This document shows positions 1-64,000 of a stretch of 64,000 nucleotides of DNA, piece by piece. Below the pieces are notes generated by a model that saw nothing but the letters and a program-made list of their open reading frames with translations, searched no databases and was not told where the DNA came from. The translations under genes and the position numbers were made by a program. How positions within the stretch are numbered: position 1 is the first letter of the stretch; each line of letters starts with the position of its first letter. This stretch comes from a virus: positions 1 to 64,000 of the IMG/VR virus record IMGVR_UViG_3300006033_000016, one strand, 5' to 3'.

Positions 1-657
1 CCCCATGTCTCCCCGAGAGACCCACGCCCCGCCAGGAAGTAGGACGGCAAAGGTACTAACGCTCAGGTCCAGAAGCTCGGCCACTGTACAGGTGTTTTTG
101 CCGCCAAATAGATTGTTCCAGCGGCCTCCGATAGAATACCAATCCCACTTGGCATTGGGATTCGTAAGGTCAACGATCTTGTCTACGGTGCCATCTTCCT
201 TGTAGGTAATTTGGCAGGACCAAGAGTCCTTTCGCTCTTCTACCCACTCAGTGAAGGACATGTATTTCTTGGCAAAATCTAGCCTTTCTGTCCATCCCTC
301 AGGAATCTCGTGAATACGAGTGGAGTATCCCTTTCCGTCGTTCCAATCGCGAGAGGCCCAGGACATTCCATATCCGCCACCTGTACCTGCATAGGGTCCG
401 ATTTTTTTGGATTCTTCTGGAGTGGGAGTCCGGTAGAAGAAGTTGTCATACCTCTTGAGCAGCCTTCCACCCGGTCCATCCACAAGGTAACTAGGAGCCG
501 ACTGGTATTCTGATTGCTTTTTAAAAGTCACGTCGACTTCGACAACAAACTCATCTTTTACGCCGGTGCACTCGTACTCATGAAAAGGTTGAAGTGCCCT
601 TGCTACCTCCGCTTGATCATCCGATACCGTGACTACAGAAACAGAAAAGTGACTCAT
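1..657 (-). CDS. Conserved phage hypothetical protein (NPNAKWDWYxIGGRW motif), truncated by window edge
   Basis: Not in ORF track; manual translation from ATG 657 (MSHFSVSVVT...) stays open to the edge; ATGA overlap with the upstream gene. Confidence 0.7.
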   Translation of the reverse strand, partial: MSHFSVSVVTVSDDQAEVARALQPFHEYECTGVKDEFVVEVDVTFKKQSEYQSAPSYLVDGPGGRLLKRYDNFFYRTPTPEESKKIGPYAGTGGGYGMSWASRDWNDGKGYSTRIHEIPEGWTERLDFAKKYMSFTEWVEERKDSWSCQITYKEDGTVDKIVDLTNPNAKWDWYSIGGRWNNLFGGKNTCTVAELLDLSVSTFAVLLPGGAWVSRGDMG

Positions 658-887
658 AATTCCTCGGGTTTCTTGGAGAGACGGACCACAACTGCCTCGG
701 GCCATCCAAGCAAAGAGTTTTCTTCGTGGTAAAGTTCTGCGAGTTCTTGGGCTATTGTGGAGATCTCTTCTTGCGTGTCAGCCCATGAATGAAATGTTCG
801 GTCGGACTCTACGTAAAGTATCCAAACACCTTGGTCCTCATACGCATTGACGGTGATGAGAGCCTTAACTTTAGAGGTGTCAGTCAT
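654..887 (-). CDS. Hypothetical protein
   Basis: 77 aa ORF with ATGA overlaps on both sides. Confidence 0.6.
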   Translation of the reverse strand: MTDTSKVKALITVNAYEDQGVWILYVESDRTFHSWADTQEEISTIAQELAELYHEENSLLGWPEAVVVRLSKKPEEL

Positions 888-1216
888 AACAGTCCTAGGT
901 TAGCTGCTAGAAGCTTAATGTACCCGCTATGAGACAAACACTTATTGATCTCTTCTGTTGGATACTCTAGTGGAAAGACCACTGTCCGAACCGATTCGCC
1001 AAAAGAGCTTGTCAAGATGTGCCTTGCTTGCTCATTTACTCTGACAGGGTCTCCATGCTTGTATAGAGTCCCTGTTTCAGAGTCGAACATCATGGCAACT
1101 TGGTCGCAGGCGTAAAGAAGTTGCTCTCCGTTAGGACACACCATAGTACGTTGAGTGGGCCTTACAAAGTAGTAAGTCCCATGCTCTAGTTTGTAGTAAG
1201 GAGTTCCGTCCATCAT
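884..1216 (-). CDS. Hypothetical protein
   Basis: 110 aa ORF coupled to its neighbours. Confidence 0.6.
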   Translation of the reverse strand: MMDGTPYYKLEHGTYYFVRPTQRTMVCPNGEQLLYACDQVAMMFDSETGTLYKHGDPVRVNEQARHILTSSFGESVRTVVFPLEYPTEEINKCLSHSGYIKLLAANLGLL

Positions 1217-1983
1217 TTCTCAGTAGAGAGGATAGATGCGGATTCGATACCAGTGTAAGACTTGCCGTCTACAATGACCATAGAAGGTGCCCACCCGTCC
1301 ATGACGAAGGCCTCTGCTGCTTCTCTGGACGGAAGACGATGGTCTCGCCGCCCCCAAGATTCCCTCATTGTCTTTTGGTCCCACACTGTTCCTACGGTGC
1401 ACAGATGGTCCACCAATTCTTCCGCTGTAGCGAAAACGGGAGTAATGGGGCTTCCTTCCGAAACAGTTTCCCAAACCTGCCATCCCTCCCCTGCAGGAGG
1501 CTCTTCCCGCTTCCACTCTTTACGGAGACGGTTAAGGTATTCGTCAACTACGACTCGTCCCTCTCCCTTACAGGTTTCGCAAAGGAACGAGTCTTCAGGA
1601 AGACCCAGGCTCTCAGCAATGAAGTGCATGAGATGATACATAACTAGGCGACTGTCAATGACAGTGCTGATGCCACCAATCTGAAAGGGGACGTTGTTGC
1701 CCTTCTTAAGCTTCTCCGGGCACTTCTTTTCGGCCAGCTTTTGCAGAAACAACTTGTCGAAGTCAGTGAGAGCCTCAGTATTGGGAAACAGGGCGGGGTT
1801 GACATCGTAGTGTGCCAATGAATAAAGTATGCGCCCTAGACGATTGTATCCCACAGAATACCCATAGCCAACACGACAGTCTGGGCACTCTTCTGTGCCA
1901 TCATCCGGAGGAAGAAACCCGCGCCAACGGGTGTCCAAAGGCCAGTCGAAGTCCAGGGCAACTCGCTTGATTTCTCTTCCCAT
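1213..1983 (-). CDS. Conserved phage protein with split CxxC zinc-finger (DnaJ-like CxxCxGxG)
   Basis: CPDC...CETCKGEG and GWQVWETVSEGSPITPVF motif. Confidence 0.65.
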   Translation of the reverse strand: MGREIKRVALDFDWPLDTRWRGFLPPDDGTEECPDCRVGYGYSVGYNRLGRILYSLAHYDVNPALFPNTEALTDFDKLFLQKLAEKKCPEKLKKGNNVPFQIGGISTVIDSRLVMYHLMHFIAESLGLPEDSFLCETCKGEGRVVVDEYLNRLRKEWKREEPPAGEGWQVWETVSEGSPITPVFATAEELVDHLCTVGTVWDQKTMRESWGRRDHRLPSREAAEAFVMDGWAPSMVIVDGKSYTGIESASILSTEK

Positions 1984-2011
1984 TGTCAGTACCTATTGGA
2001 TAGTTGTTGCT

Positions 2012-2293
2012 TCAAGAACGGATTTTGCGCCGGGTCACTCCATAGCGCATTTGAGAGAGGCGATGAACGTGGTTGAACGCGTCCCTGTACTCCTTCTTTA
2101 ACGACTCCAGGGTCTCAGGGTCCATCCCCCTAGCATCCCTGATTTGATGAAGAAGGTCAGAGGCTTTTTCGTTCCACCTTCGTCGAGAGGTGTCCAAGAT
2201 GTGTAGAAGAACCTTCTCCACCGTATCTGAATCCCTGCGAGTGATTTTGTCCACAAAATCACGTAAAGGATTTTGTACTGCGTCTTCCTTCAT
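2012..2293 (-). CDS. Hypothetical protein
   Basis: 93 aa helical ORF downstream of the repeated promoter-like motif. Confidence 0.55.
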   Translation of the reverse strand: MKEDAVQNPLRDFVDKITRRDSDTVEKVLLHILDTSRRRWNEKASDLLHQIRDARGMDPETLESLKKEYRDAFNHVHRLSQMRYGVTRRKIRS

Positions 2294-2358
2294 TTTCTTC
2301 TTTCCTTGGCTTACAAGTCAAAGGAAGGTAAGGGCCGTCTCACGACAGCAAGTCTATT

Positions 2359-2373
2359 ACTATGGCCAGGGTT
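2359..2373 (-). promoter_or_regulatory. Repeated motif AACCCTGGCCATAGT (candidate phage promoter)
   Basis: Copy 1 of 7 of AACCCTG(G/T)NCATANT; intergenic. Confidence 0.6.
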
Positions 2374-2573
2374 CATCCAACCATATGTTCAGGAACCATC
2401 AGCGTAACCTCTTTGCCGCTACAGATGTCCTCTACGATAGTGAGCTGCTCTTCCTTTGAATAGCCAGCCTCTGCCAACATCTGAAAGGCATAAATCAGCC
2501 CGCCCAAACCTGGTTGAAGAGGTTTTCCGGCAGGAATGGTCACCGGAACCTTAGGGTCTTTTTGTTCTTTCAT
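2373..2573 (-). CDS. Hypothetical protein
   Basis: 66 aa ORF in the - strand gene run. Confidence 0.5.
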   Translation of the reverse strand: MKEQKDPKVPVTIPAGKPLQPGLGGLIYAFQMLAEAGYSKEEQLTIVEDICSGKEVTLMVPEHMVG

Positions 2574-2585
2574 CGTATGCTCAGG

Positions 2586-3338
2586 TCAAAAGATGGACGA
2601 CACAATGTCACTCCGGAATTCCTCAGGAGTCTTTATGGGCTTGAAATCCCCATACTTGGTAGGCTTCACGTTTTGGCTCTTCCAATCATTTTCCACCCAA
2701 ACGTACCAAAATTGAAATGGAAAAGAGTAAAGAGAATTGGCAGGAAATTTTTCTATAATGGCAAAACTGGCCCAGCGTTCTTGCAGGTCCCCTTCGTTGG
2801 TGGTGATTATTTCCTTTGCGCGTTCAAAGGATGTGCACACACATTCCAACAGGGAACTTCCAGGAACAATGACAGTCACCGCATACAAGTACAAACTTGA
2901 GTCAGAAGAGTTGTCTTCTTGGTGGTCATCTAAGAAGGTTGCTTCGCTTGCTACTTTGTCAAGATTTTCAGAACCTAGCTTTACGTGCTCCTCTTTTTCC
3001 CACACATCCCAAACATATTCTCCCTTCAGGTAGGACACCCACTCCTCTTTTGTAACTGGGCGCCAAGTTCCTGTCAGCAGGCTCTCTTCAGGGTCTTCCT
3101 CCCACGACCACTCTCCTTCCCACACGAGAAGCCCATCCGGAGGAGGAAGAGAACCCATATAGTTATGAATACCTCCAAGTTCCTCAGCTACAGCTAGTCC
3201 ATTTCCTTGCAGGTAAAGAACTTTAAAATCTCCGTCAACACTGGCCACAAGCATTTTATTGGGACGAGGATCTCTACCGGAATCCCTGCCTAGGTCCACC
3301 GGCTCTTCCTCCACTAAAAATGCCTTTTCAACGCTCAT
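2586..3338 (-). CDS. Hypothetical acidic protein
   Basis: 250 aa ORF with AAGGAG RBS. Confidence 0.65.
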   Translation of the reverse strand: MSVEKAFLVEEEPVDLGRDSGRDPRPNKMLVASVDGDFKVLYLQGNGLAVAEELGGIHNYMGSLPPPDGLLVWEGEWSWEEDPEESLLTGTWRPVTKEEWVSYLKGEYVWDVWEKEEHVKLGSENLDKVASEATFLDDHQEDNSSDSSLYLYAVTVIVPGSSLLECVCTSFERAKEIITTNEGDLQERWASFAIIEKFPANSLYSFPFQFWYVWVENDWKSQNVKPTKYGDFKPIKTPEEFRSDIVSSIF

Positions 3339-3352
3339 GATATACTCCTTAT

Positions 3353-4066
3353 ATGAAGGTCATGACCAGATTCATCGACCTGAGAAATCAGCAGAAAAAC
3401 CCCATTCCTCCGAAGGTAGTACAACGAGGAGGAAAAAAAGTAACCTATAACTTGTGCAAAAAGGGAAAGAACCGAAAGGTGTTTGAGAGAGACATGAGCC
3501 TGATTACAGGCATATGCTTCCATCAGACAGCCTGTGTATTCGGAACTCCTAACAAGAAGGATCCTGACTCTAAGTACAGGCGAGCCCTCAGTATTCCGTG
3601 TCATGGAGTAGGGTTCCTGGATGGAACGGCTGTTCTACCTTGTCCACTATCCTGGTATGTGTATCACGGAAATGAGTTCAACGAAGACACACTAGGACTG
3701 GAATTTGAGGGTCACTTTAGTGGCATACTAGATGACCCAACAACGCCGGTACGTGAAGATATTCGTACTACCTGGAAAAGACAGGAACCCACCCCATTGA
3801 CAGAGGTAGCTATTAAATGCTACCGAGACCTGACAAAAAGAGTGGTGGAGGAAGCTAGGGCCATGGGTGCGCCAATTGAATGGGCGTACGCACACAGGCA
3901 AACAAATGGAGACAAGCCGTCCGACCCAGGAGAGGCCCTGTGGAAGGCCGTAGTCATTGATTACGCGGTTCCGGTTCTTGGTCTGAAGACTCGCCCGCAG
4001 GAGACGCGTCGCGATGGAAAACCTCTACCGATTCAGTGGGACCCCAATGGAGTTGGAGGGTACTGA
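3353..4066 (+). CDS. N-acetylmuramoyl-L-alanine amidase (Amidase_2-like), probable endolysin
   Basis: GICFHQTA, GLEFEG and YAHRQ...SDPG Zn-amidase motifs. Confidence 0.7.
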   Translation: MKVMTRFIDLRNQQKNPIPPKVVQRGGKKVTYNLCKKGKNRKVFERDMSLITGICFHQTACVFGTPNKKDPDSKYRRALSIPCHGVGFLDGTAVLPCPLSWYVYHGNEFNEDTLGLEFEGHFSGILDDPTTPVREDIRTTWKRQEPTPLTEVAIKCYRDLTKRVVEEARAMGAPIEWAYAHRQTNGDKPSDPGEALWKAVVIDYAVPVLGLKTRPQETRRDGKPLPIQWDPNGVGGY

Positions 4067-4689
4067 TGAGTGGCGGAAAGCACAACTTCCACGAAAAAAG
4101 GGTGTGCCATTTGTGCGATACAGAATTTTCTCCTAGAGCGGCAAACCATAAATGGTGTTGTGAATGTGTACCGACTTCAGGATGGAGGGCGCGTGCTGTT
4201 ACTTATGGGATAGGCGTAAAGCAGTGGGAGGATCTTCTACAAAAACAAAAAGGAACGTGTGCGTTGTGTGACAGAGAGCCTACTATGATAGACCACAGAC
4301 ATGATGATGGCGTTATTCGTGGACTATTATGTAGAAGATGTAATACTCTGCTTGCAGGGATAGACGACAAGGCTTGGCTGGAAAGAGCCTCAGTGTACGC
4401 AGAAGCCAGTGCAGGGATTGTTCCTCATAAGGTGGAGGACAAAGATATATTATTTTCTACCTGTTACAGGGGACATGAAAAAACTGCGGGCAAGTTGTGT
4501 AAGACATGTGTAAACGAGGACGCACGAAGTAGGAGAATGTCTAGAACTAAGGATGAAATTGAGAGGGACTCTACATACAAGAGAAATTGGAGAAATAAAA
4601 TGAGCGAGGGGCAGAGAGAAAGGGAAAGAGAGAAGTCAAGAGAAAGAAACAAGAGGTACAGAGAAAGAAAAAGAAGTGCTTCCAAGTAG
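4066..4689 (+). CDS. Endonuclease VII-family (HNH) endonuclease
   Basis: QKGTCALC...IDHRHDDGVIRGLLCRRCN; start taken at ATG 4066 overlapping the amidase stop. Confidence 0.8.
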   Translation: MSGGKHNFHEKRVCHLCDTEFSPRAANHKWCCECVPTSGWRARAVTYGIGVKQWEDLLQKQKGTCALCDREPTMIDHRHDDGVIRGLLCRRCNTLLAGIDDKAWLERASVYAEASAGIVPHKVEDKDILFSTCYRGHEKTAGKLCKTCVNEDARSRRMSRTKDEIERDSTYKRNWRNKMSEGQREREREKSRERNKRYRERKRSASK

Positions 4690-4807
4690 CTATTTTTCAG
4701 ACTTTTCTCCAACATGTACAGGGTCTTCTGGTGTACTTTCCTTAGACAAGGACACACGGACGAGTGAAGTACTGAAGAACCTCACCAAAGAGGCCACGGC
4801 ACCTGAC

Positions 4808-4843
4808 AAAGAACCCTCCGTGTTAAAAGACGGAGGGTTCTTT
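4808..4843. terminator. Bidirectional intrinsic terminator
   Basis: aaagaaccctccgt-loop-acggagggttcttt between convergent gene blocks. Confidence 0.75.
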
Positions 4844-4861
4844 ACGTGGCGCAGCTTTATC

Positions 4862-5128
4862 TTAGATTTCATTATTCTGTCCCTTAATGCGAGAGCGAAC
4901 AGCGTTCAATAGTTCCCTTCCCAGTTCTCTTGCCTTGTCATGAAGCTCGGCAGATCCTTTCTTGTCTCCCCTTGCCCAACGAACGTCAGCCGTAGATCGG
5001 AGGACTTTGATCTGGTGCTCTGTTTCTTCAACGTACTTAGAAAACTGTTCCTCCTCAGTGAGAGGGGAAGATTCGTTCTTCTTGAACATTGTCAAAAGAC
5101 CTTTCCACCAGTCAAGCTTGTGGCCCAT
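4862..5128 (-). CDS. Hypothetical protein
   Basis: 88 aa ORF ending just before the terminator. Confidence 0.55.
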   Translation of the reverse strand: MGHKLDWWKGLLTMFKKNESSPLTEEEQFSKYVEETEHQIKVLRSTADVRWARGDKKGSAELHDKARELGRELLNAVRSRIKGQNNEI

Positions 5129-5131
5129 AAC

Positions 5132-5683
5132 CTACGACTTTCTCACCGCAATCCAGGTCTTACCAGCAAAAGACAAGGGCGCGGTGAATATATTTCGAGA
5201 AAGACCTACCTTGTACACCTGAGACAAATTTACTGTGGACAGAAGAACGTCAGGATCATAAATCTCATCCAAGGCACGAAGCGCCAATTCTTCTTGGGAC
5301 ATCGACTTTAGCGACTCAATGTGGTCCCTTTGGTTTTCGGGGAATGAGGCGCTGGGATCGATGTCGGATTCTGCCTCCAAGAATATCTTAGCAAGCAGCT
5401 TCACGTTCACCATGGAAAGCAATTGATCTTGGTCTTTCGCTAGAGTAGCCAGCTCTAGGTCTCCGCTTGTCAGCAGCTCAGCCAACCAAGAAAAATCTTG
5501 AGGACCCTTTGTCTCCACAAACTCAAGTGTTCCGTTGTCAACGTATTTCAAAATGGACTCTGGTGAGGGTGATTTTCCCTTCATCGCCCAGAACACGAGG
5601 GCAGCGCCGTCCTGTGCGTCTATCATGCCCCTTTTAACCATGAACTCTAGAAGGGGGATAATCTTGTTATCTGGCTCTGCCAT
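5132..5683 (-). CDS. Hypothetical protein
   Basis: 183 aa ORF. Confidence 0.65.
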   Translation of the reverse strand: MAEPDNKIIPLLEFMVKRGMIDAQDGAALVFWAMKGKSPSPESILKYVDNGTLEFVETKGPQDFSWLAELLTSGDLELATLAKDQDQLLSMVNVKLLAKIFLEAESDIDPSASFPENQRDHIESLKSMSQEELALRALDEIYDPDVLLSTVNLSQVYKVGLSRNIFTAPLSFAGKTWIAVRKS

Positions 5684-5685
5684 AA

Positions 5686-6024
5686 CTAATCCTTTATGTC
5701 GTCAAAGTCACTCCAGTCTATATCTAAGTCCTGTACCGTAATTGTTTCATCGGGAGCAGGATCTGGCGGAGGACGTTGAGTGGCTCGTTCCATCTTTTCT
5801 TTTATGCCAGAATATTTCCACTCATGCTGTATTGAGGCCAAAGTCACCGCTTCTTGATACACCTCTTTGAGCACACCCTGAATGATGTCCAACTTCTCTA
5901 CGTACTCTTCTGGGGTAATGTCAGCAGAGACAAGAAGGTGTAGTAAAGATTGAGCTTTTCTTCTGAGATCGGGAATCTCCAGAGTAGGCAAGTCGTCAAG
6001 GTCTGGAGCGAAACGTTTCACCAC
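5686..6024 (-). CDS. Hypothetical protein
   Basis: 112 aa ORF. Confidence 0.55.
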   Translation of the reverse strand: MVKRFAPDLDDLPTLEIPDLRRKAQSLLHLLVSADITPEEYVEKLDIIQGVLKEVYQEAVTLASIQHEWKYSGIKEKMERATQRPPPDPAPDETITVQDLDIDWSDFDDIKD

Positions 6025-6060
6025 TCTAGATAAGAGTAAGGCGTCAGGAATTTCCCCTGC

Positions 6061-6600
6061 TTAGTATCTCCATGCGTTCAAAAGTTCTCGTAGGGTGCGT
6101 GCGATGTTATCGTGCATCCTCGACATGCCACGCTTCCCGTAGGAGGCCATCTCTTTCGCCTGCCTCCACTCAATAGAAGCTTGGGTCCAATATGATTGAA
6201 TTTGCTCTTCTTTGTACTTGCGGTATTGAGAGTAAACCTGTGAGTTGTACTCTGCGAACGTCATAGATGTATGAAGAAGACGTGTCCAAGGAACCCACTG
6301 AATGATTCCTTCCCCCTCCTTCTGTACTAATTCGTTTGAATGACGAAGAGCCAAAAAGCAGTAGGTCCAAAAAGGCTCGCCCTGAGGAGAAAGGCACACC
6401 CCTTGGTATAGCAGGACGAGGTCTTTTACTAAAAGTCCAGTTTCTTCTTCAACTTCTCGAACGCACGCGTGTTCAGGAGTCTCCCCTTCGTCTAGCTTTC
6501 CTCCGGGAAGACCAAGATCATTCGCGTTGTCTTTTCTAGATATGGACAAGACATATCCACTATTCTTGTCTACAACCACAACACAAGATGCTTGTCTCAT
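6061..6600 (-). CDS. Nudix hydrolase
   Basis: Nudix box GGKLDEGETPEHACVREVEEETG. Confidence 0.9.
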   Translation of the reverse strand: MRQASCVVVVDKNSGYVLSISRKDNANDLGLPGGKLDEGETPEHACVREVEEETGLLVKDLVLLYQGVCLSPQGEPFWTYCFLALRHSNELVQKEGEGIIQWVPWTRLLHTSMTFAEYNSQVYSQYRKYKEEQIQSYWTQASIEWRQAKEMASYGKRGMSRMHDNIARTLRELLNAWRY

Positions 6601-7076
6601 GCCAGCCCAAGCATTTCTCTTACCATACGATAAGGAATCAATTTTGTCAGCCTCGAAGACAAAGAGAGATATTTGTGTTCGTAGTAACTTGCCTTGTGCT
6701 TATACGTCGCAAGTTCATTGGTAAGATTTCTCACCTCTTCTTCCAACAAACTATGTATTGTTCTGGGTCGGGAATCCTCCAGTTCATTCCACCGACGAAA
6801 GAAGCGTTGCGCAGCATCTAGATCTTCTTCGCCGTGCTCTTCTTCTATGTGTTCACTTGCGTCTTCTTTGTACAAGCGAACAGAAAGCTTAGGGGCATCT
6901 CTAAAGTCAGATATACCCAATTTCTTCAATGCCTTGTACCTCGCCTTACTTCTACTCTCTGCTTCTATGATCTCGTAGAATGCGGTTGTTTCATATCGGG
7001 GATGGCCGTCACTCCACTCCACGCATTCTTCATAAGGCTCAGAAGATACTTCGTAAGTTTTCATCATCGTGGTCAC
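6597..7076 (-). CDS. Hypothetical protein
   Basis: 159 aa ORF coupled to its neighbours. Confidence 0.6.
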   Translation of the reverse strand: MTTMMKTYEVSSEPYEECVEWSDGHPRYETTAFYEIIEAESRSKARYKALKKLGISDFRDAPKLSVRLYKEDASEHIEEEHGEEDLDAAQRFFRRWNELEDSRPRTIHSLLEEEVRNLTNELATYKHKASYYEHKYLSLSSRLTKLIPYRMVREMLGLA

Positions 7077-7888
7077 GCTTGATTCATAGGTTTGGAATAT
7101 TTACCTGCACCGGTATACGCGGGTGCTGCTCCCCTCATGTACAGAACCTTTCCTAGCAAGGAATAGATCGTTGCAGGGTACACCTCCTCTGTGTCGAAAT
7201 CCACAGAGTGTGTGTGAATGAAAGAAGGCTCACTCAGCAATGGGTCCTTGCTTGTACTAGGAACAGGTATCTCTTCTCCCTGCTCGGCGTCAAGAACTAC
7301 CTCAAACGTTCTGCCAACAAAACCAAGACGGGTCTTCCACACATGAGAGTAGGTCGTTTGCGTCCAGTAATAGGGACCTTCTGGAAGGTGTATGACCACA
7401 TCCCGGTAATGAAGCTCCTCTTCTCCTTGGTACTTGGTGTACCAGTCAGAAAATGACCAGCTAAAGTGATGGGGTAGCTCGTCACTCTGTTTCTCATAGA
7501 CAGGCTGACCCCACTTCCATAAGAGCACAAAGGGGTCTCCCTCTATGCGGGAGACACGAACGGAAGCCTCGTAATCATCGAACGGAGTAGAAGCTAGGCC
7601 CAAGGCGTAGTCAGGTACTCCCACCATCTTTCTAAGAAGCTTGTGTACGGAAGGGTTTACCTTGGCTGCCCACAGGTGAGCCCCCACCCACAAGAAGTAA
7701 GCCTCCAGTATGGCCTCTCGGTGTGTAGAAGGTACACGAATAACAAACCCAAGTTCAGGAACTTCATTGCGCCACCACTCCAATCGAGCCAGGTAGCCTA
7801 CTCCACTTTTGTCAGGGATGGACAGTAGAGACCCAGAGAAGGACGGAAGAAGAGATTCTCTGGCGAACTTGACGATTCGGCCCCACAT
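7073..7888 (-). CDS. Hypothetical protein
   Basis: 271 aa ORF. Confidence 0.65.
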   Translation of the reverse strand: MWGRIVKFARESLLPSFSGSLLSIPDKSGVGYLARLEWWRNEVPELGFVIRVPSTHREAILEAYFLWVGAHLWAAKVNPSVHKLLRKMVGVPDYALGLASTPFDDYEASVRVSRIEGDPFVLLWKWGQPVYEKQSDELPHHFSWSFSDWYTKYQGEEELHYRDVVIHLPEGPYYWTQTTYSHVWKTRLGFVGRTFEVVLDAEQGEEIPVPSTSKDPLLSEPSFIHTHSVDFDTEEVYPATIYSLLGKVLYMRGAAPAYTGAGKYSKPMNQA

Positions 7889-7892
7889 AACA

Positions 7893-8300
7893 TCAGACCT
7901 TCTTGGGAAGAAGGTGCTTGTACTTCTTGATTAGCTTCAATTCCTCCGGTGTCAGCTTTCGTACACCAAGAGCCTTAGCCTCATCAGAGCTAAGCTTTTT
8001 GAGCGCCTGCTGCCTTTTCACCAGCGGCTCCACCAATTTCAGGTTAGCCTGGTCTTCCTTTCTCTTCTTGGCGTCCTCTGCTGCCAATCTCTCCTCATCC
8101 ATACGTCTATGGGCAGATTCCCAGCCAGAAAAAGCAGGAAGTCTACTTCTCACTATAGACGCAACTTCGGGTATGTTGGAGATGTCGCACAGCAAAGCAG
8201 TAGCCCTGTCTAACTGATCTTTGCACTCCTTCAGTTTGGCTTCTGCCTCGGCCCGATCAATGGCTTCTCTCTCGCCTGGAAGGTAATAACTGCACGGCAT
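7893..8300 (-). CDS. Hypothetical coiled-coil protein
   Basis: 135 aa ORF with AAGGAG RBS. Confidence 0.6.
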   Translation of the reverse strand: MPCSYYLPGEREAIDRAEAEAKLKECKDQLDRATALLCDISNIPEVASIVRSRLPAFSGWESAHRRMDEERLAAEDAKKRKEDQANLKLVEPLVKRQQALKKLSSDEAKALGVRKLTPEELKLIKKYKHLLPKKV

Positions 8301-8312
8301 ACCTGATCTCCT

Positions 8313-9152
8313 TCAGTCTTCGTTTTTCATGTCAGACTGCATGTGGTCCTCTTCGTTCGCTACTCTTAAAAGTACATCGGCATGGCAGATTTTCGGAGCA
8401 CACCAACAAATTAGGTGCTTTCCCTTGAGTTCTCGTTTCACTGCTCGCACCAGACGAGGCTGAGAGAGGAGCCACTCCTCATACTGTCTCAGAACTTCCT
8501 CTCTATCTTCTTCACGGTCTAGCTTGAACGGATTTCCCCATTTGGAGGGACGTCCTACGTAGACAGAGGGAATGCCTTTAGGCGGTTGAGGGTGCCCACT
8601 CCTCTTATTCCACACACGAGGAATGAGACTCTTGGGAGTTCTATCAGAGAAAAATGCGTCAAGGAATTCTTCCTCGGTCTCCTCTGTTTCTCCCCTCAGT
8701 TCGGCACGGATCTCCATCCACAATCTTCCAAGCCAGTTCTCCCCTTTCTGATCAGGTCCCCAGCCCCAAAAAGAATCGTGAGGAGAGTCTTCTATGATTT
8801 TCCTGTATTCGGTTCTAAGAAGAGTATGCTTGACGTCTTCATGTTGCTCTACCTTATGCCGCAGAGCCGATCTCATCACATCTAGCTTTACTTCTTCCCA
8901 GTCTGGACGTAAGAGCTTTCTCTTTTTATCCCTTCCCAGCAAGGCAGCCTCCTTAGGAGTCTTAGCGCTGGCAATCTTATGGGCGTAGAGAAGGTCTGTG
9001 GGGTTGAACTTAGAAGACTGGTAGAAGTGTTCACACGTCTTGTATCTCTTTCCCTTCACCAGGATGGAGTGAGTGGAGAAGTTAGAGAAACAACCGTATG
9101 GACCCTTGGTAGAATAGAATAGAATGTGGTCGTTTACCCTGGATCGCATCAC
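8313..9152 (-). CDS. NADAR (YbiA-like) domain fused to DUF4326
   Basis: FSNF...EHFYQ...EDSPHDSFWG...GENWLGRLWMEIR; C-terminal YVGRPSKWGNPF...LICWCAPKICHADVL. Confidence 0.85.
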   Translation of the reverse strand: MMRSRVNDHILFYSTKGPYGCFSNFSTHSILVKGKRYKTCEHFYQSSKFNPTDLLYAHKIASAKTPKEAALLGRDKKRKLLRPDWEEVKLDVMRSALRHKVEQHEDVKHTLLRTEYRKIIEDSPHDSFWGWGPDQKGENWLGRLWMEIRAELRGETEETEEEFLDAFFSDRTPKSLIPRVWNKRSGHPQPPKGIPSVYVGRPSKWGNPFKLDREEDREEVLRQYEEWLLSQPRLVRAVKRELKGKHLICWCAPKICHADVLLRVANEEDHMQSDMKNED

Positions 9153-9508
9153 ATGAGCCTAGGCAAATTATCCCAGGTATCGGGCTCTGGCTCATCATCA
9201 AGAAGAAACCTGAGTATAATGTCCTTACGGACAATTACCGGAGAGGGACTCCAGTCAAACTCCACCCAGTAAAATCCATGTACAGACTGGTCCACCACTC
9301 GTCCAAGAGCGAACCCCAAAACTAGGTAGGTTCCATCATCCTGCTGAATTGCGTGATGTCGGATGTCTTCCCTGATTTGCTCTATCCTGTCCGTGGAAAA
9401 GCGTGAGGATACAACCACAGCTTTGCCGCGGAAGTCATCGAGCAACAAGTCATTGGCTGTAGTCATGGAGGTCCTAACTTCGTTCATAAGCCTACCATTT
9501 GATTCCAT
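9149..9508 (-). CDS. Hypothetical protein
   Basis: 119 aa ORF. Confidence 0.5.
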   Translation of the reverse strand: MESNGRLMNEVRTSMTTANDLLLDDFRGKAVVVSSRFSTDRIEQIREDIRHHAIQQDDGTYLVLGFALGRVVDQSVHGFYWVEFDWSPSPVIVRKDIILRFLLDDEPEPDTWDNLPRLM

Positions 9509-10239
9509 CTGTCTTCCACCATAGAGGCGAAGACGTAAGGGTCTAGTCCGTAAGATTCGAGAGAATGAGAGTCGTTGAATTTCACTACCAAGGTGGGAGT
9601 GCGCACAAGTTCTGGACGTTCCGGAAAAATGGCTACGCCTATGTCAATTCCGTATGAAACGTAACCAAGACTCTTGGAGGCTGTGACCACCCTTTTTACT
9701 GTCGGCGGGTCAGGAAACACAAGTGGGTCTCCTGCATAATGCTTGACTCCTACGATATCTCCATGATGAACAAAAACTCGAAACTCAGAAACAAAAGATA
9801 TCGCAGGTATTCTCCAAACCAGAGTCTTAGGGGGCAAGTGGGCCAGGGGAAGAAAATCGTCCATCATGGAGATGACTCGACCCTCGAACAACCCAGGGTC
9901 CCTACTAGGCTTTACAAACACAGGTCGGAACCCAGGTGCGTGCAGTTCTGCTCGGATGTCAGATAGAAACGGCTCCGAGGGAGATCGATCCATGTAACGT
10001 CGAAGCGGATTAGGATAACTCTCAGGATAGGGAAGACGAGCACCTATCAACTTAAGAGCCTCACGAACGGCTTTTGCCTCCCCAAAGACTACGGTGTTCT
10101 TGGTAAGAGGAAGGTCTTTTAACTGGTCAATACGAAACCCTATTACTTCATGCTTTCTAAGAAATAGACCCTTAGCTACAGAGTAACAGGTATCGTTCAG
10201 CCAGTCGTTTCCATGACACTGCACATAGCAGGTACTCAT
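9484..10239 (-). CDS. ATP-grasp protein (DUF4343/R2K-like)
   Basis: PVFVKP...F.GRV, SEFRVFV...YAGD, YGIDIG and NDSHSLESYG pattern. Confidence 0.7.
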   Translation of the reverse strand: MSTCYVQCHGNDWLNDTCYSVAKGLFLRKHEVIGFRIDQLKDLPLTKNTVVFGEAKAVREALKLIGARLPYPESYPNPLRRYMDRSPSEPFLSDIRAELHAPGFRPVFVKPSRDPGLFEGRVISMMDDFLPLAHLPPKTLVWRIPAISFVSEFRVFVHHGDIVGVKHYAGDPLVFPDPPTVKRVVTASKSLGYVSYGIDIGVAIFPERPELVRTPTLVVKFNDSHSLESYGLDPYVFASMVEDRWNQMVGL

Positions 10240-10739
10240 TCTTCTTGGCCTATCTCCATGGCCTCCGAGACCTTGAGGTAGCCAGCTCCTTTGACTGCCT
10301 TTCTACCAAGAGAGGCCATACGGTCCACCTTGTTGTTCATAGCAAAGTCATGACTAAGGGACGGGTCCTGATGACCCTTTACATGCTCAGTGATGACCTG
10401 GGCTCCGCACTTACGAAAAAGGTCGTGAATCCACGACCTAACCTTCAGCATCTCACGATCTCTTACTCTAGACCGGAGAGGGCCCTTCTTTACGTGACGA
10501 AGAGCGCACTCCGAGTCTGATCGTATTCGAAAGGCGTGAATCTCTTCTCCCCACTCTCGGATAGCAAGAGAGATTCCCATGTAGATAGCAAAGATCTCTG
10601 CATGGTTGGAGCAGGAAACAAAATCGGGACACGCACCATAATGTACCAGACGACCCTTGTCGGTATCCACATAGGCAGCCCATCCGCCTGTTTCATTGTG
10701 ATGGTTGTAGGAACCGTCTGTGAATATGGTTACCAACAT
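10236..10739 (-). CDS. rnhA: Ribonuclease HI
   Basis: FTDGS, NHAE, RSDS, HVKGH, NNKVD catalytic motifs. Confidence 0.85.
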   Translation of the reverse strand: MLVTIFTDGSYNHHNETGGWAAYVDTDKGRLVHYGACPDFVSCSNHAEIFAIYMGISLAIREWGEEIHAFRIRSDSECALRHVKKGPLRSRVRDREMLKVRSWIHDLFRKCGAQVITEHVKGHQDPSLSHDFAMNNKVDRMASLGRKAVKGAGYLKVSEAMEIGQEE

Positions 10740-10762
10740 GATTTCCTTACTCAGTACATAAC

Positions 10763-11137
10763 CTATACAGTATCTTCCGTCTTGGGGAGGACGAGACGCT
10801 TTCCTCCTGTAACTTTAAGAACGGACTCTTTCACCATCTCTGTCCACTCGTCCAGAAAAGAAGGAGAACCGAGAAGCCATAGGTCTCCTATTTCCTTAGC
10901 TTCCTCGATAGTAAAACGAGACAGGCTAAGATGGTCTTCATCGCGAGAAGACGGAAGATAGTCCCACTCGGAATTTCCCACTCTGTTGATCATGACTCCG
11001 TAATAGAAAATGGCCCACAGATCTGAGGACCTCTTTTCCATCCGAATCTCTTGCGATGGATTAGGTAGCTTGTGGTTTGTCTTGCGCAGAACAAGAACTG
11101 TGGCGTGCTTCCGAAAGTACTCCGCTTCTACTGTCAT
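10763..11137 (-). CDS. Hypothetical protein
   Basis: 124 aa ORF. Confidence 0.55.
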   Translation of the reverse strand: MTVEAEYFRKHATVLVLRKTNHKLPNPSQEIRMEKRSSDLWAIFYYGVMINRVGNSEWDYLPSSRDEDHLSLSRFTIEEAKEIGDLWLLGSPSFLDEWTEMVKESVLKVTGGKRLVLPKTEDTV

Positions 11138-11239
11138 TTTTCGTCTCTGAGTAAAGTCCCAGCTCCAGCTCGAATTCTGTTAGAGTCATGGAGTCCTCCA
11201 TTTCGTCTAACAAATCGACAAACTCTTGTAGAGGCGGAG

Positions 11240-11563
11240 TCATTTGGAAGAGCAAACGATGGAGTGAATTCGTTCAGAAATATCCCTAAGCAGACGACGC
11301 TCTTCGGTCAAAAGACCTTCTTCAGGATACTTAGCTATCAATTCGTCCCTAAGAGACTCCAACAGAGTGATGATTCTTTGTTTTTCAGAAACTGCCTCGT
11401 CCCTCTCCACGCAGATGGTGTCAACCCACTTATCCATTGATTCGAAGTGTCTGTCCATATCGTTTCCAGATTCGGAGGGAGAAACAGCAAGCAGCCCGTG
11501 CGGAAGAGTAGGTCCCTCAGCCGAACGGGCCAGCCAAGCAGAACGATCTTTCTTCGTGCTCAT
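11240..11563 (-). CDS. Hypothetical protein
   Basis: 107 aa ORF, ATGA overlap. Confidence 0.55.
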   Translation of the reverse strand: MSTKKDRSAWLARSAEGPTLPHGLLAVSPSESGNDMDRHFESMDKWVDTICVERDEAVSEKQRIITLLESLRDELIAKYPEEGLLTEERRLLRDISERIHSIVCSSK

Positions 11564-12024
11564 GTTGAAATAAGATCCTCTGTCTTGGGTTTGCTTCGGA
11601 TAAGGGATTGGATCCTCTGTATACTCTGTTCCAACAAATCCTCTTCCATGAGGAACTTGTCAGTAAGTCTTACTAGTTCCTTGTGCGTCTCCACGATGGA
11701 CTTAGCGTCATCCCAAAGTACTTTCTTTCGCCATGTCACAAGGGCCCTAAAGGCAAGACGCTGAGCCTCTTCTAGCCTGCTCAGCGTCTGCTGCGCTTCT
11801 TCTATCACAAGGCGAGCCTCTTTCCTAAACCTAACGTAAGTTGCAGGAAACATGAATACACACCCCTCATCGAGTACAACTTCAACGAGAGAATCGTCAA
11901 TCATGCTGAGTATGCCAAAGCCTCCAGAACGTTCTGTTACGCGTAGAACAAGTCCAGGAACCCACTTGAACTCATGAAGGCACTCCACAAGGTCTCCTGC
12001 GGAGGGTTTGAACTCAAGCTGCAT
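11560..12024 (-). CDS. Hypothetical protein (SH3/Tudor-like N-terminus, helical C-terminus)
   Basis: GDLVEC...WVPGLV pattern. Confidence 0.5.
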   Translation of the reverse strand: MQLEFKPSAGDLVECLHEFKWVPGLVLRVTERSGGFGILSMIDDSLVEVVLDEGCVFMFPATYVRFRKEARLVIEEAQQTLSRLEEAQRLAFRALVTWRKKVLWDDAKSIVETHKELVRLTDKFLMEEDLLEQSIQRIQSLIRSKPKTEDLIST

Positions 12025-12610
12025 GTGATGTCTTCTTTGATGTCTTCTTGGTTTGCGACTTAGTGGGCATAGGTTCGTAGAGGGCTGTAAGACCTGCCTT
12101 CATTCGCTTCTTACACTGCTTACATGTGACCTGCTTAGGGTCCTGCGTCAGAGTGTCTCTGGGGTGGGCAAATCCCGAAGGAAGTTTTAGGTAGTTTCCT
12201 ATGGTCCCATAAATCCACCCACACAGCGGGAAAGGCCCAAACGAATCTACGTTCTCTCCTTTGTCCGTATGAAGAAGATTAGTTCTGACGTGTACAGGAT
12301 GCTTGGGTGGCTTGAATGAAGCCGCCTCTTTCTTCAGACGCTTGAAGGCATACTGCGGAACTCTATGCCCCACCACCTGATGTTCTCTCAGATGATTCAA
12401 CATCTCCTGAGGCCCGTCGGCAATGAAGCTAAGCGGTCCTTCCCACCGACCACCTTGTGGCATAGAAGCAAACAGAAGAGAACAATCGCAGCAGCGTATC
12501 TCTCCCTTTCTGTCGTGTACGTCGCTGTATACGTATACGTCTCCGTCACTTTTTCTAGCATACGACATAATCAGATCTTTTCCGTTCCCTCTAGAAACCC
12601 AGAGATCCAC
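12014..12610 (-). CDS. Hypothetical Cys/His-rich protein
   Basis: CCDC and VTCKQCK motifs; start may be ATG 12568. Confidence 0.55.
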   Translation of the reverse strand: MDLWVSRGNGKDLIMSYARKSDGDVYVYSDVHDRKGEIRCCDCSLLFASMPQGGRWEGPLSFIADGPQEMLNHLREHQVVGHRVPQYAFKRLKKEAASFKPPKHPVHVRTNLLHTDKGENVDSFGPFPLCGWIYGTIGNYLKLPSGFAHPRDTLTQDPKQVTCKQCKKRMKAGLTALYEPMPTKSQTKKTSKKTSHAA

Positions 12611-13533
12611 GATTCCGCTGTAGTCAAGAACTCTGGGTCTTCCTTAATGTCACTTGTGTGAACAAAGAAAGAGTACTCTATAGTCCCACCGTGAACAAAC
12701 GGAAGAACATAGAGACTGGTCTCAAACGCACAAAAGAACTTGTACGGAAGACTCAAAATCCTGTCGTAATCCTTGGTCGAGGCTTCCTTTGTGCGCAAAA
12801 CTACAAGAGGGTCACCACCAAACAGCAAAGAGATGCCAAAGGAGTGTTCGAGTGCAAACTGAATCGGGTCGGTCTTCACTGCTTCAAACACCTTTTCTTC
12901 AGAAGTGGGAGATTGTTCCATAGAGGTATCCTTAGTGGAGGAGGAGGAATCTTTCACGTTAGTATGGCCAGGGTTAGCATACTTCTCATACACTGTCCCA
13001 AGAACACCCAAAAACCCAAAAGTATACCAGAGATCTTTTAGATCTTCGTAGGGACCTAAGAATAGAGTGACTCCATCTACCTCCACGAATTTTATGGAGG
13101 AGTGTCCTTTGGCTATCGACTCAAGAGCAAGAGACGCCGAGATAAGGTCGTTGCAGGATATCTTGTACTGTGAGGCATATGCCCACAGATCGATAGCTTC
13201 TTTGAGGCAAGGTGAGTCGCAATCTTCTTGCTCGGCCCAGAGAACAGAATCCCGCAGAGCCGAGAAGCTAGGGAAGGGAGTTACAAGGGCTCTTGTATTC
13301 TCGTCTACTTCAATAGCTTGGTCTAACACCAAAACGTCCCCAGAAAGCACTATCTCTTTCTTGCTCTGAAGAATGCGCCGTACGCCCCCTTCTCCAAAAG
13401 ATCCTACGTATACCTTGTCATCTGCACGACCTGTCTGGTCCCACGAGGATGCTTTCTTTTGCAAGAACAAGAGAACAATATCTGGACTAGTGACAATAGG
13501 TTTCTTCTTTGCAGCAAAGGCGTACCAAGTCAT
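12571..13533 (-). CDS. Hypothetical protein
   Basis: 320 aa ORF. Confidence 0.65.
   Translation of the reverse strand: MTWYAFAAKKKPIVTSPDIVLLFLQKKASSWDQTGRADDKVYVGSFGEGGVRRILQSKKEIVLSGDVLVLDQAIEVDENTRALVTPFPSFSALRDSVLWAEQEDCDSPCLKEAIDLWAYASQYKISCNDLISASLALESIAKGHSSIKFVEVDGVTLFLGPYEDLKDLWYTFGFLGVLGTVYEKYANPGHTNVKDSSSSTKDTSMEQSPTSEEKVFEAVKTDPIQFALEHSFGISLLFGGDPLVVLRTKEASTKDYDRILSLPYKFFCAFETSLYVLPFVHGGTIEYSFFVHTSDIKEDPEFLTTAESWISGFLEGTEKI
12961..12975 (-). promoter_or_regulatory. Repeated motif AACCCTGGCCATACT
   Basis: Copy 2 of 7; inside a CDS. Confidence 0.35.
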
Positions 13534-15281
13534 GTGTGTTTCCTTTGAAAGCTAAAGCGAGCTACCCACCCCTTCACTCTTTCCTCTTGAGACAGCCACT
13601 TGACATAGTTCGTGTCTGCCTCAGAAGGATGTATAGCAGCTAGTTCTAGGTACCTTTGGGCCGCTTGACGCATAAGACTGCGCACTTGCTTCTCTTCTCG
13701 GATGGTACTTACTGACATTCCAAAAGAAATGATGGACTCCAATACTCGGAAGGCCAACTTAGCCCAAGACGGATCCAAATTTTGTTTGTGGATTCCTCCG
13801 TAGGGTTCTGAAAATGGGTACCAACCATGTTGAAACCGAAACTCTGGAGGCTCGATATCCGGAATTGAAGAGTCTACATACGTAACAGGAAAGCCTTTTG
13901 TGTGCCACTCTTGCCCAGAACCTATCACGAGAAACACGTGGTCAGCTACCGAAGCCCAGGATTGATGTCGCTGCTCTTCCGTCATCTCAGACCACGAGAT
14001 TACAGTCTTCGTAGTCCTGTCAGTGTGTCCGTAAAGAGTGGGCCAACTCTTTACCTTAGCTTGCACAAACGCATGAGGGTTTACAGTTAGGCTGTCATAC
14101 TCTCCTGCGAAATCCCTGACTGGGTCCGGGTCTCTAACCCACTCAAAGGTAGAGAACACCACCTCATCAGCGCTTTCATCAATGCTGTCGTTGTGTAGGA
14201 ATTTGTATACCCCAGGTTTAACCTGAATCACTGTGATATCTTTGTCTTCTTCTTTTCCAAACCTGGCAAAGCGCCTTTCCAGCTCTTCCAAGTCGCACAA
14301 AGAATACCACCACAGGTCCGTACAAATAAAGGCTACTTCCTCACCTTCCGGCTCAATGGGTTCTTCTCTGTCTACCCATTCCTCACCGTTCCAGACCTCC
14401 TCCGAAGGTCCACAGGAAATCTTGAAGGAAGAGTCGCTCAGCTTGAACACAGAAGGACAGGTGTTTCCAACAGAAGCATGAGAAAGGCCCACCTGTGCGT
14501 AAGCTTGTGCTACTGCTCTGCGCCCAATGACAGAGTTAACACTGGGGATGTCTTCTGAACCAAACGAAAGAGGAAACCAGTTGCGCAAGTCATTCGCTAC
14601 AGCTATTTTTCCGCTAGGAACATTAAGCTCCCACTCGTTGGGCTCAAACCCGTCTGGAAGAGGACACCTTTCGCCACTAAATCGTACGGACAGACCGTCC
14701 GTTTCAAGCTCGAACTTCTCTGCCCCACAGTAACCACAACCACCTCCTAGAGTGGCCATGTTGCACTTCGCTACAGGCACCCAACGGCCTAGACTCTTCT
14801 TTTCGCGCAGAGCGTGACACAGTTCATCAAGCTGTTCTCTGGGCACTAAAAATTGGTGGCAGTAAAGATTCTGTAGTACCATAGGTAGAAAATGATCGCT
14901 ACTGTCTCTCCCACTTCTCCAGTGGCCCGCATAATCCATCTCTAGTTTGTCAAGAAGAGAAGATAAGGCGTCCTGCGCGTCCAGTGCCGCCTTGTAGGCG
15001 TCAAGAGCTTGATCCTTTGTTGTGTCAACTCCTCCAACGGATTGGACCGCCTGAATGGTGGAGACCATCAGGTCTTCACGCAAGTCAGGGTCAGACAAGA
15101 TCTCCTTGATGTCAACTCGCTTCCTGGTTCGGTCACCAATAACCGAAGGGTGCCCCTGTTGAAGTTCGCTCTCCTCGAAGGACCCCAAAGTTGTGACCAC
15201 TACAGTTGTTGAGGGGTCAGCCTCTACAACATCAGCAATCTCTCCAGTGGGAAGAAGGGCCTTATCCCCAGACTTGAACAT
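13530..15281 (-). CDS. Large hypothetical protein
   Basis: 583 aa ORF with CGYCG motif; family not recognised. Confidence 0.7.
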   Translation of the reverse strand: MFKSGDKALLPTGEIADVVEADPSTTVVVTTLGSFEESELQQGHPSVIGDRTRKRVDIKEILSDPDLREDLMVSTIQAVQSVGGVDTTKDQALDAYKAALDAQDALSSLLDKLEMDYAGHWRSGRDSSDHFLPMVLQNLYCHQFLVPREQLDELCHALREKKSLGRWVPVAKCNMATLGGGCGYCGAEKFELETDGLSVRFSGERCPLPDGFEPNEWELNVPSGKIAVANDLRNWFPLSFGSEDIPSVNSVIGRRAVAQAYAQVGLSHASVGNTCPSVFKLSDSSFKISCGPSEEVWNGEEWVDREEPIEPEGEEVAFICTDLWWYSLCDLEELERRFARFGKEEDKDITVIQVKPGVYKFLHNDSIDESADEVVFSTFEWVRDPDPVRDFAGEYDSLTVNPHAFVQAKVKSWPTLYGHTDRTTKTVISWSEMTEEQRHQSWASVADHVFLVIGSGQEWHTKGFPVTYVDSSIPDIEPPEFRFQHGWYPFSEPYGGIHKQNLDPSWAKLAFRVLESIISFGMSVSTIREEKQVRSLMRQAAQRYLELAAIHPSEADTNYVKWLSQEERVKGWVARFSFQRKHT

Positions 15282-15284
15282 AAA

Positions 15285-15875
15285 TCAGCTTTCTTTGGAA
15301 GGGGCTACCTTTTGAAGCATCCTGCGCAGCTTATCTGCGTCGAACGTGTAACCATGAAACTGAGCCACGCTCATCATGCGATCCACAACGTCATCCCGCT
15401 CTTTAACGAGCGCGGTATAAATGCTTCTGACCGAAGGGGTGCTGTCTGAAAAGTCGTCCATGTCTCCTGCCAGCTCAGTGCACTGCCCAGGAGAGTGATT
15501 CGCCACCTTCTCTATCAGATCTAGCATGAAGAGTTTTCGAAGCTGCGGACGAAGAAACAAAGAGGAATCGTCCTTCATCGCTGCATCGATTATGCGGTCT
15601 CTCGTTTCTTTAGTAAAAAAGGCACCACACCTCAACATGAGGTATCCAAGCACTTGCCAACCTACTCTATACTCCTGCTCGTCCTTGTATTCAGAGGGAA
15701 GACCAAGAATACTGACCAGGTCAGATTCCTTCTGCTCCAGTTGTTTTGCGATAACCTTGTTTTCAGCCTCGTCTCTCGTGTGATCCGGGTCCAGGCCTAA
15801 AGCCTTCTCAAAATCAATCAACCAATCGAAAGAGGGATCCCCTCCCATTACTGCTGAAGACCACCAGCCCATCAC
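15285..15875 (-). CDS. Hypothetical protein
   Basis: 196 aa ORF. Confidence 0.6.
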   Translation of the reverse strand: MMGWWSSAVMGGDPSFDWLIDFEKALGLDPDHTRDEAENKVIAKQLEQKESDLVSILGLPSEYKDEQEYRVGWQVLGYLMLRCGAFFTKETRDRIIDAAMKDDSSLFLRPQLRKLFMLDLIEKVANHSPGQCTELAGDMDDFSDSTPSVRSIYTALVKERDDVVDRMMSVAQFHGYTFDADKLRRMLQKVAPSKES

Positions 15876-16081
15876 TCACCCTCTTTCTTTGCAAATTCCC
15901 TGAACTCTTCCCAACAAGAATCGCATGCCCAAGTTTGATAGGCAGCTGTCTTGATCTGACTTCCAGATAGACCGCCAGAAGTGGCGACAAAACGGGGGAG
16001 CGCAGGAGACTTACACTGATATCCCTTGCCGTGACAAGGGTGTTGGCCTTCTCCTTCCCACCCGCACCGACACTTACTCAT
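15872..16081 (-). CDS. Small Cys-rich (Zn-binding?) protein
   Basis: CRC...HPC...C...CDSC. Confidence 0.55.
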   Translation of the reverse strand: MSKCRCGWEGEGQHPCHGKGYQCKSPALPRFVATSGGLSGSQIKTAAYQTWACDSCWEEFREFAKKEGE

Positions 16082-16367
16082 GGTCTGATCCTGTCGTCTC
16101 TGCTTTTCGAAGGAGAGAGCGCAACTCTCGGTTTTCCCTATAGAGTTTCATGTACTTGTCTGCAGTTCTTTGGGTGTGGCGTTTGGCAATGTGAAACTCT
16201 CTAAGAAAGGCCCAGACTCCAAACAAAAGCATGAATACGTTGGCTACCCAAGAATAGATGGCTACCTTGTCTGGATAGTAACCCATGACTTGAAGAGCGA
16301 TACTCACGGCTCCCAGAGTGGAGATGCACCACCCAATGGAAGCAAGAATTATATTGTCGTTTGACAT
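16074..16367 (-). CDS. Membrane protein with two TM helices (holin-like topology)
   Basis: Two hydrophobic segments and a basic C-terminus; holin role not demonstrable. Confidence 0.5.
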   Translation of the reverse strand: MSNDNIILASIGWCISTLGAVSIALQVMGYYPDKVAIYSWVANVFMLLFGVWAFLREFHIAKRHTQRTADKYMKLYRENRELRSLLRKAETTGSDHE

Positions 16368-16579
16368 GATTCTTTCTCTCTGTTGTAGTCAACAAGAAGC
16401 AAGCCGGGCTCGCAACTTGTTCAAGCCCGCAAGGGCCTTCTCGCCATGACCTCTAAGCACGTCTGCAATGGATCCTTCACGAGCATGCATAAAGGAAAGA
16501 CCTGCCTCGGTAAGCAAAGCCTTAAGGGCAACAAGCTCGTCAGCATCTAAGGGTGCGCTGTTAGAAGTATCAGGCTGAC

Positions 16580-17353
16580 TCATTCTTCCTCCAACGCCAG
16601 GAACCTGTTGATGTAATCCCTGTCCTGAGAGAATGTAGGAATGTTTTCATCCACAGTCCAACGGCTTCGGAGGACAACTCCAGTTGAGCCTTCAACGGGG
16701 TAAGTTTCTCTCAGTACACACCTTCCCCGCTTCTGCTGCACGGGCAGGTCGTTCCAGTTCTGGCCCTTCTGAAAGCACATCTCCTGTAGCTCGGAACCGT
16801 TCTTGTTGTTGCACTCTTTGTGAGAGTACAAGGAACGCGCAAGAGACTGCACGCTGTTGCGGACGGCGTCTTGCTGTCGCCACAAGAAGTAGTTGCAGAC
16901 GTCAGCTTCGGGAAGAACGAAGGCACGACAGTCGAAATAGGCGGGTCGAATCAGTGATGCCTTGTTAGGCACAGATTCCTTATCAAAGAGCGTCCACGAC
17001 CAAGAGGTGAATGTAGCCGCAGCAATGGAAGCAACAACGGAGCAGGTCTTCTGAACTCGGCCGTTGAAGTACGGCTGAGAGTTGAATGTCTTGTACCCAT
17101 GTACCAGGATAGAAATCTCGTCACTTTGGACGTAAGCGATCTGAGCCCCTTGGATATCCTCACACAGCTTAATGGCAGTAGTATTCATCACCTCTACGAG
17201 AGAGGGATCCCACGGTCTCTTTAGTCCTCGTGTGTACGAGTGAAAGGCTTTACCATCCACACGCAGAATCACAGGAAGACGAGGAGGCAGGGTATAGTCC
17301 ACAACTGCTTCGTAGGACTTCATTCGGTCGCCAAGAGAATCTTTTTGAGTCAT
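16580..17353 (-). CDS. thg1: tRNA(His) guanylyltransferase Thg1-like protein
   Basis: LGDRMKSYE, RVDGKAFH, YVQSDEIS, FDCR, YFLWRQQDAVRNS. Confidence 0.92.
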   Translation of the reverse strand: MTQKDSLGDRMKSYEAVVDYTLPPRLPVILRVDGKAFHSYTRGLKRPWDPSLVEVMNTTAIKLCEDIQGAQIAYVQSDEISILVHGYKTFNSQPYFNGRVQKTCSVVASIAAATFTSWSWTLFDKESVPNKASLIRPAYFDCRAFVLPEADVCNYFLWRQQDAVRNSVQSLARSLYSHKECNNKNGSELQEMCFQKGQNWNDLPVQQKRGRCVLRETYPVEGSTGVVLRSRWTVDENIPTFSQDRDYINRFLALEEE

Positions 17354-17382
17354 CGGTCAATCCTTTAAATCAGCTGCCAATT

Positions 17383-17397
17383 ACTATGACCAGGGTT
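17383..17397 (-). promoter_or_regulatory. Repeated motif AACCCTGGTCATAGT
   Basis: Copy 3 of 7; intergenic, 30 bp upstream of thg1. Confidence 0.6.
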
Positions 17398-17405
17398 GGT
17401 TCCAT

Positions 17406-17657
17406 TCATCTTGTCATTTCATCCTGGTGTTCTGCCCAGGCTTTTAGTTTTCTGGCCCACTGCTTGCGTGAAATACCTAATTCTCGCAGCATGTTCAAGA
17501 ACCACGGCTCTCTCAGTTTACGGTTGACCTCTCGACTGGTCCACACTCTCTTCCTGTGGCGTGAGAGGTACAAGTCGTAACGTTTGCGCTTCGCTTTGTT
17601 TTTAGCTCTACGCTCTCGCGCTTGGCACCGTGCAGTCTTCATGGGGCTACCTGCCAT
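17406..17657 (-). CDS. Small basic protein
   Basis: 83 aa, Arg/Lys-rich. Confidence 0.5.
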   Translation of the reverse strand: MAGSPMKTARCQARERRAKNKAKRKRYDLYLSRHRKRVWTSREVNRKLREPWFLNMLRELGISRKQWARKLKAWAEHQDEMTR

Positions 17658-17796
17658 ACGATGGAGCCATCAACCATTGCTGGACAAGTTACATAATCTG
17701 TTCCGCAGGCTTCGCAGCACCAAGTCTGTCCCTCCACTAACACCTCTGGAAAGACCTCGTCACCACAAACCCAACATGTTTCTCCTCCCTCTACGT

Positions 17797-18081
17797 TCAT
17801 CGAAGAATCCTTGAATAATCGTAGAGGCGCGCGTCTGGGAAACCCTCAACCATTACTGTGGCGAGAATATATTCCTCTGAGGGGTCTGACCGTTCCGAAT
17901 AGAATATGTTACCAGGATCAGACACACCGTATTCTCCACGAACTATTTGCTCAGCCACCCAAGAGATTAGTCTTTCTCGGTAGTCTTCAATGGTTTCTTT
18001 GTCCAATAGAACAGGAAGACCAGTCCATTGATCCCCGCCGCGAGAAGGTACTGAATCCACGACCATCACGTCCGCACTCAT
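17797..18081 (-). CDS. Hypothetical protein
   Basis: 94 aa ORF. Confidence 0.5.
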   Translation of the reverse strand: MSADVMVVDSVPSRGGDQWTGLPVLLDKETIEDYRERLISWVAEQIVRGEYGVSDPGNIFYSERSDPSEEYILATVMVEGFPDARLYDYSRILR

Positions 18082-18325
18082 GGCTGAGTGTAGCCTATGG
18101 TAATCTTATTGCTCTTCTCGCTATAGCGAATCCTAATCGCTCCTCCACGCGGACCCTGAGCCACATAAGAAGAGTCCGTCTCCTTGGTCCAGGCTAAGGA
18201 TGACTTGGGCTTCTTTCCAAGGGTCTTGCCCTCTCTTGCCTTCGGATACGCTTGAACTATGAGGTCAAAAACTGTGTTGATGTCCATTTCAATTTTCCTA
18301 TGGTGTTACTGTATGCAACTCAAAA

Positions 18326-18631
18326 TCACGAAACGACTCTGCCGCCTATGATGATGACTCGGCCTTGTGGATATGCTAGAATCCTGATAGATTGCTCCCC
18401 TTGCAATGCAGCATCACACCCGTCTTCGTACACTGTTGCATACATGCTGCTACCTAGGGGACGATGCTCCCATCGAAACAAGAGTGGGTCGAACGCCATG
18501 CTAGGCTTTAAGACCTCGTGAGCCATGATTAGAAAGGTTTCGTCAACAACTAGGTTCAACTGGCGCGCTCTGACAGTCACATATTCGAATCGAGTTAGGA
18601 CGTCGAGCGTGTCTATAAAGATACTAGCCAT
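18326..18631 (-). CDS. Hypothetical protein
   Basis: 101 aa ORF. Confidence 0.5.
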   Translation of the reverse strand: MASIFIDTLDVLTRFEYVTVRARQLNLVVDETFLIMAHEVLKPSMAFDPLLFRWEHRPLGSSMYATVYEDGCDAALQGEQSIRILAYPQGRVIIIGGRVVS

Positions 18632-19218
18632 TTACGAATGTCACACTGAAATGCCAACATAAGACTTGTGAAAAGGCGTGCTGGCTAGGTCAACACAGTT
18701 TTCGAACTCCTTGATGTCCCCTTCAATCTTCCTCTCCGACTGGTTCTACCGCCTGCCACAACTCCTCCATAGCCTGGTAGAAGGCTGGGGTGATCTCGTT
18801 GACTTCGCCCTTCAAATCGTTGGGCATCTGCTCCCAATGGTCTATTGCGTTACCTACCAGAACCATAAGCTCACGCTTGGTTTTGACTCTGCTCATCCTA
18901 TCCTCGTGTTTTCTAAAGAAAGGCCAAGCCATCTCCACTGATTTGTGTAGCGGTCAAACCGCAAAGACCCGGAGAGGACTCGGCTACGTAGGTGAGACTC
19001 TACCAATTTGCTTATTAGCAAGGGGTAGTTGTCATGCCATGCGTATCCCTGTAAGCACTCTAAGGAGTTCCTCAGGTCTACCAAGGCAAGAGAAGGAAGG
19101 TCTGCACGTACACATACGGTGATGGTCTCCGCCTTCTCATCATACACTACTCCGTGATCAGGTACGTCATCTCTTATACTAGGAATGTACCTGTCCGAAG
19201 AAATGAATATGCAGATCA

Positions 19219-19629
19219 TCAATTATAGTCGGTTATGTAGCCGCCAGGAAGGTCGGGGTTTGCCTCTTGCAGCTTCCTGAGAGCAGAGCCCAAAATTCTA
19301 GAGAGAAAGTGAACGGTATCCTCGTACTCGTCTCCATAGATGATGTAGACTCCTTCACTCTCTGGATCGATTACTCCATTGAGATGTTCATACGAATAAT
19401 ACTCATCTACCAACTGGGAGAGAGCCTCTTCCTTTTGTTCTCTGGTGACCAGGAAGGAATCACAAGAACTTCGGGCCCACAGGTCGTAGCCCACCCAGCC
19501 AGTGGAAAGCTCGTACTTTTGCATAAAGTCCTTCACGGTTTCGTCCTCAAGCACCTCCTTAGGAAAGTAGAAGATGCAAGAACTAGAATTCGTGATGAAA
19601 CCAACGTTGACTGAAATTCTCTTAGGCAT
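19219..19629 (-). CDS. TNSSS-motif hypothetical protein
   Basis: N-terminal GFITNSSSCIF. Confidence 0.6.
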   Translation of the reverse strand: MPKRISVNVGFITNSSSCIFYFPKEVLEDETVKDFMQKYELSTGWVGYDLWARSSCDSFLVTREQKEEALSQLVDEYYSYEHLNGVIDPESEGVYIIYGDEYEDTVHFLSRILGSALRKLQEANPDLPGGYITDYN

Positions 19630-19870
19630 GTGTAAGTCTCCTTGAATCAGTGAGAGGTCAAAAGAATGTGCATGAAGGTGACCTTCATCAGGCTACGCTG
19701 CCACGGCGTCACGTTATCGTAAGGAACACCAAGTCTACGTGCTGCTCCTAGGGTGAATGGATCTTGGCGGGTGCTTTCCGTTTCTCTACACAACGTATCG
19801 TACTCATCTTTGGACGCAAAAAGTACAAGTCTTGGTTGTGTCACAGCTTCAGTAAGCATCGGTCATTTCC

Positions 19871-21571
19871 TCACTTCATCTTCATTTCAAATACAGAGTT
19901 TCCTCTGATAAACCCTAGCTTGGGCCCACGCTTCACAAGAAGCATGTCTCCGCCTAGCATACTGTCTTCTATCACCTTTACGGAAGTGGACCCCTTCTTC
20001 GAGGAGAACAACTCAAGGTTTTCGTCCTCCGTAAGGGATACGCAAACGCCAGAGTCCATGGTCACAAAGTTCAGCTCGGTAGGAGTCACGTTCTCTACTT
20101 CTCTTACGTCATATGACGTAAAGTCATCCGTAAACCTGAAAATAAAGCGAGAATAGACTCCCTTTTTCGAACCTAGGACCATTAGTACACCGCGGTCGAA
20201 TTTTGCCGACAAAAACTTAACCGAGTCCAGCTCAGGAATACGCACCTGATAGGCAGCCTTAGACCGAGGAAACAAGGAAACAAAGCAAGAACCTAGCATA
20301 TTTTGATACACACCGCCCTGAAACAGCTTGCTCGCATTTTCTAGGACAGAGGCGAGAGAGTGGGCGGAGGCCAACACCTTGTTGGTGCCGTCCATATTCT
20401 GAGCACAGTGCAGAAGAATTTCGTATACCTTCCCGCGGTTCTTCACGTACAGCCTGTTGTCGTAGGAGGACAAATCTTCTGCGTGCATAGCAAGAGGTAC
20501 GTTCTTTCCTTCGGCCCACAGAGATACGTCCAACCCCTGAGTGAAGGCGAACACAGGAACATCGCCCGTTAGTGTAGTTCCTACGTGAACGTTGCTATCA
20601 GAAGAGAAAAGACTAGTTCCCGTCCCTGTGACTACAGATCCTCCACAGTGAAAGAACTCTTTCGAGCTGTTGACGTAGTGGTACGATCGAATGGTGGAAG
20701 CTAGCTTACTCACCTCCGAAATATCCAAGTTACCCGAAGAAACTACCGTCCGCAGAATCGAAGCAAGAACTGCGGTAGCCTGCATCGAATCTGGAGGGGG
20801 AAGACGCTTACCGTCCTGAAACACAGCGCGAAACCAAGAACGATATACGTCAGGAATGACGTCCAACGAGTAGCATACTTTCGGAATAGACACAGAAGAA
20901 TCAAACACACTCACGTGGTGCTTCATTCTGTCCTCTAGAGACTTGAACTTGCTGCTCTTTCCTTTGTAGGGATGTATGCCCACAAACAACTGAAAGGCCA
21001 GAATGCCAAAGCTGTACCAGTCGCTGAGAGGTGTGAAGTCTAGGTTCGCAGTCAGTGGGTCTCGCACTGACGGCATGATTGCAGTAGCCTTGAAGTGCGG
21101 AGTCTGGTAGCTGTCTACGTCGATCCAAAAGGACTCGGAAAAGTCCTTAGACACCAAAACGTTCAGCTCATTGAGGTCTACAACTAACACTCCAGCTTTG
21201 TGAATGTCTGCAACGGTATCTCTCATGTTTTGCACAAGAGAAGCTACCTTGGAGTGACTCAGGCCTTCGCGCTCCTTAAAAGACTTTGGAAACAGCTGAC
21301 ATAGGGACAGCGTGTCTCTAACAAAGCGCATGGTATAGCCAATATGTTTTCCCCCGCCATTACAAAGGATTTCCTTGGGCCTTATTACGTTTGGATTAGT
21401 AATGGAGGCAAGCTCTGCAAACTTGCTTGCCGGGATCATCTTGGCTGGGTCGTTGTAGATCTTGAAGGCAATATCCTTCTTCACGTAAACGGACCCCTCT
21501 CCGCCCGACGCTAAGAAATCAGAATTACCTAGGGAAACTTCTGTGTTGCTACCCTTGATGGTAACCTTCAT
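19871..21571 (-). CDS. Ser/Thr protein kinase (TerY-P triad type)
   Basis: SGGEGSVY, AFKIY, VVDLNELNVL, WIDVDSYQ, SDWYSFG, GIHPYKG. Confidence 0.85.
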   Translation of the reverse strand: MKVTIKGSNTEVSLGNSDFLASGGEGSVYVKKDIAFKIYNDPAKMIPASKFAELASITNPNVIRPKEILCNGGGKHIGYTMRFVRDTLSLCQLFPKSFKEREGLSHSKVASLVQNMRDTVADIHKAGVLVVDLNELNVLVSKDFSESFWIDVDSYQTPHFKATAIMPSVRDPLTANLDFTPLSDWYSFGILAFQLFVGIHPYKGKSSKFKSLEDRMKHHVSVFDSSVSIPKVCYSLDVIPDVYRSWFRAVFQDGKRLPPPDSMQATAVLASILRTVVSSGNLDISEVSKLASTIRSYHYVNSSKEFFHCGGSVVTGTGTSLFSSDSNVHVGTTLTGDVPVFAFTQGLDVSLWAEGKNVPLAMHAEDLSSYDNRLYVKNRGKVYEILLHCAQNMDGTNKVLASAHSLASVLENASKLFQGGVYQNMLGSCFVSLFPRSKAAYQVRIPELDSVKFLSAKFDRGVLMVLGSKKGVYSRFIFRFTDDFTSYDVREVENVTPTELNFVTMDSGVCVSLTEDENLELFSSKKGSTSVKVIEDSMLGGDMLLVKRGPKLGFIRGNSVFEMKMK

Positions 21572-21846
21572 ACGAACCTATCCCATCCCCACACAAAACA
21601 AGTAATGGCATCGATGACAGTTTGTCCAGCCAAGTCAGATGCGTCTCTCAACAAGGGCTCCTCAGTAATCCGTTCCTCCCATTCGGAGACGCTCAGGTTC
21701 TCTTCCTTTCGAGAGAGAACAGCATCCTGAAACAGGAGGTAATGGGCTTCTTGCTTTGTCATGACGTACGACCTAGGCCCATGAGAAAAGTAAGAAGGGA
21801 GAAGAGAACGACACTTATCCACCCACAAAGAAAAGAGTGTAGGCAT
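21568..21846 (-). CDS. Hypothetical protein
   Basis: 92 aa ORF, GGAGG RBS, ATGA overlap with the kinase. Confidence 0.55.
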   Translation of the reverse strand: MPTLFSLWVDKCRSLLPSYFSHGPRSYVMTKQEAHYLLFQDAVLSRKEENLSVSEWEERITEEPLLRDASDLAGQTVIDAITCFVWGWDRFV

Positions 21847-22108
21847 GAAACCTCCAGATGCAGTATCATTTTCTTGCTTGCTTTCTCACTCTCTTCTGCT
21901 CCAAGAACTCTTTCGGAACAGAAGAAATATCAGGTACCTTTTTGCCATACAACTTAGCAAAAAATACCACAAGAGAATACGCAATGAGTTGACGTATCCG
22001 CAGGGCGTCCGAAGACGAAAACAAAAAATCCTGAGACTCAGAAGTGTTGTGCTTGCTTCGAATTCGAGTCAGCTTTTTGTAACTGGAAAGATGCTGAGAC
22101 ATGGTCTT

Positions 22109-22123
22109 ATTATGTCCAGGGTT
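22109..22123 (-). promoter_or_regulatory. Repeated motif AACCCTGGACATAAT
   Basis: Copy 4 of 7; 6 nt upstream of ATG 22102, so possibly leaderless. Confidence 0.6.
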
Positions 22124-22127
22124 CGGC

Positions 22128-22694
22128 TCAGAAGCGTTTGATAAGACGTAGCCTTCTGTTCATAGGCTGCTTCCACCCCTCAGCAGGTGGCGGTCTAACC
22201 ATTGTGTGAGGATCCAAGGGCCGGAAGGCGTCTCTCCATATACGAACAAGGCCAGAATCGTTAATGGTGGAAATCTTCCCCCATGCGTTGGCTGTAGCCT
22301 TCTGCACAATGCGACAGTTGAACCCTTGTCGAAGAACTCCTCCTACCGTAAGGAGAACACAGGCGTCGCTATTGATTCCGCAAAAGGTGAGATTAGGGTA
22401 ACTTGAGGGCGAGTCCAGATCTATGCCCTCTTCTTCTTCCAAGTAGGAAAGAATCTCGTCAGACCCATCGTCGTCTTTCTTTTTGACCACAGTGAACTGA
22501 CCTCTGGCAGCGTCCTGTAGAGCGGAAATAGTCTTACCGTAGCCTACATATTCCACAAATACTACAGGAATGTCCCTGTCGTTGGCTTTTCGCACCACAG
22601 AGGCGACAGACCCTACAAAAGACCACTTCGATTCAAGGCAAGAAACTTCACGAAGAAACTCATCCTGCATATCGATGACGAAGAGCATCCTCAC
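22128..22694 (-). CDS. Isochorismatase/cysteine hydrolase family protein
   Basis: FVIDMQDEF, conserved K, CGINSDACV triad. Confidence 0.8.
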   Translation of the reverse strand: MRMLFVIDMQDEFLREVSCLESKWSFVGSVASVVRKANDRDIPVVFVEYVGYGKTISALQDAARGQFTVVKKKDDDGSDEILSYLEEEEGIDLDSPSSYPNLTFCGINSDACVLLTVGGVLRQGFNCRIVQKATANAWGKISTINDSGLVRIWRDAFRPLDPHTMVRPPPAEGWKQPMNRRLRLIKRF

Positions 22695-23533
22695 CCCATG
22701 TGAATAGCAGCCATGGAAAAGTCGTCAGTGTGAGAATATCCTAGTTCTTTCAGCTTGGAGATCGCCTTTTTGGCTCGGCGCACTACAAACTCTCCTGCAT
22801 GACCCTTAAAGGACAGAAACTCACCTACTAAATCGGCCAGGCCAAGTTCTGTTTGCGCGTCTTTTTCTGCACAGTTGAAAGACTCAATGCCGTCAGAGAA
22901 AAGTGCCATTACGTCGTACTCGTCTGACGGAAAGAAACAGGTAAAGGGAATGGACCACTCCTTCGAAGAAAGATCAAAGAAGGGGAGAGGAGAGGGGGCC
23001 TCTGCCAGTCCTTCTCGATAATGGTGAAGAAGCGCAGGTTGGCCCTGTGTATGCTTGACATATCCCTTAAGCCTCTCCAAGTCCAACAGGTAGCTTACAT
23101 AGGCAGGGTAGCCGTGGGGAAATTCAATGGCGTACAGAGTGATTTTGTGGCTGTGCCTATGACGTGCTGCCACCACGCCATCCCCAAACACCAACGCCCA
23201 CACGCCCTCCTTTTCTCCGCTCGTTCCTTCCACTGCCATGAGCAGGGTAGCATCCAGACATTCAAACTCGATGTTACAAGAGGAGGCCATCTGGCTGGCA
23301 AAGGCCGAGGCCGTTATGTGAAGACTGCCAGAAGGAAAGGAGTTGTTGAACTGATTGAGTGCCCAATACGCAGCTCTAGTCAGAAATCTAGAACCAAAGT
23401 CGGTATTGGGGCTTCCTGAGCATCCGTCCGACAAAATAGCAAAAGACTTACCCCATCGAGTCCTGCCCGACATGGCATAATCTTGACATACTCTATGAGT
23501 AGACCCGATGGTGAAAAAACTATCGCTGTGCAT
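22691..23533 (-). CDS. PP2C-type protein phosphatase
   Basis: HRVCQD, LSDGCSG, DATL, GDG, FSDG, TDDFS; start set at MHSDSFF. Confidence 0.85.
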   Translation of the reverse strand: MHSDSFFTIGSTHRVCQDYAMSGRTRWGKSFAILSDGCSGSPNTDFGSRFLTRAAYWALNQFNNSFPSGSLHITASAFASQMASSCNIEFECLDATLLMAVEGTSGEKEGVWALVFGDGVVAARHRHSHKITLYAIEFPHGYPAYVSYLLDLERLKGYVKHTQGQPALLHHYREGLAEAPSPLPFFDLSSKEWSIPFTCFFPSDEYDVMALFSDGIESFNCAEKDAQTELGLADLVGEFLSFKGHAGEFVVRRAKKAISKLKELGYSHTDDFSMAAIHMG

Positions 23534-23600
23534 AAGGACCTCAACAGGAAGGAAAAAGAAAAGGGGCACCGAAGCACCCCTTTCCCTAAGACTCAAAATG

Positions 23601-24239
23601 TCACTTGGACTTCTTGGAGAGTGCCTTGGTTAGGGCATGGTTCAGCTTCCGCTTCTCCTCGGAATTCACCTTGGTGACCTTCTTAGGAGCAGTCTTCTTA
23701 GAGGCAACCTTCTTAGAAGGGGTCTTCTCAGGAGTGGCCTTCTTGGCTGCCTTCTTTGCCTCCTTCAGCTTAAGAATGACAAGAGCATGATCATGCTCGT
23801 AATTGCCATTAGGCTTGTTCGGAGTCTTTTTGCTGCGAAGAAGCGAAGAGACCAAGTCTGCCATGTGGGCCGAAGCGATGCGAGCAGCCAGGGGGTTCTT
23901 CTTCTGCTCCTCTGGAGAGGACAGGGTACTGAGTGCCACCTGGAGAGGGTGCTGTTCGTCTTGATTGAACTTCACGACACGACGAGATCGCTCACAGCCT
24001 AGACGTCCGAGAGCAATGGAAGACCCTGTCTTGCGAGAGAAAGTGTCCCCTGTCCTGCCCCACACCACCTGACCTGTGCGATCAAGGGCGTGCTTACGAG
24101 GCGGGGAATTGATTGCAACGGCAAAAGTAAGAGTATCCCCGTCGATTTTGGTCACAAGGGTCATGACTTGATCGGGGTTCTTGCGACTACGAATGTAGCG
24201 AGTCTTGATGCTGTTGTTATCTGTCTGAATGCTGGTCAT
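23601..24239 (-). CDS. Phage protein with Lys/Ala-rich histone-like tail
   Basis: DTFSRKTGSSIALGR motif; KKAAKKATPEKTPSKKVASKKTAPKK tail; start set at MTSIQ. Confidence 0.6.
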   Translation of the reverse strand: MTSIQTDNNSIKTRYIRSRKNPDQVMTLVTKIDGDTLTFAVAINSPPRKHALDRTGQVVWGRTGDTFSRKTGSSIALGRLGCERSRRVVKFNQDEQHPLQVALSTLSSPEEQKKNPLAARIASAHMADLVSSLLRSKKTPNKPNGNYEHDHALVILKLKEAKKAAKKATPEKTPSKKVASKKTAPKKVTKVNSEEKRKLNHALTKALSKKSK

Positions 24240-24267
24240 GTTCTCTTCTGTTTCTCTCTTAGGTTGT

Positions 24268-24753
24268 TCACTTTTTACGAAGAAGCTGTATGTCTTCCCA
24301 CCCATGACGGTGGCCTTCTGCTTCAGTAAGCAAAAGAGCAAGTCCTGTTCCAGGGTCATACCCGTGGGATATCTTAGCCACTCTAAAGGAGCGAGAAGGC
24401 TCCGTAGCAAGAATGACCAAGTCGTTTACTTCTAGGTCAACAGGTACTTCTTCCCTGTTGCAACTCTTTAGATCTGATATGGTGGCCAGACCCTTAGCCC
24501 ACAGGGCTCCTTGTACGAAGCCCAGCCAACGAAGTGCCTTATCCTTATGACCCTCCTCTACTAGAGAAGGTAGGGCCAACACCATCCATCTCAAGTGGCT
24601 GACCAGGTCTTCATCACTGTTTACAGTGTGGTGCTCGTTGTGACGAACTGGTGTAAGTTCCCGCCCTGTTGAGAACAGATCCTCCGTACGCAACAGAGCA
24701 CGGAGGATACGTGCGGAGGTCCACACAGAGGGGCGCTTATCACGTGCAGCCAC
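24268..24753 (-). CDS. Conserved phage hypothetical protein
   Basis: KALRWLGFVQG motif. Confidence 0.55.
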   Translation of the reverse strand: MAARDKRPSVWTSARILRALLRTEDLFSTGRELTPVRHNEHHTVNSDEDLVSHLRWMVLALPSLVEEGHKDKALRWLGFVQGALWAKGLATISDLKSCNREEVPVDLEVNDLVILATEPSRSFRVAKISHGYDPGTGLALLLTEAEGHRHGWEDIQLLRKK

Positions 24754-24766
24754 TGGTACGAGTCTC

Positions 24767-25174
24767 TCACTTCTTTGTGCGGCTCAAGGAGCGACGAGTG
24801 TTAGATTTCTTCTCTTCCGCCACTGTCTTAGTTGCGTAACCTGTGTCCTCTGCAGTAGGGAATTCTTTACCTGTCACGATAAAGTGGTGAAGTACACGAA
24901 TCTGAAGGGTGGCAGGCTCAGCTTTCACGGCAGAAAAGGCTGCGGTAAGAACGAGGAAGGGCAAAATGCCCTCACTAGCGTCACATTGAGCGACCACCGC
25001 CATGTCACCATAAGGAAGACTCTCTACAGCCGCAATGACTTCATTAGCGTCTTGAAATGGTCCAATAAACTCATCCGTCACACGAACGATGGGGTGACCT
25101 GAAGCATCACTCCCAGGAGCCTGCTCCTCAAACAAATCTGTAGGAAAAGCAACCCAAAATCTATCTTCCGACAT
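24767..25174 (-). CDS. Hypothetical protein
   Basis: 135 aa ORF, GGAGG RBS. Confidence 0.6.
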   Translation of the reverse strand: MSEDRFWVAFPTDLFEEQAPGSDASGHPIVRVTDEFIGPFQDANEVIAAVESLPYGDMAVVAQCDASEGILPFLVLTAAFSAVKAEPATLQIRVLHHFIVTGKEFPTAEDTGYATKTVAEEKKSNTRRSLSRTKK

Positions 25175-25780
25175 TCAGCCTCCAACCATAGAAAAAGGAG
25201 AAACCTGTTCAACGAAAACGTTATCCCAGAACCCTACCTTTGAGTTCCAATATCTATTGAGATGCTTACGATGGTGGGTAAACCAGGCCACGAATTCTTC
25301 AGCTCGATACTGAACGAATGAGCGCAGAATAACCACGTCTTCGTTATACACAGAAGACCACACCTGGTCAAAATCGATCTCTTCAGGTGTTTCGTGGTTC
25401 TCTGCCGTCCACAGCCAACCCAAAGCATTACGCACCACAAAGTGCCTATAGTCGTCTTCAGATTCGTTTCTGAATGAGAGGTTCGCGCCGCAAGAGGAGC
25501 AGAACATAGCCTCTGGAGGCATTCTTACACAACAGGAGTGCTTGCCTCCAAACCTCCTTTCGGAGAATTCCAAAAGTACTGATGCAAGCGAATCAAAAGC
25601 CTCGTTCCACGCCTCTACTTTGGTGGGTCGAAGTTCTGTAGTCTCACCTTGATACACAAACGTGAGGGAGCTTAAGAAGGTAGACTCTGCATACCCCACA
25701 GAGAGACAGAAGGAGTTGTAGTCCGACGCTCTGTAGCCTATTTCATCCGGTGCATGGTCTGAATTCATACTGTACTCCAC
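25175..25780 (-). CDS. Hypothetical protein with zinc ribbon
   Basis: AMFCSSCGANL. Confidence 0.55.
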   Translation of the reverse strand: MEYSMNSDHAPDEIGYRASDYNSFCLSVGYAESTFLSSLTFVYQGETTELRPTKVEAWNEAFDSLASVLLEFSERRFGGKHSCCVRMPPEAMFCSSCGANLSFRNESEDDYRHFVVRNALGWLWTAENHETPEEIDFDQVWSSVYNEDVVILRSFVQYRAEEFVAWFTHHRKHLNRYWNSKVGFWDNVFVEQVSPFSMVGG

Positions 25781-25804
25781 AGATTATTATTGGGGCTGAG
25801 GGCT

Positions 25805-26554
25805 TCAGAAAGAGAGTGATTGAGACGGACCGCCCGTACCTAGCGCCTGACTTTGCGCCGAGACGCTCTTCGAGACGAAAGCCGCGAGCTTGGCCAGGCT
25901 CTTAGCGTCTGCCTTGTCCAACTCCACGTACTGAGTGAATCCAGCGTCCTTGTTGAAAGACTGGAGGTACTGACTGACGCTCTTGTCCTGAATGTTGACG
26001 CCAATAAGAACGGTCACCATGGACTCCAAAGCTTCTGCTCGAACAGCGTCCTTAATTGCAGAGGCAACCGAGGAAGGGGTGAAAGTGGACCTGTTGTCCA
26101 TTCCATCTGTGATGACGAACAGAATCCCGTTTACAGAGAAGTCGTTCTCGGACAGATCTTTTCCGTACTGAGTGATGGACTGAGCCAAGTTGCACGAAGC
26201 ATCGTAGAGAGCGGTCATACCCGAAGGACGAACAGCACCTGTGTAGTCATCCACATTGCACTCTGTAAGAGGCTTGAACCCGTGAATCTCCGATAGATTC
26301 GAATTGAACTCGACCAGACGCAACATAAGATTGTCGGCACGAGGCGACAGGCGACAAGCCTTTACAATCTCTTGGATGCACTTGTTGATCTCTGATTCGA
26401 AGTCGACCACCGAGGAGGACGAGTCCACGGCGATACCTACCAGTGTGTACTCGGCAGCGCCAAGGTCGTCGATTCTCTTCGCAGAGAATCCGTAGGTGGA
26501 ACCCTTGATCGAATGATTCTCAAGACTATCGTCGTTGTCAGAAAGAATGGGCAT
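25805..26554 (-). CDS. vWA domain protein (TerY-like)
   Basis: MIDAS DSSSSV, GMTALYDA, ITDGMDN; C-terminal FVSKSVSAQSQ. Confidence 0.85.
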   Translation of the reverse strand: MPILSDNDDSLENHSIKGSTYGFSAKRIDDLGAAEYTLVGIAVDSSSSVVDFESEINKCIQEIVKACRLSPRADNLMLRLVEFNSNLSEIHGFKPLTECNVDDYTGAVRPSGMTALYDASCNLAQSITQYGKDLSENDFSVNGILFVITDGMDNRSTFTPSSVASAIKDAVRAEALESMVTVLIGVNIQDKSVSQYLQSFNKDAGFTQYVELDKADAKSLAKLAAFVSKSVSAQSQALGTGGPSQSLSF

Positions 26555-26575
26555 GGTAAGACTCCTTTACACTTT

Positions 26576-27160
26576 TCAGCGAAGGCCAATGGCGTCGCGC
26601 AACGTTTTGATCACAGTACCAGAAAGCTGTTCATCTACAGCGGCTCGAATAGTAGCTTTGATTTTTGTACTCTCTTCTTCCAGTACCTTAGTGATCTTTT
26701 CCCTGAAGGCATCCTTAGCTATTGTAGAGATTTTCGGGTCATCGTAGGAGGAAGACTTCTTAGTGAGACCCTCCAGCGCAACAGCAACCGCCTTAGACCA
26801 AGGCGTGAAGCGCATCTCTCCGTATCGGTCGAACTCGGGCAAACCCTTCTCAGCAATCTCTTCCAGACGAGACTTTACCATATCACGTAACTGAGACTTG
26901 AGGCTCTCGTTCAAAACCTCCGCCAGCCTTTTGTCCAACATAGTGGACACGCGGTTTCGCAGGGTCTGCTCAAACGTACCTCCAGGAGATACCTTGATGT
27001 CGGTATCAACCCAGTCTCCGTCAGGATCGTAGTATCCACTACTTCGTTCTACCTTACCTTCCGCAAGGGACCTGACCAAAACACATACTACTTGGTCCAG
27101 GATCTCCTCTCGGTTCAAGGAGATATCTACGCTGAACTTCTCTGACTTGTTGTCTTCCAT
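26576..27160 (-). CDS. Hypothetical helical protein
   Basis: 194 aa ORF. Confidence 0.65.
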   Translation of the reverse strand: MEDNKSEKFSVDISLNREEILDQVVCVLVRSLAEGKVERSSGYYDPDGDWVDTDIKVSPGGTFEQTLRNRVSTMLDKRLAEVLNESLKSQLRDMVKSRLEEIAEKGLPEFDRYGEMRFTPWSKAVAVALEGLTKKSSSYDDPKISTIAKDAFREKITKVLEEESTKIKATIRAAVDEQLSGTVIKTLRDAIGLR

Positions 27161-27167
27161 TTTCTTC

Positions 27168-27803
27168 TCACTTCCACGACTGCCAGGGACCTACTTCCCT
27201 GTGGTCTCCTTCAAACAGTTGCACAGTAACTCGATGAAAGTTTAGGTTGATCACGAACTTATTCCGTAGTTCGGAATATCCTACTTCCCTGTCTATGAAA
27301 TCAATGAGATGCTCTTCCAAGAAAGATACAGAAAAAGGACGCTTGGAGTACTTAAGCTCATCTAGCCTGTCCATGTAGGCAGAGGGAAGGACCAACGTCT
27401 GGTTGTCAACTTGAACATTTTCAATGTTGGCAGTAAGACCCTGACCTGTTCCTTGAACTGAGGTATCCTCAAAGAAGACCCAATGCAGGATTCCAGAGGG
27501 AACCTTGATTCCTAGGGCGGGAGCGCCAAAAGCTCCTCCAAACACAGGATCCCACATGGAACAGGAGGAAAGACGATTGTCTACAGGGTCTAAAATCAGC
27601 AGTTTAGAATGCTCGATTCTAACATTCTTTATCTCAAAATTGAACAGGAAGTCCCCGTCGGGGATCCATGCTTCGCAATCCGTCCCAACGTCCTCATCCA
27701 AGTCAAATACTCTAGTCACCAATCTTCCTCGTACTTGGGAGCACGTAGGGAAAACTGGTGCTTCTTCGTAAGATGAAGCGGGAGGAGTAATTTTACGGAT
27801 CAT
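27168..27803 (-). CDS. Hypothetical protein
   Basis: 211 aa ORF. Confidence 0.6.
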   Translation of the reverse strand: MIRKITPPASSYEEAPVFPTCSQVRGRLVTRVFDLDEDVGTDCEAWIPDGDFLFNFEIKNVRIEHSKLLILDPVDNRLSSCSMWDPVFGGAFGAPALGIKVPSGILHWVFFEDTSVQGTGQGLTANIENVQVDNQTLVLPSAYMDRLDELKYSKRPFSVSFLEEHLIDFIDREVGYSELRNKFVINLNFHRVTVQLFEGDHREVGPWQSWK

Positions 27804-27804
27804 G

Positions 27805-28161
27805 TCAGTCTCCTCTCCAGACTCCGTCAGGTCTCAGCTTAGCCATAGTGAGAAGTTGAATCAAAGATCTCTTCGCGTTCCCTTCTGTAGGCTCCCAGTA
27901 GTCTTCTGAGACCTCGTCCTTCAGGTTAGCAATTGCTTGTTCCAGTAGCGGAATGCTGTCCGCCCCAGACAGTCCGTAGAGAGACCGAATTCCAAGTTCT
28001 CCCATCACACGATAGAAATGCTTGGAATAGTTGTAGGTTATATTCAAGTGAAGTTCGTTAGTCCCTCCCATAGCATAGGTTCCCCCGTGCATATGGTGGG
28101 CGTGCTCCAACTTCAAAACAGACCTGCTTACAGGATCTACTAATTCAATGTCGTAGCTCAT
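27805..28161 (-). CDS. Conserved phage hypothetical protein
   Basis: MSYDI...NITYNYS...DYWEPTEGNA...PDGVWRGD. Confidence 0.65.
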   Translation of the reverse strand: MSYDIELVDPVSRSVLKLEHAHHMHGGTYAMGGTNELHLNITYNYSKHFYRVMGELGIRSLYGLSGADSIPLLEQAIANLKDEVSEDYWEPTEGNAKRSLIQLLTMAKLRPDGVWRGD

Positions 28162-28352
28162 AGCTCGTGATCCCCCTGCAGGAGTTCCTTAGTAGTCTGT
28201 TCTCTCTCATCGCCGTACTTGCGGATAGCAATGCTTAGAGTAAGCAGATCTCCTGTATTCAGCTTACGGAAGATCCTCAACGATTCGGCTGTTGATAGGC
28301 TATCCAACATGTCTGATATCTCTTCGATAGTGTCCTCTTTAGTAGTCATTGA

Positions 28353-28934
28353 TCAGGAATTCCTGCACTTTGAAGGTTCAGAGTAAAGAGTACACATAGC
28401 CACATGAAATCCTGCATCCAATGCCAACAATTCTTTGTTCAGATCGTCTGCAGTATCAGGACCTTCTAAGTAGAAGAAGTCGGTCTTGGTCACATACTCG
28501 AAGGGTATCTGTGCAAGAACCTCAGCTACACTAGGCTTAAACAAAGCATAATGTCCGTAGTGATGAAGAGTACGAAACCTTACCAACGGAACCAGGTTCG
28601 GAACTTCGTCTCCTTCGTCTTCTTCAGAAGCACCCCACAGATAAGATTCGTGAAAAGGGTGTGCTGACCTACTCATGGTCCGAAGACAGTCCCCGACGAG
28701 CTGAAGTGGGAAAATCCTATCTATGAGGCCCTTAAGATGTCCCCACCCCTCTTCGTAGGGGTCTTTTCCGTCTGGGCAAGGAACGAAATCAAGTGCCTCT
28801 TTCTTGAATGCGTCCAGTACAGCAGTATATCCGTCAGAAGACCTATAGGGGAGTTCCTTGTACCCCGCTAGGTTCGCTGCGGTGACGGCCCTGGAGTATG
28901 CCGTATCTTCGTGATAGGGGATGGATTTTGTCAT
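28353..28934 (-). CDS. Conserved hypothetical protein
   Basis: TLHHYGHYALFKPSVAEVLAQIP motif. Confidence 0.6.
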   Translation of the reverse strand: MTKSIPYHEDTAYSRAVTAANLAGYKELPYRSSDGYTAVLDAFKKEALDFVPCPDGKDPYEEGWGHLKGLIDRIFPLQLVGDCLRTMSRSAHPFHESYLWGASEEDEGDEVPNLVPLVRFRTLHHYGHYALFKPSVAEVLAQIPFEYVTKTDFFYLEGPDTADDLNKELLALDAGFHVAMCTLYSEPSKCRNS

Positions 28935-29488
28935 CGTACTAACTTACGAAAAGTAAGAGAAATTCTTCCGCCACAAGATTCAGAATGCTTAGGAATGCGG
29001 TGGAGGTGGTCAGCCTGAAATCCTCCAGGCATAATTACCAAGTCTCCAGGTTTCATAAGAATCTTCTGGTCTTCCGGTATCTCACCTTTTTGTGTACGAG
29101 GTTTCCACCAAAAGTACCTAGACGCCCCGAAAGCAATCACTGCAATCGGGTGGTCTAGGTCCTGTTCCGGAGAGTCGTCAGCGTGCCATCCTAGATGCTG
29201 GTGCTGATCCTTGTAGTAGTTCAACACGCAAACGTTGTACGAGCACTCGAAATCTTTATTGAGGTTTTCGGCTATCCTACGAACCTCTTCATGCATGGGA
29301 ACTGCCGTGTAGGTGTGTAGAGCCTTTCGGTGCTCGTTGGAGTTCCCATAACTGTACACCTGAGGAGCAGATTCGAGTGCCATAAAACATTCGTCTCTAG
29401 GAGACGACCTGTTTACCCATGGAACCTCCTGCTCCAAGATAGGAAAGATATCGCGAGACAAGTAGCTATCTTGAACAATGGGTCTCAT
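28931..29488 (-). CDS. alkB: AlkB-family 2OG-Fe(II) dioxygenase
   Basis: LNYY...GWHADD...HRIPK...RISLTFR. Confidence 0.88.
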   Translation of the reverse strand: MRPIVQDSYLSRDIFPILEQEVPWVNRSSPRDECFMALESAPQVYSYGNSNEHRKALHTYTAVPMHEEVRRIAENLNKDFECSYNVCVLNYYKDQHQHLGWHADDSPEQDLDHPIAVIAFGASRYFWWKPRTQKGEIPEDQKILMKPGDLVIMPGGFQADHLHRIPKHSESCGGRISLTFRKLVR

Positions 29489-29503
29489 GGGTCAACCTAA
29501 CCG

Positions 29504-30319
29504 TCAGGCCAAGAAATCTGTGGTCGTGGTGACCTTCATTCCCTTAGCAACCATGTCACGAACGAAGTCTTCGCCATACTTCTCGAACGTAGGAACGTTC
29601 GACGACGCATCCGTGAGGAGGTGAATCTTCTCTACGTACTTGGGATCCGAAAAGTGAGTGACGATGTCTCTCACGGTATTGGCAAGACAGTGCGAAAGGG
29701 CTTCGCCCGCAACCAAAATGACGTCTGCCGACTCCAACGTTTCGATGAAACGTGCGTTGACCTGAGTGCTCTCGTCCTCAGGGTCAGGAACCTCAGCCAT
29801 CACAGCGCTGAAGTGCTCGGTCCAGGGGTTACTTCCCTTGGTGACGAAGTCACACATGGCGTAACGATCTTCCCACTCATGAATAGCCGCCGAAAGTTCG
29901 GATGCCACAGAATGACCCTCGTCACCGATGAGGCAGTGGTAAGGCCAAATAACGTGAGGATACCTACCGCTGGCTTCCAGGGCACGCAGATAGGCCAAGG
30001 AACGCTTGTAGGCGCTAGGCTGAGATGTGGTCCACGTGCCGCTCTCAACGTCCGCCGCCGTAATCATAGTGAACGGAGACGGGTGAGACCCGCTCGAATT
30101 CTTCCACCAGATAGGATGACTGATGTCCACCTTTCGGTGAGAATCTAAAGTGACATGAATGTCGTTGAGCTTTCCCTTTAGACGGGAAACCAAAGAGGCC
30201 AACCTCTTAACGTCTTCCTGCGCTCCTGGCACAAACAGACTTCCGTTGGGGTCACAGAAGTCCTTCTGCGGGTCTATTATCAGAAGTTCAATCTTCATAG
30301 GCATTGGAGTTTTTCTCAC
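29504..30319 (-). CDS. pncA: Nicotinamidase
   Basis: IIDPQKDFC, LDSH, WPYHC, TKG, GEALSHC. Confidence 0.85.
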   Translation of the reverse strand: MRKTPMPMKIELLIIDPQKDFCDPNGSLFVPGAQEDVKRLASLVSRLKGKLNDIHVTLDSHRKVDISHPIWWKNSSGSHPSPFTMITAADVESGTWTTSQPSAYKRSLAYLRALEASGRYPHVIWPYHCLIGDEGHSVASELSAAIHEWEDRYAMCDFVTKGSNPWTEHFSAVMAEVPDPEDESTQVNARFIETLESADVILVAGEALSHCLANTVRDIVTHFSDPKYVEKIHLLTDASSNVPTFEKYGEDFVRDMVAKGMKVTTTTDFLA

Positions 30320-30374
30320 TTTCTAGTTTACAGAACTACTCTTTGTAGTGTACATATACACTCAAGGAGACTTT

Positions 30375-31190
30375 GTGTCAAAGAGAATATATTTGAAATG
30401 GACGTCAGATGAACTTGACTGGCTGCGAGCCAATTATGGCAAGCTACCAGAAAAAGAAATGATAGAAGGCTTACAAGGTCGCAAGTGGGAAGCTATAAAA
30501 AAGAAGGCGTTCGTTCTCGGTTTGAGGCATGAGAGTTTTGCTAAGAAGAAGGCAGACCTGTCTATTCTGCTTCACGACAACCCTGTCACCTACTATTGGC
30601 TGGGTTTCCTCATGGCGGACGGGGGATTCACCGACCGAAGGATTCAGTTAGGGGTGGCAGAAAAGGACCTTGACCACCTGAATAGGTTCCTCTCTTTCGT
30701 GGGATCCACAAACAAGATTCAGGAACTTGAGCAAGACCAGTACCGAGTGAAACTCACTAACGTGGATGTAGTCAGAAAACTTCGGGCCAAGTTCAACATT
30801 TCTAGCAGGAAGACTTATGAGCCTTGCGACCTGACGGGCTTGACCGATGATCTACTATTCTCCTTGATAGTTGGATTCATTGATGGTGATGGTTGCGTTC
30901 ACTGTACCGGAATTCACACGCATAGATTGATCGTTGTAGGGCACGCGTCGTGGCTCTCTAATTTCAATCTGATGCAAGAGTTCTTACACAGAAGGTTTGC
31001 ATCTGAGAATCACAAATATCGGCATGCCTACCTTCGTGAGGTTCGAGTACGCCTTCCAGGAAAGAAGAGGAAGTCCCAGCACACACTGGCAGTGTTTTAC
31101 ATCGGCAAGACGGGAATCTTGCGTGCCATCAAACAAAAAGCAGACGATCTTGGACTTCCTTATATGGAACGAAAGCTGGGACAGCTCTAA
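30375..31190 (+). CDS. Free-standing LAGLIDADG homing endonuclease
   Basis: YWLGFLMADGG and IVGFIDGDG motifs; GTG start after AAGGAG; opposite strand to its neighbours. Confidence 0.85.
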   Translation: MSKRIYLKWTSDELDWLRANYGKLPEKEMIEGLQGRKWEAIKKKAFVLGLRHESFAKKKADLSILLHDNPVTYYWLGFLMADGGFTDRRIQLGVAEKDLDHLNRFLSFVGSTNKIQELEQDQYRVKLTNVDVVRKLRAKFNISSRKTYEPCDLTGLTDDLLFSLIVGFIDGDGCVHCTGIHTHRLIVVGHASWLSNFNLMQEFLHRRFASENHKYRHAYLREVRVRLPGKKRKSQHTLAVFYIGKTGILRAIKQKADDLGLPYMERKLGQL

Positions 31191-31382
31191 CTGTTTAGTT
31201 TTGAACGGAACTGGTCGCCATACGCCACTTCCACGGCGTAACGGTAGCTAGAGTCGTGGTAGCCAGACCCAGGAGGACTGAAAATGCTTTCAAACCTGGG
31301 AGCTGGTCGATATCTGTTAATAGCAAGTTGTCTCCACGCCCATACTGCATTGTAGAGACGAAGTCGTTCGTTACTGTCCATA

Positions 31383-32120
31383 TCAGTTGTCGAAAAAGAA
31401 TACGAGACGAACGTCTTCTGCTTCTTCGGGGTCGCCCAACTGCTTCAGGGCGTGAATCGTCACATCAAAGAAATGAGACCCTACACTGTCTCGGTACTTG
31501 GATTCCCACGTAACAGTGGTGTACAAGAAGAGTCCAGCTTCGTTGGTCGAGCCACCACCAGAAGCAAGATGGGCTTCCATTTCTTCATTAGAGATCTCTA
31601 GGACGGTGAGCCCCGATACGTCTGCAGACCAGTAAGACGGAACTCCATGTTCCTTCCAATGAACGAACTCCCGTGGAGACACGACTCCGACATGGCTGGT
31701 AGTCTGATCCCAGTCGAAGTCTAGAAGGTCCTTGAGGGTAAGCCAAGAATGGCTGTGGGCGTCCCCCTCCCAGTACTGTATGTCCCACGCCGTCTCTATA
31801 CTAGCATCATCAGGAATACCACGCGGTTCAGCAATGATGTTGAACCCTTCGCCAGTCTTGGTCCCAGCAAACCCGATGCCATTTCTAACATCAGCAAAGA
31901 TAGCGAACAAGTTGTAGTTACGGCGAATCCGTAGAGGGTGGTCCCAGGGAGCGGCTACCTTTTGGTACTCCTCGTAAGAAGAGACTATTGTCCCAGGAAA
32001 ATTGACGTACTCCTCAGGACAGGCTTCAACGTCCTCCGTCTCCGCTACGAGTGGAGGCCACACATGCTGCCATCCATCTTCAGTACGAACTTCAACGTGG
32101 CAATGAATGTCACATCCCAT
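31383..32120 (-). CDS. Conserved phage protein (MGCDIH family)
   Basis: MGCDIH...RNYNLFAIFADVRN...PRGIP...HSHSWLT...RLVFFFDN. Confidence 0.7.
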   Translation of the reverse strand: MGCDIHCHVEVRTEDGWQHVWPPLVAETEDVEACPEEYVNFPGTIVSSYEEYQKVAAPWDHPLRIRRNYNLFAIFADVRNGIGFAGTKTGEGFNIIAEPRGIPDDASIETAWDIQYWEGDAHSHSWLTLKDLLDFDWDQTTSHVGVVSPREFVHWKEHGVPSYWSADVSGLTVLEISNEEMEAHLASGGGSTNEAGLFLYTTVTWESKYRDSVGSHFFDVTIHALKQLGDPEEAEDVRLVFFFDN

Positions 32121-32335
32121 TGTGGTCTCCTGCTACCGTGGATGCTACCGTGGATGGCTTCTCAAGTGGAGCAGAGGCCCACCACAACGCCTCATTTACG
32201 TTTTCATCCCACTCGCAGGCACGACAGTAAGCAGCATAGTCGGTGTGATGCGGACAACCACCCTCCGCGCCTGCCCACTCGCGCCACTTCTCGACCGCAA
32301 GAAGCAACTTATCCAACTGCTCCTGAGAAAGTTTG

Positions 32336-32701
32336 TCAGTAACTGCCATTGATGTCTTCCCCTCTGCTAACTACACGAGGCTTCAAGCCCAACAAAGTAG
32401 CCACATGATTTAGATCGTTTGGGTGAGCGTCTAAAAGTGCAGCGAGCTGTTCACCTGGGGTAAGAATCTTTCCAATGGAACTGTCTAAACTGGCAGCCAG
32501 TTGCTTTGTCTCATAGGCAGAAAGCTTCAAGCAAACGGATGTTGTTCCGTCTCTTTCTACAACTCGACAGATATCCTCCTTCACAGTAGCCACAACTGAC
32601 AACAGCCCGTTGGACTCCTTCAATAGTATGGACCCCTTGATTTCACCGTGTGAAAAGATCGGGAGTTCAAACGAAAATCCAGGAGATATGGTGTAGGCCA
32701 A
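32336..32701 (-). CDS. Hypothetical protein
   Basis: 121 aa ORF. Confidence 0.5.
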   Translation of the reverse strand: MAYTISPGFSFELPIFSHGEIKGSILLKESNGLLSVVATVKEDICRVVERDGTTSVCLKLSAYETKQLAASLDSSIGKILTPGEQLAALLDAHPNDLNHVATLLGLKPRVVSRGEDINGSY

Positions 32702-32767
32702 GTTAAATCTCTTTACAGTTATCAGACGTCGTTCACAATGAACCTAGTCTACGTCTCTGTCGTCTGA

Positions 32768-33097
32768 TCAGAACATCTCACACAGGCAGTTAACCTCTGA
32801 GACGTACTTAGCGATAGGGTCGAACGAAGGTTTCCCGTTGCGAGCAACGCACGCCTCAACACACTCCTCAACGGCGTCTTGTACCTCAGCTCGACGGGAT
32901 CTCTCAAAAGAGGCCCCACACGACGGAATAAGCCTCCACAAGCCCATAGCGAAGAAGAGGAGCACTCCTCCGCCGAACACAGACGCTAAGATTTTAACGA
33001 CCCGCTTGGAAATGATGGATTGGCCCATTTTCTTGCCTTCAAGAGTAGTGGGGGCGTCCGCCGACTGCTTCTGCACTTCGTGCCTCACAACAACCAA
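32768..33097 (-). CDS. Membrane-anchored Cys-containing protein
   Basis: TM segment followed by CxxxC...CxC. Confidence 0.5.
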   Translation of the reverse strand: MVVVRHEVQKQSADAPTTLEGKKMGQSIISKRVVKILASVFGGGVLLFFAMGLWRLIPSCGASFERSRRAEVQDAVEECVEACVARNGKPSFDPIAKYVSEVNCLCEMF

Positions 33098-33471
33098 TTA
33101 CTTTCCTTGGCTGCAGCAAAGTCATCGGAGTGCAGAAACAAGGAGACAGTACTCACATGAACGTCTCCCAGCTCGCCCTCTGGACAGTACCGGGAGAAGC
33201 AACGACAAAACCTGAAGTGCTTCATGTGGTCTTCTTTATACAGCTCCGCCGATTCTCTCAACTCTTCCAGGTCTTCCTCAGAAGCATTCTCCCAGGTAGG
33301 AAGAGCAGGGTCCAGAACCTCTCCATAGATGTACACGCCATCTACGATCCGAAGAAAAAAATCTCCGGGCTTTAGGTTTTCTTGCCAGGGCTCAACCTTC
33401 AAATCTGCATGACCACGATCAGCATCCATCGCAGAGAAGAGATCGTCTAGATTAGAAAAGGATCGAATCAT
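33085..33471 (-). CDS. Hypothetical protein
   Basis: 128 aa, AGGAG RBS, downstream of motif copy 5. Confidence 0.6.
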   Translation of the reverse strand: MIRSFSNLDDLFSAMDADRGHADLKVEPWQENLKPGDFFLRIVDGVYIYGEVLDPALPTWENASEEDLEELRESAELYKEDHMKHFRFCRCFSRYCPEGELGDVHVSTVSLFLHSDDFAAAKESNWLL

Positions 33472-33490
33472 CGTAGTTCTCCTGACCTAC

Positions 33491-33505
33491 AGTATGTACA
33501 GGGTT
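33491..33505 (-). promoter_or_regulatory. Repeated motif AACCCTGTACATACT
   Basis: Copy 5 of 7; intergenic. Confidence 0.6.
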
Positions 33506-34758
33506 CAGGCTAAGGGAAGTCGTAGTTTCCCTAAGTGGCCCGAGTTATGCTTAGCATAAGCGCACGACATGAAGTGAATTGGATGAGGAACGTTACACTG
33601 AAGTTCGTGTTTACATTCTCCGCATACAGAAGGAGCAGTTCTATAGTAAGGAGTTGAGGGAAGTTTTTCCCACAACTCTTGAAATCGAGTTGTGTAGATG
33701 GAGGGGTCTTCCTCTGTTGGAGGAGAGAAAGACGAATGGGAAACTCTTCCATGGTCATCCACGTAACACGAAAATAAGCCTTCCTGCTGGGAAGCAAATC
33801 TCACGTCCACCTCTGGAAACTCGTGGCTCAAGAAGTAAGGAAGGAGCCCCTCAGAGAAGGCTATACGGTATCTTGCTTTGGTCATATCGTTCAGTACGGC
33901 AGGAAATTCTTCCGCGTAAGTCTTCTTTGAAGGAGACCCCTGCACAGACGATCTACCTACCTCAGGGTAGTAAGCAAGAAGTACGATGTTTAAATCCCGA
34001 AGGCCTACTCGAATAAGGTCGCAAATGGACTTAGCTACATCGTCATCAAAAAGAACGTGCACGTTGAGCTGCACACGGGGAGCCAACGCTTTCCGCCACT
34101 TATCATGAATTTCCTTGAAATAATCAGGGCCTTTAAAGGCGTGGTAAGTAAGAGCCACCCCACCGCAATACTTATTGGTGGCGTCAATAACATCCTCTCG
34201 GAAGATAAATCCCGCAGTGGTGTAGTTTGGAACAGTTCCCTGTTCCCGTGTGTACTTGAGAAACCAGGGGAAATCAGGGTGTGCTGTTGGCTCGCCTCCA
34301 CCAAAAGCGATTTGGTACGGAGGATAATCCAACCCCTCGAAGATCTTGACTAGCAAATCCTTAGGTGCGTGCTCTCCCTTTTTTGTGGAGTCCATGTAGC
34401 AGTATTTACACCCATGTGAGCACCAGTCACTTACCTTGATATCAATTGTCTCAGGAACTGGAGAAAACGCTCGGTCAGAGCGAAGGTAAGAGACCCGATG
34501 AAACTCACGATCGTCGTACTTTAAAGTGGTTCCGTATTTGAGGTTCCACTCATCTCTTATTGCGTCCCACTCTTTACGGTCCTGTGTTTTGGAGTAGACA
34601 GACGCCAGGCCGTAACCCCTACTGTCGTGAGGGTCTACCTCCTCCACCTCTCTCACAATAAGTCCAGTTAGCGGGTTGAAGACAGAGCTGTAGAATGGCC
34701 ACCCTCGAAACGAGTTGACCATGTGACGAATGTTAGACTTCTCGTTATCTACTGACAT
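33505..34758 (-). CDS. Radical SAM protein with C-terminal Cys cluster (SPASM/twitch-like)
   Basis: CSHGCKYC, GGGEP, C-terminal CGECKHELQC. Confidence 0.88.
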   Translation of the reverse strand: MSVDNEKSNIRHMVNSFRGWPFYSSVFNPLTGLIVREVEEVDPHDSRGYGLASVYSKTQDRKEWDAIRDEWNLKYGTTLKYDDREFHRVSYLRSDRAFSPVPETIDIKVSDWCSHGCKYCYMDSTKKGEHAPKDLLVKIFEGLDYPPYQIAFGGGEPTAHPDFPWFLKYTREQGTVPNYTTAGFIFREDVIDATNKYCGGVALTYHAFKGPDYFKEIHDKWRKALAPRVQLNVHVLFDDDVAKSICDLIRVGLRDLNIVLLAYYPEVGRSSVQGSPSKKTYAEEFPAVLNDMTKARYRIAFSEGLLPYFLSHEFPEVDVRFASQQEGLFSCYVDDHGRVSHSSFSPPTEEDPSIYTTRFQELWEKLPSTPYYRTAPSVCGECKHELQCNVPHPIHFMSCAYAKHNSGHLGKLRLPLA

Positions 34759-34774
34759 AGGGAGTAAATCCTAA

Positions 34775-35029
34775 ATGACAAAGCCTGTACTCAAACCCGC
34801 ACGCAGACCCCATAGAAGAATGAAAACGGTAGACCTGTGCTTCTTTAAGGAAGAAGACGGATCTCCGTGCTCTATGAGCGTGTCGTGGAAACTAAAAGCA
34901 TCCAAGTCCGGAGACTCCTTCAAGGTGTGTGACGCTCACCTTGCGTGGGGAATCCGGCTTTCTGGCGCTCCGGCTCTTGTAGAAGAATTCGTAGCGCCAG
35001 AGGATGTCAAAAAGACCGAGCCAGATTGA
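34775..35029 (+). CDS. Small putative Zn-binding protein
   Basis: C...C...CDAH; fills the gap between - strand genes. Confidence 0.45.
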   Translation: MTKPVLKPARRPHRRMKTVDLCFFKEEDGSPCSMSVSWKLKASKSGDSFKVCDAHLAWGIRLSGAPALVEEFVAPEDVKKTEPD

Positions 35030-35816
35030 CGAAGGCTCCCACCTCTCGCGACTCTCGATTGAACTCCAGACCAAATCCTACGCCCGTAGCCGCCATGAAG
35101 GCACCGGATACTGCGTAGAAAATGCTGGAGGTACGCCTAAGTCGAGCAACCCTGGAAATATCCTCAGAGCTACAACCCTCAGAAGTTTGGCCGCAAGAAG
35201 ACGCAAGATCACGGAACATACCCCTGGAGCGCAATCCGGTGGCAAGGGCTGCCACAAAAGAGGCTACAGTAAGAGAAGCACCAGAAACGGTCAACTTATA
35301 TCCAAAGCTAGGGCGTGGTGCGGACACGACTAGAGCGGGAAGCTCTAGGTAGCTTTCGACGTATGGAGGAGAATCCTCCGCTTCGATTTCCTCAGAAAGA
35401 GGAGGAGGATCCTCTTGTGTTTCCGCCTCCTGCTGATTTCTCACTCGCGAGATCATCAGACGAAGGTCCTCTAGGGAAACTCGAACCTGAACCGCATCCT
35501 GTGCTTCAGGAAGTTCTCTCAGGTATCTGGTGTAGGCAGCGACAGCCCTCTCCATCAAAGGAAGAGCGTCCTCGTCAGAAGACAAATTGGATGCCTTCTC
35601 GTAGCACAGACCAATGTTGTAGAGAAGCTCCGGAGCGAATACAGCTCTGAAGCTGTGTTCAAAATTACGGGCACAGTCCTCCCAACGCTCTTCAGCGTAA
35701 GCAGACTGACCACGAATGAAGTACGCCCGAGCCTCTGCCACAACAGAGGGATCAATGGTTTGGGCCGCTCCGAAGGAGCTGTAGAAAACAGTCAAGAATA
35801 GAATTAGTTGTCGCAT
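35007..35816 (-). CDS. Secreted/membrane TPR protein
   Basis: Signal peptide, TPR (ARAYFIRG...LLYNIGLCYEK), Pro/Glu linker, two C-terminal hydrophobic helices; AAGGAGG RBS. Confidence 0.75.
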   Translation of the reverse strand: MRQLILFLTVFYSSFGAAQTIDPSVVAEARAYFIRGQSAYAEERWEDCARNFEHSFRAVFAPELLYNIGLCYEKASNLSSDEDALPLMERAVAAYTRYLRELPEAQDAVQVRVSLEDLRLMISRVRNQQEAETQEDPPPLSEEIEAEDSPPYVESYLELPALVVSAPRPSFGYKLTVSGASLTVASFVAALATGLRSRGMFRDLASSCGQTSEGCSSEDISRVARLRRTSSIFYAVSGAFMAATGVGFGLEFNRESREVGAFVNLARSF

Positions 35817-35835
35817 GGCGACCTCCTTCTATTCT

Positions 35836-35850
35836 AATATGACCAGGGTT
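35836..35850 (-). promoter_or_regulatory. Repeated motif AACCCTGGTCATATT
   Basis: Copy 6 of 7; intergenic, upstream of the TPR gene RBS. Confidence 0.6.
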
Positions 35851-36434
35851 CACTCCCCTCTAGAGGCTCGTATTTTTGTACTACTCATGCCATACAAATG
35901 AGCAGGAAGCTCAAGGGGAGAAGGATAGCAGTTTTTAGGTCCTTTGGTAAAGGACTGACCTTCTCGTGGCCAAACACAGAATAAACAACCTAATTCCCCG
36001 ACTTCCTGCAGGCTACTCATGGCAACAAGTCTAGCGTACGTATCGTACCCTATGTGGAAAATGACCTTCTCTGCATGTGGTCGAAGATATTCGTATTTAT
36101 CAGAGAAAAGAGGACTATCAGTGACCAGGACCTTAGAGTACCCGTTGAATTGAGTCAGTCTTTTTAACAGCTCAGAGGAATCTAGATCCTCTTTCCCCAC
36201 TCTTCTCACAGAAATCTCGAAGAACTTATCTGAGGTAGTGGCAGCAACAGCATATCCCTCTCTACCGTAGTTCTGAACAACGAAGTTGTCCTCGTCAATG
36301 GATTCGTACATCCAACGGTGGGCATCATGCAGAGGGTTAAAAGACCCAGAAAGAACGTGCATCTCCCCAAGTCTATATCGTGGAGATATAGGCCCCAGTC
36401 TTCCTTCTTGGTACATTTTAGGAAAGTCTGACAA
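35850..36434 (-). CDS. Nucleotidyltransferase, NMN/NaMN adenylyltransferase-like (HIGH superfamily)
   Basis: GSFNPLHDAH, IGYDT, SSTKIR. Confidence 0.75.
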   Translation of the reverse strand: MSDFPKMYQEGRLGPISPRYRLGEMHVLSGSFNPLHDAHRWMYESIDEDNFVVQNYGREGYAVAATTSDKFFEISVRRVGKEDLDSSELLKRLTQFNGYSKVLVTDSPLFSDKYEYLRPHAEKVIFHIGYDTYARLVAMSSLQEVGELGCLFCVWPREGQSFTKGPKNCYPSPLELPAHLYGMSSTKIRASRGE

Positions 36435-36978
36435 GGTAACCTCCTTCCATGAGTTCGGATAAAAGTGGGTGGGAAAGAGAGCACGCTAAGGAAAGAGCTA
36501 CTTCTCCAATTACTCTATCTTGTACGTATCTCTTTGTAGTTATCATGGGCTGGACGTGCTCTTGCTCGGAAAGCTTGTCTAGGATTAAGTGGTAGACATC
36601 AAAGGAAGAAGGATGACCCACCACAATATAGGCGTGGTTGTCTCCCTTTCGATACCTTGAAGTAGTTATGGCAGCTGTAACAGTAACAGGAACCAGCGAT
36701 CCCAAGTCATGACAATTGCACAAGTGCAAAGCGGTGGCCATTTCTGCTGATACGGCTCCACTATTCTCCAAGACTGTATCTGCGTTGGGGTGCCACTTTT
36801 CTAGCAAGGAACGAACAGCATCGTAGGAATAGGGTATGTGCAAGCTGTCCACGACAGAAGACGCGCCAGGAACGCCTAAAAGACCAGAGGCCCATGCTCC
36901 AGCTCCTGTGAACAACAGACGAAGCTTAGGCCCCTGGTAGGAAGAAACAAAGGACTCTAGGTCTAACCACATGGTCAA
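36418..36978 (-). CDS. CinA/PncC-like protein
   Basis: TGAG...LLGVPGASS...PYS...AVSAEMA. Confidence 0.65.
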   Translation of the reverse strand: MTMWLDLESFVSSYQGPKLRLLFTGAGAWASGLLGVPGASSVVDSLHIPYSYDAVRSLLEKWHPNADTVLENSGAVSAEMATALHLCNCHDLGSLVPVTVTAAITTSRYRKGDNHAYIVVGHPSSFDVYHLILDKLSEQEHVQPMITTKRYVQDRVIGEVALSLACSLSHPLLSELMEGGYLVRLS

Positions 36979-37391
36979 TCCGCAGTAGGGAAAGAAAGAG
37001 TCATCCGTGTCTGTCCGTTATCGTCTACTATGACAACCACCCCCACCATCTCCACGTAGCTGAGAACCAGTTCGGGGTTTTCTCTGAAGAAGGACCTTTT
37101 TATCTGCGCCGGAGAATGAAAAGCAGAGGGAGGAAGAGGAGATGGAACTGACTTACTTTTCAGCGAGTCCATACTAAAAGGTTTTAGGGTAGACGAACTG
37201 CGGGTCCTTCTTCGCTGCACGATCCCGCTACTAAGTACATTTCCGTCAGGAGAAAACAATGCGTACAAGTCTACTTTTGTATGACCTTTGTTCCATGCGT
37301 AGCTGTCACCGACACAGATGCATACGGCATCTTCAAAGTTCTTTCGGCCAGCGTCCAAAACCAAGTCTCCCTCCAGAAAAGCCATAGTCAA
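36975..37391 (-). CDS. Hypothetical protein
   Basis: 138 aa ORF. Confidence 0.55.
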   Translation of the reverse strand: MTMAFLEGDLVLDAGRKNFEDAVCICVGDSYAWNKGHTKVDLYALFSPDGNVLSSGIVQRRRTRSSSTLKPFSMDSLKSKSVPSPLPPSAFHSPAQIKRSFFRENPELVLSYVEMVGVVVIVDDNGQTRMTLSFPTAD

Positions 37392-37951
37392 TCTTTTCCT
37401 TCGTTCTCTGACTTCAGCTCATCCAACATAACGCCCACTACACCAGAGATTCTGGCAATGCGAGCAGTGGCACGAGCCTTTCCTTCGCGAAGAAGTTGCT
37501 TTGCTCTCTTGATTCCAGAATTGTCTGTACAGTAGTGGTACAGCTCGTTTAGAATCTTATCCTGATCGCCAGAGATGAGAAGCTCCGTTATCTCGTCCAC
37601 AGAGATTGTCTCCTCATCCTTCTTGCGCTGAAGGTAATCCTTCACCACCTGCTGATCCCTTCGCTTCTTAGCTGCAGCGTCAAACTCAGCAGCAGACACT
37701 TCTTCCTCCTCACCCAGGGAAGGCGCAGGAGCTGGAGCGGACGATACGGGACGAACTGGTCTGGCTACAGGCGAGGCTGGACGAGCAGGAGGAGTGTCCT
37801 CCTCATCATCTTCGTCCTCGATTTCGTCGTCAATCTCGTCATCGTCCACTTCACCAAGGACACCATCGAGTTCATCTTCTAATTCGTGCGCTTTCTTCTT
37901 CATACTAAATACCTCTTGAGTGGTTACAGACAGGACCTGACGTGATCCCAC
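37388..37951 (-). CDS. Acidic low-complexity protein
   Basis: D/E run then Pro/Ala linker; start probably at the internal MKKKAH. Confidence 0.55.
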   Translation of the reverse strand: MGSRQVLSVTTQEVFSMKKKAHELEDELDGVLGEVDDDEIDDEIEDEDDEEDTPPARPASPVARPVRPVSSAPAPAPSLGEEEEVSAAEFDAAAKKRRDQQVVKDYLQRKKDEETISVDEITELLISGDQDKILNELYHYCTDNSGIKRAKQLLREGKARATARIARISGVVGVMLDELKSENEGKD

Positions 37952-38454
37952 AAAATATGCTCCTCTAATACCTTAGAGAATGGACACACAGGAACCGTAT
38001 CAAAGTCTTCAAGGATGCGGGCGAACTTTTTCTCTTTGGGCCCTCTTTGTATCATAGTGATACAGGGTAAGGAAACCGCCATAACCTGATGAAACACATC
38101 GGCAGGAATAAAGTATTGAGACCCTTCCTGTACAACAAACTCTGTGCGTACCTTGGCCTGCACTTCACATGTGAGCCTAGGAGGAGCCTCGCCTGACCCA
38201 CATGAATCGTAACGTTGAATCTTAGGACGACCGCCCTCAGAAGGGTCTATCTCCCATATCTTGTTGCGTAGAGAACCACGTAAAACAGTAGACACAAACC
38301 AATATCTATGGTCGTGAGGACTGTCTGTGAATTGAGGAAGATCCGGACAGTAGAAGTGATAACGAACAGAGTCATTCAACTTGACCTGTATAAACCCCAA
38401 GCCAAAGAAGTGAATCTTGCTGCAAGATTTCAAGTAGTCTATGGTGAGATTCAT
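37924..38454 (-). CDS. Cupin-fold protein
   Basis: PHDHRYWFVSTVLRG...FHQV. Confidence 0.6.
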   Translation of the reverse strand: MNLTIDYLKSCSKIHFFGLGFIQVKLNDSVRYHFYCPDLPQFTDSPHDHRYWFVSTVLRGSLRNKIWEIDPSEGGRPKIQRYDSCGSGEAPPRLTCEVQAKVRTEFVVQEGSQYFIPADVFHQVMAVSLPCITMIQRGPKEKKFARILEDFDTVPVCPFSKVLEEHILWDHVRSCL

Positions 38455-39371
38455 ACTGCAACGTCAGCAGACAGCTTAGCCAGCGGATTATACCCAACAA
38501 GACTGATGTGCTCCCACTTTACATCCCACACGTGAAGAGAGGCTACATCATCGGATAGAACTATCTGTGGAGATGCAGGAGGAGTTCGTGAAAGCTGTTC
38601 CTTAACTTGATCCACATGATTTTCGTAGATGTGGACATCGTGAAGCGTATGAACAAACGAACCAACTTGCAGACCGCAGGCCTTTGCAAACATGTGAGTT
38701 AGCAGAGAGTAACTTGCAATGTTAAAAGGCACTCCAAGAAATACGTCAGCACTACGTTGGAAAAGATGACAGTGAAGTTTGTCATCTTGGACGGTCCATT
38801 GGCTGAAGGTATGACAGGGAGGCAGGGCTACCAAGTCAGCTTCTGCGGGGTTCCATCCTGTCAAAATCAAACGTCGGCTGTTGCTCTTGGCGTAGAACTG
38901 ACCCGAGAGCCAGGCAATCTGGTCAAATCCATTTGACGCATAACCAACACACTTACGTTGATTGCGTTCGTCAAGCACAGTGATATTTGTGTCAGGGTCT
39001 CCATAAGTATTAAGAATGGGTGTGGCTCCGAAGTTCCTCCACTGATGGGAGTAAATTGGACCCATGTTCCACCACTCACGACCATGTTTCTTATTGTGGG
39101 CTTCTGTCGCCCACTCATCCCAAATGTCTACTCCAGCAGCTTGGAGATCTCGCACATCTACTGAGCCGCTGAGGAACCATCGAAGCTCCTCAAAGATCCA
39201 GCGCAGGGGTAGCTTCTTACTCGTCAATAAAGGAAAACCAGCAGTAAGGTCGAACCTCATCTGGTATCCGAGTAGGCCGATGGTGTCTACGCCTGTTCTA
39301 TTTTCTTTACGAACTCCATTCTCTAGTATGGAGGAAAGAAGGGATAAGTAGGGAAGGTCGTGCTGAGTCAT
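38451..39371 (-). CDS. thyA: Thymidylate synthase
   Basis: NRTG, ELRWFLSG, SRRL, ALPPCH, QRSADVFLGVPFN, HIYENH; start set at MTQHD. Confidence 0.95.
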   Translation of the reverse strand: MTQHDLPYLSLLSSILENGVRKENRTGVDTIGLLGYQMRFDLTAGFPLLTSKKLPLRWIFEELRWFLSGSVDVRDLQAAGVDIWDEWATEAHNKKHGREWWNMGPIYSHQWRNFGATPILNTYGDPDTNITVLDERNQRKCVGYASNGFDQIAWLSGQFYAKSNSRRLILTGWNPAEADLVALPPCHTFSQWTVQDDKLHCHLFQRSADVFLGVPFNIASYSLLTHMFAKACGLQVGSFVHTLHDVHIYENHVDQVKEQLSRTPPASPQIVLSDDVASLHVWDVKWEHISLVGYNPLAKLSADVAV

Positions 39372-39388
39372 TTTCGTTCCTTTACAGG

Positions 39389-39577
39389 TCAGCCCCAAGG
39401 ACCGGCCCCAGAATTTGGAGCCTTGGAGGAAGAAGAGGGAACAATTTCTCCTCGAACTTCCTCCATTGAGGAGGATCCGCATGCTTCACAAACTTCCCAC
39501 TCGGGATCTCCATAAGCAGGAAGGAAATCTTCTTGAATATGCCCACAGGATAGGCAACGAACATCTACGAGCTTCAT
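39389..39577 (-). CDS. FmdB-like zinc-ribbon protein
   Basis: CLSCGH...CEACGS. Confidence 0.6.
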   Translation of the reverse strand: MKLVDVRCLSCGHIQEDFLPAYGDPEWEVCEACGSSSMEEVRGEIVPSSSSKAPNSGAGPWG

Positions 39578-39682
39578 TTGTCAATCCTTTCTATTTAGGG
39601 AAATGTAGCCAGTTTTCTTCATGTAGAGAAGAGCCATGAGGAGCACAAAAAATAACAGTAATAGCATGGAATACACCCAACG

Positions 39683-39712
39683 GAAAAGACCCCTGATGTC
39701 AGGGGTCTTTTC
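39683..39712. terminator. Intrinsic terminator hairpin
   Basis: gaaaagacccctga-tg-tcaggggtcttttc. Confidence 0.75.
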
Positions 39713-39726
39713 AAGAAAGAGATAAG

Positions 39727-40077
39727 TCAAGCCCAAGGAACATAGCTAAGTCGGCGAAAGAAGTCAAACAGTTTCTCGAACAAAGAGGTGGCCTCGTTCA
39801 TGGGGTCTTCTTCGTCAGGGTCGTTTGAAAGATGAAGAGATCGGGCTATGTCCTCCATCTGAGAATGAAGACTTAGTTCAGAGGAATCTTCCAGGATTCG
39901 AAGGTCAGGATAATACTTCTGCACCTTGTTAGCCATCTTTCTGGCTTTTCTCGCCAGGCGCTGACGTTCTCTGCGGTGTTCTTTGAGTTCATCGAAGACC
40001 TCCTTCGCTTCTTTATTGAGGTTGTCAATTTCCCTCATCCTACGGATGCGGGATGGCTTGATACGTAGCGTATCCAT
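39727..40077 (-). CDS. Hypothetical coiled-coil protein
   Basis: 116 aa ORF ending before the terminator. Confidence 0.6.
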   Translation of the reverse strand: MDTLRIKPSRIRRMREIDNLNKEAKEVFDELKEHRRERQRLARKARKMANKVQKYYPDLRILEDSSELSLHSQMEDIARSLHLSNDPDEEDPMNEATSLFEKLFDFFRRLSYVPWA

Positions 40078-40102
40078 ACCAGGTATATAACATGGATAAA
40101 GC

Positions 40103-40591
40103 CTATTTAGCAGGAAGAAAGTGCCAATACATGTCTAGCCTGGCCATTGAAACGAGCTGATGTAATGACATATTCTTCAGCTTGTAGTCCTGCATAGATT
40201 CTGGAAGGCAGGAAAGCAAAGAAGGAGCAACACGGTATAGACGTCCTCTGCCAAGAGGAAGTGTAACCCACGTGTACTCTACGTTAAGTCCGCAAGACAG
40301 GATATCCCTGTCCAACCTCCAGTACGTAGAAGTCTTTTTCGCAGAAACCAGAATGTAACGATACTGCTCTTCCTTAATGTCTCTGAAATGAGGCTGGTAG
40401 GGGAGACCCCTTGCTAAGGCCTCTTTATGGACTAGGTCTAATGCCTTGTCCAAAGACACAGAACAAGAACTATACACATTCTGTGTCAACTTAAGAGCAC
40501 ATGACACAGAACAGGGGCCATGCCCGTCAGTGTAGATTGAGCTGAACCCACAGGCAGGACACGAGGGAACTGATGTGGGTTGCCCTGTCAT
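40103..40591 (-). CDS. Hypothetical protein
   Basis: N-terminal CPAC...CSVSC. Confidence 0.55.
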   Translation of the reverse strand: MTGQPTSVPSCPACGFSSIYTDGHGPCSVSCALKLTQNVYSSCSVSLDKALDLVHKEALARGLPYQPHFRDIKEEQYRYILVSAKKTSTYWRLDRDILSCGLNVEYTWVTLPLGRGRLYRVAPSLLSCLPESMQDYKLKNMSLHQLVSMARLDMYWHFLPAK

Positions 40592-40792
40592 GCTGCAGGT
40601 CCATTATTACGTCTGGGGCGGACCTTCAAATAAGAAAAGTACGCCTTATCCACAATCCGTACTAGGATTGTGATAGGGTAAATAACAGCATGGAATGCTT
40701 GTCGCATAGCCTACCTATAGATAAGTATGAAATAGTTCCTTTGAAGAAGAAGGAGAAGGGTACATCGAGAGTGAACACGTGCGCAGAGGTCT

Positions 40793-41281
40793 TCAGCCTT
40801 TGAGGTCTCGAACCATCGCAGCCAGGCGACGCGCCGCACGGGCGACCACACCTATACGCGGGGGAACCACCGCCTCGACCGGTCGAGCGGATACCAAGAC
40901 GACCGGTTCATCCTCGTCCGCCTCAGCCAAGTAGGCCTCGAACTCGGCAAGTCGCTGTTCCTTGGGCTTAGAGAAGGAGTGCATCGAAGCCACCAGTCTC
41001 TCGTCCTCGGTCGAGTCGTCGATGCGGCGTGCAACGTGGCTAGTGCTGGATGGCTCCTTGGCCATAGCTTTGGAAAGGTCTGACATAACTCTAGACCAAT
41101 CTCCACTTAGGGCATTAATGGAGTCTCTAACGACATCGACTGACCCCATCTTGAGCCGATGCTCTACCTCGTGTTCCACTATGTCCCTGATTTTAGTTCC
41201 TATTGGAGAAGGATATCCTTCTCCCAAATAAGAAAGAATCTTAGATACGTATTCAGATTTCTTATCGGAGTCTGTGCGCAT
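40793..41281 (-). CDS. Hypothetical protein
   Basis: Start moved to ATG 41281 to avoid overlap with the tRNA. Confidence 0.55.
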   Translation of the reverse strand: MRTDSDKKSEYVSKILSYLGEGYPSPIGTKIRDIVEHEVEHRLKMGSVDVVRDSINALSGDWSRVMSDLSKAMAKEPSSTSHVARRIDDSTEDERLVASMHSFSKPKEQRLAEFEAYLAEADEDEPVVLVSARPVEAVVPPRIGVVARAARRLAAMVRDLKG

Positions 41282-41296
41282 GTTGTTGCGATTCTT

Positions 41297-41383
41297 TGGT
41301 AGGGGCGGAGGGAGTCGAACCCTCACAGACCAATGGTCCTCGGGATTTTAAGTCCGTAGCGTCTTCCATTCCGCCACGCCCCC
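41297..41383 (-). tRNA. tRNA-Leu(UAA)
   Basis: Cloverleaf with long variable arm, loop CTTAAAA, TTCGACT, ACCA. Confidence 0.92.
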
Positions 41384-41388
41384 TAAAC

Positions 41389-41781
41389 TCAATCTTCCAC
41401 GGGTTCGTCGTCTAAGATAACAGGAGTTCCTCCTAAAGTCACAGCCCCTCCGCCTGGGTGAAGTGTGCCAAATCTTGTTTCGAATTCTTCAAAATCAGGA
41501 GAATCCGAGTCTTCATCCTGGTCTTTGTTTTTAATGCGAATCAAGGCACAACGAAGGGATAGTTCGGCGGCTCTTTCCGTGTAAAGATCTAGCATTTTAC
41601 GTTGTATTTTTTTCAGGTCCAGTATGGCATCAGAAAAGTTAGATTTTGGGTGACGAGAAATAAACTCTGACAGAAGAGCTGTCTCCCGAGTCAGGTCCAG
41701 ACTTGAGCTAACCAGGCTTTCATTGATGATGTCTACTCTAGCGTCAAGCATTTCAATCAAAGAATCAATGTCCATGATCAA
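41389..41781 (-). CDS. Hypothetical protein
   Basis: 130 aa ORF. Confidence 0.55.
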   Translation of the reverse strand: MIMDIDSLIEMLDARVDIINESLVSSSLDLTRETALLSEFISRHPKSNFSDAILDLKKIQRKMLDLYTERAAELSLRCALIRIKNKDQDEDSDSPDFEEFETRFGTLHPGGGAVTLGGTPVILDDEPVED

Positions 41782-43124
41782 GACCCTTCCTTAACCATCC
41801 AAGGAACCTGAGTAGGCATGACATTCTTATGCGCCTCTAAGGTGTTATGATAGCACTCTGACACAGAAGAACGAGAAAAAGACACACAAGGAGGAGCTGA
41901 GATACGTGACCGTACGTCCTCCATCTTCAAACGAGGAAAGAAGATGCGGGCGGAGTCGACGAGAACGGACTCCCCGACTGTTCTTTCTGAAAGGGTGGCA
42001 GTGTCTGCTGTTGTATCATATAAATACGAGCAGGATCCGAGCTTGGTCCAAATCTTGGCTCCAGGAAGGCTAGTCTTGTTTCCAGCCATCTTTATGACAG
42101 GCTTTCCTTCCGCGGCCACTAGCTTATAGACGAAGCCCATCGAGAACCCTGGATCACTAATTCTGGAACCTATTCCGATACCGTCTATAGGTATGAATTG
42201 GCCCAGAGAAGAAATCTTCTCCTCGCAGAAATCTCCAGATACTACTATCTTGGTCCCGCTGAATCCCATACCGTCCAAGGTAGTTCTAATGAACGGAACC
42301 AGAGACTTAATTTCCCCCGAATCAAGACGGACTGCATTGAGCGGTATGTGTGTCTCGAATGATGCACGAATGGCATTAAGTATACCCTTCCTCACATCGT
42401 AAGTGTCAATGAGAAGGGAGTTGGTTTCGGGATAGGACCTAAGAAAATCCTTGAACGCAGATAGCTCCCCACCCAAACCATAGGACATGACATATGAATG
42501 GGCCATAGTGCCTCGAACAGGCGTGCCGTAGACTCGGCCTGCCTCTAAATTAGAGGTGGCGTCAAATCCGCCAACAATCGAGTCCACTGCCACATGAACT
42601 GCCTGAGCCTCATGAATTCGACGAGTACCAAACTCGAAAAGAGATATTCGAGAAGGAGTCACTCGTCGAATCTTGTGAGCAAGTGATGCTGTACGGACAG
42701 AAGAGTTCAAGATACTGAGTATCTGTGTCTCCAGGAGATGGACCCAGCATATGGGGCCACAGACTTGTACTACGGGGTGATCGTAATAAATGCGCTCTCC
42801 ATCAGGAGCACACACTATGCTGACACGTTTAAACGATTGTACAAAATCATTATGAAGCCAGGCGTGAAAGTCGTCAACGTGGCCGTGAGGAATGAAAGAT
42901 TCCAAAAGATCTTTAGTAATAAGGGAGACGGAATCTAGAAAGGAAGAGGTGTGTACCAGCTCTGCTATCCTATACGCTCCAGACATGATAATGTCATTTG
43001 TTGACAAATCCGTTGGAACCCTGCGGAAGTATGCCTCTGCTGTCGCCAACACCTTGTGTCGACCACTCCTCCAATGGGAGTAGACCATTGCCAGCTGATA
43101 GAAGTCGGTGTTTGTGATGTACAT
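41778..43124 (-). CDS. pncB: Nicotinate phosphoribosyltransferase
   Basis: TDFYQLAM, EFGTRR, GTMAHS, LIDTYD, VRLDSG, VYKLV. Confidence 0.9.
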   Translation of the reverse strand: MYITNTDFYQLAMVYSHWRSGRHKVLATAEAYFRRVPTDLSTNDIIMSGAYRIAELVHTSSFLDSVSLITKDLLESFIPHGHVDDFHAWLHNDFVQSFKRVSIVCAPDGERIYYDHPVVQVCGPICWVHLLETQILSILNSSVRTASLAHKIRRVTPSRISLFEFGTRRIHEAQAVHVAVDSIVGGFDATSNLEAGRVYGTPVRGTMAHSYVMSYGLGGELSAFKDFLRSYPETNSLLIDTYDVRKGILNAIRASFETHIPLNAVRLDSGEIKSLVPFIRTTLDGMGFSGTKIVVSGDFCEEKISSLGQFIPIDGIGIGSRISDPGFSMGFVYKLVAAEGKPVIKMAGNKTSLPGAKIWTKLGSCSYLYDTTADTATLSERTVGESVLVDSARIFFPRLKMEDVRSRISAPPCVSFSRSSVSECYHNTLEAHKNVMPTQVPWMVKEGS

Positions 43125-43130
43125 GAGTTC

Positions 43131-43439
43131 TCACTTCAGATCAATGGCAGGGGACCAACTAAAATTGACTGTCTCCCAGTCGGAACCAAGACGATAGTAC
43201 ACTTGACCAAAGTAGCCAAGTAGCCACTCCTCTTCCTGTTCTAGAGGAATGTAGGATGGAACCATGGGGTCGCCTCGCTGGTCTAATCCTCCTATACCAC
43301 AGAAAGGGATATTTTCGCAGAAGTCTAGGTCTGCTTCTATCCACCCACGAAGAAAAGCCCCAGAGCTATCCTCTTTAGGAACGTAAGTGTCTGCGTAAGA
43401 GGGAATTGAGAAAGAACGTTTCCTATAGCTGTGTTTCAT
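43131..43439 (-). CDS. Hypothetical protein
   Basis: 102 aa ORF. Confidence 0.5.
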   Translation of the reverse strand: MKHSYRKRSFSIPSYADTYVPKEDSSGAFLRGWIEADLDFCENIPFCGIGGLDQRGDPMVPSYIPLEQEEEWLLGYFGQVYYRLGSDWETVNFSWSPAIDLK

Positions 43440-43893
43440 ATTTCTTCTTGAGCCTCGCTAGTTGTTCTCTTTCTTTCATTTCTTTCTTAGAAATCTGAAC
43501 CTTGCGAGCAGCCTTTTTCTTTGCTTGAGATTCTTCATAACGAAGAATTTCTAGGTCTGTTTTCTTTAGGAAACCAGAAGCCCTTAACGTTACGGCAATA
43601 TACTCAGGTTCGTATCCCTCAGTGTAACTTAGGAGGTTCCAAGTTAGATCTTCTATGTTTGAAGGAAGTGTATCCCTGATATCCTCGATATTTTTATTTA
43701 CCCAGGAGTGTACCTGATCAGCCGCATCTCCAAGAAGAAACCTTACAGCCTGGTCTTCTGCGAAGACGGGCGCCTTCGGGTCTAAAACAATATCTTCTCC
43801 CAGAAGGTCAGAAAGATACACGTAGAAGTTAGCCTCTTTCTCCCACCTTTTATAGTGAGAAGAGGGGTAACTGATGTCAGACTTTTTGCGCAT
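43423..43893 (-). CDS. Hypothetical protein
   Basis: 156 aa; ends ERxQLARLKKKYE. Confidence 0.55.
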   Translation of the reverse strand: MRKKSDISYPSSHYKRWEKEANFYVYLSDLLGEDIVLDPKAPVFAEDQAVRFLLGDAADQVHSWVNKNIEDIRDTLPSNIEDLTWNLLSYTEGYEPEYIAVTLRASGFLKKTDLEILRYEESQAKKKAARKVQISKKEMKEREQLARLKKKYETQL

Positions 43894-44326
43894 TTAGAAC
43901 CGCCCGTGATATGGAATCTACCTGGTTGTTAAGGTAGTGACGCACGTTACTTGGAGCCTGGTGCGCTTTTACGTGCTTGAAACGCACCCTACAGTTTCTC
44001 TTATCCAAGATGTTGTGTAACCAACGTCGCCACACAAACCAGTCTTCTCTTCTCAAAGAAGAAGTGTCCGCACCATACTTCAAGTAGGTGATGGCTACCT
44101 GAGAGTCAGTATTTACGCATATTCCTTCAGTTTCTCGCCACTCTCTCAGCGCTCTTCTCACACCCAAAAGAATAGCGCACATTTCTGCAGTATTGTTACA
44201 AGTGACCTGCGGAGGACAAGCCGTAGAATCAACGATTCTACCTTGGTCAGATCTTAGCCAATAGGCTACTGCTCCCTCGGATTTGGATGGATTCCAAGAG
44301 GCGTCAGTGTAACATGTTACCCACAT
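43877..44326 (-). CDS. Ribonuclease HI-like protein (second copy)
   Basis: YTDAS, NTAE, NTDS, HVKAH, NNQVD. Confidence 0.8.
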   Translation of the reverse strand: MWVTCYTDASWNPSKSEGAVAYWLRSDQGRIVDSTACPPQVTCNNTAEMCAILLGVRRALREWRETEGICVNTDSQVAITYLKYGADTSSLRREDWFVWRRWLHNILDKRNCRVRFKHVKAHQAPSNVRHYLNNQVDSISRAVLNAQKV

Positions 44327-44336
44327 AGAGTGTCTT

Positions 44337-44419
44337 TGGTAGGGTCGGAGGGAGTCGAACCCTCACGGTCGCCCGGTGGAGTTTGAAACCACTGCGTCTG
44401 CCAGTTCCGCCACGACCCC
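44337..44419 (-). tRNA. tRNA-Leu(CAA)
   Basis: Leu-type body; anticodon loop TTCAAAC with U-U at 31:39; ACCA. Confidence 0.85.
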
Positions 44420-44426
44420 ATAGGAG

Positions 44427-44714
44427 TTATACAGAAGAGGATATCCCGAGCCTGTCGAATTCAACTCTAAATTTAGCGCCTCCCTTGTAGGAAAGGGAGA
44501 TCACATTTCCTTCTGCATCTTTTACTTGTAGGGGATAACGGCGCAGGTGATCCCCTAGGAAAGCCATTACAGCATCCTCACACCCCTCTGTCACTACTCC
44601 CTCGAAAGAAAGTGTAGCTTTCACTACAGTAGGTCGTTGTACCTTGGAGATAGAGGAGGAGGGACTCTCCACAAAGCTAGCCGTAACGGATTTTGGTTTC
44701 TTGGGCATACTCAA
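44427..44714 (-). CDS. Hypothetical protein
   Basis: 95 aa ORF. Confidence 0.5.
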   Translation of the reverse strand: MSMPKKPKSVTASFVESPSSSISKVQRPTVVKATLSFEGVVTEGCEDAVMAFLGDHLRRYPLQVKDAEGNVISLSYKGGAKFRVEFDRLGISSSV

Positions 44715-45031
44715 TCCAATCCAATGAGAAGACTTTTCATTCGTTCGGGGTCCAGCTCTCTGATACGCTCAGTTGCCCGTGCAACAAAAGATGGACGAGT
44801 AGGAAGCACAGGAGCCGCACGCAGCGTGATGGACAAGAAGCCTATCACCAGAAGAACGTCCAACTTGGACATGTCTACAGCGTCTAATAGCTCCCCTACC
44901 TTGTCGAACTCTCCAGCACAAAGCAAGTCATCTATGTGCTCGAACATGAAGTCTAGAATATCATGACTAGACCTGTGTAAGTGCACTTCCTGCAACTCAT
45001 CCAACCATGTATGCACGTCTTCCATCAACAA
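44711..45031 (-). CDS. Hypothetical protein, paralog of 50241-50585
   Basis: Shared DDLxxAGE(F/W)xxV...G(F/V)L...RxxFxxRA. Confidence 0.65.
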   Translation of the reverse strand: MLMEDVHTWLDELQEVHLHRSSHDILDFMFEHIDDLLCAGEFDKVGELLDAVDMSKLDVLLVIGFLSITLRAAPVLPTRPSFVARATERIRELDPERMKSLLIGLD

Positions 45032-45288
45032 CGGTACGAAACAGGCTTGTGCGACACACCAGTAAGCTTGTTCGATGCGCCAGTGGGTTTATGCACTTCG
45101 TTCAAGTGAGCCTGGACCTTTCCTGCGTCTTCCTTCGACAGGTGGCTTGTGTAGGAGGGGTCTATAACGTGTTCGAAAACCAAGTTTAGATGGTTCTTTA
45201 CCGCTTCGACCTGCTTGGGAGACAAGGTCTCTACGTCAGACAGCTCAAAGAATCCTTGCAGCCAGTAACAAAAAGCTTCAGGGGTCAT
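45025..45288 (-). CDS. Conserved phage hypothetical protein
   Basis: MTPEAFCYWLQGFFEL motif. Confidence 0.65.
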   Translation of the reverse strand: MTPEAFCYWLQGFFELSDVETLSPKQVEAVKNHLNLVFEHVIDPSYTSHLSKEDAGKVQAHLNEVHKPTGASNKLTGVSHKPVSYRC

Positions 45289-45311
45289 ACTAATCCTTTC
45301 TAATGCAGCGG

Positions 45312-45395
45312 TACCGAGGACAGGGATCGAACCTGCACGCCATAAATGACACTTCCCCCTAAAAGAAGCGCGTCTGCCAATTTCGCCACCTCGGC
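45312..45395 (-). tRNA. tRNA-Leu(UAG), CCA not encoded (CCG)
   Basis: Cloverleaf, CTTCT-TTTAGGG-GGAAG anticodon arm. Confidence 0.88.
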
Positions 45396-45402
45396 ATGAG
45401 AC

Positions 45403-46188
45403 TCACCCGAGCAAAGATACAAGCTCGGACAATCCCTTGTATTCTACCATATCGGAAGACATGTTCAATAGAGCTTCCCTCAAAATGTTCCTTCTTTCTT
45501 CTGACAATTCCTTTACAGGATAGACGTACACACGTATCAGGAATATACTACCATCGCTGTCTGGAAGAGGAAAGGTTGACTGTCTCTCTACACGTAGGTA
45601 GGAATCCTCCAGAGAAGAAAACCTTACGGTCCTGGTGTCTGGATGCTGACTGAGAGCATCCTCTGAAGTGACAGTCCACACAAACCTAACGTAGGGCCCA
45701 CGGGTCACCATGGCCTTAACAAGGGAAGAAGACGTTCCCATAGGAAATCCAGGAATGGGCTTGTGGATTTCAGAGAACGTTTTTCCAAGGAGATGTTCGG
45801 GCCGCCACCCACTAGGAAAATTGACACTGAGCGCAACGATCTTTCCGCTATACTCGTGACCAGCAGAAAGAACGACAATGTCTTCCTGCACAGTGGACGC
45901 GAGAGAAGCGAAGAATGAAGGTACCTCTCTAGGTATAGGAAGGTCTGGAAGGTCGAGCCTCCCAACCCTCTTCATGTACAAGCAAGCATCACGAAGGAGA
46001 CCAAGATGGTCCGGACTATACTGAAAGAAGTTTCTCTTTGCCTTTTGGTTTACGTAGAGTTCGTAGAACTCATCACGCTGAAACATCTCCAGGTCTGACT
46101 TTCCATTTCCGAAGTCTGTTCCGTGTCTGAACAAGCCCAGCTTGTTCTTCTCGTCTACGAACTCAAGAGGAAAATAGAAAGGTATCAA
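45403..46188 (-). CDS. DUF3445 / heme-dependent oxidative N-demethylase alpha-like protein
   Basis: QED, FPSGW...GK...EIHKPIPG, RFVW, YLRVERQ, FLIRVY. Confidence 0.75.
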   Translation of the reverse strand: MIPFYFPLEFVDEKNKLGLFRHGTDFGNGKSDLEMFQRDEFYELYVNQKAKRNFFQYSPDHLGLLRDACLYMKRVGRLDLPDLPIPREVPSFFASLASTVQEDIVVLSAGHEYSGKIVALSVNFPSGWRPEHLLGKTFSEIHKPIPGFPMGTSSSLVKAMVTRGPYVRFVWTVTSEDALSQHPDTRTVRFSSLEDSYLRVERQSTFPLPDSDGSIFLIRVYVYPVKELSEERRNILREALLNMSSDMVEYKGLSELVSLLG

Positions 46189-46694
46189 GGACTCACCGAG
46201 ACGAACTGTACAGGAGCCGAGGTGACACCTTCGATGTCAGAAATCAACACATTCATCTTTTGCCCAGAGGGGCTGAGAGCAGTCGCAGTATCCGAGTTTT
46301 CATCGACAGACAGCAGCTTAAACACCTCAAGATGAGCGCCACCTACCCACACCATAACATTATCTCCTTCCCTGATGGAGAAATCCTTGTTTGGCAGGGT
46401 AAATCCAGATTTAGAAAGAATGGAAACAGTAGCGCGGCCAAATTCTCTTTCTATGTGGTCAGCAAGTTCCCTGAGCCTCTGGGGTGTTAGGGGCAGGGTA
46501 GTAAGAGTCAGGGTCGTGCTATTTCCGCTATTGGAAACAAGGACAAGCTCCTGATTCCAAAACAACCCCTTTGGATCCTTTTTACCGTCCGGAGTTTCGT
46601 CGCCGTTGTGAAAGATCTTCAACGAAAACCACAGGTCATCAGAGTCATTAGCCAAGGTAAATCTAGATTCGCGAACGAGTTCAGGCTGTGTCAT
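46185..46694 (-). CDS. Hypothetical protein
   Basis: 169 aa ORF. Confidence 0.55.
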   Translation of the reverse strand: MTQPELVRESRFTLANDSDDLWFSLKIFHNGDETPDGKKDPKGLFWNQELVLVSNSGNSTTLTLTTLPLTPQRLRELADHIEREFGRATVSILSKSGFTLPNKDFSIREGDNVMVWVGGAHLEVFKLLSVDENSDTATALSPSGQKMNVLISDIEGVTSAPVQFVSVSP

Positions 46695-47173
46695 GTTCTT
46701 TTCCTGTTCTTCTTATAGGATTCCCATCGAGCAGTTTTTCTGTCGAAGGAAAAGCCTCCTTCAAGTCTTTTGATGGCACTAAGTAACATCTGTACTTCGC
46801 CTTGAAGATCGCACTCAGAGCGACATGGCGCCTCTTTCTCGATACGGACTACTCCCCCACAGATATAGGCAAGACCACACCAGTCAGGAACTTCATGTGG
46901 AAGTATCAGATCTTTGGGAGTTAGGTACCATCTGTATCTGCCTACTCCGCACCAGTTGTGTATAGCGGCTGCCTTGGTGCGTAATTCCTTCTGAAAATCC
47001 TTCCTTGATATCTTACACTCTACGGCATGAGAGATCCCATTGTGCCAACCAATGACATCAGGAACTTCGCTGTGGGAAGTGGTCATTTCGGCATAGACCG
47101 TAGAACACTTGTTTTGGCCTCTAAGCCACCTAACTGCACGATGAACCACTTCAGCGTGAGATAATGATTTCAT
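46691..47173 (-). CDS. PD-(D/E)XK nuclease-like (MmcB-related) protein
   Basis: EVPDVIG...VECKISRKDF. Confidence 0.65.
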   Translation of the reverse strand: MKSLSHAEVVHRAVRWLRGQNKCSTVYAEMTTSHSEVPDVIGWHNGISHAVECKISRKDFQKELRTKAAAIHNWCGVGRYRWYLTPKDLILPHEVPDWCGLAYICGGVVRIEKEAPCRSECDLQGEVQMLLSAIKRLEGGFSFDRKTARWESYKKNRKRT

Positions 47174-47784
47174 CTTGGATATACAGGCTGGGACCGTGAC
47201 ACCAGTACGGAACGTTCAGTTGGAGTGAGAAGAGGCCAAACCAAATCTCTGGCATGAGACAGGGCCGCATGCTTTAGCTTGTTGTCGAGAGCAGCTACTG
47301 CCTCTGATTCCAAAATCAGGTACACAGCCACAAGAGGTACGACCTCCATGGACATATCGATCATAGGTCGTACTCTTCTTTCTTCTTCTCTTTGCTGAAC
47401 CGAGAATAGAAGAAGGAAAGCATCTCACTGGGCTCTTCTCCTGACTCTATTTTCATCCTGTAGATGTCCAGAACTATCGTTCTTATCATGAAGTGCACTC
47501 CTTTCAGGACGAAAAGAGTGAACACAAAGAACAGAAGGGGAAGAGTTTCAACGAAAGTGACGAGGATTGCTTCCCACAATCTCATGTGTTCTTCTCCCTT
47601 TTACCAACTGGGTTAGGGTCAGGTGTATATTCCTCGCCAAGGATGGCTAGAGTGTACCGCCATTCTATCTCGCGATTACAATCCAAGGAACAAGTCCTAA
47701 ATTTAGATCCTATGGCAGCACTAGGCAAGGTGTTCATCTCCTTACCGCAGCAGTTACAAAACCACTTCAATTTGGAAAACAACA

Positions 47785-48162
47785 TCAAATAGGACCCTCG
47801 TCATCAAACAACGAAAGAAGGATACGCACGTCATTTGCATGTGAGGCAAGCCTTCCTAGGTAGAAGGAAGGAGAGTCTAGGCGGTCCGCCTCTGAGGGAT
47901 CGTTGGAGAGTCCCAGCAACGTTACCTTTGCGGAGGGAAATTCATCTACTCTTCGCGTCACACGAATCAACGCCCTGCGAGCTAGACGGATACCTTCCAG
48001 CACAGCCCATAGACGGCGTATCTCCTCTAGGTCGCACCCATACATGTCTTCTCGACGACCTAATTCGTCACGAAGAAGAGCACGTTGCGTATCTGCCGCT
48101 GACTTGAGGGCGTCAAGAGACGCGCCCACACGCTTGCGTAAACCTGATTGAGTCGGAATCAC
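47785..48162 (-). CDS. Hypothetical protein
   Basis: 125 aa ORF. Confidence 0.5.
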   Translation of the reverse strand: MIPTQSGLRKRVGASLDALKSAADTQRALLRDELGRREDMYGCDLEEIRRLWAVLEGIRLARRALIRVTRRVDEFPSAKVTLLGLSNDPSEADRLDSPSFYLGRLASHANDVRILLSLFDDEGPI

Positions 48163-48500
48163 GACAACCTTATCTCTACGCCACGGATTTCACCAAAATT
48201 ATCCAAAACTAGACGTGTGGAAATATACTTAGACAGTTCTTTATTGAGAACGTGTACTACGTCAGCAGGATGAAATTTGACTAACAATGGATGGTTCATC
48301 ACAAGTTGAACTGTAGGTTTTGTCACCTTAAGTGAGTCACACATCCACCTAGAAAGCATCTCTGCCACAAGGGGAGGGACATGTTCAGCCACGTCCCTCC
48401 TTATCTCGAAGGAAAGACGATCTACAAGATAGTCTGCCTGCTCTATGTTTCCTCGTACAGATATCTCGTTGTGCGACGATAGTACGTTTTTCCAATCCAT
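48159..48500 (-). CDS. Hypothetical protein
   Basis: 113 aa, AGGAGG RBS. Confidence 0.6.
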   Translation of the reverse strand: MDWKNVLSSHNEISVRGNIEQADYLVDRLSFEIRRDVAEHVPPLVAEMLSRWMCDSLKVTKPTVQLVMNHPLLVKFHPADVVHVLNKELSKYISTRLVLDNFGEIRGVEIRLS

Positions 48501-48523
48501 ACTTCCTCCTGTGCTGCTTAAAC

Positions 48524-48554
48524 AGAAAGGGCCCGCAAATTGCGGGCCCTTTCT
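48524..48554 (-). terminator. Intrinsic terminator after the Ro60 gene
   Basis: agaaagggcccgca-aat-tgcgggccctttct, 3 nt past the stop codon. Confidence 0.8.
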
Positions 48555-48557
48555 AGC

Positions 48558-50183
48558 TCAGTCCACTTGCATGGACTCTATTCTCTCAACCCAAAAGCTG
48601 GAGTCTGACCCCTGGGCGAAAGCAGAGACTACCTCAAACACGCTGTCAGAAAAACCGCCAATGTTGAGAACGGAGTTCCGCTCATCGGCGACTTGAGTCG
48701 TGGCATACGGCTGAATGTCGATGCAAACCAGCTTGCAGTCAGGGTTCTTCGCCTTGATGCGCTGCCAGCCAGCCTCAGAGGCGGTGGAAGCCCTACCCCA
48801 AGAAGAGACGGGTCTATCTAGCCACGATTCGTTGTCCGATACAATGATGATAACATCAGCCTTCTTGCCTTGAAGATGCTCAAAGCAGAGCGATACAGTG
48901 GTACCACCGCCACCAAATGAGGCCAACTTCTTCGCATTTGTCATAACCGAATCTCTTGGGTTTAGAGAAGCGGCGTGCATACGCGTGTCAAAAGGAAGCA
49001 CGTTGGCAGTGGGTGACGTACGAAGAATTGATGCTGAAACAAGCGCAGCAACATCAATACAACGGACACCAGTAGTAGCGCCCTTACGATGGCCTGTCAC
49101 TGGGCTGCTCATGGAGCCAGATACGTCAGGAAATACCCATACGTTCCCAGAGAGCGGAGGAACATTCTTGGTAGCTATCTCCATAGCATCCTGAAGCGCC
49201 AGTTTCAGTGGCATGGGGATATCCGAAGACGCCTCAGTAGCCTTGTACGCCATCAGAAGTTGATACGGGAATACTCTGGAACTAGAGATTTCTTTCTCGT
49301 CCCTAAGCTTGTCCGCCAGCTTTGACACTACGTCCGCATTCTTTAGCACACCATGGCGCGCAAAAGTGTTTAGATTCATACGAACAAAGTGCCAGCCACC
49401 GTTCAATGCAATCTCGGTCCACTGCTTTGTGTCCAGGTCCAAAGAAGTAAGCAACTGGAAGGGAACCTTGGGTACAGATGCTTTCTTGGGATTGGCCTTG
49501 AAAGCCTCAAACTCCCGAATAGAGTCAGGAAGAGTGGAAGCGATTCTTGCACCTTCTTTACCCAGAAGGTAATTGAAGGTGGCATGCTTCGCTGCATCAG
49601 ACCCAGACTTAGGATGTGCCAACTTAATGACATCCACCAAAGAAGGATCGTTGCCTACGGAATCACGAAAGATTTGGTCAGCAGTTCTGCGGTCAAACCA
49701 ATTGTTGATCACGCTCTTGCCCATGGTGCCGAGGCTCTTCCGCCCCGTAACACCAGATCGAACTACCTGCACGAAGTTTCGGAGCATCTTTGCGTTGTCA
49801 ATGACAATCGGAAAAACGGTACGAAACAAGCGGGAGGCCTCCACATCATTGTTGCCGGCACGAGCAAAAAGAACAGCCACCAAAAGGGCAGGCATGTCTT
49901 TCATGAAGGCAGACCTCCTGGAGTAAATGGCGGTCTTGGCAAGGAAGACGTTGTCCACCTTGGATGCCAGCTCCAGAGTCTTCGTCAACTGGTCCGAAGC
50001 AGAAGCGTAGTACGTGTTGCTGAAGGTGCCTGTGCAGGCATATTGCGCAAGGGCGGCACGATTTGTGAGCGGGTAAGCCAGACCTCCCGCTTCATTTCGA
50101 GTAACCTTTCCCTTAGAATCTAGGGGAACGGCCCTCGGCCTCTTACCTGCCGTAGCACCACCAAAAATAGACTTATTAGCCAT
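48558..50183 (-). CDS. rsr: Ro60/Rsr TROVE-domain RNA-binding protein with C-terminal vWA
   Basis: RNEAGGLAY, TGTFSNTYYAS, MKDMPA, RMNLNTFARHG, FPYQL, DVSGSM, SDNESW, IGGFSDSVF; GGAGG RBS. Confidence 0.93.
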   Translation of the reverse strand: MANKSIFGGATAGKRPRAVPLDSKGKVTRNEAGGLAYPLTNRAALAQYACTGTFSNTYYASASDQLTKTLELASKVDNVFLAKTAIYSRRSAFMKDMPALLVAVLFARAGNNDVEASRLFRTVFPIVIDNAKMLRNFVQVVRSGVTGRKSLGTMGKSVINNWFDRRTADQIFRDSVGNDPSLVDVIKLAHPKSGSDAAKHATFNYLLGKEGARIASTLPDSIREFEAFKANPKKASVPKVPFQLLTSLDLDTKQWTEIALNGGWHFVRMNLNTFARHGVLKNADVVSKLADKLRDEKEISSSRVFPYQLLMAYKATEASSDIPMPLKLALQDAMEIATKNVPPLSGNVWVFPDVSGSMSSPVTGHRKGATTGVRCIDVAALVSASILRTSPTANVLPFDTRMHAASLNPRDSVMTNAKKLASFGGGGTTVSLCFEHLQGKKADVIIIVSDNESWLDRPVSSWGRASTASEAGWQRIKAKNPDCKLVCIDIQPYATTQVADERNSVLNIGGFSDSVFEVVSAFAQGSDSSFWVERIESMQVD

Positions 50184-50240
50184 GAGACACCTCCATAGGA
50201 GTAGGGTTAATACACTAACGCACCCGTACGATGCGCAAAC

Positions 50241-50585
50241 TTACTTGAGTCTGTTTTCCGTGTAAGCCACACGGTCTTCTGTTTGTCCCCATGTGTGTAG
50301 CAGGGAGTTCATTGCACGAGACAAGAAGTCCGTTCTGGCCTCTCCTAGCTTCTCCCGTGCAGCCTTGGAGAAAGCTAATACACCTGTAAGTACCGTTGGA
50401 GGATACCTGTCAGTGCATATGGAGGCCAGAACATACTTGACTTCTTCCCACTCGCCTGCGTACATGAGGTCATCCATCAGGTCTATGATGGAATCTACGG
50501 ATTTCATGTGGGAAGTTCTATCGTTAGACAGAATAGAAAAAGAAGATAAGAGCACGGAGTTAGTTCTATCCCTTAGAGTAGCCAT
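50241..50585 (-). CDS. Hypothetical protein between the Y RNA array and Ro60; paralog of 44711-45031
   Basis: Start moved to ATG 50585 (GAGAGG RBS) to clear the Y RNA. Confidence 0.65.
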   Translation of the reverse strand: MATLRDRTNSVLLSSFSILSNDRTSHMKSVDSIIDLMDDLMYAGEWEEVKYVLASICTDRYPPTVLTGVLAFSKAAREKLGEARTDFLSRAMNSLLHTWGQTEDRVAYTENRLK

Positions 50586-50605
50586 GCCTAATCCTCTCAA
50601 AAAAT

Positions 50606-50673
50606 GTAGCGACAGAAGATGTATGAGACGAGTTTTCTCCAATGAAATGTAGTCCCACACTAGCATTCGCTAC
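50606..50673 (-). ncRNA. Y RNA 1: minimal Ro-binding stem without tRNA domain
   Basis: GTAGCGA-ATGC...GGGACTACA...GTCTC...TTCTG-TCGCTAC, same motifs as the other four copies. Confidence 0.7.
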
Positions 50674-50676
50674 GTT

Positions 50677-50750
50677 TGGTTGCGGTCGCCGGAGCTGCCC
50701 CAGGTCCTATAGGTTATGAGCCTATCGTGCGTCTACTACACTACCCCGCA
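50677..50750 (-). tRNA. Degenerate tRNA-Met(CAU)-like RNA
   Basis: ATAGG-CTCATAA-CCTAT arm and ACCA end; T loop GGCAGCT and mismatched acceptor/T stems. Confidence 0.6.
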
Positions 50751-50755
50751 AAAAT

Positions 50756-50876
50756 GGACGACAGAAGGTGAAAGAGACATATACTAGCACCTTGCTCCCT
50801 CCCTAAGGAGGGCCTGGGAATCGAACCCAGATCGTTTGATTAACGGTCAAATGTAGTCCCAATCGGTCATTCGTCC
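50756..50876 (-). ncRNA. yrlA: Y RNA 2 (YrlA-like, permuted tRNA mimic)
   Basis: GGACGA/TCGTCC terminal stem; T arm CTGGG-TTCGATT-CCCAG; closed acceptor CCCTCC-TTAG-GGAGGG; short D-like hairpin. Confidence 0.8.
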
Positions 50877-50885
50877 GAAACATAT

Positions 50886-51009
50886 GTGCTGACAGAATTG
50901 AAAAAGACGTAGTTACTGATGTCCTTCCATTAGACTAGATCTCCGGAGAGACCTCGGGAGTCGAACCCGAATCCCCAGTTTGGATTGTAGTCTTTCTCGC
51001 ATTCAGCAC
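50886..51009 (-). ncRNA. yrlA: Y RNA 3 (YrlA-like)
   Basis: GTGCTGA/TCAGCAC stem; T arm TCGGG-TTCGACT-CCCGA; closed acceptor GGTCTC-TCCG-GAGATC; D arm TAGTCTAATGGAAGGAC. Confidence 0.85.
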
Positions 51010-51020
51010 GAAAAAAAAAT

Positions 51021-51154
51021 GTGGCAACAGAAATCGCAAGAGTGAATTTACGCGTGCTACTCTTACACTAAGCTGCGTCAAAAATCGCAGCCCCAGGAGT
51101 TGCACCTGGTCCTCGTCCTCCGAATGGATGTACACCCTTACAGGCATTTGCCAC
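51021..51154 (-). ncRNA. yrlA: Y RNA 4 (YrlA-like)
   Basis: GTGGCAA/TTGCCAC stem; T arm CCAGG-TGCAACT-CCTGG; closed acceptor GCTGCG/CGCAGC; D arm TAGTGTAAGAGTAGCAC. Confidence 0.8.
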
Positions 51155-51182
51155 GTAACCTATTTAGTTTTCAGAGTCGGTG

Positions 51183-51210
51183 ACTCTAGCAGTCTTCAAC
51201 CGAGTGTCAA
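51183..51210 (-). promoter_or_regulatory. Sigma70-like promoter for the Y RNA-Ro60 unit
   Basis: T-tract, TTGACA, 16 nt, TAGAGT with extended -10 TG; about 30 nt upstream of Y RNA 4. Confidence 0.6.
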
Positions 51211-51231
51211 GAAAAAAGTGAAGACTCTGGT

Positions 51232-51480
51232 TCAACTAGTATGCACAGGGTTCGTCCTATCTAAGACTGCTGGAAGTTCTCTTTCCAGCACAACTGTCAC
51301 GACTTCCGGATCAACGGGAGATACTATCACGTTTACACAACGCCACCCGTCATCAGCATGACTAGTCAAACTCTTTTGAAGAAGTTCTGCACTTAACACG
51401 TGCTTGTAGTAGGTTCCTGTCTCGTCGTACTCTGCTGACGTAATGTCTACGATCTCTACAAGGTATTCAAACTTCTTCAT
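51232..51480 (-). CDS. Small protein, DUF4177-like
   Basis: KFEYLV...L...DDGWRCV...LERE. Confidence 0.5.
   Translation of the reverse strand: MKKFEYLVEIVDITSAEYDETGTYYKHVLSAELLQKSLTSHADDGWRCVNVIVSPVDPEVVTVVLERELPAVLDRTNPVHTS
51238..51252 (-). promoter_or_regulatory. Repeated motif AACCCTGTGCATACT
   Basis: Copy 7 of 7; in the last codons of the upstream ORF, ahead of the Y RNA array. Confidence 0.55.
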
Positions 51481-52186
51481 TGGACGCCTTCTTAGTTAGA
51501 GACTTCCTTACGGAGACAGACTTTACTGGCACACTAACCACACCTGGGCGACCTGGAATACCACGCAAACCGACCCACCCATGCTCAGGTTCGCTGCTCA
51601 CTACGGCTTCGTGTTGACGTCCGTTGTCGTCCACAAAAACGCGATCTCCAGGCTTCATGTTTCAAGATTGTTTCTTTTGAATGTCTGGTTATGTTGTCTA
51701 AGTGAAGAGAATAAACAAGGTGTACACCAAGATCGCGTTGGCTCTACACAAAAGAGCCATGGGTAGGTTGTGGTACTACCATCCTTAGTAGATTACTTCT
51801 TTGTTCTACAAGAACGAATAAAATAAGAGAAGGACTCTGAAGAGGAATTTTTGTCTATGTTCTCTTCTTTAGGCGAGTCACTGACTGAACCCCTCAGCGC
51901 CTTTATCAATTCTGGTAAACTTGTGATAAGCGCGGGAAGACAAACGAGAGCCAGCTCTTTCAGAAATTCTTTGTGCTCACTCACAAATATCCGTTTCTCT
52001 TGGCCCATTCTCTAGCTCTTCTTCTCGCGGTATCTGCGGGCAGTCTAGAAAGACTCTGAAATAAACGAATAACGTTTGGATCCCATGCTTGCTTTCTGGC
52101 AACTTTTATGGAAGACCCTAAAGCAAAGGAGAGGATAGCATCGACACTGGAGGAGTTTAGAATAACTGGAGACCAATCGATTCTAA

Positions 52187-54379
52187 TCATGACATATCCT
52201 CTTCCATCCTAAAGCCTATTCCAACAGGAAATCTTGGGATTCCGTCATCTGTGAGATCGAAGTACTTTACCTTCAACAAGCACCCCACATAAGATTCGGC
52301 TTCTTGCAGAAGTCTTTTTCGCTCTTCCATCGAGCCCATGGATACCACCTGAAAGGTGTTATCTCCAGCTTTACAGATCCATACAGCACAGTCAGCAAAC
52401 TTGCCCTTGCCCGTAGTATACCCTACAACCTCATACTCCGAGTCATTAAAGGATTTGACCTTGAGTAATCTCTTGGACCTATAAGCAAACTGATATTTGC
52501 TATCATCGTACATCCTGACGATGGCTCCCTCGTACCCTTTCGAGACTACCTTATTGTGGATCCTAAGGATTTCGTCTTCGTTGTGAGCCTCATAAGTCTC
52601 GACCAAATGAACAACGTCCCCTAATCTATGGGAGGATGTGTTAAAGAAAGCGTATAGGTGGTGATACCTGTCAACCCAGCTGGCGCTTCGGTCATTAAGC
52701 AGCACACAGTCGTACACATGATATTGTATCTTGCTTGTGTTCGCTTGTAACTTCTTCACCCACGAAGTAATGGTCTGAAACCCGACTCCGTGCAAGTAAA
52801 GCTCCCCGTCTAAAACTAGATTCGGAGGGAGGACGTTCTTCAGAACAGAAATTATGTGAGGACAGTTGTACTCCTTCCCTCCTCGGGAAAGGAGCTTCAA
52901 GTCTTCTCCGTCCCAGTAAGCAAGAGCCCTACAATTATGGATAACATGTCCATTCGCCACATATGTGTGGTTGTCTTCAACCTCGATGTCATATTTAGCA
53001 GCAACAGGCATGAACTTAGCGTGCCTCACATGGAATCGCTGCCAGACAGGTCCTTTTGTTACAGGTCTTACATACCCTTCAGTCGGGAAGTAAAACTTGT
53101 ATTCAACACCCTTGCAGTGCTTTGTTCTTAACTTGTTCAAGATCCAAAGAGTGTCCTTGGTACTAAAGCAAAGAAACTTTCCAGGGACATTACCGGTGTC
53201 CTCTACTACCTTGTCTGTGTACACAGAAGGAGTACAATCCCACTCTGATCTAAAGTATTTCCTGTATTCCTCGATCTGATCCTCTGAAGAGGAGTGAGTG
53301 TGCAAGTATAAACGAGGCGTGGTTGGGTCTCCATTATTATTCTGTATGGAACCATCATCACCGATCCACAATGCCAAGGCTTCTGGGGAAAGAAGCTCAC
53401 GTAAGGTTTCGTGATACACTACCTTACGTTTTCCAACATTAGGTGAGTGACCTGTGTGATAAAACCTAGATATAGGGAATGTGGACGAAGTGAGAGCGGA
53501 AGAAATGAACGCCTTCCCTCTGGATCCAAATCCAGAAGTGTACGTTACAGACGAGCCAGTGAGCCCTAAAAGGCTCTTCTTGAATTCAAAGAATTCTTTG
53601 TTTGTATGAGCGAACTTTGACCTGTATGATGTCCCAGACCCACGTTTTTCCACGACCAGCATAGAATCACCCAGGAGGGTCCCAGCCAGCAAAGAGTTGA
53701 AGTACGAACTGTCGTCAAAAGAAAGTATTAGATCGCATTTAGGGTCTAGGTCTCGGGCTTCCTTCCATCCAGATGGAGTGAGAAACTTATGATCGCTAGT
53801 GCACTTAATGTGATTACCAAATTCAGGAACTACGTCTAACCAATGAGTGTGGTCCGCATACCCGTTATTGAACCAACCTACAACTCTCTTAAACTCAAAC
53901 ACCTCTTTGCTTTCATTGTAAGAGAGAACTTCTAGGGAAAGTCTCCCTTCTACAATTTCTTGGATTGTCTTTGGTCCATCTGAGGTAGTCAAGACTGTGC
54001 TACCATAGACGCAACCATCCAGTTTAGGCTGCACGTCACACGGATAGGTGTGACCGTCCTTCTTCTGACCTCTTCGCTTCTCGAATTCAGAAGCCAACAT
54101 GGGAAGAAATATCTCATCATTTTTGGCTTCATCAATAGTACGACGATACTTTCTCTCTACTCGATGAGTCCACATGGACTTAGCTTCAGCAACCGCTTGT
54201 TCTTCTGGTGTGGTGGCATTGGACTTGTCCACGTTCTTGGCGTCAGCTGTCTTTCGAGCAAGCTGCTTTTTACCGTCTATTTGACCATATTCTGTGCACA
54301 CGTCAGCTCCCTCTGTCCATACTCTCCAGGAGTATAGAGCACCAGAGGAACCCTTGTGGTATAAGGTGTCAAACTGCAT
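52187..54379 (-). CDS. lig: ATP-dependent DNA ligase interrupted by an intein
   Basis: QPKLDG/CRA motif I split by the intein; LDGELY, YDC, YEGAIVR, LLKVK, PRFP; start at ATG 54379. Confidence 0.92.
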   Translation of the reverse strand: MQFDTLYHKGSSGALYSWRVWTEGADVCTEYGQIDGKKQLARKTADAKNVDKSNATTPEEQAVAEAKSMWTHRVERKYRRTIDEAKNDEIFLPMLASEFEKRRGQKKDGHTYPCDVQPKLDGCVYGSTVLTTSDGPKTIQEIVEGRLSLEVLSYNESKEVFEFKRVVGWFNNGYADHTHWLDVVPEFGNHIKCTSDHKFLTPSGWKEARDLDPKCDLILSFDDSSYFNSLLAGTLLGDSMLVVEKRGSGTSYRSKFAHTNKEFFEFKKSLLGLTGSSVTYTSGFGSRGKAFISSALTSSTFPISRFYHTGHSPNVGKRKVVYHETLRELLSPEALALWIGDDGSIQNNNGDPTTPRLYLHTHSSSEDQIEEYRKYFRSEWDCTPSVYTDKVVEDTGNVPGKFLCFSTKDTLWILNKLRTKHCKGVEYKFYFPTEGYVRPVTKGPVWQRFHVRHAKFMPVAAKYDIEVEDNHTYVANGHVIHNCRALAYWDGEDLKLLSRGGKEYNCPHIISVLKNVLPPNLVLDGELYLHGVGFQTITSWVKKLQANTSKIQYHVYDCVLLNDRSASWVDRYHHLYAFFNTSSHRLGDVVHLVETYEAHNEDEILRIHNKVVSKGYEGAIVRMYDDSKYQFAYRSKRLLKVKSFNDSEYEVVGYTTGKGKFADCAVWICKAGDNTFQVVSMGSMEERKRLLQEAESYVGCLLKVKYFDLTDDGIPRFPVGIGFRMEEDMS
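52934..54013 (-). mobile_element. Intein (360 aa) with LAGLIDADG homing endonuclease
   Basis: Starts CVYGST, block B CTSDHKF, LLAGTLLGD and LWIGDDG, ends YDIEVEDNHTYVANGHVIHN followed by Cys. Confidence 0.92.
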
Positions 54380-54633
54380 CAAAGAGGGTCCTTTTCCACA
54401 CACTCAGGGCACAGGATAGATACCGCGTCATAGTATGGAATAGTATTTGTATACCTAAACTTTGAGTCAACGAAATATCCATATCTTTCTTTCCACATCC
54501 ATCCGGCAGGAAGAGTCAAGTTATGGTGTTTCGTGTCCTCAGGCTGAAGTGGTCTGACCTCTCCGACAAAAACTTTCATATCCGCTTGTGCGGCGCACCT
54601 GTGGCATTCCACAGTCATGTGGCAGTAGAACAT
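54379..54633 (-). CDS. Small Zn-finger protein
   Basis: CHRC...CPEC; TGATG overlap with the ligase. Confidence 0.55.
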   Translation of the reverse strand: MFYCHMTVECHRCAAQADMKVFVGEVRPLQPEDTKHHNLTLPAGWMWKERYGYFVDSKFRYTNTIPYYDAVSILCPECVEKDPL

Positions 54634-55184
54634 CAGCGATGCGCAGATATGAGAGTCAAAGCTAGACTGCTTAGATGTATGCGAGAAACATCATCAGAGG
54701 TTAGCCTGGAGAGCTTGTCTTTTATTTCAGGGTTCGCGCAGGCCACCTCTACCGCTCGGCCCGGTTTGGGTCTTCTGCTGTCGCAAAGAGAATCTAAGGA
54801 GATACGCTCCAAAAGCGAGGGATAGTCTGTCATCTCATACCTAATTTCTTAGAAGGTTTGTAGAGAGGCATAATTTTGGAAAATGGATTATTATCTGCCT
54901 TAGGCGCAGTAACTAGAGTGAACCTGGAGTCAAACTCCAGTCTGGGAACATACTGCAATCCCCTGCACGGACCAGGTCCCTGCAGGCCTACCGGATCGGC
55001 GCCCTCTTGGGTAACTTCCCACCAGGTGGTTCCTGACTCATCTGCCCATAATTTAGCTTCTCGGGTCATAAATCAAGTCTCTTGCGCAGGCCGCTAATCT
55101 TTAGCGATAAGTAGATACTAACCAAAACCAAGGGCGGCGATACGAGAGCTTCTACAAGGGTCATACCACCCTAAATAGGATGGG

Positions 55185-55577
55185 TTAGGAACAGTTCAGT
55201 ATACCCTTCTGTGACTCTTTTCTAAACCTGTCTTCAAATCGAGACCTAAGGTCAAGATACCTTTTGTAGTCCAACTCTTCTCTTTCGAGCTTCTGAGATT
55301 CGATGAAGGATTCGTAGTCGGACGTCCAGGATTCCAGGGGAATACTTTCTTTTTTCACATCTCCATGAAGAACCGTCAGTTTCTTTAGCTTGGAAAGGGT
55401 ATCTGCTGCGGACAGCTCATATCTCTTACTATCAGCCAAAATAGAAATAACCCACTCTTTAGCTGCCGCCAGGGCAGCTTTCTTTGTAGGGTATATTTCA
55501 TATTCGTAAAACGGACTGTCAGAGTTGTAAGATACAACCCATATCTTTTTGATTCTCCGTGCCATTTCACACCCCAA
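55185..55577 (-). CDS. Hypothetical protein
   Basis: About 126-130 aa ORF. Confidence 0.55.
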   Translation of the reverse strand: MGCEMARRIKKIWVVSYNSDSPFYEYEIYPTKKAALAAAKEWVISILADSKRYELSAADTLSKLKKLTVLHGDVKKESIPLESWTSDYESFIESQKLEREELDYKRYLDLRSRFEDRFRKESQKGILNCS

Positions 55578-55834
55578 TAGACTTGAGAAGATTCAACCAA
55601 TCCTTTACAGGATAAAAGGTGTGGCCCTCCGAAGTCCAAAAGACCCATCCTCCTGCCTTCTGGGCAAGGGATAGAAGGTGAGTCATCTCTGGATAGGATA
55701 GGGATTCAATTCGAATTTGACCTAAGGAGGCTCTCCACAGAGATACCTCCCAACCCACTACAGGGTGAGATCCATGTTCCTTTACGCACAAGCGAATTAC
55801 TTCTTCAGAGAGGAGACGTTGGTTCTCTGATAGT

Positions 55835-55987
55835 TCACTCGGAGGAAGCATCGGGTCGAATCTTACAGGCACAGAAGTGAGAATCAAAGTAGTGATCCGG
55901 AGCGCAAAGTACAGGTCTACAGGTGGGCTCTGGAGGTATTGCCGGAGCGCAAGAAAACAAAAGGAGTAGAGATAGCAAGCGAATCAT
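55835..55987 (-). CDS. Small Cys/Pro-rich lipoprotein (50 aa)
   Basis: Manual translation MIRLLSLLLLFSCAPAIPPEPTCRPVLC...; lipobox-like LFSC. Confidence 0.5.
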   Translation of the reverse strand: MIRLLSLLLLFSCAPAIPPEPTCRPVLCAPDHYFDSHFCACKIRPDASSE

Positions 55988-55999
55988 GATAAAAACTTT

Positions 56000-56119
56000 T
56001 GGCCCCACACCCAGGAATTGAACCCGGATTCTGCTAGTACGTAACTACAACGGACCTAAGGTGGCGTTATGAGCCCGGTTTTCAGGACTCAAGTAGCAGA
56101 AGCTCTCCAGAGATGTGGG
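56000..56119 (-). ncRNA. tRNA-like RNA with expanded anticodon domain
   Basis: Acceptor CCCACAT/GTGTGGG plus G-CCA; T arm CCGGG-TTCAATT-CCTGG; 8-bp TTCTGCTA/TAGCAGAA helix enclosing 57 nt. Confidence 0.7.
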
Positions 56120-56142
56120 ATACTCCTCATATAAGGATAGAA

Positions 56143-56451
56143 CTAACCTCTTTTGTGCCAAACAGGCTGACTAGTTGCGTGACTTCCCCCTTTGGTCGAC
56201 ACCCAACGTACGAAAGAAGCTACTTTTTCGTGAGCCAACAACTTATCCAAGGTGTTGTACTCTGACCCCAAATTCTTTTCTGGAATGAAGCGATGTATGG
56301 CGTCGTGGCAGTCACGGCACACCATAATTCCTGAGTCTAGCTGTTCTTTAGAGAAGGTCTTCTTAAACCATTTTCTCGTGTGTAGAGTTCGTGGAATAAG
56401 ATGATGAAAGGTGAGAGGCAACTCTCTAGAACAAAGAGTGCAGTTAGACAC
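56143..56451 (-). CDS. Small HNH-fold protein
   Basis: CTLC...TFHHLIPR...CRDCHDAIH. Confidence 0.7.
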   Translation of the reverse strand: MSNCTLCSRELPLTFHHLIPRTLHTRKWFKKTFSKEQLDSGIMVCRDCHDAIHRFIPEKNLGSEYNTLDKLLAHEKVASFVRWVSTKGGSHATSQPVWHKRG

Positions 56452-56452
56452 G

Positions 56453-56602
56453 TCAATCTTCCTTCAATAACAAAGACACGGTAAACGCAAAAACACCGGC
56501 GCCTACATTAATACCTACCAAAGGCTGACCTTCCGCATAAAATGCAGCCAATCCGAATCCTATCGCAGCTACTACGGCAAAAGTGAAGGACCAGAGTCTC
56601 AT
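56453..56602 (-). CDS. Small two-TM membrane protein (49 aa)
   Basis: Manual translation MRLWSFTFAVVAAIGFGLAAFY...SLLLKED. Confidence 0.5.
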   Translation of the reverse strand: MRLWSFTFAVVAAIGFGLAAFYAEGQPLVGINVGAGVFAFTVSLLLKED

Positions 56603-56606
56603 CTTT

Positions 56607-56681
56607 TGGAGCCTTGGGTGGGGATTGAACCCACGACTTCCTCCTTACCAAGGAGGTACTCTGCCACTGAGTTACCAAGGC
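56607..56681 (-). tRNA. tRNA-Thr(GGU)
   Basis: Canonical cloverleaf with CCA. Confidence 0.93.
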
Positions 56682-56684
56682 AAA

Positions 56685-64000: not shown

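Follow-up and report, generated by a model that had tools for sequence, protein, structure and literature searches.

Probable Y RNA genes in the operon of a phage Ro60 and beside phage tRNA genes

Conservation of Ro60 and its Y RNAs extends from bacteria to humans, the human protein being an autoantigen in lupus and Sjögren's syndrome. In phages, the combination of Ro60 with YrlA RNAs has already been published: Table S2 of Chen et al. (2014; PMC4201824) lists three tandem YrlAs, 368–874 nt upstream of the Ro gene, in the Caulobacter phage CcrColossus, and a Ro-like protein with one YrlA 159 nt upstream in Cluster C mycobacteriophages (Bxz1 and others). The Ro60 of the Thermus phage phiLo (PDB 9KOP, 9L5Y) is reported to bind two phage RNAs, Yrl1 and Yrl2, encoded upstream and carrying a CGAA motif, and to form a complex with host PNPase (PMC12135203).

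Here we describe the Ro60 locus in a 64,000-nt stretch of viral DNA ("the window"), part of a 133-kb record, in which a sequence-only reading had seen an exceptional set of five Y RNAs. The core of that reading stands, supported by Pfam, PDB 2NVO, the Rfam YrlA family, covariation and a model trained without the phage's own copies: this is the Ro60 operon of a phage, and the phage's Y RNAs, of the YrlA/YrlB type, combine a common Ro60-type handle with inner domains that vary from copy to copy. The exceptional framing does not stand, because CcrColossus already has its three tandem YrlAs and each of ten related phage records holds 2–10 such RNAs. Sets this large, or Y RNAs as regular spacers of tRNA arrays, are not described in the literature that we searched.

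The Ro60 protein and its operon

The Ro60/Rsr protein has TROVE (PF05731; 3.4e-6, 27.0 bits, cut-off 23) and Ro60-type vWA (vWA_Ro60, PF25045; 7.8e-13, 49.1 bits, cut-off 27.7) domains over its full length, and matches phrog_850 at 4.8e-43. Its alignment to the Rsr structure 2NVO (E 1.2e-23) runs over residues 14–525, while the match to the phiLo Ro60 (9KOP) is at E 3e-11. The protein is 50.5% identical to that of Myxococcus phage Mx1 and 75% identical to that of L009, a related locus. Any match to Ro60 is found in only 370 of 50,697 phage records.

Read directly from the sequence, the elements of the operon all lie where they had been placed, all on the minus strand, in the order promoter, Y4, Y3, Y2, a degenerate tRNA-Met-like element, Y1, a 114-aa ORF, Ro60/Rsr and a terminator hairpin (Table 1). 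Of the two promoter candidates originally claimed, however, the scan retained one good one. The site has 10 of 12 matches and is weak on its own, since the scan gives three sites in the region where 2.5 are expected. In L009 a −35 element (TTCTTGACA) and CTGCTAG occur at the same spacing within diverged flanks, so that the putative promoter is conserved between the two phages.

Table 1. Features of the Ro60 operon and of the separate Y5 locus, in window coordinates
Feature	Position	Strand	Description
Promoter-like site	51183..51210	−	TTGACA, 16-nt spacer, TG-extended TAGAGT; ends 28 nt upstream of Y4
Y4	51021..51154	−	YrlA-type Y RNA, 134 nt; followed by A+T9
Y3	50886..51009	−	YrlA-type Y RNA, 124 nt; T arm, closed acceptor-like stem, D arm
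Y2	50756..50876	−	Y RNA, 121 nt; T arm, closed acceptor-like stem, reduced D arm
tRNA-Met(CAU)-like element	50681..50749	−	Degenerate; 6 nt after Y2, 7 nt (ACCAAAC) before Y1
Y1	50606..50673	−	Minimal YrlB-like Y RNA, 68 nt; followed by A+T6
Small ORF, 114 aa	50241..50585	−	Putative; between Y1 and Ro60; GAGAGGA ribosome-binding-like site
Ro60/Rsr, 541 aa	48558..50183	−	TROVE + vWA
Terminator-like hairpin	48520..48549	−	GGGCCCGC-loop-GCGGGCCC, then TTTCTGTTT; GC-rich with T-rich tail; starts 9 nt past the Ro60 stop codon; recognised by inspection only, absent from the pattern-scan list
Y5	57112..57235	−	YrlA-type Y RNA, 124 nt; 5 nt after the stop codon of an ORF, 3 nt upstream of tRNA-Trp
tRNA-Trp	57035..57108	−	ARAGORN call

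Y1–Y4, encoded on the Ro60 strand, are 423–971 nt ahead of its start codon, inside the distance of about 4 kb from a Ro60 ortholog taken as a criterion by Chen et al. (2014); Y5, at 6.9 kb, and two further copies, Y6 and Y7, at about 15–16 kb, are outside it. The tRNA-Met-like element retains intact D and anticodon arms, with only four pairs in the acceptor stem and an abnormal T arm; it is below the standard of a tRNA, scoring 23 bits with the Rfam tRNA model against a gathering score of 29 and receiving no ARAGORN call. The putative 114-aa ORF belongs to no Pfam or PHROG family, and tblastn finds no counterpart in the 10 kb on either side of Ro60 in 21 related loci (L009–L029); it is therefore not a conserved partner.

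Architecture, detection and covariation of the Y RNAs

All of the terminal stems initially proposed for the five window copies (GTAGCGA/TCGCTAC, GGACGA/TCGTCC, GTGCTGA/TCAGCAC, GTGGCAA/TTGCCAC, GTGCCAA/TTGGCAC) are present, as are the AATG/YCTG loops, the second helix and the TACA. The number five is too low: a search of the 133-kb record brings the genome to at least seven with Y6 and Y7, which lie outside the window, each 3–4 nt upstream of a tRNA. Common to all seven is a handle in which a 6–7-bp terminal stem leads through an internal loop, AAUG(C)/(U/C)CUG, to helix 2, which ends in unpaired UACA. Compared with the published combination of a stem and a Ro60-binding motif (GNCGAAN0-1G), the stem, the AAUG/YCUG loop and helix 2 are found in 7/7, and the CGAAUG core is exact in only three (Y1, Y2, and Y6). 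The core reads UGAAUG in Y3 and Y7 and CAAAUG in Y4 and Y5, in each case with one paired position changed and the partner strand changed to match.

Behind this handle, the inner modules differ: a full circularly permuted tRNA mimic, as in the YrlA effector domain, is clear in Y3, Y4, and Y5 and partial in Y2 and Y6, while Y1 consists of the handle and a short hairpin, and Y7 carries an unrelated multi-hairpin domain with no tRNA-like part. A T arm, closed acceptor stem and D arm had been assigned to four copies; this is clear for Y3, Y4, and Y5, with the qualifications that the D arm of Y2 is reduced and the T loop of Y4 is non-canonical. Y4 has the terminal stem GTGGCAA/TTGCCAC, helix 2, a V hairpin, T arm, closed acceptor-like stem and D arm, its T loop (TGCAACT) departing from the tRNA consensus, and the V hairpin of Y2 resembles an anticodon arm with the loop CCGTTAA. 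Across the family, a T arm is present in 41 of 71 full-length matches, at least two of which are tRNA dimers, that is, false positives. One effector common to all copies is unlikely, since Y1 and Y7 lack the tRNA-like part.

The Y RNA signal exceeds chance. A loose descriptor (6-bp stem, ATG ... CTG and complementary stem, with TACA near the 5′ side) gives nine matches in the 133-kb record against a mean of 2.05 in 20 mononucleotide shuffles in 1-kb blocks, and seven of the nine have the full AATG...TACA...CTGT signature. In the Rfam YrlA search (RF02553), Y5 (51.2 bits, E 2.7e-10) and Y3 (44.3 bits, E 2.1e-8 over 1 kb) match over the full model length, although no copy reaches the gathering threshold of 69 bits; Y6 follows at 20.3 bits and Y2 at 16.9 bits (E 1.8), the 5′ half of Y2 also giving a partial Rfam tRNA match of 22.2 bits. 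The Rfam YrlB match of Y1 (16.8 bits, E 3.4) is not significant; for Y4, Rfam gives nothing at E ≤ 10. Nearly all of these Y RNA genes are missed by standard annotation and by the Rfam cut-off.

Clean separation comes from a covariance model, R2, trained on 28 sequences that all come from other phages, with none from the window phage. Run over the whole window with filters off, R2 returns exactly the five Y RNAs (Y3 and Y5 82.1 each, Y4 81.4, Y2 72.1 and Y1 39.5 bits) and beyond them nothing above 17.8 bits, the next matches being tRNA pairs. Over the 133-kb record, Y1–Y6 score 39.5–82.2 bits (Y3 and Y5 82.1–82.2) and Y7 32.1 bits (E 5.8e-7). Y1 is also found by another model, R1, that was not trained on it (43.4 bits, E 1.9e-9).

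Covariation in homologous loci is strong in four helices. For 16 long copies the RNAalifold prediction has 27 pairs, and compensatory changes occur in 24 of these. In 77 model-aligned matches, an alignment that is fitted to the model and includes training rows, pairing holds in 95.3% of cells, whereas shuffles give 62.7% and sliding the partners gives 41.5–53.9%. Double changes affect 26 of the 27 pairs and 512 cells, compared with 140.5 in shuffles, none of 500 shuffles reaching 512; retrieval of the relatives used had relied in part on models whose training sequences were similar. In a single pair of orthologs the pattern is the same: the terminal stem, helix 2 and acceptor-like stem of Y4 all carry compensatory changes in L009.

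Linkage to Ro60 and tRNA genes, and possible functions

The linkage between Y RNAs and Ro60 holds independently of how the loci were found. Among ten large viral contigs retrieved by the RNA motif and R2 alone, eight encode a Ro60 homolog (37–50% identity) and two, both rated 100% complete, have no detectable one. A linkage to tRNAs is also visible: a same-strand tRNA lies within 12 nt of 42 of 69 Y RNAs in 15 stretches, on both sides in 25, whereas random placement makes 5.1 ± 2.1 Y RNAs abut a tRNA, with a maximum of 12 in 500 trials. In five relatives, Y RNAs alternate with tRNAs at fixed short distances, as tRNA-discriminator-CU followed by the Y RNA, then 3–12 nt to the next tRNA. Mx1 (OR576727.2) has two unannotated Y RNAs, at 45169–45294 and 45521–45624, that adjoin tRNA genes, one of them covered by a hypothetical ORF. 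With Y RNAs and tRNAs placed so closely across the family, RNase P and RNase Z could plausibly process the Y RNAs.

On the basis of sequence and structure family, covariation and genomic linkage to Ro60 and tRNAs, we believe that these are very probably genuine Y RNA genes whose products would be non-coding partners of the phage's own Ro60, working by processing, docking and tethering. The Y RNAs would be transcribed inside longer transcripts, namely the leader of the rsr operon, from its conserved promoter, and tRNA arrays, and be excised by host tRNA-processing enzymes; RNase P would act 3–6 nt behind Y2, Y5, Y6, and Y7, where the 5′ end of the next tRNA or tRNA-like element lies, and the T-runs behind Y4, Y2, and Y1 may contribute through partial termination or trimming. 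Each Y RNA would then dock on Ro60 through the handle, gating the ring, and its tRNA-like elbow or other inner module would tie Ro60 to host proteins. By analogy with the RYPER complex of Deinococcus and with phiLo, the most likely partner would be a host 3′–5′ exoribonuclease such as PNPase; five records searched contain no PNPase/RNase PH domain, and any PNPase-like partner must therefore be the host's. Such a Ro60–Y RNA–nuclease assembly would divert the decay or quality control of RNA during infection.

The close association with tRNAs could also mean that the Y elements are cis-acting structured spacers of tRNA transcripts, allowing independent tRNA folding and clean RNase P and RNase Z sites, with Ro60 binding secondary or absent. 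The 42 of 69 copies that abut tRNAs, the 25 flanked on both sides, the regular alternation in five relatives and the tRNA-like element between Y2 and Y1 all suit this reading, which we nevertheless regard as quite unlikely: a spacer has no need of the conserved AAUG/CUG loop and UACA, four window copies belong to the rsr operon, where no true tRNA adjoins them, the motif and Ro60 occur together on eight of ten independently found contigs, and the handle resembles the Ro60-binding CGAA motif as published (PMC4201824, PMC12135203). Still less credible, and disfavoured as highly improbable, is that the elements are decayed tRNA dimers or pseudo-tRNAs, functionless debris of a fast-evolving tRNA array. 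It is true that tRNA dimers score weakly with Rfam YrlA and with R1 and R2, and that a published model derives YrlA from dimeric tRNAs (10.1101/312249), but against this stand strong covariation in four helices, a clean score gap (32–82 bits against at most 18 for real tRNA dimers), short forms that carry the same handle without a tRNA part, and a Y4 kept through compensatory changes in L009, where Ro60 is only 75% identical.

A role against host defences, the decoy idea of the sequence-only reading, in which Ro60–Y RNPs or tRNA mimics sponge or block proteins that sense or cut tRNAs or nucleic acids and the diversity of modules reflects different targets, is in our view unlikely. In its favour, a Ro60-like protein of phage Bas63 (gp130) is reported from a knockout screen to counter the Ppl defence system (PMC11482910), the window has counter-defence-flavoured genes, for a NADAR–DUF4326 fusion, a protein resembling NAPRTase and a tRNA repair enzyme like Thg1, and an anticodon-loop-like 7-nt V-hairpin loop, with U as its second and a purine as its sixth base, is found in 8 of 41 T-arm-bearing matches, or 6 of 39 without the two tRNA-dimer false positives. 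Most copies, however, have no anticodon-like hairpin, and in the YrlA topology as described (10.1101/312249) the Ro60 handle replaces the anticodon loop and a loop closes the acceptor end, so that the mimics lack the usual targets of anticodon nucleases and CCA-end enzymes. A decoy for anticodon nucleases thus fits poorly.

Returning to Y RNAs as partners of Ro60, a wider and rather doubtful proposal is that in Mx1-like large phages Y RNAs have turned into the spacers that regularly separate the tRNAs of an array and would provide docking sites for Ro60 in pre-tRNAs, so that Ro60 with 5–10 different Y RNAs would supervise, mature or shield the phage tRNA supply. A host exonuclease or a tRNA-elbow-binding factor, for example, could be loaded co-transcriptionally, with the inner modules addressing different partners. 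If so, the arrays would also show, still under way, how YrlA is proposed to have arisen from tRNA dimers. Y RNAs embedded between tRNA genes would tie Y RNA biogenesis to tRNA processing, and a phage group with 5–10 different Y RNAs per Ro60 would be a natural variant series for finding partners.

Comparison with known Ro60–Y RNA systems

The YrlA and YrlB RNAs of Salmonella Typhimurium (rsr-yrlBA-rtcBA; RF02553, RF02565), as presented in PMC4201824, are likewise found beside rsr. Salmonella YrlA has, like the window Y RNAs, a terminal stem with a CGAA-type motif, a T arm, a loop-closed acceptor stem and a D arm, and the short YrlB, which has no full tRNA mimic, corresponds to Y1. In contrast to the two Salmonella copies, there are seven here, in a phage genome, with no adjoining rtcBA and with scores below the Rfam cut-offs; unlike in Salmonella, three of the copies lie 7–17 kb from rsr, directly before tRNAs.

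In CcrColossus the Ro60 gene is likewise preceded by a tandem row of YrlAs on the same strand, three as opposed to four in the operon and three elsewhere in the window phage; a link to tRNA genes is not among the features reported for it in the published description, and its Ro60 is absent among the close relatives listed for the window Ro60. The Cluster C mycobacteriophages, themselves large and rich in tRNAs, also pair a phage Ro60 with a YrlA next to it, one YrlA being reported per genome and the Ro60 being only about 23% identical to that of the window. For phiLo, a distant protein match, two RNAs are described, and the account of them reports neither tRNA-like domains nor tRNA linkage.

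The Rsr–Yrn1–PNPase complex (RYPER) of Deinococcus radiodurans, where the Y RNA links Ro60 to an exoribonuclease and also gates its ring, is our working model, and Deinococcus Rsr (2NVO) is the closest solved structure to the window Ro60. RYPER differs in being bacterial and stress-induced, and the tRNA-like part of Yrn1 is described as arranged differently (Chen et al., 2014; PMC4201824). Mx1 differs in the number of copies detected, only two, and in their place some 11 kb upstream of Ro60 and not in an operon leader; with a Ro60 half identical to that of the window and Y RNAs of the same family beside its tRNA genes, it is the closest cultured relative and gives the group a cultivable member.

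The rsr operon and its protein

The Y RNAs of this phage belong to a structured RNA gene family whose members share one conserved Ro60-type handle (terminal stem, AAUG/CUG internal loop, second helix and unpaired UACA) and differ in their inner modules, and whose genomic position links it both to Ro60 and to tRNA genes. The record is 132,998 bp long, the window being its first 64 kb, with a CheckV completeness of 34%; nearly all of its genes lie on the minus strand, on which the rsr operon is read from 51260 to 48500. Rereading the sequence showed the coordinates and stems quoted in the sequence-only reading for Y1–Y5 to be accurate, and two further Y RNAs, Y6 and Y7, lie beyond the window.

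Features of the rsr operon, of the Y RNA and tRNA loci and of other genes discussed (record coordinates)
Feature	Position	Strand	Remarks
Promoter-like site TTGACA-16 nt-TG-TAGAGT	51183-51210	-	promoter pattern scan
Y4	51021-51154	-	then 11 nt (A, T9, C)
Y3	50886-51009	-	then 9 nt
Y2	50756-50876	-	then 6 nt (ATTTTT)
tRNA-Met(CAU)-like element	50681-50749	-	then ACCAAAC
Y1	50606-50673	-	then 20 nt with GAGAGGA ribosome-binding-like site
ORF, 114 aa	50241-50585	-	
Ro60	48558-50183	-	
GC-rich hairpin and T-rich tail	48520-48549	-	sequence reading
Y5	57112-57235	-	5 nt after ORF, 3 nt before tRNA-Trp
tRNA, GAA anticodon	56961-57033	-	odd T loop; directly after tRNA-Trp; Rfam 42.5 bits, no ARAGORN call
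Y6	66094-66194	-	101 nt; T arm, no D arm; 4 nt before tRNA-Asn
Y7	65323-65477	-	155 nt; unrelated multi-hairpin inner domain; 3 nt before tRNA-Asp
tRNA-like module without AAUG/CUG handle	69202-69312	-	T arm, closed acceptor-like stem, D arm
Thg1-like tRNA-His guanylyltransferase	16580-17353	-	Pfam 1.9e-31; phrog_4717 5.4e-88
NADAR-DUF4326 fusion	8313-9152	-	
NAPRTase-like protein	41778-43124	-	
2OG-Fe(II) oxygenase	28931-29488	-	
Nudix protein	6061-6600	-	
ATP-dependent DNA ligase	52187-54403	-	split by intein with LAGLIDADG homing endonuclease (Pfam)

The 541-aa Ro60 product matches the Pfam families vWA_Ro60 (7.8e-13) and TROVE (3.4e-6) and the PHROG family phrog_850, “RNA-binding protein” (4.8e-43). 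Among solved structures, Deinococcus Rsr (2NVO) is matched at 1.2e-23 over residues 14–525 and the Ro60 of Thermus phage phiLo (9KOP/9L5Y) at 3e-11, with weaker matches to the human and frog proteins. A Ro60 match is present in 370 of 50,697 phage records; the nearest cultured relative by Ro60 is Myxococcus phage Mx1 (50.5% identity), and the Ro-like proteins of Mycobacteriophage and Streptomyces phage are ~23–26% identical. Searching viral contigs with the protein gave 20 loci, among them L009, whose 392-kb contig is rated 100% complete and whose Ro60 is 75% identical. The 114-aa ORF has no family match in Pfam or PHROG and no homolog in 21 related loci, and was therefore rejected as a conserved Ro60 partner.

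RNA-labelled runs compared over window positions 48000–58000 (n = 4, out of 20 runs from 17 studies in which the sequence was found, picked using the same stretch and three of them probably DNA) gave, as contigs and not reads, only read-sized contigs at 50903–51336 and short tRNA pieces. Elsewhere in the window, the NADAR-DUF4326, NAPRTase-like, oxygenase and Nudix genes form a set with a flavour of counter-defence or NAD salvage.

Detection and covariation of the Y RNAs

At gathering thresholds, Rfam reported only tRNAs and no Y RNA. With E-value thresholds, the YrlA model RF02553 matched Y5 (51.2 bits) and Y3 (44.3 bits), each across the whole model, while Y2 reached 16.9 bits against YrlA (E 1.8), Y1 16.8 bits against YrlB (E 3.4), and Y4 was not reported. 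The YrlA scores all lie below the gathering score of 69 bits. A descriptor search of the whole record yielded nine candidates with TACA against 2.05 in shuffles, and seven of the nine, namely Y1–Y7, carry the complete AATG...TACA...CTGT signature.

Two covariance models were used. R1, built from alignment A3 of sixteen long copies (Y2–Y6 and eleven from relatives), gave Y1, which is outside its training set, 43.4 bits (E 1.9e-9). R2 was trained on 28 sequences, all from other phages, and scores Y5 and Y3 at 82.2 bits, Y4 at 81.4, Y2 at 72.1, Y6 at 56.4, Y1 at 39.5 and Y7 at 32.1 bits (E 5.8e-7), the last having been missed by the initial R1 and R2 searches and recovered by direct cmsearch. Run over the window with filters off, R2 returned exactly Y1–Y5, the next matches (≤17.8 bits) being tRNA pairs. 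The handle-less module (see table) scores 28.9 bits against Rfam YrlA and is matched by R1 and R2 in its middle part only; its core is 88% identical to L031:15580–15636, in a 392-kb relative, with different flanks.

RNAalifold on A3 predicts four helices (terminal stem, 7 bp; helix 2, 8 bp; T arm, 5 bp; acceptor-like stem, 7 bp), with compensatory changes in 24 of the 27 pairs; in the MAFFT alignments A1 (five copies) and A2 (short forms) the 3′ strand of that second helix was out of register, and neither was used for the models. Over 185,312 bases from this and ten related records, R1 found 77 matches at E ≤ 1e-3, 71 of them full-length. In the R1 alignment, which is model-fitted, includes the training rows and so is biased towards structure, 95.3% of cells are paired, against 62.7% in shuffles and 41.5–53.9% with slid partners; double changes occur at 26 of 27 pairs, and none of 500 shuffles reached the observed covariation. 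Relative to its L009 ortholog, Y4 has compensatory changes at two places in the terminal stem and further ones in helix 2, and an acceptor-like stem wholly different in sequence with pairing kept; the promoter hexamers upstream are conserved in otherwise diverged flanks. Protein families, Rfam matches, covariation and detection by R2 together show that the identification as a phage Ro60 with YrlA-type Y RNAs was correct.

From L009:9138–9270 to Y4, the T loop changes from TTCGAGT to TGCAACT and the D loop from AAGGGTT to AAGAGTA, both at elbow-contact positions, so that the two may have changed together as a tertiary pair. Among the 39 genuine Y RNAs with a T arm, only 6 have before it a V hairpin with an anticodon-like loop (7 nt, U at position 2, purine at position 6), which rules the hairpin out as an anticodon arm in general. 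The anticodon-like cases, e.g. L030:1578–1717, L038:1018–1146, L043:3022–3125 and L037:3413–3537 (ARAGORN calls “tRNA-Ile” within one such Y RNA), may be remnants of descent from tRNA.

Linkage to Ro60 and to tRNA genes

Scanning the viral collection for the handle motif GAATGC-N5-9-GGACTACAT gave at least 123 stretches, and R2 matched (E ≤ 1e-3) in 26 of the 80 motif loci listed; most occurrences of the motif alone are therefore chance matches. Contigs with both motif and R2 match were chosen independently of Ro60, so that the test is not circular: a Ro60 homolog (37–50% identity) is found on eight of the ten larger ones and is absent from the other two, both rated complete.

The linkage to tRNA genes was assessed by comparing ARAGORN calls with Y RNA matches in the same 15 stretches, two tRNA-dimer false positives having been dropped. 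A same-strand tRNA lies within 12 nt of 42 of the 69 Y RNAs, and on both sides of 25, against 5.1 ± 2.1 abutting on random placement (maximum 12 in 500 trials); in five relatives, tRNAs and Y RNAs alternate. At the upstream junction, about two bases (often CU) come between the tRNA discriminator base and the start of the Y stem; at the downstream one, the gap to the following tRNA is 3–12 nt. Junctions in L034, L036, L035 and L032 typically run from the discriminator through CU, with no encoded CCA, into the Y stem. This phage has only the downstream junction, at Y5, Y6 and Y7, and a tRNA-like element after Y2. About 20 nt upstream of Y7 lies a fragment resembling a tRNA-Asn 3′ end and trailer, which hints at a duplicated tRNA–Y unit.

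In Mx1 (OR576727.2), a Y RNA at 45521–45624 (54.6 bits) begins 2 nt beyond tRNA-Ile, overlaid by a “hypothetical protein” CDS, WNM70101.1 (45524–45646), which is probably not a real gene; a second lies at 45169–45294, and both are unannotated. The Thg1-like enzyme of the window, of a kind acting in tRNA 5′-end repair or maturation and here encoded beside at least 20 tRNAs in one phage, and the CCA-adding enzyme encoded by the complete relative G001 suggest that these phages invest in tRNA supply.

Proposed working and comparison with known systems

The Y RNAs would be made both as transcripts of the conserved promoter and as parts of tRNA precursors; RNase P, RNase Z or exonucleases would free them, together with partial termination at T-runs. 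Each Y RNA would then use its handle to dock on Ro60, and may gate the protein and tether it to a host factor. No PNPase or RNase PH domain was found in any of five records searched, so a phage-encoded nuclease partner was rejected and any exonuclease involved would have to come from the host, as described in vitro for phiLo (PMC12135203); RtcB occurs in one of the five and a CCA-adding enzyme family in two. The YrlA crystal-structure paper, in the sections available, predicts a tRNA-elbow-binding protein as effector and cites a model in which YrlA derives from tRNA dimers (10.1101/312249); the tRNA-embedded arrays are compatible with such an origin. An anti-defence role for Ro60 and its Y RNAs is possible, given that the Ro60-like gp130 of Bas63 counters Ppl, according to parts of PMC11482910, but the decoying of tRNA-targeting defences suggested by the sequence-only reading is, for anticodon nucleases, a poor fit to the YrlA-type topology.

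Copy number was counted with R1 over the whole records of ten relatives (full-length, E ≤ 1e-4, two tRNA-dimer matches left out). There are ten matches each in G001 (392 kb, complete) and G008, eight in G004, six each in G007 and G003, five each in G002 (a sixth, 6.1e-5, appears in the E ≤ 1e-3 search), G005 and G009, three in G006 and two in Mx1 (170 kb). From these counts, multi-copy sets are the rule in the clade, and the present record, with seven Y RNAs in a 34% fragment, is typical of it. Five Y RNAs are therefore not the unusual number they had been taken for, the more so as three in tandem are published for CcrColossus (Chen et al. 2014, PMC4201824). The same paper, in the passages available, counts 355 YrlAs among 254 bacteria and 22 phages, of which phage G and 20 mycobacteriophages have one each; for phiLo, PMC12135203 gives two Y RNAs. 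A full-text literature search, with reviews partly covered, returned no paper that gives any phage a set above three Y RNAs or that describes their alternation with tRNAs. In essence, phage Ro60 with YrlA-type Y RNAs is already a known kind of system, and what is new is that, throughout a clade of large phages, the sets are of this size and are built into the tRNA arrays.
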